DNA of 64,000 nucleotides from Eledone cirrhosa. Its lineage: Eukaryota. The position numbers and the translations under genes were made by a program. Every line of letters starts with the position of its first letter. Positions within the stretch are counted from its first letter, which is position 1. The notes under the pieces are model-generated. The model saw only the letters and a program-made list of their open reading frames with translations. It was not told where the DNA came from and did no database searches. Below, one piece after another: positions 1 through 64,000 of this stretch. The stretch lies in the NCBI GenBank assembly GCA_964016885.1, contig OZ024741.1, positions 156,860,001 to 156,924,000 on the forward strand. Reading direction: 5' to 3'.

Positions 1-411
1 TTAATAACATACGTTAGATAGCAAGACAAATTGAAAACTGACCAGGTAAGCCTGACCACAGCAACGAAAAAACTTTTAGGTTAGATAATCTATACATGTC
101 TATGCATACATATTTTTCTAGAATTGTATGTGCTCACACATATAGATATATACAATTATGCATATATGCAGCTGTAAGTATATAAGAGTATATATATGTG
201 CGTGCGTGTGTGTGTGTGTACATGTATATGTGTATGAATATATATATATGTGTGTGTATGTATATCTACGTATGGAGGTAAGCCTATATAAGTATATGTA
301 TGTCTATCTATGTGTGTAAATGTGGCCCTATATATATATACATGTATTTATAAGTGGATAAATGCTGTTTATTTAAATTTGTTTAATATATTCCTAGAAA
401 AGAAATATAAT

Positions 412-511
412 TGTTTCTACTTTTGGCACAAGGCCAGCAATTACCCAGTACATTACTGGTACTTTATTTTATCGACCCCGTAAGGATGAAAGGCAAAGTT
501 TACCTCGGCGG
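412..511 (-). mobile_element. 5'-truncated tRNA-derived SINE (MetaSINE-like core), 15-bp TSD
   Basis: Matches the 3' half of full copies (3380-3570, 49912-50100); GAAAAGAAATATAAT at 397-411 and 512-526. Confidence 0.85.
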
Positions 512-913
512 GAAAAGAAATATAATGTTCAGAAAAGAAATATAGTGTTCAGGAATTTGTTCACTGTATTTAGAAGTAAATTAATTTTTTAGGGTTTTTG
601 AATAAACATTTGATTTAAAAGATAATTTTTCCATTTATATACTTCATTATATGTCTGCATTTCCATAACTTTCTCTTCAAACCAATATAACATATAACCA
701 CATTGAGCTAATTCTCAAAAGACGTGGCAATTACATAATATCATGTATAATTCTCTACTTTCCTTTGAGTCTTCTATATTTAGTTGTACCTTTGCTACTT
801 ATATATGTACATATATGTATGTGAGGGGGGTATGTGTGTGTATCTCTAATGGTCGTCTGATGAGATGAGACTTCTATGTGATCTGTATTCATTCATTTTC
901 CTGTATTCGCCCT

Positions 914-949
<36 letters not shown>

Positions 950-1277
950 GAAGTTGCGTGTGTTGGACTGTTGTTTCTAACCAATACACTCATACCACTT
1001 TTGACTTGTGGCCACGAGGTGATGAATTCATTTTTCTGTGTGAACGTTGGTACTAGGTGTTTGTCGCATTTAATCAGATTCTCTCGCTGATGATGCCCAT
1101 GGATTATCTGTTCGAGAGATATAATTGTTATTGAGGCGGTTTGTATAATATAATTTAATTTAATTTTATCAATCATTCTGTCTGCTTCATGGTTAAATAT
1201 GTAAAACAAATGTGGTCTTTCAACCCTAGTAATATTAGAAACACGATTTACTGTGTTTCTTGCTACATATATATTAT

Positions 1278-1351
<74 letters not shown>

Positions 1352-1354
<3 letters not shown>

Positions 1355-1665
1355 TATAAATGTATCGAACTAGACAAACTGAGTTTGTGCAAGTACGTTG
1401 CATTTTCCCCCTCGCTCAATGAATTCACGGGACACTTCCGAAGCGTCAGTCCGTGATTCAGAGCGTACACATTTAGTTATTAGTGGTAAGTTCGGGATTA
1501 ATTGCGGGTGTAAACAATTTAGCCCGGACTAAACGAAATCGTTGATTTCTACTCCGTGTCCTGAGCACTGCGGTGTAATAATTGCAACCAGTACACAGAA
1601 GCTACGCATTAAATCCAAAATTATTCGGAAGGAATGGACGCGGCCAGAATCAACACAGAATTATA
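1352..1665 (-). mobile_element. Fragment of non-coding PLE-related element between TA repeats
   Basis: Carries GCTC-TGA...TCA-TT-GAGC bulged hairpin (1414-1464, minus) shared with the 19k/30k/41k/58k elements. Confidence 0.5.
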
Positions 1666-1959
1666 TATATTTAATTATATAATTGACAGCAACAAATTCC
1701 CTAGGTGAATGAAGGCTTCCACCGAAAATCTTAAACTCAATGTATTTCATCACATATCGTGTGAAATGAAACTTCCCAGGTAAATTAAATGGCTCTTAAC
1801 TCCTGGTGCTGACGTGCACTTTTCTGACACATGTAGTGTCTAGGGTATTTTAAACCTAGTGGAGTCTATCCCTTTTCAGTCCGTATAACAGCCAATGTCT
1901 TCCAGAGAAAGAAAGAGAGACTTGGTCGGAAAGGGATAAAGAGAATACAGGAATAATCG

Positions 1960-2110
1960 ACTCAGTACTGTAATGGTTCTTTATTTATCGCTCTTGAAAT
2001 GATGAAAATTAAAGTTGACCTTAGCGGGAGGATTTTAAAGCAGAGTACAGTGAGCTGAAATAAATACTAGGACATATACAACCCCACTCCAACGTATTAA
2101 CGTCTCCGCA
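1960..2110 (-). mobile_element. Old diverged SINE copy
   Basis: Degenerate match to SINE core (tttatcg...gatgaaa...aaagttgacct). Confidence 0.55.
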
Positions 2111-2658
2111 GGTAGCAATATATTCAGTTGGGTTCGTCAGAATCGCTGGTCATGCAGTGATATCCGAAAGTGAATATGATTAAGGTGATAGAGACCCCAA
2201 TTACAATGGTATAGAAAAGTAAATGGTCTTGGTGAATTCTTCTAATTTTTGGTTGCTTTACTAGGAATCTATTCCTAGGCGAAAAGGCTTGTGAAGTTTT
2301 CTTGTTTTAAATTACTTTACTGTGAATCTCCCCATCGGTGACTATGTATAAGATATATATGTATATGCTTCTCTGAATTAGAATATTTTAGCGATCTTTT
2401 CATGGAGATGTCTTGTATATTGGCGACAAACAACTTTCTCTATGATATATGCTACTTCTTAAATGTTGAGTTGATAGACGTTTTATATTGTGAGCTATTT
2501 CTAGCGCCATTTTCAACTCGTCACATTGTCCGTGACATACAAATATTTACTTTGTTATTCGATCTGCGCATGCGTTGGTTTTGTGCACTAAGCTAGGATA
2601 GACGCCGTTCACTAATAGGTTTATATATTCTTTTGTATTTTATTATACCATAAAAGAA

Positions 2659-2753
2659 CCCCTCTGATGAAAGATCTACTTGCAGTTTTAGACTGTCTTA
2701 ATATATTGAGGTGGTCAATTCTGTTTCTTGGTACTGGAAACTGCAGTAAGGGG
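2659..2753 (+). ncRNA. Candidate type I hammerhead ribozyme in a PLE terminal remnant
   Basis: CCCCT-CTGATGA...GAAAC-TGCA-GTA-AGGGG: 5-bp stem I, palindromic loop III; stem II long and poorly paired. Confidence 0.55.
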
Positions 2754-2971
2754 ACATAGTGAAACCTTCTCACAACAGAAACACAAACCCCTCCATCTGA
2801 GTTTTACTTTTGAAAAGCATAAGAACTGTGAAACCGGTAAAGTAAATAAATGTATATTCTTAAAAGACTCCAGTTGCATTTTCAATTTCTTTTCCTTATA
2901 CTTTCATCGGTCTAGGACATCTCGTTTTTTTTTTCGTTTTTTTAAACAAAAACCTCATTTTCTTATATATA

Positions 2972-3056
<85 letters not shown>

Positions 3057-3059
<3 letters not shown>

Positions 3060-3340
3060 AGGGAGTGTAACTTGGAGTTACTGTAGGTTCACCCGGGTGA
3101 GCACTCGATGTTTAGGTTCACTTCAGTGTCGAGGTGTAGAGCTATACAGAGTGTATTATAGTTAAATAAGATAACAAGAACGATTGGTTACTCCTTCATT
3201 ACGTTTATTGGTTGGTGACGCGTGTTTCTCCACTGACCAGCTCAAGGTTCGATATGTATCGATCTGACCTGACTCTCTAACCCGCGGCTCGTCAGACTCC
3301 ATGTAATGTTAATTCCAAAATATAGGGAGAATTAAATCAC
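3057..3340 (-). mobile_element. PLE 3' terminus (degenerate hammerhead 3215-3297 plus tail) in (TA)n
   Basis: Minus strand: CTGACGA...GAAAC-ACGC-GTC then AATAAA; bulged hairpin CACTC-TGT...ACA-TC-GAGTG at 3102-3153. Confidence 0.6.
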
Positions 3341-3379
3341 TTTCAAGGTAACTCTATCTCGTGTTATTATGTTTACAAA

Positions 3380-3570
3380 GGGTGGTGGATTGGCAGTATC
3401 GGTAGAGTGTCGGACGCCATGCTTTGACGCATAGTTACGTCCCTTTACGATCTGAGTTCAAATCCCGCCGAGGTTGACTTTACCTTTCATCCTTACGGGG
3501 TCGATAAAATAAAGTACCAGTAATGCACTGGGTAATTTGCTGGCCTTGTGCCTAAAGTAGAAACAGTTAT
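3380..3570 (+). mobile_element. Full-length tRNA-derived SINE
   Basis: A-box-like TGGCAGTATCGG, B-box GAGTTCAAATCC, core CCTTTCATCCTTACGGGGTCGATAAAAT; TSD GTTATTATGTTTACA at 3363-3377 and 3566-3580. Confidence 0.9.
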
Positions 3571-3702
3571 TATGTTTACACTCTTTCTTACGTTCCTCTA
3601 CATCCTATACGTCTCATTCTACATTTCTTCTTACTCTACATTTCTCTCATTACTACCTGATTCTGTTACTCGGAGATTTACCCATCTGCTTCCAAAACGA
3701 CC

Positions 3703-3739
<37 letters not shown>

Positions 3740-3742
<3 letters not shown>

Positions 3743-3941
3743 GAAAAGGTTCAGGACCCGACAGCAGAGCTCAAGCCGTTTCGACGGCTATATCTGGACT
3801 GGAGTCCATAAATACCCGTCGAAACGGCTTGACCTCTACCGTCTGGGTCCTGAACTTTTTCCTTTTACCCACTCTACTACCCAAAGTATCGAGTACTCTG
3901 GTTCGTTATGGTCCACCTGGTTCCTTACCACACTTCCTTCG

Positions 3942-3945
<4 letters not shown>
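3740..3945 (+). mobile_element. ~200-bp fold-back mini-PLE (inverted plus direct terminal piece of the 19.8-23.1k Naiad family)
   Basis: ~60-bp inverted arm then 3' pLTR end and tail homologous to 22982-23122; flanked by (TA)n. Confidence 0.85.
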
Positions 3946-3989
<44 letters not shown>

Positions 3990-3994
<5 letters not shown>

Positions 3995-5452
3995 CGTTTC
4001 TGAATTTGTTTAAAAGATTCTTTATCTGAAAACGTGTGTTGAAACCGATATTGTTATACTTTGGGGTGGCCATGTTGCCAATAAGAAACACACGCACCAG
4101 TTGCTTTCACTCCAATTTATTATAAATTAAATTATAAATTTCCGGTTGGTTGGTTGGTTCCACAACCAGACGATTGTTCATATATTGTCAACGTTCTTTC
4201 GTCACACATTCTGTGACCTCTTCAATGACTGGGGATTCTTTTCTTTGTTTTGTGTTCTCCTTTGTTCTGTCCTACGCCATCTTGTTTTTTGTGTGTGTTG
4301 TGTGCTAAGTTTGCGCATGTGTTACATCCGGGTGTCTGTGTGTGTTTTATTTGTTTATTTATTTATTTACATGTTACTGGTTGGTTGTTTGTTTATGTGT
4401 GTGTGTGTTTTCATTTTGTCCTTAATTGTAAGTTGTGATGTTGCTATTCCATTCATGTTTTCTATTTAATTTTGGTTGGAGTTCATTTATGTTTATTGCC
4501 TCTGTGATTTGTCTAAACATTGCGTCTTTTCTGTGTGTAGATTCTATTTTTATTTCTATGTTCTCTAATTTGCCCTTATGTTCTATTTTACCATGTTGGT
4601 GGAGTACTGATGATTCTTTTCTATCTTGAGCTCTCGCCGGTGTTCATTTAATCGTTCTCCTATACTACGAGCTGTCTCACCTATGTACACTATATTCTTA
4701 TCTTTACATTGTCCTTCAGTACATCTTATGCTATATACTATGTTTCTAGTTTTACAGTTAATATGGAGGCTTAGTTTACAGATTATGCATTTCTTATCTA
4801 TACAGGGAGGTCTTTGAAAAGGGTATGTATTACTAATAAGTGTATTTTATGGAGGTACCTGGTTTTTCTACTATCTTAATATTTAGTTTAAGTTTATCTA
4901 GGGCCCTTCTAAATGTGTAAGCTAGTTCACCTCTGGGGGTTGTATTGATGAACATTACACTCTGGTATTTATTGCTATCATACCATGAGTTTATTCTATT
5001 AACCTTATTCCTAGTTCTTTCTATTCTATTCCAAAATTTGTTCCTATACAAGGGGCAGGTCCCATTTGTATCATTATTTACCATATTTTCCCATTTGGTT
5101 CTGGCTTCTCTATATACTCTGATAAATAAATAAACAAATAAAAACACACACAGACACCCGGATGTAACACATGCGCAAACTAAGCACACAACACACACAA
5201 AAACAAGATGGCGTAGGACAGAACAAAGGAGAGGCAGAAAACAAAGAAAAGAATCCCCAGTCACTGAAGAGGTCACAGAATGTGTGATGAAAGAACTTTG
5301 CCAATATATGAAAAACCGTCCGGTTGTGGAACCAACCAACCGGAAATTTATAAATTTTTAAGTTTATAATTTAATTTATAATAAATTGGAGTGAAAGCAA
5401 CTGGTGCGTGTGTTTCTTATTGGTAAAATGACCCTCCCAAAGTATAACAATA
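3990..5452 (-). mobile_element. 5'-truncated non-Naiad Penelope-like element with inverted pLTR
   Basis: 5122-5452 is the reverse complement of ~4048-4367; CTGAAGA-g-GTCACA...TGTGAC-GAAA hammerhead-like motif in both arms; in (TA)n. Confidence 0.85.
4520..5110 (-). pseudogene. PLE C-terminal linker and GIY-YIG endonuclease fragment
   Basis: Translates to SVMFINTTPRGELA...IVEKPGTSIK and YSIRCTEGQC...VYIGETARSIGERLNEH; frameshifted. Confidence 0.8.
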
Positions 5453-5458
5453 TATATA

Positions 5459-5541
<83 letters not shown>

Positions 5542-6097
5542 CAGTTGTGAAGCAATCAACCAACTATGCTGTAAGCAGACGTAGAGCTCATCACATCGTG
5601 GGTACCATAATGCATTACGTATATGGTATCAGACGGAGTATCCATATTAAGTTTATTATATCACACATATTAAGTACATTTCAAAGACATCAAAAAGTCA
5701 TTATATACCAGTTATCCGATGCGTTGTCGTCAAACAGGCGTTTAAATGTAAATAAAATTTGTTTTTTGATATGCTAGCCCTTGAATAGATGTTGACATTT
5801 CGGTTTCAGTCGTTTATTTCTATCTTGCATTGTACTATCTTTTATAAAACAATCCTGTAAACCATTTTTTTGTTAAAATGAGTTCAAATACTGGATTACT
5901 AATAGAAATTCCTCCAAATTCTTGATTATTTGAAAGATTTGGACAGTGTAATTCATTGGAAATGCGGTCCAAAAGAGTTATACCATTCGTTACTATATTT
6001 CAAATGAAGGACACTGCTTACGATTTTGAAATAAACTTGAAATAGTCAAGAATTTAATTATTTAACAGACTTTCTCATTATTACGTTAGTGTTTAAA

Positions 6098-6188
6098 TTT
6101 GTCTTTCATCCTTACGGGGTCGATAAAATAAAGTACCAGTAATACACTGGGTGATTGCTTGCCTTGTGCCACAAGTAGAAACATTTAT
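6098..6188 (+). mobile_element. 5'-truncated SINE
   Basis: 3' half of the SINE consensus; TTATTA-GTTAGTGTT-like TSD. Confidence 0.8.
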
Positions 6189-6674
6189 TAAGTTAGTGTT
6201 AGAAAAATATCATAACAAATGTTCACACATAATTTTAAGATAAATATAAACACTTTAAAATAAACAGCTAGTACTGTAGAACCAAGGGGCAGTTTCAAGT
6301 ATCAAAAGGGTGGTTTTTACATAACACGGAAGGTATTTACATATATATAAACACCGTAAAAATACAGTTTACATTGTCGAACCCAGGAGCAAATTCAGAT
6401 CTTTAAAAGATTCGAAAATTTGTTGGGTTTTTTTCGAAGAATGTTTCGGTTTCTTGTCAGAAACTGCTTCAAGCAATTTATTGTGAACGAGTTAAAAATA
6501 ATCATGAGAAAAGATGCACATAGCATTGTGGTGCCAACATATGCAACACAGTGCCATTAGCTATGAATAATACTTCTCTGAATACACTAAACTTTAAAAA
6601 CAAAATGTTTTTTATGTTCGTTGTATGTATATATATATATATATATATTATAAGAACATTATTTCGTTTTCTAT

Positions 6675-7915
<1,241 letters not shown>

Positions 7916-8099
7916 CACGTGTTTGTGTGTTTGTCTGTTTGTTTTTCATTTTTAACCTTGCACGATTGCACACTCTACCACTTTTCATCAATTTTGTTGT
8001 TTTTCTATTTAGAAGTACCCTAGGTTGTATGTACACTACCTTTTATATGTGAATTCAGTCGAAAAATAATAAATACACTGTAGAGACAAGATGGCCTAA

Positions 8100-8662
8100 A
8101 TGCAGAACAATATCCAGCAACGCAACAGATTCAGCAAGGCTCCTTTAAAAAACACCACAAAAGATATCCAAAGAATACTTATTGAAAACGGCCACCTAGC
8201 ATTTCTCACCAAACACCAAGAGGTCAACATACCTCCAAGGAGAGAATGCAGTCATAGGGATAGCATATATTATCATCTAAACTGTTGCTTCTATCTACCA
8301 AGCTCTCAGTGGGGGAAGGTTTGAACATAGAACTGTCTCACTTAATATATTTTCTGAACAGACTACTCACCAAACCCGACCAACATACATCGGCAATATA
8401 TGCACACTCCTTATCTGTCCTATTATTAATGCAGAAATGTGTATGAGGTAATAAGGTGTTTACAGGGCTACATGCAAACTGTATAGATAAAAAAGCACAT
8501 AGAGAATGCCACATCCAAGATATTGAGGTTAACATAGAGGTCACGGAGGGTAAATATGGTAGTTTGCAAATAAAAGAGACTCGTCTTATAAAGAGGCATA
8601 GACCAAACATTAACAACAGATCTGATATACTTGGAGCAGACTATCAGCTTACCAATGTTTAA
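8100..8662 (+). pseudogene. Decayed PLE GIY-YIG C-terminal fragment
   Basis: LQIKETRLIKRHRPNINNR motif typical of PLE endonuclease end. Confidence 0.55.
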
Positions 8663-8865
8663 TTTTCTTCAACGATCAATCACTCAAAAGAAATTCGACC
8701 GTTTTTACTCCGATCGACATTTGAAAAATGTTCTGCTCTAAATGTTGTTTTGTTCTATAAGAATAATAGAACAAAACAACATTTAACCTGATATTTATAT
8801 TTCCTATTTGCACTGTGCTGGCTTTCCTAATACTTTCTTTATTACGTATATATATTATATATATA

Positions 8866-10060
8866 AGTAGAAGGGGTATTTAATTTGTTGGAAGTCCGAC
8901 AAATATAAATGTTTATAACTGATTTAGAGTACTCAACAAGTTACTGGAGTAAATATTCAAAGATATTAAATACATGGAAAATATATTTATAAAACCATAT
9001 TTATTTTATTATATATATTTCAAGGGTACCAAGACAACATTGGTACGCTTTCATCAGATAAAATATAAAGTTTGTTTTATAAATAGAGACGTACCCATGA
9101 AAATCATACCTTATCGGTTGGAAATTCACTGGATAGTGGAAATATATTAGGGATTATTCAAACTAATGTGTGAATATGCAAATGAATATGTAAATAATTG
9201 AAAAACAACCGTTTATTTAAACGACTATGGAGAAAGAGAGAGAGAATATATACGGGGAGAAAGATAAAAAAATAGTACGAGAGAGAGAAGAAATAAACAA
9301 GAGAGGATGAATAAAACTCATATAACGTTAATTTGGGGAAAATATATTCTAAGTATATATCTTAATAGTACATGTATTTACTATTATTAGTTGTTTAAAA
9401 TTCGTTTATAATATAATATTTTCTGTTATAAGTAGATAAATAAATAAATAAATAAATAAATAAATAGATAAATAAATAAATAGATGGGTATATGATGTTA
9501 TAGATAATTGTTTTAATGAGTTATGAGGGATATTGGTTTTGTATTTAATGTAAATAAATATTAAGTTAAATTAAATTAAATTAACTGAGTTAATAAGAAT
9601 ATTTATATTTATATATTTTAAAATCGGAAAATAAGAAAAAACTCCAGTTTAATTTATTTATTCGATAGTATGAGACTATTTAGTCAAAATAAGTATAAAT
9701 GTTGAAAGATATATTTAGCCAGAATCAGTTAGTGGTTATAAATCTAATAAAAAATATTGAAAAAATATTAAAAATTTGAGAAAATTTTTTTTTTTAATAA
9801 TTTATAAGAGATAAGTAATTTTTAAAGAAATAAAAATTAAAGAAATAAAAATAAAGAATTAAAAATTAAGATTAAAATTACAATTAAAATTAAAATTTAA
9901 AAAAAAATAGAATTATATATGTATACATTTTATGCAACATTAAGAAGTGGAATTATAGCAAATGTTATAGATATTATGATTTAGAGATATCAATATATTA
10001 AAACCAAGTGGATAAAATTGTTATGGAAATAAGTAGAAATATTATAAGTATAATTATGAT
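8866..10060 (-). mobile_element. Naiad-type pLTR/3' UTR with tail (right boundary approximate)
   Basis: Hammerhead at 9003-9064 and tail resembling those at 53573-53767; homologous to 29573-29846. Confidence 0.65.
9003..9064 (-). ncRNA. Minimal type I hammerhead ribozyme
   Basis: ATTTTAT-CTGATGA-AAGcGTACCAA/TTGGTACcCTT-GAAAT-ATAT-ATA-ATAAAAT; covaries with 29704-29766. Confidence 0.85.
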
Positions 10061-10125
10061 TTATATATAGTTCTGATTGTTGAATTCAGGCGATGTCTAC
10101 AAGAATTAAATAAATTCGTTCTTAG

Positions 10126-10195
<70 letters not shown>

Positions 10196-10340
10196 GGGTA
10201 TGACATTAAACTACATCCAGTGGTAAGGCTCTAGTTCGGGAGTTCAGGAGCTATATAGTTCTGAATGTTGAATTCAGGGCGATGTCTACAAGAATTAAAT
10301 AAATTCGTTCTTAGATTATATATATATATATATATATATA

Positions 10341-13300
10341 TGTCCTGGGTATGACATTAAACTACATCCAGTGGCAAGGCTCCAGTTCGGGAGTTCAGGA
10401 GCTGTGGGGAATGTGGAGTTACCCCTTAGTTGTCATAACTCCCAGGCAGGTCTGCTCTGGCCCGGAGTAATAGTACCTGTTATGGCTCCCTTTATGGGTT
10501 AAATAACTACCTTATTCGAGTGGCGCCTGTAAGGTATTGTCAGCCATTGAAAAGAAATATGGAGAGTCGATCTAACAGCACTAGGGTTAGAGCCCCTAAT
10601 TAAACTGTCAACGAGCAGTCTGGTCGTTATGACTCTGCCGGCTTAGAGCCACAGAGAGGGCCAGTGGATGATGGATCAGCTGTCTCTGAGACAAATATAA
10701 AGATTGCAGTTTTGTCCTGCAGAAGAGCCATCAAAATGGGCACTTTGAATGTGAGGACTATTCGTACGCTGGAGAAGAGAGAGGAGTTGGGACATCTGTT
10801 CGAGGAAAGTGGTATACAGATACTTGCGATCCAAGAACACAGGATCCTACACGATGAGCCCGTGAGGAGTGTGATGATCGGGAAGAGGAGCCAGCTCATC
10901 ACTACATCGGCAGTGAGGAAAATGACCAATGCTGCAGTGGGAGGAGTGGGTTTTGTTTTCAGGACAAAATCCATTCTATTGGTGAGGGAAATAATGCATG
11001 TCTCCCCGCGAGTGTTGAGGGTGACCTTCAATGGAAACCCAAGACTGACAGTCATCTCAGCCGATAGTCCAACCGAGGGGGACAGTGATGTGAGTGCGGA
11101 AGAGTTCCATGAGGAGGTGTGTTGAGCTGTCAACACTACTCAAGCACACAACATCCTGCTTGTTTTGGAGGACTTCAATGCACATCTGAGTAAGGAGGGC
11201 AGTGAAGATCCTTGCTGGTACTTCCATAACACACCAACCGAAATGGAAGACTACTGAGAGACCCTGCTGGAGGCGAACTTGATAGCGACCAACCTAAGGT
11301 TTAGGAAGAATCCGGGGAAGATGTGGACCTACATCTCAGATATGCACCTGTCCAAGTCCCAGATTGATTTCATTCTGGTGAGGAAAAAGTGGCGGAATAG
11401 TGTTCTGAACACAGAACCATACAACTATTTCAGTACACTGGGTAGTGACCACCGGCTTGTTATGAGTGAGGTCCGGGTGAGCTTAAGAAAGAGCAAGGCT
11501 CAGCCCCGGGGAGCAATCTATGACTGGGGAGCTTTCAAAGAAGATGATAAGCTACAGGTGAGGTTCACAGTGGAAGTGAGGAATAGGTTCAGTGCTCTGT
11601 GTGGAGAGACAGAGGAGAGAAAGATTGGATGGACTGAGGAGAGTGTGACGAGAAGGTACGGGCACTTCACCAATGCAGTGGCGGAAGCAAGTGAAACCCT
11701 GGTGCCGAGGAAAAAGAACAAAAGGAAGCACGTCAGCTCTGCAAACCCAAAAGTGTGTGCAGCCAGAGAACACCTGAAAGCTGTCAAGGACCAATTCTAT
11801 GCTGATCCTACGGAGGAGAGGATGGAGACTGTGGAGGTGGTGAGGGAAGAACTCTGTACCGCTTACACTGAGGCCAGAGAGGAGGCACTGATAGAGAAGA
11901 TCAGAAGTGTGGAGAGAGCGGTTGACAGATCTGGATGTAAGGAGGGCTGGATGATCATCAACGAGATCACAGGGAGGAAGAGAAGGTGTTCGAGTCAGAT
12001 CCAGGGAACGGGGCCCGAAGATAGGAAGAGGAAATGGCTAGACCATTTTAGGACCCTACTAGGAGAGCCACCCTCCACAGCCCAGAGCACTGGGGAGATC
12101 AAGCTGCTGTTTGAGTAACTGGATATTGAGACAGAGCCCTTCACCAAAGAGGAGCTTCAGAGAGCAAAGAAGAGGATCAAGGAGGGCAAAGCTCATGGAG
12201 AAGATGGAGTGGCATCAGAGGTGATGAAGAGGTGTGATTTTGATGATATCCCCCTGGGGTTCTGTAACCGGGCACTGGAGAAAGGAGTTGCCCCGAATCA
12301 GTGGAGGATCAGTAACATCGTCCAAGTGCTCTCTAACACCAACAACTACAGGGGGATCTCACTGACGTCACTTGTGGCAAAGACCCTCAACAGGATGATT
12401 CTTAACAGGATCCAGCCTGAGATGGAGAAGAAGCTCAGGGACAACCAGAACGGCTTCAGAGAGGGTAGATCAACCACCAGTCACATCCTGATGCTGAGGA
12501 TGATATTAGAGGGAGCTAGAGCAAAGTGCCTTCCTGCGGTCATGGTTTTCATTGACTTTAGGATGTCCTTTGATTCTGTGGACCATCACTGCTTGATGAA
12601 GATCTTACAGGCTTATGGAATCCCCAAGAAGATAGTGGACCTGATATCACTGCTCTACACCAACACCAAAGCCCAATTCATTACATCTGATGGGATGACA
12701 GAGTTCTTTGAGATACTGGCTGGAGTGATCCAGGGAGATACATTGGTTCCCTACCTTTTTTATCATTGTAGTGGACTATTGAATGCGCCTTGCACTGGAG
12801 AAACACCAGGGCTCTGGCTTTACTGTAGCACCGGCTCAGAGCAGGAGAGTTAAGGCGAAAAATATATCAGATGCTGAATTTGCCGACGACATAGTTTTGG
12901 TGACAAATACAGTGAAGGAGGCAGAGGATTTGATGCGGGAGTTGAGACAGTGTCGATGAGTGTGGGGCTGAGAATGAATGAGACTAAAACAAAATATCTG
13001 GTAGAGAATGTTAAGAAGCCAGAGGGGATCATTAATGTAGGCGGGAAGCCGCTAGAATTGGTTGAGGGCTTCCTGTATTTGGGAGCAAAGAATGGGAATA
13101 CGGAAGATGATGTGTTTGAGAGGAAGGGCAAAGCCTGGGCAGCGTGCCACAGCTTGAGATCGGTGTGGAAGTCGGACCTTCGTAAAGACCTGAAAATCCG
13201 CCTCTTCATTGCTGTAGTGGAGTTTGTGCTGCTGTACGGGTCTGAGACTTGGACAGTGACGAAGAAACTCACTCAGATGGTGGATGGGTGCTACACGAGA

Positions 13301-13645
13301 ATGCTGAGGATGGCTCTGGACATTAATCAGTATACACTGAGGATGAAAAACTCAGAGCTGTATGGATGCCTCCCAAAAGTCAGCTCAAAAGTGACACAGA
13401 GGAGACAGAGGTTAGCTGGACATGCTCACCGACATCCAGAGTTGACATTGCACTCAGTGCTCCTGTGGGAGCCCCTACGTGGACACACTGGAATAGGAAG
13501 ACCAAGGTTAACTATGTTGATGCCCTAAGGACAGACACTGGCCTGTTGGAGACGCAGGACATGGCAGCGATAATGAGGGACAGAGACCGCTGGAGAGAAC
13601 TCTTCCATGGATCTCTGGATTTTACCCGCCCTAGATAGATAGATA
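10341..13645 (+). mobile_element. Near-full-length RTE-clade LINE, degenerate
   Basis: APE (GTLNVRT, AIQEHR, GDFNAH, IDFI, SDH) plus RT (NYRGISL, QNGFR, GVIQGD, EFADD-like) plus LLYGSETW thumb; (TAGA)n tail; 5' end locally duplicated at 10191-10250. Confidence 0.9.
10559..13638 (+). pseudogene. RTE APE-RT polyprotein pseudogene
   Basis: ORF pieces 10664-11125, 11279-12118, 12209-12853, 12950-13528 separated by stops and frameshifts. Confidence 0.9.
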
Positions 13646-13778
13646 TATGTGTGTGGGTGTGTGTGTGTGTTTGTGTGTGTGTTGGGAGGAGCAAATATAT
13701 ATATGTATATATAATTAAATATATATATATGATATAATATAATATAGTATATATATATATTATAATATATAATTATAT

Positions 13779-13850
<72 letters not shown>

Positions 13851-13854
<4 letters not shown>

Positions 13855-14525
13855 GACGTAAAATAAGAAAATTTTAAAAATTAAAAATTAACTTACTAAA
13901 ATTTTCACTCCAACTAATTAGTTTCTGTAAGGGTGTAAATATAGTTACGTAACGTAACTACAGAGAATTCCTTACGTCATCAGGGAGTGTATTCTCAGCT
14001 AAGTTCCCAGGCAATGCGCGGACACTAGGAACCCATATAAAAATAATAATTCAGTGGATGGAATAAAGCTAGCGGGGACTAAATTCCAGAGCGCTGAAAA
14101 AAATTCACTGCCTACTGGGTCAGTGGCAAATTCTAAAGAATCAATCACGTGACACTGAGGTTAATCAGTGAGGAGTGGGGTGGTATTATGACAAGAGCCT
14201 ACTACTACTACCATGAACCATAGCAGTAAAATTTGGCAAGTTTTACTCAACAAATAATTTGGAGATAAATATAGAGAATTAGTATATCTACCAACATATG
14301 TATACCGATGTATACCCATGCTAGCAAATATATATGTTATGTCTTAGTACCTTTGTGGTTCTATGCAGGGGGATGCAGAACAATTATATGAAAGACATAA
14401 AATAAGAAAATTTTAAAAATTAAAAATTAACTTACTAAAATTTTCACTCCAAATAATTAGTTTCTGTAAGGGAGTAAATATAATTACGTAACGTAACTAC
14501 AGAGAATTCCTTACGTCATCAGGGA
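13851..14525 (-). mobile_element. Non-coding partial-tandem hammerhead element (retrozyme-like, ~539-nt unit)
   Basis: 135-bp direct repeat 13851-13985 / 14390-14525; no meaningful ORF; abuts (TA)n. Confidence 0.75.
13906..13989 (-). ncRNA. Type I hammerhead ribozyme with extended stem II
   Basis: CACTCC-CTGATGA-c-GTAAGG...CCTTAC-a-GAAAC-TAATTA-GTT-GGAGTG; second, truncated copy at 14445-14525. Confidence 0.75.
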
Positions 14526-14546
14526 TAAAATAAAAATAAAAAAAAG

Positions 14547-14643
<97 letters not shown>

Positions 14644-14734
14644 CATATATATATACATACACACATACATACACATATACACACACACACACACATACAT
14701 TAATAACAATAATAATAATAATAATAATAATAAC

Positions 14735-17620
14735 GATTTCATTTATTAGCCACCAGGGCCGACATGTAGGGGACAATACAAAGGCAGGGACAGTGGGGGT
14801 TTACAATAAGGTGGAGTAAAAGTGCACAATGGCAAGACTAATTTAACAATGAAAATATAAAAATATAAAATAAACTATGCATAAATATAACAAAATAAAT
14901 TCCCCGATAGGGGGTGTACGACCCTGGGGTGCTTCAGGTACCCCACCAATCCTGAACCACCCTGCGCTTCTAGGGCACCCAGGGAGAGCACCCCTCTCTT
15001 CAAGTTAGCCAGCCTATAGGCGCATGGTCAGAGTAGGCCCATTCACACGAGCCATTCTCGCCACATTCACCAACCTTTTAGCAAATGTACTGGGGGGCAG
15101 CACTTCTCTCTCCACCCTCACCCTCCGTTCCAGGTGAAACTTGAAGAAGTTGATGAGGGATTGGCCGAAGAGAAAAGTGTCTGTCTTTAGTCCTTTCAAC
15201 CTGGTCCACCATATAATCTCTTTCGCAACTTCCACCAGACAGAGGAAAATTTCCTGCTCTTCCTGACCTAAGGAAGGCGGTGGATCGATCTTCACTATGG
15301 ACTCGGCCGATAGCCGGATTCGTTCCACACGTGACAGTAGCTGTTCGACATAACTCCACAAGTCAGTAACGCACGGACATTGGACAAGTGCGTGCAGAAC
15401 GGTTTCGTCGTTCTGTGCGCATCTTGGGCAGGTCCGTCTGACAGCACTTCCGTGTCTAATGTATCCCTCTTGTTCTCGTCTTTCCTTATCAGCATCACCA
15501 CTCCCCTGCTCACAGAACTGAGAATACTCCCATTCTGCTGCCAGTTGCAGTAGAGTGCTTCGAGGAGTTCGGAGAACAAGTCTGGCATATTTACGTAAAG
15601 CTCGTAGGGCAGGCCATCCAAACCGGGTGACTTGCGCTTCATGCAGCCGACAAGAGCGTCCTGAATTTCGGCTGAAGTAATCGGCCTTTCGCAACGCTCA
15701 GCGTCGACCGTCGAGATGCGCGGCAAGCCGTCAAGGTAGGGACTGAAATCCGCTACTCTCTCTGACTCGCCACTCTCTCTGAAAAACCGAGCAAAGTGCT
15801 GGCGAAAGGCCTCACACATCCGCTTGGAATCGCTTATCTCGTGTCCGTCTCGGTCCGCCAACGACCGCATTGTGGTTTTATTACCACGCTGCGCCTCCGC
15901 CACGCGGGCCCATCGAACAGTTTTAGTTCCCTCGTTTCTCAGCGCACGCGCCTTAGCTCTGACAATGCAACCTACGTGTTTGGCATTGAAGAAATGGTCT
16001 AATGCCATTCTCGCCGCTAGCACGTCAGTTGCGATGCCACTACAAATAGCCTCGTCTAACTTATCTACCAGCTCCCCCTCCTTTCTATTTTTCTCTAACG
16101 CTAGTTCTTTGCTGAACTCTATCGAAGTTACTCTAATCTCTCTTTTGAGAGCCACTCACCATCTGTTGTTGATGATCCCCCCTGTCAACTTTTGCTTAAC
16201 TAAATTGTTGACTCGGTCCCTGTAAGCCTTACGTGCCGGAAATGACATGTTCAGCTTCCAGTAACCCGGTCCTAACTTACGCGTTTTATTTAGGTCGACC
16301 GTACAGATCACAAATTTGTGATCTGAATAGGCGACCGTTTTAAAAAGTGGACAGCCCACACTATTTCTATCTATTTTCCTAATGAAGATCCTGTCTATAT
16401 ACGATCTAGATGACCCCATTCGGTTGGTCCATGTCCATAATGGCACATTGGGGAAATCTAGTCGATACCTGTCAGACAGTTGGAACTGGCTGAGTAGGTG
16501 CTTGAGACTTTTGCACCCCCCGCTCCTATCGGCTACTCCAACACAATCCCAGCGTGCGTCTAAGATGCCATTCCAATCCCCCGCTAACAGTAAAGGGCGA
16601 GACGTATCCAGAAAGGTCTCCAGGCGCCTAAAGAAGTCAGGTCGTCCGGCCCCTGTAGGGGCGTAGACGGCCAGCAGTCTAAAGGCACCACCTTCGCTAC
16701 TGCTCACATCCAAGACCACCAACTTACCGTCCGGGTCCCGGAAGATCGACCTTACCTCGAGATCCAGTCCTTTCCTAAACAGCACTGCCACCCCACCCTC
16801 CATTCCCGGCCTGCTAACAGATGCGAAAATCTGATAGTCGTCGAAAATGGGGGCTAGTGCGCGCGTGTCGGAAATTCTGGTCTCGCTTACGGCAATCACA
16901 TCTATTTCCAGCGACCGGAGGTCGTTGAGCAGGCGACCCTGCTTCCAGGGTGACCCCAGGCCGCGAATATTTAAACTTCCTACTCTTAATATGGCCATAT
17001 TGGTAAGCTAAGAGAGATAGAAGGAAGGTTTACTTACCTCCCGGGTCTTGTGAAGGTCGGCTGGTTCGACCTCCATGGTTGGTGGGGTTTCTTTTGGGAA
17101 CCCCTTTAAAAGTCTTGATGTGGGTTTCACATTCGGGGTTCCCACGTCTTGAGGAAAGCTCTCTCGAATTTCTTTGAAGGAATTGAGTGACATTCGGACC
17201 AGAAGCAAATCTTCTGGCACGCAAAATGTGCTCATTTCGAAAATCTCCCCCTCTGTTTGAATGTCCTCGCTTCGCGCTAAGAGGGCCATCAGTTTATCGT
17301 TGGCCCTTCTGACAAGCACGAAGTTTTTAACATTTTGTTGGTGTGGTTTTATTTGTTTTCGTTTTGGTGAAGGTGGTGGCGATGGTTTTGGTGGTGTTGT
17401 TTCGGGTATGTCTATGTTTGTTGTAGGTGTGGTGTCTGCAATTTCAGGTATTTGTGGGTTTATTTGTACTTCTGTTTGTTTAGGTTGTTTGCGTTTCGGG
17501 GATTGTTGAGGTGGTGTCGATGTTGCTGTTGGTGATGATGTTATTGGGGAAGTGTTTGCGTTAGTGGTGTCTGTATTTTTTGTTGTGTGTGTTTTTGTGT
17601 TTTGTTGGGGCTTTTGTAAT
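14735..17620 (-). mobile_element. Tx1-like (L1 superfamily) LINE, 5'-truncated, RT core deleted
   Basis: ORF1 C-terminus 17008-17620; APE 16156-16998 (GSLNIRG, GDWN, SDH); KSPGLDGLP fused directly to C-terminal CPRC..ETVLHAL..C; (TTA)n tail. Confidence 0.9.
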
Positions 17621-17734
17621 AATAATAACAACAATAATAATAACGACAACAACAATAATAATATACATATACATATATATATATACATACACGCACACGC
17701 ATAAGCATATCTATACACACACACGATAGCAACT

Positions 17735-18730
17735 AACAGCGCTGCGATCGAATGTGGCTTTTTAGCCCAGCCTATGATCTAAAATGTCTTGCACAGAGTC
17801 GGCAACCAAAACATTCACTGGGAATAGTCGGCTGTGGTTGGAGTTCGTGTACTTTTGCATGTCGCTTGAGCCCTCCTGCTGATTTACATTCTCTACCACA
17901 TGTTTGGCAAGCATGATGAGTAGCATCTCCAAAAGCAGCCTGGTAGTCAACCACTGGTCTTACTTTATGACTGCGAAGATGACTTTCGAGTCCAGCTTTG
18001 CTTAGGCAGAGTCTTGCACAGATGCTGCATGTCAGCACCATAGGAGGACCCTCGACGTCTGGAAGTGCAACAGCAATGCCCTTCCTCACATCCCGCTTTA
18101 CTTTCTCGTATGCGATTCGAGATGCCTCAAAGGCAACTTTTCCCTCATATACAGTCTTTCTCCATTTATTACGATCAGCAGCAATATTTTCCTATGCATC
18201 AGCAGAGATGTTAGCGCCTTTCAGAGAGGCTTTCAAGAAATCCTTATACCTCTTTTTTGGTTTATGTGGCGGTCGTTTTCCTTTAACCAACTCTCCATAA
18301 AAGAGTTGTTTTGGTATTCTAGAAACCTTCATCCTGGCAAGGTGACCACTCCAACGGAGTCGTTGCTTAAGTACAAGAGCTTCTATACTGTCACACATAG
18401 AGCTTTCCAAAATCTCGACATCACTGATGTGGTCCCTCCAGTGAACGCCATGGATCCGTCTGAGACACATCTGATGGAAACGTTCCAATTGCTTAAGGTG
18501 GTGTCGATATGTGACCCAGGTCTCGCAGGCATAAAGAAGACAAGAGAGCACACATGCCTTGTACACCTTTACCTTTGTCCTCCTGCATATGTCTCGCCGA
18601 CCCCAGAGTCGCCTTTCTAGCTTTCCGAAAGCATCACTTGCTTTCCTAATCCTAAGTGAGATTTCACTGTCAAGGTTGCTGTATCGATTGACAGTGCTTC
18701 CCAGGTAGACAAACTGATCAACCACTCCAA
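17735..18730 (-). mobile_element. RTE/BovB-like LINE 3' fragment with three C2H2 zinc fingers
   Basis: FVYLGS, LLYACETW, RLRWSGHLARM, PKQLFYGEL; C-terminal CSIC..H..H, CQTC..H..H, CRLC. Confidence 0.85.
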
Positions 18731-18776
18731 CATACATACATACATACATACATACATACATACATACATACATACA

Positions 18777-18812
<36 letters not shown>

Positions 18813-18816
18813 TATA

Positions 18817-19800
18817 AGCGAAACTATCGACAGTCGGGACTGGGAGAATTTTTGGTAACGTTTATCTATTTTTTCTTCAAACTTACATTTTTAAGTTAGC
18901 TCCATTTAAAAGTTTATTTGTCTAGTTAATTTCTACGGACTAAGAAGAAAGTCTAGGTAAATATTACCTGACTGTTCCTCATAAAGGATTAGCGATAACA
19001 TTTATCTGTTATTTTTTCAAACTTACATTTTAAACTTAGCGGTGTTTAAATGATTATTTATCTAGTTAATTTCTACGGACTGGGTAAATTTTATCTGATT
19101 GTTCTTCAAACTTATAATTTTAATATAGCTCTGATTAATAAATATGTATTCATTCATTCATTGAGCCACACCACTGAAAGTAGCGAACACTCATATATGT
19201 ATCTGTGACAATGTTTAAATATATATATGTTCTCTATGATTTTGTTCTATACTCCCTTACGGTTGAGTAAACCTTAGGCGGTAACTAACTGCTTCCTCTA
19301 GCAATGAACGTACTTGCCACCGGCTTACCCTTCACAAAAATTCTTAAGCGTTAGCCACTTGATGTTTTTCATCCCTTTTGAAATCGTTACTAACGGCGAT
19401 CGTTTTTGAAATTTCGGTCCTAACTGAAGGAGTCTCTTGATAAGTTCGGGGCCTCAAGAATAATGCAACGATTAAACATTACCAAGAAGTACGAGTGAAA
19501 CTGTCGACAGTCGGGTCTGGGAGAATTTTTGGTAACGTTTATCTAGTTTTTCTTCAAACTTACATTTTAAACTTAGCTCCGTTTAAATAATTACTTCTCT
19601 AGTTAATTTCTCCAGACGAGGAGGAAAAATTAGGTAAATTTTATCTGACTGTTCCTCATAAAAGATTATTGATAACATTTATCTGCTATTTCTTCAAAGC
19701 TGCATTTTAAACTTAGCTCCGTTTAAATGATAATATATCTAGTTAATTTCTACGTTCTAAGAACTGGGTGAATTTTATCTGATTGTTCTTCAAACTTATA

Positions 19801-19805
<5 letters not shown>
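18817..19805 (+). mobile_element. Non-coding partial-tandem hammerhead element (~677-nt unit)
   Basis: 18820-19120 repeated at 19497-19803; internal ~120-bp subrepeats; related to 29863-30852 and 41090-41730; (TA)n flanks. Confidence 0.75.
19431..19518 (+). ncRNA. Hammerhead ribozyme, U3-A8 core variant
   Basis: AGTCTC-TTGATAA-GTTCG...CGAGT-GAAAC-TGTCGACA-GTC-GGG(A/T)CT; homologous to the CTGATGA version at 41364-41440. Confidence 0.7.
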
Positions 19806-19835
<30 letters not shown>

Positions 19836-20249
19836 AAAAAGTATGACCCCGACGGCTGAGCTCAAACCGTTTCGACGGCTATTTCTGGACTAAATTAGAA
19901 TTTTTAGCCTGGTGAATAAATAGCCGAACTTGTCAAGGGGGTACTTCCTTATATGGGAAGATTGTAGTTGTCAAGAGGATTGGTTAAAATTTGTTGTAAA
20001 CACAAATAAGTCTATCATGGCATTTGGTGGGAGATAGGGGTGGCTGAACTTGCCTGTAGAACAATAGGGGAGTGAGTGGAGCGGTCAAGCGTTGAAAGTG
20101 ATATGTATATAGTAGATTCTAAGGATAGTGTATGAAGTGGAGGAGAGAGGTTATAGAACAAGTAAATCGAATGAGTAGGAGACAATAAAAGATAATAGAA
20201 ATAAATAAAAAAAATATATAAAATTAGATAGTGAGAAATGAATAAAAAA

Positions 20250-22235
20250 GAGAGATTCGGATTCAATACCTACAAATCTCCCCCTCCGAACCCTATGCTC
20301 TCACCGTTCGAGAACGACCTTTTCCACCTGGTCGAGAGCATTAAATTCAAACCCAGACACAACAGATTCCTACAACAACTCCGTAGTAAAATTACAGAGT
20401 ATGAAAACACCAACGACATCATGGTGGACTCGGACAAAACTGGAAACCTCTACTTCGTCAACCCTGATAGATACCACACACTGATCAGGAGCAGCCTAAA
20501 CGCCACCTATAAAAAGGCTAACCATTCAATTATCGAGGACATAAATCGAGATGGACAACAAATTACCTCCAGCCTCGGGGTCACCGACCGCTCTGAACCC
20601 CTAGACCCACGGACTCCCTACTTCACACTGAAGGACCACAAATCCGACTTCGACCGCAAACCATCCATTAGGCTTATAAACCCAACGAAGTCGGACATAG
20701 GGAGAATCAGTAAAAAGATCCTAGACCGAGTTATACCAAAAGTTAAGCAAAACGTGAGACTTAGCCTATGGGTCAGCATCCAGGAAGTAATCTCGTGATT
20801 CAGGAATATGGAGGACAAACGAGACACAAAATTCATTCAGTTTGACATAGAGAGTTACTATGCATCTATTACCTTACCGCTCCTTACGGCCGCCTTGGAC
20901 TTTTCCGAAACACTCACACCCATCACTGATCAGGAAAGAAATATCATTCTCCACGCCAGGAAGACAGTCTTACTTTTCGACAACTCCAAGTGGATAAAGA
21001 GAGCTCCTGACTCCCCCTTCGACGTCAGTATGGGCGCGAGGGATTCGGCCGTGGTCACAGATCTTATAGGATTATTCCTACTATTTAAACTCACCGAAAT
21101 GTTTCCTGCATTCCGCGGTGGATTGTACCGGGATGATGGGCTCCTCACCCTTAAAGGGTACAACCCCAGTAGTACAGACCGGGTCCGTAAACAATTAATC
21201 AACTTCTTCTGGGACTGGGGTTTAAAATCACCCTACAAACGTCCCTAACCAGAGTCAATTTCCTGGACGTTACCCTTAACCTCGAAAATGATCTGTACTA
21301 CCCATACAGAAAACCAAACGACAACCTGCACTACATCCACCTCCGCTCTAACTATCCTAGAAACATCACCAATAACCTGGTTAAAAACATCTCCCTCCGC
21401 ATATCTCGTTTGTCCGCTAATGAGCAGATATTCGACGAACACGCGCATCATTACAACCAGGCCCTCAAGCGGAGTGGCTTCCGGGAGGGATTATCCTTTT
21501 ATCCAGCTTCCCTTGACGGAACCAGCAGGCGACACCGCCGCTCACGCAACGTAACGGGGTTCAATCCTCCCCATAATGCCGAGGTGGCAATACCTATCGG
21601 GAAAATCTTCTTTAGACTCCTCGAAAAACACTTCCCACTACAACACCGCTACCACAACATAAACAACAAAAACACCACCAACCTCTCCTACAGCACCACA
21701 TCTAACTTCGCACAAAACATCGTCTCCTCAAACAACAAAAAACTCAACCGCTATGGAAGAAATAACCTAGACATCAGTGGAGAGCCGACCAGGGGGTGTA
21801 ACTGCCCTGATAGATCTACGTGCCCCCTCAACAACAAATGCCGAGAACGTAACGTGATTTACCAGTGCAACATGAGGACGGACACCAACAAAGCTTATAT
21901 AGGATTAACCGCGTGTGACTTCAAGACCCGGCTCTACCAACACCGACATACTTTCCGAAACCCGGTCCGGCGACATGCCACTACACTTTCGGGCCACATC
22001 TGGGACCTCCAAGATAATAATATAACCTACAATCTCACGTGGAGCTTACTGTCCAGAGCTAACTCTTACACGGGAGGACGCCGTCTGTGTAACTTATGCT
22101 CGGAGGAAACATTACAAATGCTGTTTTCGAAGGACCAACACCTAAACAAGAAAGACTAACTGGTAACCGCATGCAAACACAGATTGCGTAGGACTTACCT
22201 CGCCCTCAAACCCCATAACGACCCGGGTGGGTAGA
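20250..22235 (+). pseudogene. Naiad RT-GIY-YIG ORF pseudogene
   Basis: SDKTGNLY, LKDHK, QFDIESYY, LYRDDGL, CNCPDRSTCPLNNKC, VIYQC/YIGLT, CNLC; stops at ~20796 and ~22157, frameshift at ~21230. Confidence 0.9.
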
Positions 22236-22931
22236 CAAGGGCTGATAGCCCCCCCCCCTCTTGCCGAATAAGTTAGGAGAAACCCCAGCTTACATAGGTA
22301 GATGTATCTCTTTTCTTTTCCTCATTGTCTTCTTCTTCCCCCTGTCTCATCCTATCACTTCCTTCCACCCCTATTTTCTTCCTCGTCTGCTTTTTCCCCT
22401 TTCGCCTACCCCGATGTAGCCCATTGGGCCTCTGTAATTTTAAGATAGAATGGGCCCCTGTAATTTTAAGATAGGATTGGCCGAATACGTTTTACTAACT
22501 ACTTATAGCAGACGTGTTAAACCCCTTTTATTTTTGTATCAGTTTTGGTTCTACTCAATTTCTACAAGTTTTTTCTATTCTCAACTTATTAACCTGTAAT
22601 TGTAAAATTGCATTGTGATTTTTTTTTTATTCATTTCTCACTATCTAATTTTATATATTTTTTTATTTCTTTCTATTATCTTTTATTGTCTCCTACTCTC
22701 ATTCGATTTACCTAATCTATAACCTCCCTCCCCCACTTCATACACTATCCTTAGAATCTGCTGTATACATATCACTTTCAACGCTTGACCGCTCCACTCA
22801 CTCCCCTATTGTTCTACAGGCAAGTTCAGCCACCCCTATCTCCCACCAAATGCCATGATAGATTTATTTGTGTTTACAACAAATTTTAACCAATCCTCTT
22901 GACAACTACAATCTTCCCATATAAGGAAGTA

Positions 22932-23027
22932 CCCCCTTGAAAAGTTCGGCTATTTATTCACCAGGCTAAAAATTCTAATTTAGTCCAGAAATAGCCGTCG
23001 AAAAGGCTTGAGCTCAGCCGTCGGGGT
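22932..23027 (+). ncRNA. Hammerhead ribozyme, U3-A8 variant with long stems II and III (inverted copy ~19845-19941)
   Basis: CCCC-TTGA(A/C)AA-G..CGGCTATTT...AAATAGCCG.C-GAAA(C)GGCT-TGAGCTC-AGCCGTC-GGGG. Confidence 0.7.
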
Positions 23028-23689
23028 CATATTTTTTCCTATTTCCCACTCTACTACCCTAAGTATTGAATACTCTGGTGCGTTATGGTCCATCTGGTTC
23101 CTTACCACATTTCCTTTGTTATATATATATAAGAGAGAGTGTTCGGTGTATGTGTGTGCTGCTGCACCTGTTGTTGTTGATAGTTGTTGTGACACCAAAC
23201 TTAGTTTCCAGAAAGTTTTAGTTCTTTGATTTCTATCCAAATTTAGAAAACCCTGGCAACGTTTCATATTGTTTTTTCGGTGAAATACAAGAATGAACTT
23301 TTGTTGTTTTCCTTAACGGCAAAAAATGTTTAATGAAATAATAATAATAATAATAATGATAACTAAAAAAATGAAATTGAGGGAAAGGATAAAGAAGGGA
23401 AAGAGGATGAAAAGTATCAAACATTAACAAAAGACGAAATGAAACGGAAGAAAAATGAGAAAAATACAAAAAATAATGAAATAATAATGAAGATGCGGAG
23501 GAGGAGGGAGGTTGTGGTGGTGGAGAAACAGGAGATGGGTGGAGAAGAATGATGATGATGATGAGGAGGAGGAGGAGGAGGAGGAGGAGGAGGAGGAGGA
23601 GGAGGAGGAGGAGGAGGAGGGGGGAGGAGGAGGATTAGGCACAAAGCCAGCAATTTAGGGACAGGAGGAAGTCGTTTAAATTGGTCCAG

Positions 23690-24058
23690 GGTGGAGAGGC
23701 AAGTGCTGTCTTCTAGTAAGTTTGTTGAACGGTGGGTGAAAGTGGCAATTCTGGTCCGAGTGAACGGGCCCGTTCTGATATGAGCCTGTAGACTGAGGAG
23801 TGGGAGAACTGAGAGAGGGCGCTTGCCCTGCTCGTCAGGGTGGACGTGGTCTTTTGTATCGTTTTTGCCACGAGTGACCCTCGGAGGTTTACCCCCTATT
23901 GGAGAATTTTTGTTGTTTGATTTATTTTGATTTGTTTTTACACATTTCTATCTTCTTGTTATAACCTTTTTACACGTCCAAAACCCACTTTGTATCGTCC
24001 TGTACCGTTCTGTGCCATCTGTAATGTGTTTCTTCATGTTAACCCTTGTGGCCAATTG
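23690..24058 (+). mobile_element. Tx1-like LINE 3' end
   Basis: Homologous to 24940-25315. Confidence 0.75.
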
Positions 24059-24165
24059 GCAGTATCTGTAGAGGGTCCGACGCCATGATTTGCAGCAAAG
24101 AGTTACGGCACTTTATGGTCTGAGTTCAAATCCCGCCCAGGTAAACTTTACCTCTCATCCTTACA
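24057..24165 (+). mobile_element. SINE 5' part (interrupted)
   Basis: TTGGCAGTATC...GAGTTCAAATCCCGCC...CATCCTTAC. Confidence 0.75.
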
Positions 24166-25325
24166 TGGAGGGCTGGGCATGCCATGGCTGATGATGCGCA
24201 AACATGCGCTCAGGTTACGGCATTTCCACCTCTTTCTCGACGCTGATCAGGTGTGGTCGCCTTTTGCTAGGCGCGTTTTTCCCCAGGTCGTTTCCTTGAC
24301 GGAGCTGCAGTCTTGGATCAAGCGAAGACCAAGAGGGAGCGCTTGGAGATTCGAATGTCTTCAGGCGCTCACAGCCCTCGACCAATCGAGCGATACGATC
24401 GGTGGAAACTCACCTTGGCGTTCTATAGAGGGTTAGTGGAGGGAACGAGCGACGATGTCCTTGGGAGACTCTGGGCGTCGACGAAAATCAACTAGCCAAT
24501 CTCTTCGGGAGAACTTTCGGACCAGGACCCATGGACAACTTCCAGAAATCCCTGGCCCTGCAGTGTTACCGGGCAGCTTTGCCAGTTTGAGATAAACTCT
24601 ACAGGCATGGAAGTGTCGTCAGCCAGGCATGACCGAGATGCGCGCAGGGCGACGAAACCGTCCTGCACTCACTCGTCCAGTGTCCAAGGATTGCTGAATT
24701 GTGGGTTTATGTCGAACACCTCCTGTCGCGTGTAGGACGGATCCGGCTACCAGCTGAGTCCATCGTGAGGAATGCCCCGCCGTCTTCCTTTAACCAGGAT
24801 GGGCATGCAGTTTTTATCTGTCTGGTGGCCATAGCGAAAGAGGTCGAGTGGTGGACGCGTTTGAAAGGGCGGCTGAAGACGAGCGCTTACCTCTTCCGTG
24901 ATGCCGTGATTAACTTTTTTAAATTTCATTTGAAAAAGAAAGTCATGGTAGAGAGGGAAGTGCCCTATTTCCAGCAATTTGTCGAAAGATGGGTGAGAGA
25001 GGCAAGCATGGCCCGAGTGAATGGGCCTGCTCTGAGTATGCGCCTGTAAATTGGAGGTAGAAAACTGGGAGAGGGCACTTGCCCTGGTGCTCAGAGTCAT
25101 CGTGGCTTTTTTTAATGGGCTTTCTCCACGAGTGTCCCTCGGAAGTCTCCCCCCTACTGGAGAATTTTCCTTTGTTTCTTTTTTGTCATTTCCTTTGTTT
25201 TTTTTCTTTACACGCAGAAATTCCCATTTCTACCGTCCTGTACCGTCCTGTACCGTCCTGTACCGTCCTGTGCTGTCCTTAATGTTTTAATTTATGTCAA
25301 TCCTTGTGGTTAATAAAAAAAAAAC
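24166..25325 (+). mobile_element. Tx1-like LINE 3' fragment
   Basis: GGLGMP, ETVLHSLVQCP, RVNGPALSMRL; poly(A)/(TTA)n tail; homologous to 33745-34840. Confidence 0.85.
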
Positions 25326-25354
25326 ATTATTATTGTTATTACTATTATTATTAT

Positions 25355-25745
25355 TTCGAATGAGTTTGGAAAGCTCAGTAAATATAAAGATCTATCAATT
25401 GAAATTGAGAAATTGTGGCATTTTAAGGCCTGTATAATACCAGTGATAGTCGGCGCACTTGGAATGCTAAAAAATATTTGGATCGGAAACCTGGAAAGCC
25501 ATCTCTGCAAGAGATACAGAAAATAGTGCTGACTGACACTGTCCATGTCCCGAGAAGGGCATTATCAATTTAAACACTTTACAAAGATATTTACTGTTAT
25601 TTGTGCCCTTGTGGCATCATTTGTGTGACAATTGATTGTAAAATATGTGTATTATCAAATTATGCCTCAGGTGCCAGGTTGACACTCAGTATGATTTGGA
25701 AAGAAGCAGAACTCAAAGGAAGTTTCAAATCATAATCATAATAAT
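25355..25745 (+). mobile_element. R4/Dong-like RLE LINE 3' end
   Basis: KLSKYKDLSIEIEKLW...IPVIVGALG; begins in (TTA)n. Confidence 0.7.
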
Positions 25746-26204
25746 CTCTAAAGAATAACTGAAGAGGAAAAGGTATAAACAATATAAATAATACTCAATG
25801 AAACGAAGCAGAACAAAGAATGTATGTCGAAGTATTATTTATGAAGATTTCCTTTTATTTTACTTTCTTCAGAAACTTATTACATAAGATGGAATATTTT
25901 CTCATCGTTTCTTTTTAGTTGGTTACGATTTTATTTTATTTCTTATTTCTTTTTTTTAAATATATATATTAATGTTTTCTATTTTTCTTTCGAATTCTTT
26001 GTTCTTGTAATGCTGTTGTTCCAGAATGCTACAGAGAGTTGATCCGATTGAGTTCTACACCGAAAAACACCAGCTATTAGGTAGACGGAAACTGTTTTGA
26101 AGCCCGTGGGATGGACAGTTCATACTTTTCACATATTTTGTTATACTGAATCACCAGAATTACATTAAGGACACTCGTGTCTGTGGAATAGTCGTCCACT
26201 TACA

Positions 26205-26912
26205 TTATAATTGTCTCTACTTTAGGCACAAGGCCAGCAAATTATCCAGTGCATTACTGGTACTTTATTTTATCGACCCCGTAAGGATGAAAGGCAAAGT
26301 CAACCTCGGCGGGATTTGAACTCAGATCGTAAAGGGACGTAACTATACTGGAAAGCATGGCGTCCGACCCTCTACCGATACTGCCAATCCACCGCCACTT
26401 ACATTATAATTGTTTCTACGTTAGGCACAAGGCCAGCAATTACCCAGTGTATTACTGGTACTTTATTTTATCGACCCCGTAAGGATGAAAGGCAAAGTTA
26501 ACCTCGGCGGGATTTGAACTCAGAATGGCAAGGGCCATAAGTCTATGCGTCAAAGAATGGCGTCCGACCCTCTACCAATACTGCCAATCCACCGCCACTT
26601 ACATTATAATACAAGATGGAATGTCCCGGTACTTCAAAGGGTCAGTCATGTCACACACTGTGTCGCGTTGAATCTCTGAATGACATGTAAAATACTCAAC
26701 CACTCACACAAGAATGATTTCTACTATAGGTACAAGCAATTTTAGTACAAATCGGTAGCAGTAATTACTGGTACTTTATTTTATCGACCCTGTAAGGATG
26801 AAAGGCAAAGCTAACCGCGGCGGGATTTGAACTCAGAACGTAAAGGGCCATAATTCTATGCTGCAAAGCGTGGTGCCTTACGCTTTACCGATGCTGCCAA
26901 TCCATCTCCCAC
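26205..26912 (-). mobile_element. Cluster of three SINE copies (two in exact tandem)
   Basis: Copies ~26210-26396, 26410-26596, 26720-26912; CCACTTACATTATAAT at 26196, 26395 and 26595. Confidence 0.9.
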
Positions 26913-27247
26913 AATAATACAAGATTGACTGTATCTGTAATTTACAGGGTTAGCCTTGTCGGACACTACATCGTGCTGAATCGCCCTGATATTTATATTA
27001 AGGGCTACGCATGTCTGTGGAAGCTCAGTCACTAATACGTTAATACAAGTTGGACTGTACCTGTAACTCTGAGGACCACCATTGTTACATATTGCGTCAT
27101 ACCGAATCACCATGACTTAGACGTGCACGTGTAGAACTCCCAGTCACTTGCACATTAATTTCACGTGAAGTCTGTTCTGTTGATCGAACAAGTGGAACAC
27201 TCGTCACCGGAACAGATGGTAGTGCTATAAACATATTATATAATCTA

Positions 27248-27437
27248 GGGCGGTGGATTGGCAGTATCGGTAGAGGGTCGGACGCTGTGCTTTCCAGCAT
27301 AATTACGTCCCTTTACGATCTGAGTTCAAATCCCGCCGAGGTTGACTTTGCCTTTAATCCTTACGAGGTCGATAAAATAAAGTACCAGTAATGCAGTGAG
27401 TAATTGCTGGCCTTGTGCCTAAAGTAGAAACAATTAT
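27248..27437 (+). mobile_element. Full-length SINE
   Basis: Consensus match to 49912-50100. Confidence 0.9.
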
Positions 27438-27555
27438 ATTTACATAATCTTTGTAAGTCATCTCAGACTGGTGAGGTTGATGTTCAGTTTGAATAAATTG
27501 AGATCTATGTTTGCAGTAATAACTTGTGTCGAGGAGAAACTCATTACCGGGACCA

Positions 27556-27695
<140 letters not shown>

Positions 27696-28437
27696 TGTTG
27701 GTTTGTGTGCATGTGGGTGCATGAGTGTAGCATCCTCACATTGAGGCAGCGAATTGAAAGAATCGTTAGAACGTCGAATAGAATGTTTTGGAGGGAATTC
27801 ATTTCGGCTTGCTGTGCTCAGTGAGTTCAAAAGCTGCGGAAGTCAACTTTGCCTTTCATCCTTTCGATATCGATAAAAAAAATATTAGCAATCCAGTACT
27901 GGGGTCGATTCTTTCTCTGTATTGCTTTCGCTCCTTCTTTCGAAGAAATCGGCTGTGTTCATACATTGAACACAGGGTATGGGCTCCGTCATGTGTAACT
28001 GTCCAAGACGTTAGGATAACGCCTCTACGACTCCATGATCCATACATATATCATCACGATGATGACGGAGGTCCATACGGATCCATACATATATCATCAC
28101 GATGATGGCGGAGGTCCATGCCTTTGTTGTGTTGATAGGTGGGGTAAACTTTGCTATTTTGCTACGATGAAACCTCTGTGATGCTCTGTCAACTGAGAAA
28201 TTGAAGTGTTTAATAAGAGTCGCTTCTTAAATTTTCTTACAATCTAGCCGACATATCACTCGCTTTTCAATCAACCGTGAAAAAAATATTTCAATACTTT
28301 CTTTCACAACTGACATCACTGTGGACAATAACTCAGGTTAGATTTAGTTTTCTGATGCTGGTGATAACAACAACAACAACAACAACAACAACAATAATAA
28401 TAATAATAACAATAACAACAACAACAACAACAGCAAA

Positions 28438-28509
<72 letters not shown>

Positions 28510-28513
<4 letters not shown>

Positions 28514-28707
28514 GTTTCTACTTTAGGCACAAGGCCAGCAATTACCAGTGCATTACTGGTACTTTATTTTATCGACCCCGTAAGGATGAAAGGCAAAGTC
28601 AACCTCGGCGGGATTTGAACTCAGATGGTAAAGAGACGTAACTATGCTGGAAAGCATGGCGTCCGACCCTCTACCGATACTGCCAATCCACCGCCAATCC
28701 ACCGCCC
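28510..28707 (-). mobile_element. Full-length SINE inserted in (AAT)n
   Basis: Consensus match; (AAT)n on both sides; 11-nt 5' duplication CCAATCCACCG. Confidence 0.9.
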
Positions 28708-28721
28708 TAATAATAATAATG

Positions 28722-28796
<75 letters not shown>

Positions 28797-29316
28797 GTTT
28801 GCTTCTTATAGTAAGATTAAACAAACAACCAGTTCCTATTTCATAGTTTTGCTTCTTTTGAAAAGAACATTTCCCATTGAGTTGACTTAACAAGATAGAA
28901 AAGTATTAGAAAGAATTATTCTTATTTTGAAGTAGGATATTGAGACGTTGAAGTGTTCTTTTCGGTGGAGTTTACTGGCGGTTATTGGAGTTATTGGAGT
29001 GAATGAATGTAGCCACAGAAGAAACTTCTTTTAAAAGAAACACCTTTAAATTTGAAGGACGAGTCAGTGTTGTTGGCCAATTATGTGGTTTTCAGCACAT
29101 CATAACGGCATCACTACGATTCCACCAACACTTGGTGGCCTACTATACGATATGGTACGACATAAATTAAGTACCAAACTTTATAAGATTAATATCCGAG
29201 CATTATCGCAATCTAATGTTTGAAGCCAACACACACACGCACGCGCGCGTGCGTGTGTGTGTAAATAACTATATGAATGTATGTGTACTTTTTCTACTTC
29301 CACAGTTTGTGGCGGA

Positions 29317-29492
29317 ACCTGCCTATCAGGGGCTGGACTTCAATCTCACATAAGAGCACCCATCGGTGCACTTCCTACTGACTATAGAACATACTAAACA
29401 GTGCACCCTTATCAACGCTACATAAGATCTCATGCAAGATCAGAGCATCATGTATACTGAAGTGCTCAAGGTTTGTATTCAGCAGTCAATCA

Positions 29493-29495
<3 letters not shown>
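29317..29495 (+). mobile_element. RTE 3' terminal fragment (C2H2 finger remnant)
   Basis: CGGTCLSGAGLQSHIRA resembles CARLCLSKAGLESHLRSH at ~18000. Confidence 0.55.
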
Positions 29496-29572
<77 letters not shown>

Positions 29573-29575
<3 letters not shown>

Positions 29576-29846
29576 AAAGTTCTATTTAAATTGTTGGGAT
29601 ACAACAAGCAAATATTTTTATAACTGATATAAAGCACTCAACAAATATTTGGAGTAAAAATACGATATTAACAAATGGAAACTATATTTATAAAACCATA
29701 TTTATTTCATTATACATATTTCAAGGACACCAAGTTAAATTGTGGTGTGCTTTCATCAGATGAAATATAATATAGATCAGTTTTATAAATAAATATTGAC
29801 ATACCCTTAAAGAATGCAACTATTACTGTTGGAAGCTCCCGGATAG
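29573..29846 (-). mobile_element. Naiad-type pLTR end plus tail, hammerhead at 29704-29766
   Basis: Homologous to 8866-9140; ATTTCAT-CTGATGA-AAGcACACCA/TGGTGTcCTT-GAAAT-ATGT-ATA-ATGAAAT. Confidence 0.8.
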
Positions 29847-29862
29847 TATATATATATATATA

Positions 29863-30924
<1,062 letters not shown>

Positions 30925-31576
30925 ATTATTATTTAAAACGCCACATTCCAGAAGAGTCGGAAAACATTTATTACATAACACTGACACGTGTTTCATTATA
31001 TGTGTTACATATCAGTCTAGGATCGCTAATATTTGACTATTTCAATGAAATTAAATCGAATAAAACCACTTAAGAAATTCTATGTAGACAACAAATTTTC
31101 AAAGTGGAATAAGAACTTTTTCATATATAGAGATATATAGAAAGCAACAAGAATTAAATGAAAGGGAAAAAGGAAAAAGGAAAAAGGAAAAAACAAAATA
31201 AGAAGAATAAAGAAAATAAGAAAAAACAGAGAGAACGTGAAAAAGAAAAAGAGAGGGGGAAACACATGAAAGAATAGAGAGGGAGAAATACACGGAGGAT
31301 AGTATTTTAGATAGAAAGACATAAGTAAGGGAAGAAATAAAGAGGAAGAAAAATAAAGAATTTAAGGGGGTGGAGATTAGGGGAAAGAGGTGGAAGGAGA
31401 AGGAAAGGGTAAGATAGGTGTAGATAAATCAATACAGATAAGAGTAGGGAAGGGTGGGAGCTTTATGATAGTGTTAAGAGAATAGCAAATCACAAGTGGA
31501 TTTAGTCCTACAAAAAAATCTGGACCATTATTGACTGGAAATGCACTCAGTTGAAAACAACAGAAATAGTTATGGC

Positions 31577-31646
<70 letters not shown>

Positions 31647-31849
31647 CAACAATAACACCGATTACAACAATTATATTGTTCAATGTACATTTCATCAACA
31701 TGACAACTACGTGGTCTTTTACAGATAAGAATACAACTGGCATTGCATCAAAGATGTCGAGAATCGGTTGGCGAAGATATTACCATAATAAAATTACAAT
31801 AAAGTTAGGGTAGTAGACTAGAGAAATGAGTAAATAGATAGTCTACCAC

Positions 31850-33618
31850 GTCATCATCTTCGCTAACACCTTGGCCAAAATCTTAAACTCTGTGTTCAGC
31901 AGAGTTATGGGCCTGGAGTTGTCTAACGTATCCCTCTTGTTCTCGTCTTTCCTCATCAGCGTCACTGCGCCCCCCCCCCCCCCCGGCTCACAGCACTGTG
32001 GGTGATATCTTCATTTTCTTTTGTAAGTGTTTTTGTGATGTATGGATTTTTTTGTATGTCTTTTTTTGTTTATTTTTGTTTTGTTTTTTGGGGGGGAGAG
32101 GAGTGTTGCCTTGTCTTCGCTACTGGAAGATGAGGGGTCTGTATCTGTACGTGTATCTGTGTCTGATTCTGTGTTTCTGTTGTGTTTGTGTCAATGTGTG
32201 TATTTTTTGTGGGTGAGAATGGGAGAATTTTCCTTGTTTTCCTCCTGGTGTGGTGCTGGTGCTGGTGGGAGTTGTTCGTCTGGTGTTGCTGCTGTTGGAG
32301 GGGTGTCGGTTTTGGTGGAGCTTTGCAACTCGGCACTGGAGTTGGCATCAACGGAGGCATGCGGCCATATGCGGCCCTCCGCGTTTTTGAGCTGAGGGCA
32401 GAAAGCTCGCAGATGTGTTGCTTCACCACAGACGAAGCAGTGTGGCCTTTTTCCCCCCGTGATTAATTGAATTGTCGACCCATCCTGGGTCCGCGATGTT
32501 ATTGAGCTGTTCTTGTTTCATTTGGAGAAGAATCTCCAAATCCATTCCGGACCAGTCCTCTCTTTCTCTCTCTCTTTTTTTTTAATGCCCATGAGGCTAC
32601 TGTCGGTACCCTCCTCAACACGCACCACAGGAGTCACCATATGTTCAGTCCTGGCGGGATCCTTGGAATGTGAACCTTCACAGTCTTTTTGCCCATATGG
32701 GACAGGTACATTACAATATGGCCGTGCTACGAGGGGCCACCGAGTGTTTAATAGCAAGGGCCTCGGCTTTGAACAGTACCAAGATTGTGCCGAACTGTCT
32801 GGCCCCTGCTTTGTATTCTATGTCGACCTTGATGAATTTCAGTGCAGTTTAACTTCCGCCTGGATGGCAAGTCCCGCTTTGCGTTTCTGCACCGAAATAC
32901 ATGGATGATACAAAGTCCTCCTTTGTGTTGCTGCTATTGCTTCGTCCGAGATGGTTAGGCTGGCCCAGGATTTTTCGCGCTTAATCATCCTCCACCCCGA
33001 GGCCAAATGTTGCTCCTTCTCCGTAATATTCACTTGGTAAAATGTTCTAGTTTTTGCAACCGCAGCTGTTGTTGTTCACATTATTGTTGCTTCTCTCAGT
33101 TGTTCTTATTATAGGTGTCGTTGTTGTTACTATTGCAATTGGTGTTGGTGCAGTTGTTGCAGTTGGTGCTGTTGTTTTTAATTACGTTGCTATTGTTGTT
33201 GATGCTGTTTTCTTCACTTGTTTCATTATTGTTGATGTTGCTGTGGTTGTTCATGTTGTTGGTGGTGGTGTTGCTCATTTCTTTTTTTTATGTTGTACTT
33301 GTAATTCATTTTGTTTCTCCTTAATTGTGTTTGTGTTCCTCCTCTCAACTTTCAAGTCACTATCCTGAGACGGCGGATTAAAAGTTGGTAGGCGTGTCTC
33401 GTCCATATTTTGGGGGAAAAGAAATTTTCAAAATAAATAAATAAAGTTCAAATATTTGGGCCTAAAGGCCCAGGTATTACAAAGTCTCCCCTTCACAGGG
33501 AACAGACTGAAGTCTTACGATCCTTTTTCAAAAACAATACAACAATTCGAACTAAAAGTTCTGAAAATATACTACCTTGCGGAGTTCACAAAAATACGTC
33601 TTTATATTCTGACAGCCA
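31850..33618 (-). mobile_element. Tx1-like LINE 5' portion (ORF1 remnant plus small ORF2 piece)
   Basis: N/T-rich N-terminus, RRM-like region, degenerate Zn knuckle (CFVCGEA..H..C), RPITLLNTEFKILAKVLA at ~31860-31920; 5' end abuts (ATT)n. Confidence 0.75.
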
Positions 33619-33640
33619 ATAATAATAATAATAATAATAA

Positions 33641-33697
33641 TTGTTTCTACTATTGGCACAAGGCCAGCAATCATCCAGTACATTACTGGTACTTTAT
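33641..33697 (-). mobile_element. SINE 3' fragment between (AAT)n runs
   Basis: TTGTTTCTAC..GGCACAAGGCCAGCAAT..ATTACTGGTACTTTATT. Confidence 0.75.
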
Positions 33698-33744
<47 letters not shown>

Positions 33745-33749
<5 letters not shown>

Positions 33750-36700
33750 TCTTTATTAGCCACAAGGGTTTACATAAAGTAGACATTAAGGACAGTACAA
33801 AAAAACGAAAACAGAGGATGTAACAAAAAAATAACAATGAAACGGGGGAGACTTCCGAGGGACATTCGTGGAGAAAGCCCATTAAAAAGCCACAGTGACC
33901 CTGACCACCAGGGCAAGTGCCCTCTCCCAGTTTTCCACCTTTAATTTACAGACACATACTCAGAGTAGGCCCAATCACTCGGGCCATTCTTGCCTCTCTC
34001 ACCCATCTTTCAACAAAATGCTGGGAAGAGAGCACTTCCCTCTCTACTGATTTTCCTTTTTAAATGAAATTTGAAAAAGTTAATCAGGGCATCACCAAAG
34101 AGGTAAGTGCTCGTCTTCAGCCCTTTCAAACGTGTCCACCATACTATCTCTTTCGCCATGGCCTCCAGACAGATAAAAACTGCCTGCTCTTCCCGGCTAA
34201 AGGAAGAGGGAGGGGCAATCCTCACGATGGACTCAGCTGATAGCTGGATCAGTTCTACACGCGACAGCAGGTGTTCGACATTAACCCACATGTCAGCAAT
34301 GCTCGGACACTGGACGAGTGCGTGCAGGACGGTTTCGTCGCCCTGCGCGCATCTCGGACATGCCCGGCTGACGGCACCTCAATGCCTGTAGAGTTTATCC
34401 CGAACTGGCAAAGCTCCTCGGTAGCACTGCCAGGCCAGGGATTTCTGGAAGTTGTCCATAGGCCCTAGGCCCCGGCCCGAAAGTTCTTCCGAAGAGATTG
34501 GCTAGTTGATTTTCGTCGACGCCTAGAGTTTCCCCAGGTACGTCGTCGCTCTTCCCCTCCACTAATCCTCTATAGAACGCCAAGGTGGAGTTTCCACCGA
34601 TCACATTGCCCGATTGGTCGAGGGCTGTGAGCGCCTGAAGACATTCCAGTCTCCAAGCGCTCCCTCTCGGTCTTCGCTTAACCCACTACTGCAGCTCGGT
34701 CAAGGAGACGAGCTGAGGAAAGACGCGTCTAGCAAACGGCGACCACACCTGATCACCGTCGAGGAAGAGGTGGAGATGTCGTAGCCTGAGCGCGTGTCTT
34801 CGCATCATCAGCCACGGCATGCCCAGCCCTCCACGTAGCGGGTGTTGACAGCAGATAGAACGTCTTCCACAAAAAGCGAAAGAGCAAACGCACCAGCGCA
34901 GTCAGGCGGGGCTTAGGACAAGGTACAACGGTCAGGCGGTAGTAGATGACGGACGCGATGTACGTGTTAGCCACCTCCGCTCGACCTTTCAGGGAGAGCT
35001 TCCTCTACGCCCATTTCTGGGTGAGAGAAGCAAACCTGCTCGTCACCTCGTCCCAGTTTTTGTCCGTCTGGAGGTCCGGACCGAACCAGACCCCTAGCAA
35101 TTTAACCGGTCCGTCCGTCCAGCGCTTCGTATTCTCTTAGTGTAGTGCCGATCGCCTCGATGTGTTTGGCGTTCGACACCACTACGGTGACATCGTCCGC
35201 ATATGCTAAAACGGATCTTCCGCATCCTAGTTCGCGCGGGATCCCCCTCAACGTCTCCAGTTTGTGCAGTAATGGCTCGAGAGTCAATACGTACAAGAGC
35301 GGCGAGAGGGGACATCCTTGGCGGACCTAGCGCATGATGTTGAACGGTTCCGAAAGCCACAGAGCAGATGTCGCTGTGCATGGCAGCGATCCAGCCTCTG
35401 AAGACGGGCCCAAAGCCAGCCGCCCTCAGAACTGCCACTAGGAAACGATGGTCGACCCTATCGAAAGCTTTCGACTGATCTAAATTGATGAAGGACCCAC
35501 TCGTGCCAGGTTCCCTAGCTACCCTCTCTACGATGTATCGCATGAGGTGGAGGTTGTCGTAGATGGATCTGTCGGGAATGGCGCATGTCTGCGCCTCTCC
35601 CACCAGACCACCAACGACAAGCGCCAACCTCTTTGCTAGCACCTTGGCCAAAATCTTGAACTCTGTGTTTAGCAGAGTTATGGGCCTGAAATTATCTAAG
35701 TTATCCCCCTTGTTCGGATTCTTTCTCAGCAGCGCCAACGCTCCTCGACTCACAAATCTGGGAATTCTCCCGTTCTGTTGCCAGTTGCAGAAGACGTCCG
35801 CCAAGTGGCCTCCGAACAAGTCTGGCATCTGTACGTAAAGTTCATAGGGCAGACCATCCAAACCAGGCGATTTACCCCTTGTGCAGCCAGTCATTGCCTC
35901 CCGTACTTCAGCGGCTGTTATCGGCTTTTCGCAACACTCCGCCTCAGTGGCCGAGAGCCGCGGCAGTCCGTCGAGGTAGACACTAAAGTTCATCCCTCGA
36001 TCCGGCCCGCCGCTGCCCCCGAACAGCTGAGCGAAGTGTCGCTGTAAAGCTTCACACATTTGCCCGGGATAGAGTAGCATGCGCCCGTCGTGGTCCACCA
36101 AAGACCGGATCGTGGCTTTATTGCCACGACGCGCCTGCGCCACTCGGGCCCATTGAACGGCTTTCATCCCCTCGTATCTGAGAGCACGCACCCTAGCTCT
36201 GATAACGCAGCCTTCGTGCTTTGCATTGAAGAATTGGTCAAGAGCCAATTTCGCCGCAAGTACGTCGGTCGCGATGCCTTTGCTATGCGGTTTGTCCAAG
36301 TCCACATTGGCACATTTGGGAAATCCAATCGGTACCTGTCAGACAGTTCAAAACGCCTGAGCAGGTTGGTGAGGCTGTCGCACCCTCCTCCCCTATCCGC
36401 TAATCCCACACAGTCCCAGCGTGCATCTAAGATCCCGTTCCAGTCGCCCACTAACACTAAAGAGCGGGACGTTCTAAGAAAGGCCTCCAGACGCCGGAAG
36501 AAATCAGGCCGCCCTGCTCCTGTCGGGGCATAGACGGCCACTAGCATGAAAGCTTGCCCGTCTCCGCTGGTCAAATCCAGCACCACCAACTTACCTTCTG
36601 GTTCCAGGAAGATCGCCCGTATGGCGAGATCCAAACCTCTTCGAAAAAGCACAGCAACTCCTTCCCCCGATCCAGGACGACTGGGAGATGCGTACACATC

Positions 36701-39180
36701 GTAGCCGCCGAAGATCGGTGCGAAGGCCCGTGCTTCGGAGATTCTGGTCTCGCTGATGGCCACTACATCTATGTTTAGTGACCTGAGGTCGTTGAGCAGG
36801 TGGCCCTGCTTCCATGACGACCCCAAGCCGCGCGCATTTATGCTGCCTATTCTGAGTGAGGTCATGTTGAAATAGAGTGGAAAAGATGGGAAAGAACACT
36901 TACCTTACTTTTCGGAGAGGAAGGATGGTTTCTCCATCCTTTTCACTGCTTGTGGACTCCTCCGGAAGGATGTCCTTATAAATCCTCCTGCAGAGTGCTT
37001 GTCGGAAGACTCCGATCTCTTTGGGGAATTTTTGTTTTAGTGTCGTGTACGTTTTCTGTGTGATGCGAGTGATTTGTATGAGTGAAGGTGATGTGAACTT
37101 TGTGGTTGTTGTGTAGTCTTTTTCTGTGATGGTGGTGTTGTGTTGGATGTAGTGTAATAATTGGTTGTTCAAATTTAATGCTGTGTAGTGTGTATCGTTT
37201 TGGTTGTTTTGTTTTGTTTGCGTTTGTTGTGGGTTTGTTTCTGTTTCGCTTTTTGGTGACTTTTGTGGTGTTGGTGATGGTGGTATTGGGGTTAATGATG
37301 GTGATGGTATTGGTGTTTGTGGTGATGGGGTTGGTGATGCTGGTGTGGATGGTGGCATAGCTGTCCTAACTTTTTTGTTTGATAGTTTATTTGTTTCCCT
37401 CTGTATTTTGTTTTTGGAGGCGTTGGTTTTGGTTGTGGCGTGGTCGATGGTGTAGGCGCTGGTGCTAGTTCTGGCGCGTTGGGTGGTGGTGGTGTTGGTT
37501 TTGCTACTGTTGCTGGGGTTGTTGCTGTTACAGTTGCTTCTGTTGTTGCTGCCATTTCTGCTGCTGGTGGTGTTGATGGTTGAGTCACTGGGGTGGGTAA
37601 GAGAGGTGGCCTCAACCTTTTAGCCTGAGGGCAGAAAGCCCTTAGGTGGGTTCCTTCACCACAAACGACACACCTAGGCCTTCTGCCCTCGACGATTACG
37701 GTGAGGTGGCTGCCGTCAGTGAGGTCTATTACCTCTGGGATCTCCTCAATGCTTTTTGTCCGCTTGGATCAGGAGCTCCATCCCAGATCCGGACCAGTTC
37801 TCCTGCTTTTCTTTCGCTATTTCGATTATCTTGGTGTTGGCCTCGATGCCGGCGAGGACGGCAGCCATTAGCAAGGGAATTTCAATGGCCGGTGGAACGT
37901 GGGTCACTCTGATCTTCACAAGTCTCTGGCCACAATAGCTTGGGACGAGTGTTCTCTCCACTCCTGTGGTGTTCCAAAGATGATGTTTGGGATGGCATCG
38001 ATGCACTTCTGGTCAGTCTGTATTAGCATTTGAATGCCTATTCCTGACCAGTTCTCTCTTCCCATTCTCTCTATTTGCAGTATGGTTGTCTTCTCCTCGA
38101 TTCCAGCCTGTACAGACGTGGCAAGCTAATGTATGGGCACGTCGGGCGGGTCCTGGGTCACTTTGACGCTCACAATTTTCTGCCCACAGTAGGAGGGCAC
38201 CAAGACTATCTCCTCACTCTTTAGGGTTTCCAAAGAGTGAGACTTCGCCTCTTGTGGGGTGGCGAAAAGTCGGTCTACTGTGGTGTACTTTTTGCCTCGG
38301 GTATTGTATATTTTGCGCGCCCAGACGCACCCCAAGGCCTTTTGGATTTGAGCCTCCGTGGCTCTCTCTCCACCCGATGTGACATTTTGCTTACGGTGCG
38401 GTAAGTCACCGTGCGCAGCTGCTGGTCTTTGAAGAAATCGAATGGAGGTTTCAAGGAAACTCTATTGTCGTTTCTTGTCACCATGGCTCTTGTGACTGCC
38501 ATCTCCTCCTCCATGACTAGCACTGTCACTATATTTCGGGCCACACCTGCGAAAGAAGTAGGCCCTTTTTCAGCGGCACCATTATTGCTGCCGCTACTGC
38601 TGCTACTGGTCTTGTTGTTGGTGCTGTTGATGTTGCTACAAACGGTGTTGTTGGTGTTGTTTCTGTTATCACTGTTGTAGTTGATTGTGTTTTTGGTGCC
38701 ACCGTTGTTGTTGTTTTCGGTGCAATTTATATTGTTGCTGTTGGTGTTGTCGTTGTTCATTTTCTTGTTAGTGGTGTTAATATCGTTGTTGCATTTGTTG
38801 TCATTTTTTTCTGTTGTCTGTATTTTGGTTGTCGCTGTTATTGTTGTAGTCGGTGTGGTAATCTTTTTTTAAATTAGTGTTCTCGGTGTTGTTGTCTTTC
38901 TTCACATTGTTTGTGATGGTGTTTGTTGCATGAGTTTCTGTAACCCTCCTCTCAACTTTTACGCCGTTGTCACACGACAGCAGACATATGGGGGGGGGGG
39001 TGGCTCAGCGATGCTTTTTTTTGTTTTGAAAAGTAAAATGTTCAAATATTAATCAAATATTATACTTTCCCCTTCACAGGTCAATGTCCAAGGGCTTATA
39101 TCGTAAATTAAGCAACAAATAATTGTAACAGGTAAATAAAGCGACTTACTGGGAGCGAGCAAAAAGCGTCCGAACAGACC
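33745..39180 (-). mobile_element. Near-full-length Tx1-like LINE with internal deletions
   Basis: ORF1 ~38950-36900; ORF2 36865-33950 (APE GSINARG/GDWN; RT KSPGLDG, RPITLLN, DQSKAFD, GCPLSP, YADD; CCHC); (TTA)n at both ends. Confidence 0.92.
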
Positions 39181-39209
39181 AATAATAATAGTAATAATAA
39201 TAATAATAA

Positions 39210-39562
39210 TGATTTCATTTATTGGCCACAAGGGCCAACATGTAGGGGACAATACAAAGACAGGGACAGTGGGGGTTTACAATAAGGTCGAGTAAAAGTG
39301 CACAATGGCAAGACTAATTTAACAATGAAGATATAAAAATATAAAATAAACTATGCATAAATATAACAAAATAAATTCCCCTATCGGGGGTGGACGACCC
39401 AGGGGTGACTTAGGTACCCCACTAATCCTGAACCACCCTGCGCTTCTAGGGCACCCAGGGAGAGCACCCCTCTCCTCAAATTAGCTAGCCTATAGGCGCA
39501 TGGTCAGAGTAGGCCCATTCACACGGGCTATTCTCGCCACATTCATCCACCTTTTAGCAAAT
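39210..39562 (-). mobile_element. Tx1-like LINE 3' end (same subfamily as 14735-15085)
   Basis: Near-identical to 14735-15085. Confidence 0.9.
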
Positions 39563-39749
39563 TCCCGCCGATTAAATAAAGTACCAGTAATACACTGGGT
39601 AATTGCTGGCATTGTGCCAAAAGTAGAAACAATTATTATTACGCACATGTGTGAAGACGTACAAGTCTGCGGGAGAAGATGTTCGTAATTTTAAGCTGTT
39701 TTAAAGTATCATTTTTTTGTATTTTCTTGTTGATAACGATAATAATAAT

Positions 39750-39890
39750 AATTGTTTCAACTTTTGGCACAAGGCCGGCAATTATCCCAGTGCATTACTG
39801 GTACTTTATTTTATCGACCCCGTAAGGATGAAAGGCAAAGTTAACCTCGGCGGGATTTGAACTCAGACCGTAAAGTGACGTAACTATGCA
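39750..39890 (-). mobile_element. SINE, 5'-truncated; a further SINE 3' piece (+) lies at 39573-39640
   Basis: Consensus match. Confidence 0.8.
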
Positions 39891-39904
39891 GAGAAAGTGT
39901 CAGA

Positions 39905-40385
39905 GAATAAAAAGCAACCATTCTCTGGGAGATGCCAATACAGAAAGATCAAAGCCAACCGACCAAATATTATAGTCCACAAAGAAAACAAATGCCTTTT
40001 AATAGATGTATCAATCCCCACAGACAACAATATATCTTAAGGAAATAGAGAAATTCTCCAAATATAAAGATCTAGAGATAGAAATAATTCGAATGTGGAA
40101 AATGGAAACAGAAACAATACCTATGATAACAGGTGCTCTAGGAATGATAAAAAAAAATACAGACAAATACATAGCCAAAACCACAGGAGTTACAAATATA
40201 TACAACATACAAAAGATAGCACTACTAGGCACTTCACACATATTACGAAATGTAACTATCAATACAATAGAAACAAAATCAGCAAAATCTACACTGCTCA
40301 TACACAAGGAGCACAGAGTTGTGCTCGGTAAAGCAGTAATGATGCACAATAAAAATAATAATTGCAATAATAATAATAAATAATT
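39905..40385 (+). mobile_element. R4/Dong-like RLE LINE 3' end
   Basis: ILWEMPIQ..NRPNII..LLIDVSIP..KYKDLEIEI..W..GALG; (TAA)n tail. Confidence 0.8.
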
Positions 40386-41089
40386 CACAAAAACACAATT
40401 ACCTTGTATTGTTGTATTTGCACTAAATCCAAATTTATTGTTTAGGAAAATCTTTTGCAATTCTCGAAAAACTTACAGCTGTCATTTTGAAAACGAATTT
40501 CAATTCAAATTTATGGATTTTTTTTAAACATGTTTATATTTTTTTTATACATTCTCTAAGCTTTATTTCATTTCAATATATAAATATCCGAAATTTAGTA
40601 ATATGTAAAACATTTAAATATGGAAGTTGCTGCAGCTTCACAACTGGTACATATTGTATATAAACATCAATTTCGACATTTAAGATGTAAATTATTAAAG
40701 TAACTATGAGACAACTTTACAAATACAATGGCTTTTGTGTGTGTGGAGGGGTTTGTAAATACGTGTGTAAATACACGTGTATTAGAGAGTACATATTGCG
40801 TGTACGTATATAGGTATCTGTGAAATGTTGAGTGCGTGAGTATGTGTACATGTATCTTTGTGTGAGTAAGAGTGAGTGGATGTATGTACACGCATCTATG
40901 CCCGTATCCGTGTATGTTTGTGTAGATGGATGCACGTGTGCTTCTATGTTTGTGTATATATGTCTGCATGTACGTGTTCTTCCTGTTATATCAAGCGTTA
41001 ACCTAATATATACCTTCCATATACTGTACCGACTGTGTTGTTATTTCTATTTACCTGTTTACCTTTTATATTCATACATATATATATAT

Positions 41090-41730
41090 ATCATAAATCA
41101 TGTCCTTAGAATTATTAGATAAAATATATACAATTTCCTCTCCCATTTAGCATAATTAACCATATAAAAATCAATTAGACCAGGCTATAAGAATATGAAG
41201 AAATATTTGATAAATAACCGAAAGCAGCCTCTTCGCGGTTGACCACAATAGAGTATTTACCCAACATTTCAACAGCATGTAGAAACTGACCAAATATATC
41301 GTCAACCATACACAATTAGGTATAAATTTAAAGTTAGAAGAAATGTGTACATACCGTAATTATATCCCTACCATGGTTTCGTTCGTATTTTGAGATATCC
41401 TATTAAGGATAAATTTCGAGTATCGAACTCATCAGGAGACAAACTCAATAGGACAGTTAATTTTCCAAAGCGATCTCGCCAGAAATAGATTCAAAATATG
41501 GCTAAGAATCGTGACGTGGCAGTGGTCAAGTTAGAAAGAATGTGATTAGTTGCTTACGGCGAGTAGGCTGGTTGCTAGAAAGCGCAGCCCAATATCGCCC
41601 AAATTGCATCTCAACCCAACGGGAGATTGTTAAATATAAAGATTTACATATACATAAAGTCACAGATATATATGTGGCAACCGTTCACGATGTTTGCTCA
41701 ATGAAGAATTAATAAGTTAAATAATCATTA
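41090..41730 (-). mobile_element. Non-coding hammerhead element monomer (~640 nt)
   Basis: Colinear with 29863-30535; hammerhead 41364-41440 GTCTC-CTGATGA-GTTCG...CGAAC-GAAAC-CATG-GTA-GGGAT. Confidence 0.8.
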
Positions 41731-42230
41731 TATATATATTATACATATCCACAATCGTATGATTTATATATATGGAGGTGCGTGAGAGGTGTTCTTGTAT
41801 GCATAACTCGGTGGACGAGAAGGTCGTTTCGCAATAATGAGGTACCGGTTTCAATCTCATTGAGTTGCGTTTTGTACTAGTACATTTTATCATTGCCTCA
41901 GGTCGACCCCAGCATAGTAAGTAAAATTGAGTAAACTAAAACTGTATGGAAGCCTATCTGATAGATTGTACCTGTCCACTTATTCTACTTCAGAATTATG
42001 TTAAAGATATGCCTGTATTAGCTAGAAAACATCGGTTGGAAATGCTCATTTGCATATTGTACGAACTTGGTTGGTTATAATTAATTGGCAGTACTAATAC
42101 AAGGTTAATCATAGTGCCGCTGTCTGGCATTCTGTGGTATGTTCACAGAACAAATGACAGAAAAGTTTTGTTTTTTTTTTTGTTAGGAAAAAATATTTTT
42201 TCTTCAATAGCGAGACTACGATATGTTTAT

Positions 42231-42274
<44 letters not shown>

Positions 42275-42321
42275 CTAGACCGAAAAATGCGGGCTCATGT
42301 GTAATAATATTCTTAAATAAT

Positions 42322-42500
42322 AATTGGTTCTACATTTGGCACAAGGCCACCAATTACCCAGTGCATTACTGGTACTTTATTTTATCGACCCCGTAAGATT
42401 GAAAGGCAAAATTAACCTCGACGTGATTTGAACTCAGACCGTAAAGGGACATAACTATGCTGGAAAGCATGGCGTCCGACCCTCTACCGATCCACCGCCC
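42322..42500 (-). mobile_element. Full-length SINE
   Basis: Consensus match; TATTCTTAAATA-type TSD. Confidence 0.85.
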
Positions 42501-43374
42501 TTATTATTCTTAAATACTCTTAATATTCTTAAATAATAATAAACCTGGAAAAATACAGGACAGGTAGAATTAACTCTTAAAATATTGAAGCTGTAATTTG
42601 AATTTGATGAATTCAATGTACAGTAAAATTAGCAATGCCAAGAGATAATAAGAAATAATAATGAATTGGGGATTTATTAGATATTAAGTCATAAGTTTGC
42701 CTAAGTCAGCAATCCCCATTTTACCAACCAAATGCAATTAATGTCATCAATCTTTTGTACATAAATTGTCAGTTCATTTAAGTTGTCACTTTTTTTTTCC
42801 CTTTAGTGGGTTAATTATACTGTATTACTTTAAAAATTGACATTAAAAATTAATTGAAATTAATAGTAAAAACTAATGAGCTAAATTTTGCATAAATTGT
42901 CATCATATTAAAATTATTAATCTAATTTCATTTTTAAAAAAGTTAAGCCAAAATTTGTCAAGATCGAATTACAGTTGACTCCCCCTAATTGTCAGCAAAT
43001 TATTTTATTTAAATTACCTTGACCATTTGCTAAGGCATTTACAATCCTTTTTTCATCAATAAAAATTAATTTTTATTTCAATATTTCTATAAAATCCAAA
43101 ATATTAAAATTTAAAAGGTATTTTGTAGAATATAATCAATAGAGACATTTGCCTTTTCTGAACACCTTACTACTAGCCTTCAGGTGTGCCCATAGAGACA
43201 AAGCTATAATTGACTATACTCTAATGATCAATTTAGAGTTTAACTTAACAAGTGAAGTTATTAAAGATGCTAGAAAAACAAGCAATTAAAATAACTGAGT
43301 CAAAAATAAATAAAATTAAGTAGTAAATAAATAAAATGCCAATAAACAGTGAGCTCAAATTCAACAATAATTTG

Positions 43375-43630
43375 TCCATAATTAGCAGTTAGTCCAAAAT
43401 AAAATTAAGTAGTCCAGAATTAGCATTTAGTCCAAAATAAAATTATGTAGTCGAAAATCAGCATTTAGTCCAAAATAAGCAGCAAGTAGTCAAAATTAAA
43501 ATTAAGTAGTCCAGAATCAGCATTTAGTCTAAAATAATCAGCAAGTAGTCCAAAACAAAATGAAGTAGTCCAGAATTAACAGTAATCCTAATTATAAGTT
43601 GGTAGTCCAAGATCAATAGTCCAAAATCAA
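43375..43630. repeat. ~20-bp minisatellite (AGTAGTCCAGAATTAGCATT-like)
   Basis: Repeated TAGTCCA units. Confidence 0.75.
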
Positions 43631-43634
43631 AAAA

Positions 43635-44240
43635 CTAAATTTTTTCCATAAACAATACAACCACATTAGGTAACTTAGAAGAAAATTTATTGTGCCTTTT
43701 TTTGATAATGTTGTCACTAATTTTATCCCAATTTTCAGCACCACTTTTTACCAGACAAGTATAATGGCCTGCCGTAGATGATATTCCTTCATGAAGAATA
43801 GCAGCTTTTAATATGAAATTTGTGCCATATATTTGCTGCTTTTTTGAGCTAAAGTTCATAATATCACAATTAATTCTTTGTTCTCCTTCATTATTAATCA
43901 AAAATTTATTAATTGAGATGACAACGTATTTGAAATCGTTAGTAAATTCAATTCTTGGAGTTATTTGATGCTCAGAATTTTCAGAACAAGTATCACAGTA
44001 TTTAGTCAAAGTATTTGTTGTTGAAGGTAGAGATTTAAATTGTTATGTGCCATTAATAGGATTTAATATCAAATCCTCTTTTATTTTAAATGGAAGTTCA
44101 GATTCTATACCACATCCAGGTCTTGAATTACAATTGCAAACACTTTTATTTAAAGCTTGGCAATTTGTTTGATGCAATCGGATGCATCTAGTATGATCAG
44201 TTTGAATAAATTGAAGTTTTTCTCTAAATACCAAGTCCAA
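43635..44240 (-). pseudogene. Intronless ubiquitin-specific protease (peptidase C19)-like C-terminal fragment
   Basis: In-frame across one stop: C..C/CDTC Zn motif, YVVISINKF, LKAAILHEG...GHYTCLVK..W..ISD, LFMEK (His box); Cys box absent. Confidence 0.65.
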
Positions 44241-44374
44241 AAATAACTCTTTTTTTATTTTTATAATTTGTCTGATAAGTTAATCTTTTTAGTTTGTATT
44301 TGTCATTAATTTTTTTTCTATATATTTTTCTTGCCATTTAACATTATTTGATTTAGAATTTTCAATTTTTTTCA

Positions 44375-44653
44375 ATGGTAAGAAAATAAAAAATATTAAT
44401 GAGGGTAGAAACAAAATGGATGAAGAAGAAAAAAAGAAAAAAAGGAGTGCTGAAAGACAAAAAAAAATAGAGAGAAAAACAAAAAAAATAATGATGAATA
44501 TAGAAAGAAAAAGCTTGAATACTAAAAAAATTATAGAAATAACTATTGTTTTTCTCTATATTTTTTTTTGTCTTTCAGCACTCCTTTTTTTCTTTTTTTC
44601 TACTTCATCCATTTTGTTTCTACCCTCATTAATATTTTTTATTTTCTTACCAT
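44375..44653. repeat. ~108-bp inverted repeat with ~62-bp spacer
   Basis: 44375-44483 is the reverse complement of 44546-44653. Confidence 0.85.
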
Positions 44654-44789
44654 CCGGGCCCAGGATTTGACTGACCCCCCCCCCCCCCCCCCCCCAATAA
44701 TATAAAGCATTAGCATTATTAAAGCATGCGATTTATGTTTATTATAATAAAATGAGTGTTTATTGTTAGACAATTGAAAGATATTTTAG

Positions 44790-46050
44790 GGTATAACTTC
44801 TTTTCTACTGACCTAAAATTCAATCTCCTTATACCAAAATGTATCCTGGGATGAGTCCATTCTAGTGCAAAAAACCTGATCAAATTTGGTTGAGAACTGA
44901 ATTACTGACAAGTCCTAGAAGTGGCTGTCGTTGGGAAAAAGTTGACCTTATAAGAATATTATATTCACACACTACCATGTGTGAATGATATGGCGCGTGG
45001 CTGAGTGGTTAGAGAGTTATAATAAATAAAGAAGCGCCCAATAGTATTATTAAAGTATTTATTTTATATATATATGTGTGTGTATGTATAAAAGATATAA
45101 AATTACTTTGACATAGACAACTGGGTAATTTACTAGTTTACGTACACAAACTCAAATAAACATTATCGCTAGTTATGTCTGGTCGAAAATGAAACTGACT
45201 AGGGTTTAGGGTTAGGGTTAGGTTATTTGTTGAAAAAGAGAGAGAAATTATTAGATACAAAAAGAGACATAGAATTAAAAGCAGAACTAGTTAAATATTA
45301 ATATAATAGTAACTGTTTGATTTGATTACCTCGTAACTACAAAATAATAGACATTCTAAAACAAATTACTGATAACAATTAAAAATGCTGCAAAAGTATT
45401 CTCCGCACGAACAGTATTTCGCCAAATAAATTCATGCAAACAGCTTTGGAACAGGGCGTCTGAAGTACCAAAGTGTCTACGTATTTCGACCTCCAGGCAT
45501 AATTTTCCTGTCAGAAGTAAAATTAATTTTCAAAGGTGAAACTTTTAAGCTTAACAGTAACAGTTTCACTTTCGACCAGACATAACTATCGATAATGTTT
45601 ATTTGAGTTACTTAAGGGAAACTACTTAGTACAGCTACGATGGATTTATACTAGAGTTATGTCCCTTAGCGTTACTCCTCATCTGATTTCGTCATTTAAA
45701 ATCACACAACTCGATTTCTATGGCACCAATCTTTTCGATATTGACAAATTTCGATTCAGCTTATCGAGTTCTATCTACTGAGATAGGTAGTAGTTATGAT
45801 GAGTCAAAGTCAATGCGGTGCTTTATCCTCCACTACTTGACCACACATATTTTAGCGTAACTTTTTTTCTACTGACCCAAATTCAATTTCCTTATACCAA
45901 AATGTAGCCTGGGATGAGTCCATTTTAGTGCAAAAGGCCTGATCAAATTTGGTTGAGAACTGAATTAGTGACAAGCCCTAGAAGTGGCTGTCGCTGGGAA
46001 AAAGTTGACCTTAAAAATATTATTCACACACTACCGTGTGTGAATGATAT
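44790..46050 (+). mobile_element. Two ~190-bp direct-repeat copies (44790-44990, 45858-46050) ending in a palindrome; Helentron/DINE-like
   Basis: 3' hairpin ATTCACACAC-TACC-GTGTGTGAAT. Confidence 0.5.
45149..45609. mobile_element. MITE-like segment with ~48-bp inverted repeats
   Basis: 45149-45197 vs 45561-45609; short (TTAGGG)-like run inside. Confidence 0.5.
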
Positions 46051-46065
46051 ATATATATATATATA

Positions 46066-47076
46066 CAACGCTCGCCAATAAAATCTGGTAGCTTAAAAAC
46101 ACAAATCAGGAATATAGAATTAGCTGGTCTAAATTATCAAGAGCAAAGGCCTACTACAATGGAATGTCCCACTGCAGACTTTGCAATATGGAGCTATTCC
46201 ATATTTTAAGGTACGATAAGATGTTGCTTAAGAGCAAAATAGAAAGATCAATTTTCTGTAGGCATAAAACAGCTACCAGGTTCACAAAGTTCAAACCACC
46301 GTGATTCGAGCCAGCAATCCCAAAATTAGAACTGAACCACCTGCATTTTAACGTACCATCACACTGCTATTAGCAGTCAAACAGCCGACCGGTCACTAGA
46401 TCATAAATCTCTTAACATCTCTTTCACCCTCTCTCCCTGAAACCACATCAACCCCATTAAGACAAGACAATCAGCAAAACATTTACCACACACACTTGTC
46501 AAACCTCTCTTCACCCTCCACCCTTAGCCCTTGGGTCTCACACTAGTATCTCCCAATTAATCTCTAATTTATTGCTTTTTCTTTCATCTGTCACTACCTC
46601 AGACTCTCTACACGTATCTATGTATGGTTCGAATATGACTTTTCATGTTAGCACTAAATCCACCACAGCGTCCTTATACGTACACTTACTCACCACCACC
46701 ATCATATTCTGTACTTATGTGCTCCCACTTATCTTTATTTCTTTATATCTTTATTATTTTTCCATTTTCTTACTTTTTTACTTTATCTTTTTTCTTATCT
46801 TTTACTTTTTACATCTGTAACTTCTTTACCTATTTATCATATATTTTATTATTGCTGTTATTGTTTTGATTATACGCTATTTCTCTATATATATCGTGCC
46901 ATGTATGAATTATTCGCATTCTGATGATTTGGTCAGAGGTAAATAATGTAATAGAGATCGAGTGACGCAACTTCGAGCGATTAGCGGCCTCTAGACTCAC
47001 CTGATCAATGAAACAATTGTTAATACTTGAAATAAAACCCTTTTTGTACAGTCAACCATGTTACTCTTCATTCTTT

Positions 47077-47082
<6 letters not shown>
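46066..47082 (+). mobile_element. Naiad-type PLE 3' fragment with hammerhead 46916-47026
   Basis: TTLANKIW*LK..YRISW..AKAY..CRLCNME..CRH; CTGATGA-TTTGGTCAG...CTGATCAAT-GAAAC-AATT-GTT; (TA)n flanks. Confidence 0.85.
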
Positions 47083-47158
<76 letters not shown>

Positions 47159-47552
47159 TGTATATGCTTTCGTATACACCTCTGTTGCGCATAAATGCTG
47201 TCTTAGTGCTAATACCAATTAATTATAGCGCGCCAAGTTTGCACTTTATGCAAATGACCATTTCCAACAAATGTTCATCAAAATCTATACACACTTTAGT
47301 TTTTTCCATGTCAGTACTGGTTGAGTGTATTTCACTGATGAAACATTAATGCATCTTGGAACAGTGCTGTCTGGAATTCTCGACTGATACAGATATTCTG
47401 TTACGTGTTCACAGAAAGAAAAATAACTTTTTCGTTACGAAAAAATATTTTTTTCTCTGATAGCTGGGTCACCATATGTTTATTGTATATAAATATATAG
47501 TATGTTTTCATATACACCCTATTATACTTAAACGCTCTCTTAATGTTACTTC

Positions 47553-47584
<32 letters not shown>

Positions 47585-47904
47585 TGTATGTATGTATGTA
47601 TGTATGTATGTATGTATGTATGTATGTATGTATGTGTGTGTGTGTGTGTGTGTGTGTATGTCTGTCTGTATGTATGTATGCATGTTTATAATTTCACAAA
47701 TTTTTACCAATAGAGAGAGAGTCGGTTTCTAACATAGACACAATACTCTCTCATTGGAATTTTCACAACATCAACTAGGTAGATATCTATGCATGTTTGC
47801 ATGCATTCATGTGTAGATATGGTTGTTATTGTATGTGTGGATGTGGATGTTTTGAGTTGTATGTGTGCATGGGTATATGCTTTGTATCTGTACATGTGTA
47901 TATG

Positions 47905-49075
47905 CAGTTATTAGATGCAAAATGTTTGGAATGTTTTACATATTTTTACTGTTCCATTAATGGATTGTACTTGTAATTTCCTAACTAGTTGTGTTCTTTC
48001 TGTTCCTGTGAAGCCTACCTTCTCAAGATTTGTATTGAGGCAGTTACTAACATATCCCAGTGCCCCAATAATCACAGGCTTAAATCTGAAGGTGAAATCA
48101 AGGTGGAGTGTCTGCAGATTTCTCATCAGTTCTGCATAAATATTCTCCTTTTCGCTAATCTTTGCTGGACAGCTAACTTCCACTACTGTGCATGCTTTCT
48201 TTTCCCTGTACCATATCATAATATATGGTCTGTTTTGCCTGCATTTTATTGGGGTTTTTACTGGAACATTCCAGCAGTACTCTTTCGTATTATTTATATG
48301 GATGTCTTCCACATTGCTGTAGCTTTTAATGTGTTTATTATCGGGGCTATCTTTTCTACGGATTGCATTGTACAGTGTTTTGGCCACTACATCATGCCTC
48401 ATAGGTAGATAGTACCGCGATGACATCTTTGGACAGCTGCTGATGACATGGGTGACATCTTCGATGTTAATTCTGCAGAGTCTGCACTTGTTATCTAGGT
48501 ATTTTGCCTGCATCCCTATCCCTTTTGTGAATCAGGTATTTCGTGTTAATTTCCTGTTCTTGGATTGCAAAAGCGTATCCTTCAAAGTGGGAGCCAATAT
48601 ATCGGTTGCTGGTCCAAGATAGACTACTTTCTTTATCTATATTACTCTCACTCTGGAGCTTCCTGGCAACATATCCATGCATAATATTTTGCTGATAAGC
48701 ATGCAATTTTTCATCCATGGATTCACTGCGATACTGCTGAGCGACTTCCCTGGGTGTGAGTTTTTGATTATCACACAGGGAATATCTCTCGATTAGTTCC
48801 TTCCCAACTCTCATGATCTTATGTGTTTCATGCTGATAGACTTTCTCGAGAGACGGGTTCCTACGCTTCGAGGTTCGTTGATGTTGTCGGAGGGATGTGA
48901 TGCGACATTCAAATGCTGTCTGGACTGATGTTAGGCCGCTGCCTCCCTACTTACGTTACAAGTAAAGGCGGTCTATGTTACTGTTGATGTGGATGTTTCC
49001 GGTGTTGTTTAGTATTTTTCGAGTTCTAACATCAACTACTCGGATTTCGTCTATCGTCCAATTCAGTATTCTAAA
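47905..49075 (-). mobile_element. R4/Dong-like RLE LINE 3' fragment
   Basis: FAIQEQEINTK, CRLC...HVISSC, MRHD, RPYIMIW..VEVSCP, VIIGALG. Confidence 0.85.
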
Positions 49076-49239
49076 CGTTGGTGTTAGGACAGGCACAGCA
49101 AACACATTGTGAGCCACTGTTTTGTTTTGCGCAGAGAGTTCCGATGACCATATCTTTCTTAATCGGGTATAGTATTCCTTGTTGCGTATGTATGTATATG
49201 CGTATGTATGTATGTTCTTCTGGTTCTATTATTTTATAA

Positions 49240-49850
49240 ATTTTCACCAATAAAGAGAGAGAGCTGGTTTCTAACAGGCACATTCTGACATTGGAATTTA
49301 GACGACTTCAACTAGGTAAATACGCATGTATATCAGTAGGTATTTGTGTGTGCGTGTGTGTGCAAGTATAGATGTTATTGCGTGTGTTGTGTGCAGGTAT
49401 AGATGTTATTGTATGTGAGGATCTGCATGTTTTGAATCATATGTGTACACGTGCAACGTTTATCCTCTGCAATACTCTATATATTGGCCAAGAGGGATTT
49501 TTCTGGTGTACGGATGCTTAATTTGTTAACGGTGACACGTGATATTTTATTGCAATATTAAACCCGTTTGACTAATGGCAACCCGTAGATGTTATAACAT
49601 ATATTGAATTATATGAGTTACACAAGAAATTGCTTTTCATTTTGAAAATAGATCCGTCTTTGCAGTCAAATTCCTCACCTTCTAATATGTAGCTGCATAC
49701 TCCGCAGTTAGGTCGGTTGCCCCTTATTACTTCAGGTTCTTTAATTGTGGTTGGTTTACAGTTTTGCATTCCTCTGTATCTTTTTAATGTCGTTTACTTT
49801 TTATATTGAGTATTTTTGTAAAAGGTGTTTCATTTTTTTTTATATCCTTT
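49240..49850 (-). mobile_element. Decayed PLE 3' end (Neptune-like Cys motif plus GIY-YIG start); related end at 47695-47900
   Basis: RPNCGVCSYI...FLCNSYNSIYVITSTGC; shared ~200-bp terminal repeat. Confidence 0.55.
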
Positions 49851-49911
49851 ATTAGGATAGTGTACTTTAGTTGTATGTGCATGTGTATATTTCTGTATTA
49901 TTTGGTTTGAA

Positions 49912-50100
49912 AGGGCGGTGGATTGGCAGTATCGGTAGAGGGTCGGACGCCATGCTTTCCAGCATAGTTACGTCCCTTTACCATCTGAGTTCAAATCCCG
50001 CCGAGGTTGACTTTGCCTTTCATCCTTACGGGGTCGATAAAATAAAGTACCAGTAATGCACTGGTAATTGCTGGCCTTGTGCCTAAAGTAGAAACAATTA
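49912..50100 (+). mobile_element. Full-length SINE, 17-bp TSD
   Basis: ATTATTTGGTTTGAAAG duplicated on both sides. Confidence 0.9.
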
Positions 50101-50229
50101 TTTGGTTTGAAAGTTGAAATATATGGTATGACCTTTTATTTCTGTTTTCGTTTTCTTTTCTTTCTTTTGCTTTGTATGAAACCTATTAGGTGTATTGTCT
50201 ATTCTTTACTAATATTTTTCCCTACACAA

Positions 50230-50295
<66 letters not shown>

Positions 50296-50382
50296 ATGTG
50301 TGTGTGTGTTTGTGTAGGGAAAAATAATAGTAAAGATTAGGCAATACACCTAATAGGTTTCATATATATATATATATATATA

Positions 50383-50520
50383 TAACGAAGGAAGTGTGGT
50401 AAGGGACCAGGTGGACCATAACGCACCAGAGTAGAGTGGGTAATAGGAAATTGTTCAAGACCCCGACGGCAGAGCTCAAGCCGTTTCGACGGCTATTTCT
50501 GGACGCAGAAATTTCTAGTC
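50383..50520 (-). mobile_element. Terminal piece of the 23k Naiad family with the tail hairpin deleted
   Basis: Matches 51262-51395 minus ~21 nt between AGAGT direct repeats. Confidence 0.8.
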
Positions 50521-50523
50521 AAG

Positions 50524-51202
50524 AACTTTTTTTAGTTATTGCTCGCACCAACCTGAGGTATATGATTTTTAATGCGATGAAATATCAATGATGGTTGGCA
50601 AATCACTGACGAAGGACTAATTTTATCATATGTAACCCATGTGCAACCACGCAGTATTCTTCTTTCTTCTCATGTTTTTTATATATATTTACCTCGGCTG
50701 CGTTTGTCTGTTTCTCTCTTACTGCTTCCCCGTTCTCTCTGTTGCTCTCACCTTCTTTCGCCCCCTCTGTCAGTTACACTTTCTCTCGACTGACCTCTTC
50801 CTCGCACTTCCACTCACTCACTCTCTGTTTCTCCCTTCTCACTTCCTCCCGTTTGGCTAGTAGTGGGGTCTTTTCTTGCTCACATCTCACTCACGTCGGA
50901 CGGTCTGTATCTTGATCGCTCATGAAATCCACCCAGCCTATGCTGACCGGACAACCATGTTGCTTGTTTATTTTCCTATCTTTGGTTTGCTTTTATCCTT
51001 CTATGTTGTTTACTTGTCCCCCTCGCTTTACGCGATTTACTGGTCCCAATAACTTTTTTTAGTTATTGCTCGCACCACCCTGAGGTATATGATTTTTAAT
51101 GCGATGAAATATCAATGATGGTTGGCAAATCACTGACGAAGGATTAATTTTATCATATGTAACCCATGTGCAACCACGCAGTATTCTTCTTTCTTCTCAT
51201 TG

Positions 51203-51210
<8 letters not shown>
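50524..51210 (+). mobile_element. Non-coding partial-tandem element (~527-nt unit)
   Basis: ~160-bp direct repeat 50524-50687 / 51051-51210; CTGACGA present but no complete hammerhead; ends in (TA)n. Confidence 0.55.
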
Positions 51211-51261
<51 letters not shown>

Positions 51262-51263
<2 letters not shown>

Positions 51264-51451
51264 CAAAGGAGTTGTGGTAAGGAACCGGATGGACCATAAC
51301 GCACCAGAGTACTCAATACTTAGGGTAGTAGAGTGGGAAATAGGAAACTGTATGACCCCGACGGCAGAGCTCAAGCCGTTTCGACGGCTATTTCAGTCCA
51401 GAAATAGCCGTCGAAACGGCTTGAGCTCTGCCGTCGGGGTCATACTTTTTC

Positions 51452-51452
<1 letters not shown>
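51262..51452 (-). mobile_element. Fold-back mini-PLE (23k Naiad family)
   Basis: Tail plus pLTR end, then ~55-bp inverted arm; (TA)n flanks. Confidence 0.85.
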
Positions 51453-51484
<32 letters not shown>

Positions 51485-51492
51485 TATATATA

Positions 51493-51528
<36 letters not shown>

Positions 51529-53572
51529 TAATATAAGATCAAAAGATGGTTAAAGGAGTTCCATATATTTTATTATGCGCATTTCAAAAACAAACATCAT
51601 CAAACAATAATATTTGTGTTTTCATCAGATAAAACAGGAGAACATGATATGAAGGCTAAAAAATACTAGTTGATAGTGCAGTTTTAAATCAACATATGAA
51701 AAGTGGTTTTAGATTGATGTGTGATATTGGGAAAAATATTTTATTTAGAGAGGGGGGGGGAGAGAAGGATGAAAAGGGAAGGAGATGAGAGGGAGAGATG
51801 GGTGATAGAGAGAAAGAGATAGTTTTTATAACTGAGATGAGATATATTTTATATAGAGGGGTTGAAAACCGTTGGAAGATACTGTATAAATTAAAAATTT
51901 TGAAAATTAACGAAGGGAGGATATGTGCGAGGAAAAAATATTTTATTTAGGGAGGGGGGGGGTTGGAAAGGATGAAAAAAAGGGGAGGAGATGAGAGTGA
52001 AGGTGGAAAGGGAGAGATGGGTGATAGAGAGAAAGAGATAGTTTTTATAACTGAGAAAAAGATATAATGTTTTAATATAGAGAGGTTGGGAACCGTTGGA
52101 AGATAATGTATAAATTAAAGGAATTTGAAAATTAACGAAGGGAAATTATGTATGAAGATAGAGAGAAAAAAAAAAAAATAAAAAAATAATAATTGTGGGT
52201 GAATATTCTAACGTCAAAAGAAGAAATGTATGTATTGTGGGAATTTCAAAATTAGCAAAGAGAAAAAAAGTTTATGTGTAGAAGGATTTGAGAAAAATAA
52301 TGTGAAGTTAAAGTTTGTATATTGAATTCATATGTATTAATAATGAGTTCGTTCATATGGTCCTTAAAAGACAAAAACATTAAATATAACATCTTTTGGA
52401 AAAAGATTTCTTCTGCATCCTCATACTTGAACAGCTCTCTATCTAAAATCTGTAATCTCTGCCTAAATGAAAAATTTACCATTATCTCTAACCTAGAATC
52501 CATAATAAATAGACGCTCAGATTTGTTTTCTATCTGCCTGCATAAATTCCATAGAACTTTTCACAAAGTATACAGTTAATATTCAATTCTTTATCAATTT
52601 AGAATCTTTTCTCAAAGGCACATATACATACACCTCTTTAAAATATACCCATCTACCTTACTTTAAAGGGCATTATACACTCTATAATACTCGTTTACTC
52701 ATTACCCTCATTCTATCTTCTCGTAAAACAATAACATTTGTTTTTGACATTTTGAGTATTCATCCGCAATCATTATTATTTTTTCTCTCTATCATAAATC
52801 TTTTTAATCTCAATTTCATCCTTAATTTATTATTATTTTTTTCTCCCCATCAACGAACTCATTATTAATACATATGAATTCAATATACAAACTTTAACTT
52901 CACATTATTTTTCTCAAATCCTTCTACACATAAACTTTTTTTCTCTTTGCTAATTTTGAAATTCCCACAATACATACATTTCTTCTTTTGACGTTAGAAT
53001 ATTCACCCACAATTATTATTTTTTTTTTTTTTTTTTTTTTCTCTCTATCTTCATACATAATTTCCCTTCGTTAATTTTCAAATTCCTTTAATTTATACAT
53101 TATCTTCCAACGGTTCCCAACCTCTCTATATTAAAACATTATATCTTTTTCTCAGTTATAAAAACTATCTCTTTCTCTCTATCACCCATCTCTCCCTTTC
53201 CACCTTCACTCTCATCTCCTCCCCTTTTTTTCATCCTTTCCAACCCCCCCCCTCCCTAAATAAAATATTTTTTCCTCGCACATATCCTCCCTTCGTTAAT
53301 TTTCAAAATGTTTAATTTAAACAGTATCTTCCAACGGTTTTCAACCCCTCTATATAAAATATATCTCATCTCAGTTATAAAAACTATCTCTTTCTCTCTA
53401 TCACCCATCTCTCCCTCTCATCTCCTTCCCTTTTCATCCTTTTCTCCCCCCCCCCTCTCTAAATAAAATATTTTTCCCAATATCACACATCAATCTAAAA
53501 CCACTTTTCATATGTTGATTTAAAACTGCACTATCAACTAGTGTTTTTTAGCCTTCATATCATGTTCTCCTG

Positions 53573-53639
53573 TTTTATCTGATGAAAACACAAATATTAT
53601 TGTTTGATGATGTTTGTTTTTGAAATGCGCATAATAAAA
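53573..53639 (+). ncRNA. Minimal type I hammerhead ribozyme (copies 57468-57534 +, 51568-51634 -)
   Basis: TTTTAT-CTGATGA-~16-bp stem II-GAAAT-GCGC-ATA-ATAAAA. Confidence 0.9.
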
Positions 53640-53845
53640 TATATGGAACTCCTTTAACCATCTTTTGATCTTATATTATGCATACTCCAGTCCCACAAAC
53701 TGTAGAGTGCTTCTTATCCGATATCTGCATTGCTTTATTGTACTACAATAAAACTCACCTCCTACATTAACTTGCTCCTTAACGGTTGAGCGCTTACTCT
53801 CATATTGGATACCTTTTGATGGTCCTTCACCTCTTCTTCTACAAC

Positions 53846-56248
53846 ATGGATTATTACAACATAACCAATTCAACTAAAGATATTCCTATACCTGGTAAAT
53901 CTGAATTCACCAAACTTCTTATTGAAAAAACTGACTCCTTCGTAAGAAGACTTAGATGGACAGCCTATTTCTATGACCAGCGCCTAAAAGGGAACTTTCA
54001 TACCAAAGAACACAACTTCCTCGATCATCTTTTTAATTCTAGACGAAATCCTCCTTCCAACAAAAATCTAGCACAATTCGAGGAAGAATTAACTAAAATT
54101 ATAAAAAATCTTAAATTCAAGAGATACCCTTACAAAGGACAAGAGCACCTTGTAAATCTCAAGAACACAATCTCTAACCTAAATTCCTCAAAAAATGTTT
54201 TAGTCCACTCTGACAAAACCAATAACCTATATGGTATTTCCAAGGATAATTATAACAACCTTATCCTAAAGGAACTTAGGAAAAAGTATCGTAAAACCAA
54301 CCATGAAAATTTAGAATGCATAAACCTTGAAGCCTATGAGATTATGTCAAAACTTGGCATTGAAAAAAAGACCGAACCATTCCTCCCAAGAACTCCGAGG
54401 ATAAATCTCAAGGATCACAAAAACAATTTTCGCACTGAACTACCTGTTAGATTAATCGCCCCCTCTAAATCTGATCTGGGGGTTGTTAGTAAAGCCATCT
54501 TGGATAGGATTATCCCACAGGTTAGTTCTAATTGCTCTTCCTTAAACCTAAATTTATGGTTTGGTACTTCTGAAGTGATTGGCTGGTTCAACAAATTGGA
54601 TAATAAAAACAAACTAAAATTTATTCAATTCGATATTGCCAGCTACTATTCCTCCATTTCGCCTTCACTTCTCAATAATGCTCTATCTTTCGCACTTAAA
54701 TATTCTGACATCACCACAGATGAACTTCACATCATCCTCACCGCACGTAAAACCATCCTAGAGTTCAACAACGAATATTGGACCAGAGCCGATACCTCTA
54801 ACAACTTCGACATCACAATGGGAGCATCCGATTCATCCCAATTGACTGATTTAATTGGTATCTTCATTTTGAACTCTTTGAGTCGGAAAATTCCTCAACT
54901 TCGCGGTGGAATTTATCGTGACGATGGACTCTTTACTATCCTAAATTGCAATATAGTTAAACTTAATATTATTAAGAACAATATACGTAATCTCTTTAAC
55001 CAACATAACCTAAAAATTGAATTTGATAATAGTATCAAACTAGCTAATTTCTTGGATGTAGCTCTTAATCTTGACACTGGCCTATATTACCCTTACCATA
55101 AAAACAATGAGAATCTTAATTATGTTAACTTTAAATCTAACCATCCTACCAATATCAAGAATGCTATAGTTAATAATATTGGAAATAGAATATCTAACAT
55201 ATCTTCTAATAAAAACATCTTTGATGCTAACGCCAATTACTATAATAACGCACTTTCTAAAGCCGGCCATCCAGATAAAATCAAATATAATAAAGAAACA
55301 AATTCTAGGAAAACTTACAGTAGAATATTTAATCATAACCATTCCAATAATTTTAATAAAAGACCTAGATACAAAAACATAATCTGGTATAATGCTCCTT
55401 TCTCCATCTCTATTAATAACAATATTCCTAAATTATTTTTTAGTGCCTTAAATAAATGCTTCCCTCCCTCACATATCTATAGTAAAATATTTAACAAACA
55501 CACCATCAAATTTTCGTATTCTACATCCTACAATATTTCCAACATCATCTCTAAACACAACAACAAAATATTAAATACTAAATCTCTTCCTTCCAATATT
55601 GAATTTCATAATAACAGTAATAGTACTCCTGACGTCATTGTAAACCCTAGGCTAACTTCTGTAAACCCAAATGCAACGTCAAACACAACTTCGCTAAATG
55701 TTCATAATCCAACTCTAAATCAAGAAACTATTATTCCTATTATTCCTATCGCAAACAACTTCTCCAATCCAATTCCTTCTATAGATAACACTAGATCACT
55801 CATTAATAATCTCTCTAATTGCAACTGCCGCATTAAAAATAAATGTCCTCTCAACAACCATTGCCTCGATAAAAACTTAATTTATGAATGTAAAATTATA
55901 ACTAGCACCAATTCCTTCACCTATTTTGGCTCCACTTCCACCTCTTTTAAAGCTCGTCTCTATAATCATCATTCATCTTTCAAATACAAACTTAAAAGAA
56001 CTAACACTGCTCTCTCAGAACTCATATGGTCCTTAAAAGACAAAAACATTAAATATAACATCTTTTGGAAAAAGATTTCTTCTGCATCCCCATACTTGAA
56101 CAGCTCTCTATCTAAAATCTGTAATCTCTGCCTAAATGAAAAATTTACCATTATCTCTAACCTAGAATCCATAATAAATAGACGCTCAGATTTGTTTTCT
56201 ATCTGCCTGCATAAATTCCATAGAACTTTTCACAAAGTATACAGTTAA
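53846..56248 (+). CDS. Intact PLE polyprotein: reverse transcriptase, CxCx5Cx5C Zn finger and GIY-YIG endonuclease (Naiad type)
   Basis: Open 800 aa from ATG 53846; STKDIPIP, RRLRW, SDKT, LKDHK, QFDIASYY, MGA, IYRDDGL, NFLDV, WYNAPFS, CNCRIKNKCPLNNHC, LIYEC/YFGST, CNLCLNEK, CLH. Confidence 0.93.
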   Translation: MDYYNITNSTKDIPIPGKSEFTKLLIEKTDSFVRRLRWTAYFYDQRLKGNFHTKEHNFLDHLFNSRRNPPSNKNLAQFEEELTKIIKNLKFKRYPYKGQEHLVNLKNTISNLNSSKNVLVHSDKTNNLYGISKDNYNNLILKELRKKYRKTNHENLECINLEAYEIMSKLGIEKKTEPFLPRTPRINLKDHKNNFRTELPVRLIAPSKSDLGVVSKAILDRIIPQVSSNCSSLNLNLWFGTSEVIGWFNKLDNKNKLKFIQFDIASYYSSISPSLLNNALSFALKYSDITTDELHIILTARKTILEFNNEYWTRADTSNNFDITMGASDSSQLTDLIGIFILNSLSRKIPQLRGGIYRDDGLFTILNCNIVKLNIIKNNIRNLFNQHNLKIEFDNSIKLANFLDVALNLDTGLYYPYHKNNENLNYVNFKSNHPTNIKNAIVNNIGNRISNISSNKNIFDANANYYNNALSKAGHPDKIKYNKETNSRKTYSRIFNHNHSNNFNKRPRYKNIIWYNAPFSISINNNIPKLFFSALNKCFPPSHIYSKIFNKHTIKFSYSTSYNISNIISKHNNKILNTKSLPSNIEFHNNSNSTPDVIVNPRLTSVNPNATSNTTSLNVHNPTLNQETIIPIIPIANNFSNPIPSIDNTRSLINNLSNCNCRIKNKCPLNNHCLDKNLIYECKIITSTNSFTYFGSTSTSFKARLYNHHSSFKYKLKRTNTALSELIWSLKDKNIKYNIFWKKISSASPYLNSSLSKICNLCLNEKFTIISNLESIINRRSDLFSICLHKFHRTFHKVYS

Positions 56249-57695
56249 TATTCAATTCTTTATCAATTTAGAATCTTTTCTCAAAGGCACATATACATAC
56301 ACCTCTTTAAAATATACCCATCTACCTTACTTTAAAGGGCATTATACACTCTATAATACTCGTTTACTCATTACCCTCATTCTATCTTCTCGTAAAACAA
56401 TAACATTTGTTTTTGACATTTTGAATATTCATCCGCAATCATTATTATTTTTCCTCTCTATCATAAATCTTTTTAATCTCAATTTCATCCTTAATTTATT
56501 ATTATATTTTTTTTAATATATACTCATATATTCTTTAAAATATACCCATCTACCTTACTTTAAAGGGCATTATACACTCTATAATACTCGTTTACTCATT
56601 ACCCTCATTCTATCTTCTCGTAAAACAATAACATTTGTTTTTGACATTTTGAGTATTCATCCGCAATCATTATTATTTTTTCTCTCTATCATAAATCTTT
56701 TTAATCTCAATTTCATCCTTAATTTATTATTATTTTTTTCTCCCCATCAACGAACTCATTATTAATGCATATGAATTCAATATACAAACTTTAACTTCAC
56801 ATTATTTTTCTCAAATCCTTCTACACATAAACTTTTTTTCTCTTTGCTAATTTTGAAATTCCCACAATACATACATTTCTTCTTTTGACGTTAGAATATT
56901 CACCCACAATTATTATTTTTTTTTTTTTTTTTTTTTCTCTCTATCTTCATACATAATTTCCCTTCGTTAATTTTCAAATTCCTTTAATTTATACATTATC
57001 TTCCAACGGTTCCCAACCTCTCTATATTAAAACATTATATCTTTTTCTCAGTTATAAAAACTATCTCTTTCTCTCTATCACCCATCTCTCCCTTTCCACC
57101 TTCACTCTCATCTCCTCCCCTTTTTTTCATCCTTTCCAACCCCCCCCCCTCCCTAAATAAAATATTTTTTCCTCGCACATATCCTCCCTTCGTTAATTTT
57201 CAAAATTTTTAATTTATACAGTATCTTCCAACGGTTTTCAACCCCTCTATATAAAATATATCTCCTCTCAGTTATAAAAACTATCTCTTTCTCTCTATCA
57301 CCCATCTCTCCCTCTCATCTCCTTCCCTTTTCATCCTTTTCTTCCCCCCCTCTCTAAATAAAATATTTTTCCCAATATCACACATCAATCTAAAACCACT
57401 TTTCATATGTTGATTTAAAACTGCACTATCAACTAGTGTTTTTTAGCCTTCATATCATGTTCTCCTGTTTTATCTGATGAAAACACAAATATTATTGTTT
57501 GATGATGTTTGTTTTTGAAATGCGCATAATAAAATATATGGAACTCCTTTAACCATCTTTTGATCTTATATTATGCATACTCCAGTCCCACAAACTGTAG
57601 AGTGCTTCTTATCCGATATCTGCATTGCTTTATTGTACTACAATAAAACTCACCTCCTACATATATATATATACATATATATATATGTATGTATG

Positions 57696-57754
<59 letters not shown>

Positions 57755-57759
<5 letters not shown>

Positions 57760-58484
57760 GAATAATCGAGAATCGGAAAGTCAGCTTACGAATTTACGAT
57801 TAACAAAGTCGATATGCGTAGCAGGGGGCTCAATAATTTGGGTAAATCAGAGCTATAACTATCGTTAAAATGCTAACACATAGAGATCATGTCTAAAATC
57901 ACCCAACAGCCGAGAGAACGACCAGGAAGATTCGGGTTAACTCAAATAAAATATCAATAAATCAATAAATTAAATGAATATAAAAACTTACCCGGACCCG
58001 CTAGAAAGATGTTAAATCTAGCTTCATGGGTTTCTGCAATTCCTTACTCCGATCACTATCAGCCCACATAAAAAATATATATGAGACTTCTAGAGAAGGG
58101 GGGACGGTGGAAAAGCTTCTTCAACGGGAAATCCGTCCGATAATGAGAAGTAACCCCGTAGCTAAATACGCACATGGTTTTCAGCAAGGGAGATAACCTC
58201 CACATTAGCGAAAAAATCTTCGGTAATGTGTAAATCTCGTAAAAATACAAAATATCACATATCGAATCAGAGTGCTCGATGGACGTGTTAAAATAAACAA
58301 GAGCCATTCATCAGTCAATAAGATCGACATAGAACGATAAAATTAACTGGTCAATGGCTAACATCTAGAGCTAAATATAGTAGAATAATCGAGAATCGGA
58401 AAGTCAGCTTACGAATTTACGATAAACAAAGTCGATATGCGTAGCAGAGGGCTCAATAATTTGGGTAAATCAGAGCTATAACTA
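57755..58484 (-). mobile_element. Non-coding partial-tandem element (~623-nt unit), related to the 30k/41k family
   Basis: ~107-bp direct repeat 57755-57862 / 58378-58484 carrying the GCTC-TGA..TTA-TT-GAGC hairpin; hammerhead degenerate; (TA)n flanks. Confidence 0.65.
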
Positions 58485-58496
58485 TATATATATATA

Positions 58497-59045
58497 TTTC
58501 TTTTCTTTTCAATGGCTGACAATACCTTACCGGCGCCACTCGAATAAATTACCGGTGCCACAGCTTGAGATCGGTGTGGAAGTCGGACCTTCGTAGAGAC
58601 CTGAAAATCCGCCTCTTCATTTCTGTAGTGGAGTCTGTGCTGCTGTATGGGTCTGAGACTTGGACACTGACCAAGAAACTCACTCAGATGGTGGATGGGT
58701 GCTACACGAGAATGCTGAGGATGGCTCTGAACATTAATCAGTATACACTGAGGATGAAAAACTCAGAGCTATATGGGAGCATCCTAAAAGTCAGCTCAAA
58801 AGTGACACAGAGGAGACTGAGGTTGGCTGGACATGCTCACCGACATCCAGAGTTGACATTGCACTCAGTGCTCCTTTGGGAGCCCCTACATGGACACACT
58901 AGAAGAGGAAGACCAAGGTTAACATATGTTGATGCCCTAAGGACAGACACTGGTCTGTTGGAGATGCAGGATATGGCAGCGATAATGAGGGACAGAGACC
59001 GCTGGAGAGAACTCGTCCATGGATCTCGGGAATTTTACCCGCCTT

Positions 59046-59047
<2 letters not shown>
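58497..59047 (+). mobile_element. 5'-truncated RTE copy with an inverted 5'-UTR fragment
   Basis: 58556-59047 matches 13144-13633; ~58504-58548 is the inverse of 10512-10556. Confidence 0.85.
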
Positions 59048-59117
<70 letters not shown>

Positions 59118-59119
<2 letters not shown>

Positions 59120-59842
59120 GATAAGTTATCGTTATAGGTAATGCAGTTAGAGGTTGTGAGTACTCTGCGTCGTGGATAGTTTTAACGTACGGCTTTGTTT
59201 GACTCAACAAGATGTTTCCATAGTTATGCAGGGAGTTCGCGGTAATTCTTATGCAGGTTATACTTGGAGTAATAATAGTAAAAGAATGAAGAGTAACATG
59301 GTTGGCTGCACAATAAGGGGCATTATTTCAAGTACTGACAATTGTTTCATTGATCAGGTGAGTCTAGATGTCACTAATCGCTTGAAGTTACGTCACTCGA
59401 TCTCCAATACATTATTTAACTCTGATCAACACATCAGAGTACGGAGATATAAAAATAATTCACTCGAGGCAAGATACATATAGAAGAGTAGCGTATAATC
59501 AAAGCAATAACATCAATAATAAAATATATATGGTAAATAGGTAGAAAAGTTACAGATGTAAAAATAAAAAGTAAAAGATAAGATAGGATACAATAAAAAT
59601 GTAAGAAAATAAGAAAATAGGAAATATAAATAAATAAATAAGGATAAGTGAGAGCTTGTAAGTACAGAGTATGTTTGTGGTGGTGGTGAGTAAGTGTTCT
59701 TATAAGGATTCTTTGGTGGGTTTATTGCTAACATGAAAAGCTATATGTATCTTGCCTCGAGTGAATTATTTTTATATCTATGTACTCTGTTGATCAGAGG
59801 TAAATAATGTATTGGAGATCGAGTGACGCAACTTCAAGCGAA
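59118..59842 (-). mobile_element. Naiad-type pLTR plus ~157-nt tail (46-47k family) with short inversion
   Basis: Inverse of 46640-47082; hammerhead 59332-59442 (GTACT/AGTAC stem I); 59743-59842 inverted. Confidence 0.8.
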
Positions 59843-60199
59843 TATATAATTATATGTACACGAATATATAATTATATGTATATATATTGAAATAACAGAT
59901 TAAAGTTTAAGCAAAGAATCGCTGCTTTCACCCTTAACGGGATCTTCTGAAACTAAAAAAATCAATCTGTGAACGCAGAAGTAAATATTTCGAAAAAGGT
60001 TACACACTATATATATATATATATATACACGCTATATATATACATATATACACACACACGCATATAGCGTCATGATGTCGTAATGCAGACAGCCAGACAT
60101 ACAGATAGATACTATAAAGGCGTTATATTTATCTATATATCTATCTAAAAAGAAAGACTAAGAATTATAGCGAGAGATCGCTTTTTCGCCTAATGCGGT

Positions 60200-60354
60200 C
60201 CCTAGGGCATTGAAAATTTGAAATGTTTTACTCAAAACACAACCAGGACCATAAGTAATACATGTGTAACGTTTGAAAACAATCGGTGGGGTGGTTCTCG
60301 AGTTTTAGGGAGTCAGACAGAGAGACAGACATTCTCTGTTTTAGATATATAGAT
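60200..60354 (-). mobile_element. Non-autonomous Helitron-like 5' end
   Basis: Minus strand A|TCTATATAT..AAAA..(CTGT)n..AAAACTCGAGAAC..CCGATT pattern typical of Helitron-N heads. Confidence 0.5.
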
Positions 60355-60457
60355 ATATATACATATATATATATAAATATGCATATATATATATATATAT
60401 ATATACATATATACATATATATATACATATACATATACATATATATACATATATATA

Positions 60458-60521
<64 letters not shown>

Positions 60522-60526
<5 letters not shown>

Positions 60527-60713
60527 GAAGGAAATGTGGTAAGGAACCAGGTGGACCATAACGCACCAAAGTACTCAATACTTAGGGTAGTAGAGTGGGT
60601 AATAAGAACAAGTAAGACCCCGAAGACTGAGCTCAAGCCCTTTCGACGGCTAATTCTGGTCCAGAATTAGCCGTCGAAACGGCTTGAGCTCAGCCGTCGG
60701 GGTCTTACTGGTT

Positions 60714-60718
<5 letters not shown>
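60522..60718 (-). mobile_element. Fold-back mini-PLE (23k Naiad family)
   Basis: Tail plus pLTR end plus ~60-bp inverted arm; (TA)n flanks. Confidence 0.85.
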
Positions 60719-60758
<40 letters not shown>

Positions 60759-60764
60759 ATCTGT

Positions 60765-63700
60765 AATTTTCAAAACAAATCTTTTATTTTTTATGCTTGT
60801 TAAATTATGTCCAAAATAAGAGGAATTTATTTAAACCTTAACCTTCTCGCCATTTCTTCACTCTTCTCACCATTTTGTATTCCCTGGTCCATTCATCTAA
60901 CTGTATCATTTCGCCCAGAATCCAGACTTTGCTTTTTCTATTCGATAATTCTGTCGTATTTTTCAAAACAAATCTTCTTATATATTTTATGCTTGTTAAA
61001 TTATGCCCAAAATACGAGGATTTTATTTAAACCTTAACCTCTGCTCCCACCTATTCTTCACACCCCCCTCCCCCTCTATATCATGCTGGTTCGCCCACAA
61101 TCCCTTCCTCTCTCTCTAAATATAAAATAAATCCTTTGCAAGTACGAAAATCAGAAATCGCCAACCCTTGCAAATGCTTGCACGGTGAAATGTCACGTAC
61201 TAATTGCTATTTCTTCACTCTTCTCTCCAATATTTTTATTCCCTGGTCCATTCATCTATCTGTATCATTTCGCCCTGAATCCAATCTTTGCTTCTTCTAT
61301 TCGGTAATTCTATCGTATTTTTCAAAACAAATCTTGTATTTTTTATGCTTGTTAAATTAAGTCCAAAATATGAGGATCTTATTTAAACCTTAACCTTCTC
61401 GTCAATTCTTCCCGCTACTCTCCATTTTTTATTCCCTGGTCCATCTAACTTTATCATTTCGCCCAGAATCCAATCTTTGCTTTTTCTATGCCATAATTCT
61501 GTCGTATTTTTCAAAACAAATCTTATATTTTTTATGCTTGTTAAATTATGTCCAAAATACGAGGATTTTATTTAAACCTTAATCTCTGCTGCCTCCTATT
61601 CTTCACCCCCCCCCCTCCCCCATATCATGCTGGTTCGCCCTCAATCCCTTCCTCTCCCTCCAAATATGAAATAAATCCTTTGCAAGTACGAAACTCAGAA
61701 ATCCCCAACCCCTTTTCAGGCTAGGCTGCTTGCAAATCTTGTATTTCAAAACAAATCTTGTATGTTTCATGCTTGTTAAATTATGTCCAAAATATGAGGA
61801 TCTTATTTAGACCTTAACCTTCTCACCATTTCTTCACTCTTCTCTCCATTTTTTATTCCCTGGTCCATTCATCTAACTGTATCATTTCGCCCAGAATCAA
61901 ATCTTTGCTTTGTCTATTCGATAATTCTGTCGTATTTTTCAAAACAAATTTTCTTATATTTTTTATGCTTGTTAAATTATGCCCAAAATACGAGGATTTT
62001 ATTTAAACCTTAACCTCTGCTCCCTCCTATTCTACACACACCCTCCCCCTGTATATCATGCTGGTTCGCCCTCAATCCCTTCCTCTCTCTCCAAATATAA
62101 AATAAATCCTTTGCAAGTACGAAACTCAGAAATCGCCATCCCCTTTTCAGGCTAGGCTGCTTGCACGGTGAAATGTTACGTACTAATTGCTATTTCTTCA
62201 CTCTTCTCTCCATTTTTTATTCCCTGGTCCATTCATCTAACTGTATCATTTCGCCCAGAATCCAAACTTTGCTTTTTCTATTCGATAATTCTGTCGTATT
62301 TTTCAAAACAAATCTTCTTATATTTTTTATGCTTTTTAAATTATGCCCAAAATACGAGGATTTTATTTAAACCTTAACTTTCTCGCTATATCTTCACTCT
62401 TCTCTCCATTTTTTATTCCCTGGTCCATCTAACTGTATCATTTCGCCCAGAATCCAAATTTTGCTTTTTCTATTCGAAAATTCTATCGTATTTTTCAAAA
62501 CAAATCTTGTATTTCAAAACAAATCTTGTATTTTTTATGCTTGTTAAATTATGTCCAAAATACGAGGATCTTATTTAAACATTAACCTTCTCGCCATTTC
62601 TTCACTCTTCTCTCCATTTTTTATTCCCTGGTCCATCTAACTGTATCATTTCGCCCAGAATCCAATCTTTGCTTTGTCTATTCGATAATTCTGTCGTAAT
62701 CTTTAAAACAAATCTTCTTATATTTTTTATGCTTGTTAAATTATGCCCAAAATACGTGGATTTTATTTAAACCTTAACCTCTGCTCCCTCCTATTCTTCA
62801 CACCCCCTCCCCCTCTATATCATGCTGGTTCGCCCACAATCCCTTCCTCTCTCTCTAAATATAAAATAAATCCTTTGCAAGTACGAAAATTAGAAATCGC
62901 CAACCCTTGCAAATGCTTGCACGGTGAAATGTCACGTACTAATTGCTATTTCTTCACTCTTCTCTCCCATATTTTTATTCCCTGGTCCATTCATCTATCT
63001 GTATCATTTCGCCCTGAATCCAATCTTTGCTTCTTCTATTCGGTAATTCTGTCGTATTTTTCAAAACAAATCTTGTATTTTTTATGTTTGTTAAATTAAG
63101 TCCAAAATATGAGGATCTTATTTAAACCTTAACCTTCTCGTCAATTCTTCACGCTACTCTCCATTTGTTATTCCCTGGTCCATCTAACTGTATCATTTCG
63201 CCCAGAATCCAAGCTTTGCTTTTTCTATTCGAAAATTGTATCGTATTTTTCAAAACAAATCTTGTATTTCAAAACAAATCTTGTATATTTTATGCTTGTT
63301 AAATTATGTCCAAAATACGAGGATCTTATTTAAACATTAACCTTCTCGCCATTTCTTCACTCTTCTCTCCATTTTTTAATCGCTGGTCCATCTAACTGTA
63401 TCATTTCGCCCAGAATCCAATCTTTGCTTTGTCTATTCGATAATTCTGTCGTAATCTTTAAAACAAATCTTCTTATATTTTTTATGCTTGTAAAATTATG
63501 CCCAAAATACGTGGATTTTATTTAAACCTTAACCTCTGTTCCCTCCTATTCTTTACCGCCCCCCTCTATATCATGCTGGTTTGCCCTCAATCCCTTCCTC
63601 TCTCTCCAAATATAAAATAAATCCTTTGCAAGTACTAAACTCAGAAATCGCCAACCCCTTTTCAGGCTAGGCTGCTCGCATGGTGAAATGTAACGTACTA

Positions 63701-64000
63701 ATTGCTATTTCTTCAGTCTTCTCTCCATTTTTTTATTCCTTGGTCCATTTATCTATCTCTATCATTTCGCCCAGAATCCAATCTTTAATTTTTCTATTCG
63801 ATAATTCTATCGTATTTTTCAAAACTAATCTTGTATTTTTTATGTTTGTTAAATTATGTCCAAAATACTTGGAACTTATTTAAACGTTAACTTTCTTGCC
63901 ATTTCTTCACTCTTCTCTCCATTTTTTATTACCTGGTCCATTCATATAACTGTATCATTTCGCCCAGAATCCAATCCTAGCTTTTTCTATTAGAAAATTC
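60765..64000. repeat. Complex tandem satellite (~195-bp A unit interspersed with ~170-bp B unit)
   Basis: A units near 60853, 61210, 61406, 61829, 62192, 62390, 62597, 62949, 63145, 63352, 63707, 63902; B units near 61041, 61586, 62017, 62781, 63535. Confidence 0.9.

What the first reader, a model, noticed from the sequence alone, without database searches (positions are those of the whole stretch)
53680..53791. Conserved 2-nt-bulged hairpin sits just 3' of the mappable Naiad-type insertion end-points: candidate RT-positioning RNA element
Seen (RNA-sense): a hairpin N-YTC-[inner stem-loop]-(TT/TA/TC bulge)-GAR-N recurs in otherwise unalignable families with covarying inner stems. Instances: TACTC-cagt/actg-TA-GAGTG (53683-53709); GCTC-ct/gg-TT-GAGC (53774-53791); CACTC-tact/agta-TT-GAGTA (51310-51335, 60572-60597; GAATA variant 23047-23072; TC bulge 3870-3895); TACTC-caaa/tttg-TT-GAGTG (29635-29656); 8930-8951; ACTC-caag/cttg-TT-GAGT (59202-59270); GTTC-tgca/tgca-TA-GAAC (14358-14381); GCTC-tga/tca-TT-GAGC (19128-19166, 30505-30540, 57828-57853, 1414-1464); cc/gg-TT versions (19250-19269, 30374-30393, 41608-41627); 3102-3153. 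Where an end-point can be mapped onto an uninterrupted copy it lies about 2-8 nt 5' of such a hairpin (53680, 53767, 23042, 47082/59276, 13851/14390, 19803/19122, 29863, 30852). Inference: the PLE RT binds this bulged stem and starts target-primed reverse transcription internally, just upstream, and non-coding elements parasitise it by carrying the motif. Internal initiation is known for PLEs, but I do not know of this motif being described.
Basis: partly seen in the sequence, partly recalled or inferred. Interest (0 to 1): 0.92.

Follow-up and report, generated by a model that had tools for sequence, protein, structure and literature searches.

The report
Twin hairpins set retrotransposon insertion ends
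A small bulged hairpin, present twice in Hydra-type Penelope-like retrotransposons and in non-coding repeats that appear to ride on them, marks where each inserted copy ends, and probably tells the reverse transcriptase where to start copying.

Summary
All 18 hairpins parse. Consensus: an AU-rich run, GCUC-[free stem-loop]-UH bulge-GAGC, then ACU. It occurs twice (H1, H2) between the hammerhead ribozyme and the ORF.

Conservation: 28 of 35 unrelated metagenome Hydra leaders carry it, against 2 of 35 on the antisense strand. The inner stem covaries only with a 2-nt bulge: 52 of 54 paired, against 0, 1 and 8 in other registers.

Position: copies end in (TA)n a few bases 5' of H1 or H2 in seven window families (145 and 105 ends). 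In 50 of 52 inverted two-armed insertions, one arm ends at each hairpin. Three families using one site give no such insertions.

Best model (inferred, untested): the PLE protein, probably a dimer, binds both hairpins and primes from both cut target strands. This would explain the PLE 'tail', the inverted arms and trans-mobilisation of retrozyme-like repeats. RNA versus DNA action is unresolved. Eight literature searches found no description.

The parts
53846..56248 (+). Intact 800-aa Hydra-clade PLE ORF (RT, C-terminal GIY-YIG) of family A; tandem unit about 3.66 kb
53573..53639 (+). Minimal type I hammerhead ribozyme with palindromic stem III; predicted cut after 53633
   Evidence: core scan; position; activity not tested
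53676..53680 (+). End site 1: 29 genomic 3' ends into (TA)n
53683..53709 (+). Hairpin H1 (outer ACUC/GAGU, 4-bp inner stem, UA bulge)
53766..53770 (+). End site 2: 19 genomic 3' ends; 53680-53767 is the 'tail'
   Evidence: loose ends at 53767/53769 in run X3
53774..53791 (+). Hairpin H2 (GCUC/GAGC, C-G plus U-G inner pairs, UU bulge), 55 nt before the ATG
51523..52356 (-). Inverted arm of the family A insertion, ending at site 1 in (TA)n
56249..57662 (+). 3' UTR / pLTR of family A with hammerhead and H1 copy (57579-57603), ending at site 2 in (TA)n
19831..23131 (+). Family B Hydra PLE: inverted arm 19831-20249 (site 1), broken 5'-truncated ORF 20235-22198, H1 23047-23072, end at site 2. H2 is seen in read-through copies L159, L400, L401.
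3709..3994 (.). Short two-armed family B-type copy with H1 3870-3895; similar copies at 51207-51476 and 60469-60744
29552..29857 (-). Family C 3' fragment: hammerhead, H1 29635-29656, site-2 end; sister copy 8847-9147 (H1 8930-8951). H2 and an ORF start are seen in related copy L402.
29857..30856 (-). Family D non-coding hammerhead repeat (tandem period 690-881): H1 30505-30540 (mirror 30705-30740), H2 30374-30393; one arm at each site; relative at 41075-41743
13846..14525 (-).
59116..59746 (-). Family F 3' end with long H1 59202-59270 and site-2 end; site-1 copy 46633-47082 (+). Autonomous: H2 and an ORF start are seen in L210.
18817..19811 (+). Family G non-coding repeat (period 677): H1 19128-19166 used; H2 19250-19269 unused in 18 ends
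57749..58486 (-). Family J non-coding repeat (period 624): H1 57828-57853 unused; all 20 ends lie just 5' of a long H2 (about 58273-58371)
1350..1662 (-). Family H, single-armed copies with a fixed 5' end: hairpin 1414-1464, ends about 55-60 nt after it; no read-through copy seen
3050..3335 (-). Family I: H1 3102-3153 with site-1 ends, and a second end about 95 nt after H1 start; H2 not seen

Best explanation
The bulged hairpin is the cis-acting recognition and positioning element of Hydra-clade PLE reverse transcriptase, and it works as a pair.

Shown in sequence: the order hammerhead - H1 - H2 - ORF; an invariant CUC/GAG outer stem, a U-led 2-nt 3' bulge and an ACU flank, with a free inner stem-loop; copies end just 5' of H1 or H2 at an AU microhomology with (TA)n; inverted insertions use one of each.

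Inferred steps: (1) the element protein, probably a dimer, binds H1 and H2 on RNA; (2) its GIY-YIG domain cuts both strands of a (TA)n tract; (3) each 3'-OH pairs with an AU 4-9 nt upstream of one hairpin and primes internal reverse transcription toward the 5' end, so a hairpin is never copied by the enzyme it positions; (4) the two cDNAs join by microhomology, giving head-to-head arms with a 'tail' (H1 plus spacer) on one arm only; (5) full-length copies need read-through into a downstream pLTR or a circle, while initiation on the mRNA's own leader gives the abundant short copies; (6) non-coding hammerhead repeats carry the same pair and are mobilised in trans.
For: Motif in 28 of 35 unrelated Hydra leaders, against 2 of 35 antisense, 0-1 of 32-34 ORF interiors and a shuffle mean of 1.35.

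With anchors chosen by sequence only, the first inner pair forms in 52 of 54 at bulge 2 (C-G 35, U-A 16), against 0, 1 and 8 of 54 at bulges 0, 1 and 3. The structure count gives 92% paired against 80.6% shuffled, 0 of 500 shuffles as high.

Ends are bimodal in seven families (145 + 105). A second end predicted an unseen H2 that was then found in read-through copies of B, E, F, J and C. 12 of 16 junction rows in foreign contigs lie within -5..+3 of a hairpin start, plus one more in L083.

50 of 52 inverted insertions are mixed, against 49% expected (p 9e-14). One-site families have 0 of 46 ends in inverted pairs, against 101 of 250. Arms overlap by 1-15 nt in 22 of 31 inner junctions. AU lies within -9..-4 in 41 of 51 hairpins, against 38% background.

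Poseidon PAc initiates internally at two sites bounding the tail, needs RNA 3' of them, extends both strands and is modelled as a dimer (PMC11167929).
Against: No biochemistry was done; no structure or complex prediction could be run, so the dimer is untested here.

Strand is unresolved: embedded G.U against A.C pairs were 2 against 1; the outer closing pair shows 4 A.C (a wobble only on the antisense strand) and 0 G.U; stable tetraloops were 4 sense against 0 antisense.

Three good-looking hairpins are unused (57853, 19250, 1464), and the one at 1464 has an AU at -8/-7, so hairpin plus AU is not sufficient. In the longer local fold, H2 of family A forms only its outer stem.

4 of 16 foreign rows miss (-84, -22, +31, one spurious), and 2 of the 12 hits were read by eye. 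2 of 52 pairs are site2+site2. The one-site contrast rests on 3 families. Loci are the best-scoring 25-30 of 40 scored candidates, not a random sample. RNA runs were uninformative. One of 6 published Hydra consensi shows no clear hairpin and 2 show variants (by eye).
Confidence: 0.68

Rival explanations
1. The hairpins act in DNA. Reverse transcription starts further 3', the cDNA (antisense strand) folds the hairpin, and the GIY-YIG domain cuts beside it to resolve the intermediate into (TA)n.
For: Craig 2021 ascribes the tail to endonuclease-mediated resolution. The D. virilis endonuclease needed the tail for cleavage (as cited). Four A.C closing pairs would be wobbles on the antisense strand.
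Against: In PAc the tail ends coincide with measured RT start sites. The AU microhomology fits priming. Stable tetraloops read on the sense strand, 4 against 0.
Confidence: 0.14
2. The hairpins direct RNA cleavage a few bases upstream, by the element protein or a host nuclease. This makes two RNA 3' ends that are then copied by ordinary end-primed TPRT.
For: It predicts the same genomic ends. The PAc supplement was cited for RNA-seq read ends at the same sites.
Against: PAc initiated internally on intact templates regardless of 3' extension. Cleavage alone does not readily explain why 50 of 52 two-armed insertions use one of each site.
Confidence: 0.1
3. The hairpins are translational-operator or packaging sites in the mRNA leader, and the ends fall nearby only because AU-rich linkers offer microhomology.
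For: H2 lies 20-50 nt before the ORF in 21 two-hairpin leaders; three hairpins have no ends.
Against: Non-coding D, E, G and J keep the hairpins (longest ORFs 21-82 aa). Ends are sharp although AU is common throughout the leader. Mixed pairing of arms. The role may coexist with the main one.
Confidence: 0.06
4. Artefact or descent: the two-armed copies are a MITE-like unit amplified whole, and the motif is shared ancestry or chance.
For: Long inverted arms in TA resemble MITEs; copies within a family are not independent.
Against: Inner junctions differ from copy to copy. The motif recurs with compensatory changes in proteins only 33-40% identical. Shuffle and antisense controls.
Confidence: 0.02

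Closest known systems
Hydra clade of Penelope-like elements (Craig et al. 2021, PMC8557442; abstract, passages, section 11 and supplement parts 1, 2, 52, 53 read)
   Same: C-terminal GIY-YIG, RW, DKT, CxCX5C, hammerhead, (TA)n targets, and a tail at one end of inverted insertions.
   Different: The paper text has no mention of a hairpin (0 hits), although the motif is visible in its consensi. Tails here are 78-164 nt, against the 30-40 bp stated there for Naiads and PLEs generally.
Poseidon PAc internal initiation (Frangieh et al. 2024, PMC11167929; main text parts 1-2 of 4 and text of supplements 1-2 read)
   Same: Two internal start sites bounding the tail, AT-rich target, both strands extended, predicted dimer, hammerhead cleavage not required.
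   Different: Different clade; starts lie inside the ORF in an 'AC-rich stem loop'; no conserved binding motif was defined; the RNA letters of its Fig. S1 show no GCUC/UH/GAGC hairpin (by eye); two-strand pairing of the sites was not shown.
Animal non-LTR retrozymes (PMC7229834, passages; bioRxiv 10.64898/2026.07.22.740005, parts 1-3 of 5)
   Same: Non-coding tandem repeats with type I hammerheads, proposed to be mobilised by PLEs.
   Different: Those papers leave the mechanism open and name no cis signal; here the shared signal and shared end offsets are visible. The supplements could not be read.
LINE/SINE shared 3' stem-loops (e.g. eel UnaL2/UnaSINE1) and L1 twin priming (recalled, no call)
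   Same: An RNA stem-loop recognised by RT and borrowed by non-autonomous partners; two primers from one target giving an inversion.
   Different: Here the hairpin lies 3' of the start and is left out of the copy it positions, it is doubled, and both arms copy overlapping RNA from fixed sites.

Membership tests
Naiad PLE | GIY-YIG endonuclease N-terminal to RT | tested here: not met
   RT YRDDG at aa 357, GIY-YIG at aa 679; definition
Naiad PLE | DKA motif; no canonical hammerhead | tested here: not met
   SDKT at aa 122; hammerhead at 53573-53639
Hydra PLE | C-terminal endonuclease, single ORF | tested here: met
Hydra PLE | RWK motif present, GxKF/Y absent, DKT | tested here: met
   RLRWT (RWK in most homologues), no GxK[FY] match, SDKT
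Hydra PLE | CxCX5C linker; CxxC and CxH around the conserved E and N; no CX2-5CxxC | tested here: met
Hydra PLE | Hammerhead in the pLTR and insertion into (TA)n | tested here: met
   cleavage activity not tested
Hydra PLE | Generally shorter than 3 kb | tested here: not met
   Tandem period about 3,657 bp; a descriptive, not diagnostic, trait
Hydra PLE | Groups with Hydra reference proteins in an RT tree | not tested
   Reference proteins were not available as tool sequences
Non-LTR retrozyme (families D, E, G, J) | Non-coding tandem repeat with a type I hammerhead in each unit | tested here: met
   Periods 523-881 nt, longest ORFs 21-82 aa; hammerhead cores read by eye and located; G and J cores are atypical
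Non-LTR retrozyme (families D, E, G, J) | Self-cleavage and circular RNA in vivo | not testable with these tools
   No raw RNA reads; the one read-laying run was on family A and was uninformative
Any Rfam family | Covariance-model match | tested here: not met
   No hit over any hairpin at E<=1; the 58 matches were sub-threshold, mostly on microsatellites
RT-binding initiation element | Binds RT and sets the cDNA start | not testable with these tools
   Needs EMSA and TPRT assays

The most novel reading that the evidence does not exclude
Hydra PLEs integrate by programmed double priming. A dimeric telomerase-related RT binds two copies of a roughly 25-nt portable RNA tag and starts two cDNAs, one from each strand of a cut (TA)n. 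This one design would account for the PLE tail, the head-to-head inversions, the excess of short pLTR copies and the mobilisation of retrozymes, and any RNA placed upstream of the tag pair would be insertable.
Probability: 0.5. Interest if true: 0.9.

Novelty: new variant of a known kind. Interest (0 to 1): 0.82.

Why it matters
How Penelope-like elements choose their start site, and why they leave tails and inverted arms, is stated as open in the papers read. This finding supplies a defined, clade-wide RNA motif and a rule (one hairpin per end, one of each per inverted insertion) that can be tested directly with an intact young ORF from this window. It also names the signal that retrozyme-like repeats would borrow. 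It gives annotators a marker for a class of repeats with at least 15,786 exact sub-pattern matches in this genome. PLE RTs are the closest relatives of telomerase RT, so a stem that fixes where templating begins bears on telomerase evolution. A short portable tag could also be useful for RNA-templated gene insertion.

Tried and rejected
Searches that found nothing:
- Rfam: no family over the motif.
- Pfam: no family for three PLE reading frames.
- PDB by sequence profile: 0 hits.
- Viral contigs: no relatives.
- Earlier scan findings: none in two look-ups.

Tools and data that gave no usable result:
- RNA runs X1/X2 held only a small share and gave no evidence on expression, strand or circles. 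The depth drop in X3 after 53767 (about 888,000 to 12,800) is summed contig depth and only a weak hint.
- A control search for other PLE clades in this genome could not be run (family not in the library), so clade specificity rests on a 9-mer search of published consensi. That search misses line-wrapped and variant sites.

Analyses corrected or set aside:
- One search's family D counts were spoiled by an internal (TA)n and redone; D pair counts differ between those two runs (9+1 and 5+1).
- Family G 'other' ends are internal-repeat artefacts.
- Three mis-anchored instances of 54 were kept but left out of alignment A2.

Ideas tested and not supported:
- That templates are mainly hammerhead-cleaved: most arms span the cut site, and only a few per family begin within about 10 nt of it.
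- Wobble-pair and tetraloop tests of strand were inconclusive.
- A simple rule 'hairpin plus AU means used' fails for 1414-1464.

Literature not seen: Lunse 2017 was not held; the supplements of PMC7229834 and the bioRxiv retrozyme paper could not be read and could contain the motif.

Full report
SETTING. The window is G000:C2:156860001-156924000 of an unnamed 3.0-Gb animal genome, dense with repeats inserted into (TA)n. The ORF 53846-56248 encodes 800 aa with RT first and GIY-YIG last, and carries RLRWT, SDKT, CxCX5C, CxxC..E and N..CxH. These are the features that define the Hydra clade in Craig et al. 2021 (section 11 read); Naiads have an N-terminal endonuclease. The 'Naiad-type' label is therefore wrong. 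No tree was built.

OBSERVATION. All 18 instances parse on the element-sense strand. Motif counts in the window exceed 20 local dinucleotide shuffles at all four stringencies, for example 16 against 4.5+-1.7. One exact sub-pattern has 15,786 genome matches against 50 for its reversed control. Rfam has no match over the hairpins.

ENDS IN THIS GENOME. I fetched 25-30 best-scoring copies per search for ten families (two searches for A). Except, the queries lay upstream of the ends. I classed 3' ends that run into a microsatellite within -22..+4 of H1 or a slightly wider window at H2. Site1/site2 counts were A 29/19, B 19/17, C 23/17, D 21/20, E 21/16, F 18/9, I 14/7, G 18/0, H 0/8, J 0/20. Ends outside these classes were few: A 1, B 3, D 2, E 5, F 6. 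BLAST end modes are sharp, for example A -5/-8 and -7/-5, F -5 and -5. Modes at -1 to +3 reflect extension through TA-like bases; by eye the shared AU/UAU lies 4-9 nt before the hairpin. For C, H and I, site 2 was defined by offset because the window has no read-through copy.

PREDICTION TEST. Where a second end had no known hairpin, read-through copies supplied one 5-8 nt downstream: B (L159), E (L235 and window about 14245-14265), F (L210, followed by an ORF start), J (long hairpin) and C (L402, a 79%-identical relative). None was found for H or I. Twenty further genome matches were hand-picked for diversity from the first 100 listed. Of these, 17 fit the layout by eye: a (TA)n or other end 55-110 nt downstream, read-through to a second hairpin, or H2 with H1 upstream and an ORF start downstream. 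L403, L406 and L407 do not fit.

OTHER ORGANISMS. A metagenome scan gave 78 loci with Hydra-type ORFs. 51 leaders had at least 140 nt upstream and collapsed to 35 clusters. The strict motif was in 28 of 35 (twice in 12), against 2 of 35 antisense, 0/34, 1/34, 0/34 and 0/32 in ORF interiors, and 1.35 (max 5) in 100 shuffles. Bulges of 0, 1, 2 and 3 nt gave 0, 1, 23 and 4 leaders. To avoid circularity I anchored on GCTC...GAGC alone: 54 instances in 29 leaders. The first inner pair formed in 52 of 54 with a 2-nt bulge, against 0, 1 and 8 of 54 otherwise, as C-G (35) or U-A (16). Pairs 2 and 3 formed in 34 of 50 and 28 of 37, with 0 of 5,000 permutations as high. Bulges were UU 35, UA 9, UC 8; the 3' flank was A 47, C 52, U 51 of 54. 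In 21 two-hairpin leaders H1-H2 spacing was 55-83 nt and H2 lay 20-50 nt before the ORF. The pair-count tool agreed on 51 of these plus two window hairpins (92% paired, 0 of 500 shuffles; slid controls 19-55%); relatedness can inflate that control. The three core outer pairs never vary, which suggests sequence-specific reading by a protein (inference). Mapping 3' copies onto leaders gave 16 rows that were neither tandem nor contig ends. 12 end within -5..+3 of a hairpin start (two read by eye), three miss and one is spurious; a second element in L083 adds another at -3. In the six published Hydra consensi, by eye, three show perfect hairpins (coral Hydra-2_Amil; sea cucumber Hydra-1_Ajap, twice, and Hydra-2_Ajap), two show variants and Hydra-1_Obim none clear. 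Five exact 9-mers gave 8 hits in that supplement: four in Hydra hairpins, one in the Naiad file and three in Chlamys, none of the last four in such a hairpin in the passages shown.

THE PAIR RULE. Of 52 head-to-head two-armed insertions, 50 have one arm at site 1 and one at site 2; independence predicts 49% (p 9e-14). The window's own A, B and D insertions follow it. Inner junctions differ between copies and overlap by 1-15 nt in 22 of 31, so these are separate events joined at microhomologies. Families G, H and J, which use one site, have 0 of 46 ends in inverted pairs, against 101 of 250 for the other seven; at family level this is only 3 against 7. That a tail sits on one arm only was known (PMC8557442; PMC3846280 passages); that each arm's end is set by its own hairpin was not found in print.

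NON-CODING PARTNERS. D, E, G and J are tandem units of 523-881 nt with longest ORFs of 21-82 aa, hammerhead cores (partly by eye), the same hairpin pair and the same ends. They fit the description of non-LTR retrozymes, whose PLE dependence is proposed but mechanistically open.

MECHANISM. The best reading is RNA recognition with internal, doubled target priming, as set out under Best explanation. It borrows from Poseidon PAc, which starts at two internal sites bounding the tail, needs RNA 3' of them, extends both strands and is modelled as a dimer. AU enrichment at -9..-4 (41 of 51 against 38%) fits a primer ending in AT. 5' ends cluster 95-140 nt upstream of the hammerhead cut in A, C and I, which may mark a start site and would explain the many short copies; this is inference, and query placement biases it. 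Most arms span the cut, so templates are mostly uncleaved. Against the model: no biochemistry, unresolved strand, three unused hairpins, and non-random locus sampling.

NOVELTY. Eight full-text searches and targeted reading of nine papers (whole text of none; parts as stated in Closest known systems; passages only for PMC4209133, PMC13282606, PMC5737381, PMC10085705, PMC3846280, PMC7229834) found no description of this motif or of the pair rule. Subscription papers, Repbase notes and unread supplements could hold it. The host elements and two-site initiation are known, so I rate it a new variant of a known kind: an undescribed, doubled cis-element that lies outside the copy it positions. Interest 0.82.

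Noticed in passing
L083:437-461 and window 53684-53708: H2 of a metagenome element shares a 21-nt core with window H1, with the closing pair switched from A-U to G-C, although the proteins are only about 37% identical. Possible module exchange or unusual conservation.
   Followed up: no
window about 22940-23035: The family B hammerhead looks like the U3-A8 core variant described for Schistosoma PLEs (PMC4209133); read by eye.
   Followed up: partly
L392:149-608: A 100%-identical 460-bp tail-to-tail palindrome centred on a (TA)n tract, with both arms ending at site 2; not explained by the pair rule.
   Followed up: no
window 1350-1662: Family H has a fixed 5' end near 1662 in most copies, is always single-armed, and its hairpin lacks site-1 ends. 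It may be SINE-like or a permanently truncated partner.
   Followed up: partly
L204, L227, L240, L244, L257, L273: Some E, F and G copies end in (TC)n or (CA)n rather than (TA)n.
   Followed up: no
metagenome leaders: H1 and H2 differ: the first inner pair is U-A in 13 of 21 H1 but C-G in 20 of 21 H2, suggesting non-equivalent sites.
   Followed up: partly
L099 leader, L112 3' region, Hydra-1_Crog: Variant hairpins with a changed outer stem or bulge but the same downstream RCT flank; possibly a subclade with altered specificity.
   Followed up: no
window 50175-50364: A 190-bp near-perfect inverted repeat around a microsatellite; MITE-like or an old fold-back.
   Followed up: no
window 403-513, 3353-3580, 26196-26610, 27239-27444, 28489-28696, 39733-39897, 42302-42491, 49895-50108: An abundant SINE-like repeat of about 200 nt, in about a dozen copies.
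   Followed up: no
window 10604-13528, 15014-17007, 35094-36904, 47911-48946, 58520-59047: Broken non-LTR (LINE) reading frames of several kinds; clade names not tested.
   Followed up: no
window 60758-64000: A satellite-like array with a period of about 190-200 bp and higher-order repeats.
   Followed up: no
window 55590-55815: An Asn/Ser/Pro-rich insert of about 70 aa before the CxCX5C linker, absent from all 20 aligned homologues; it recalls the N-rich inserts of rotifer Penelope ORFs.
   Followed up: no
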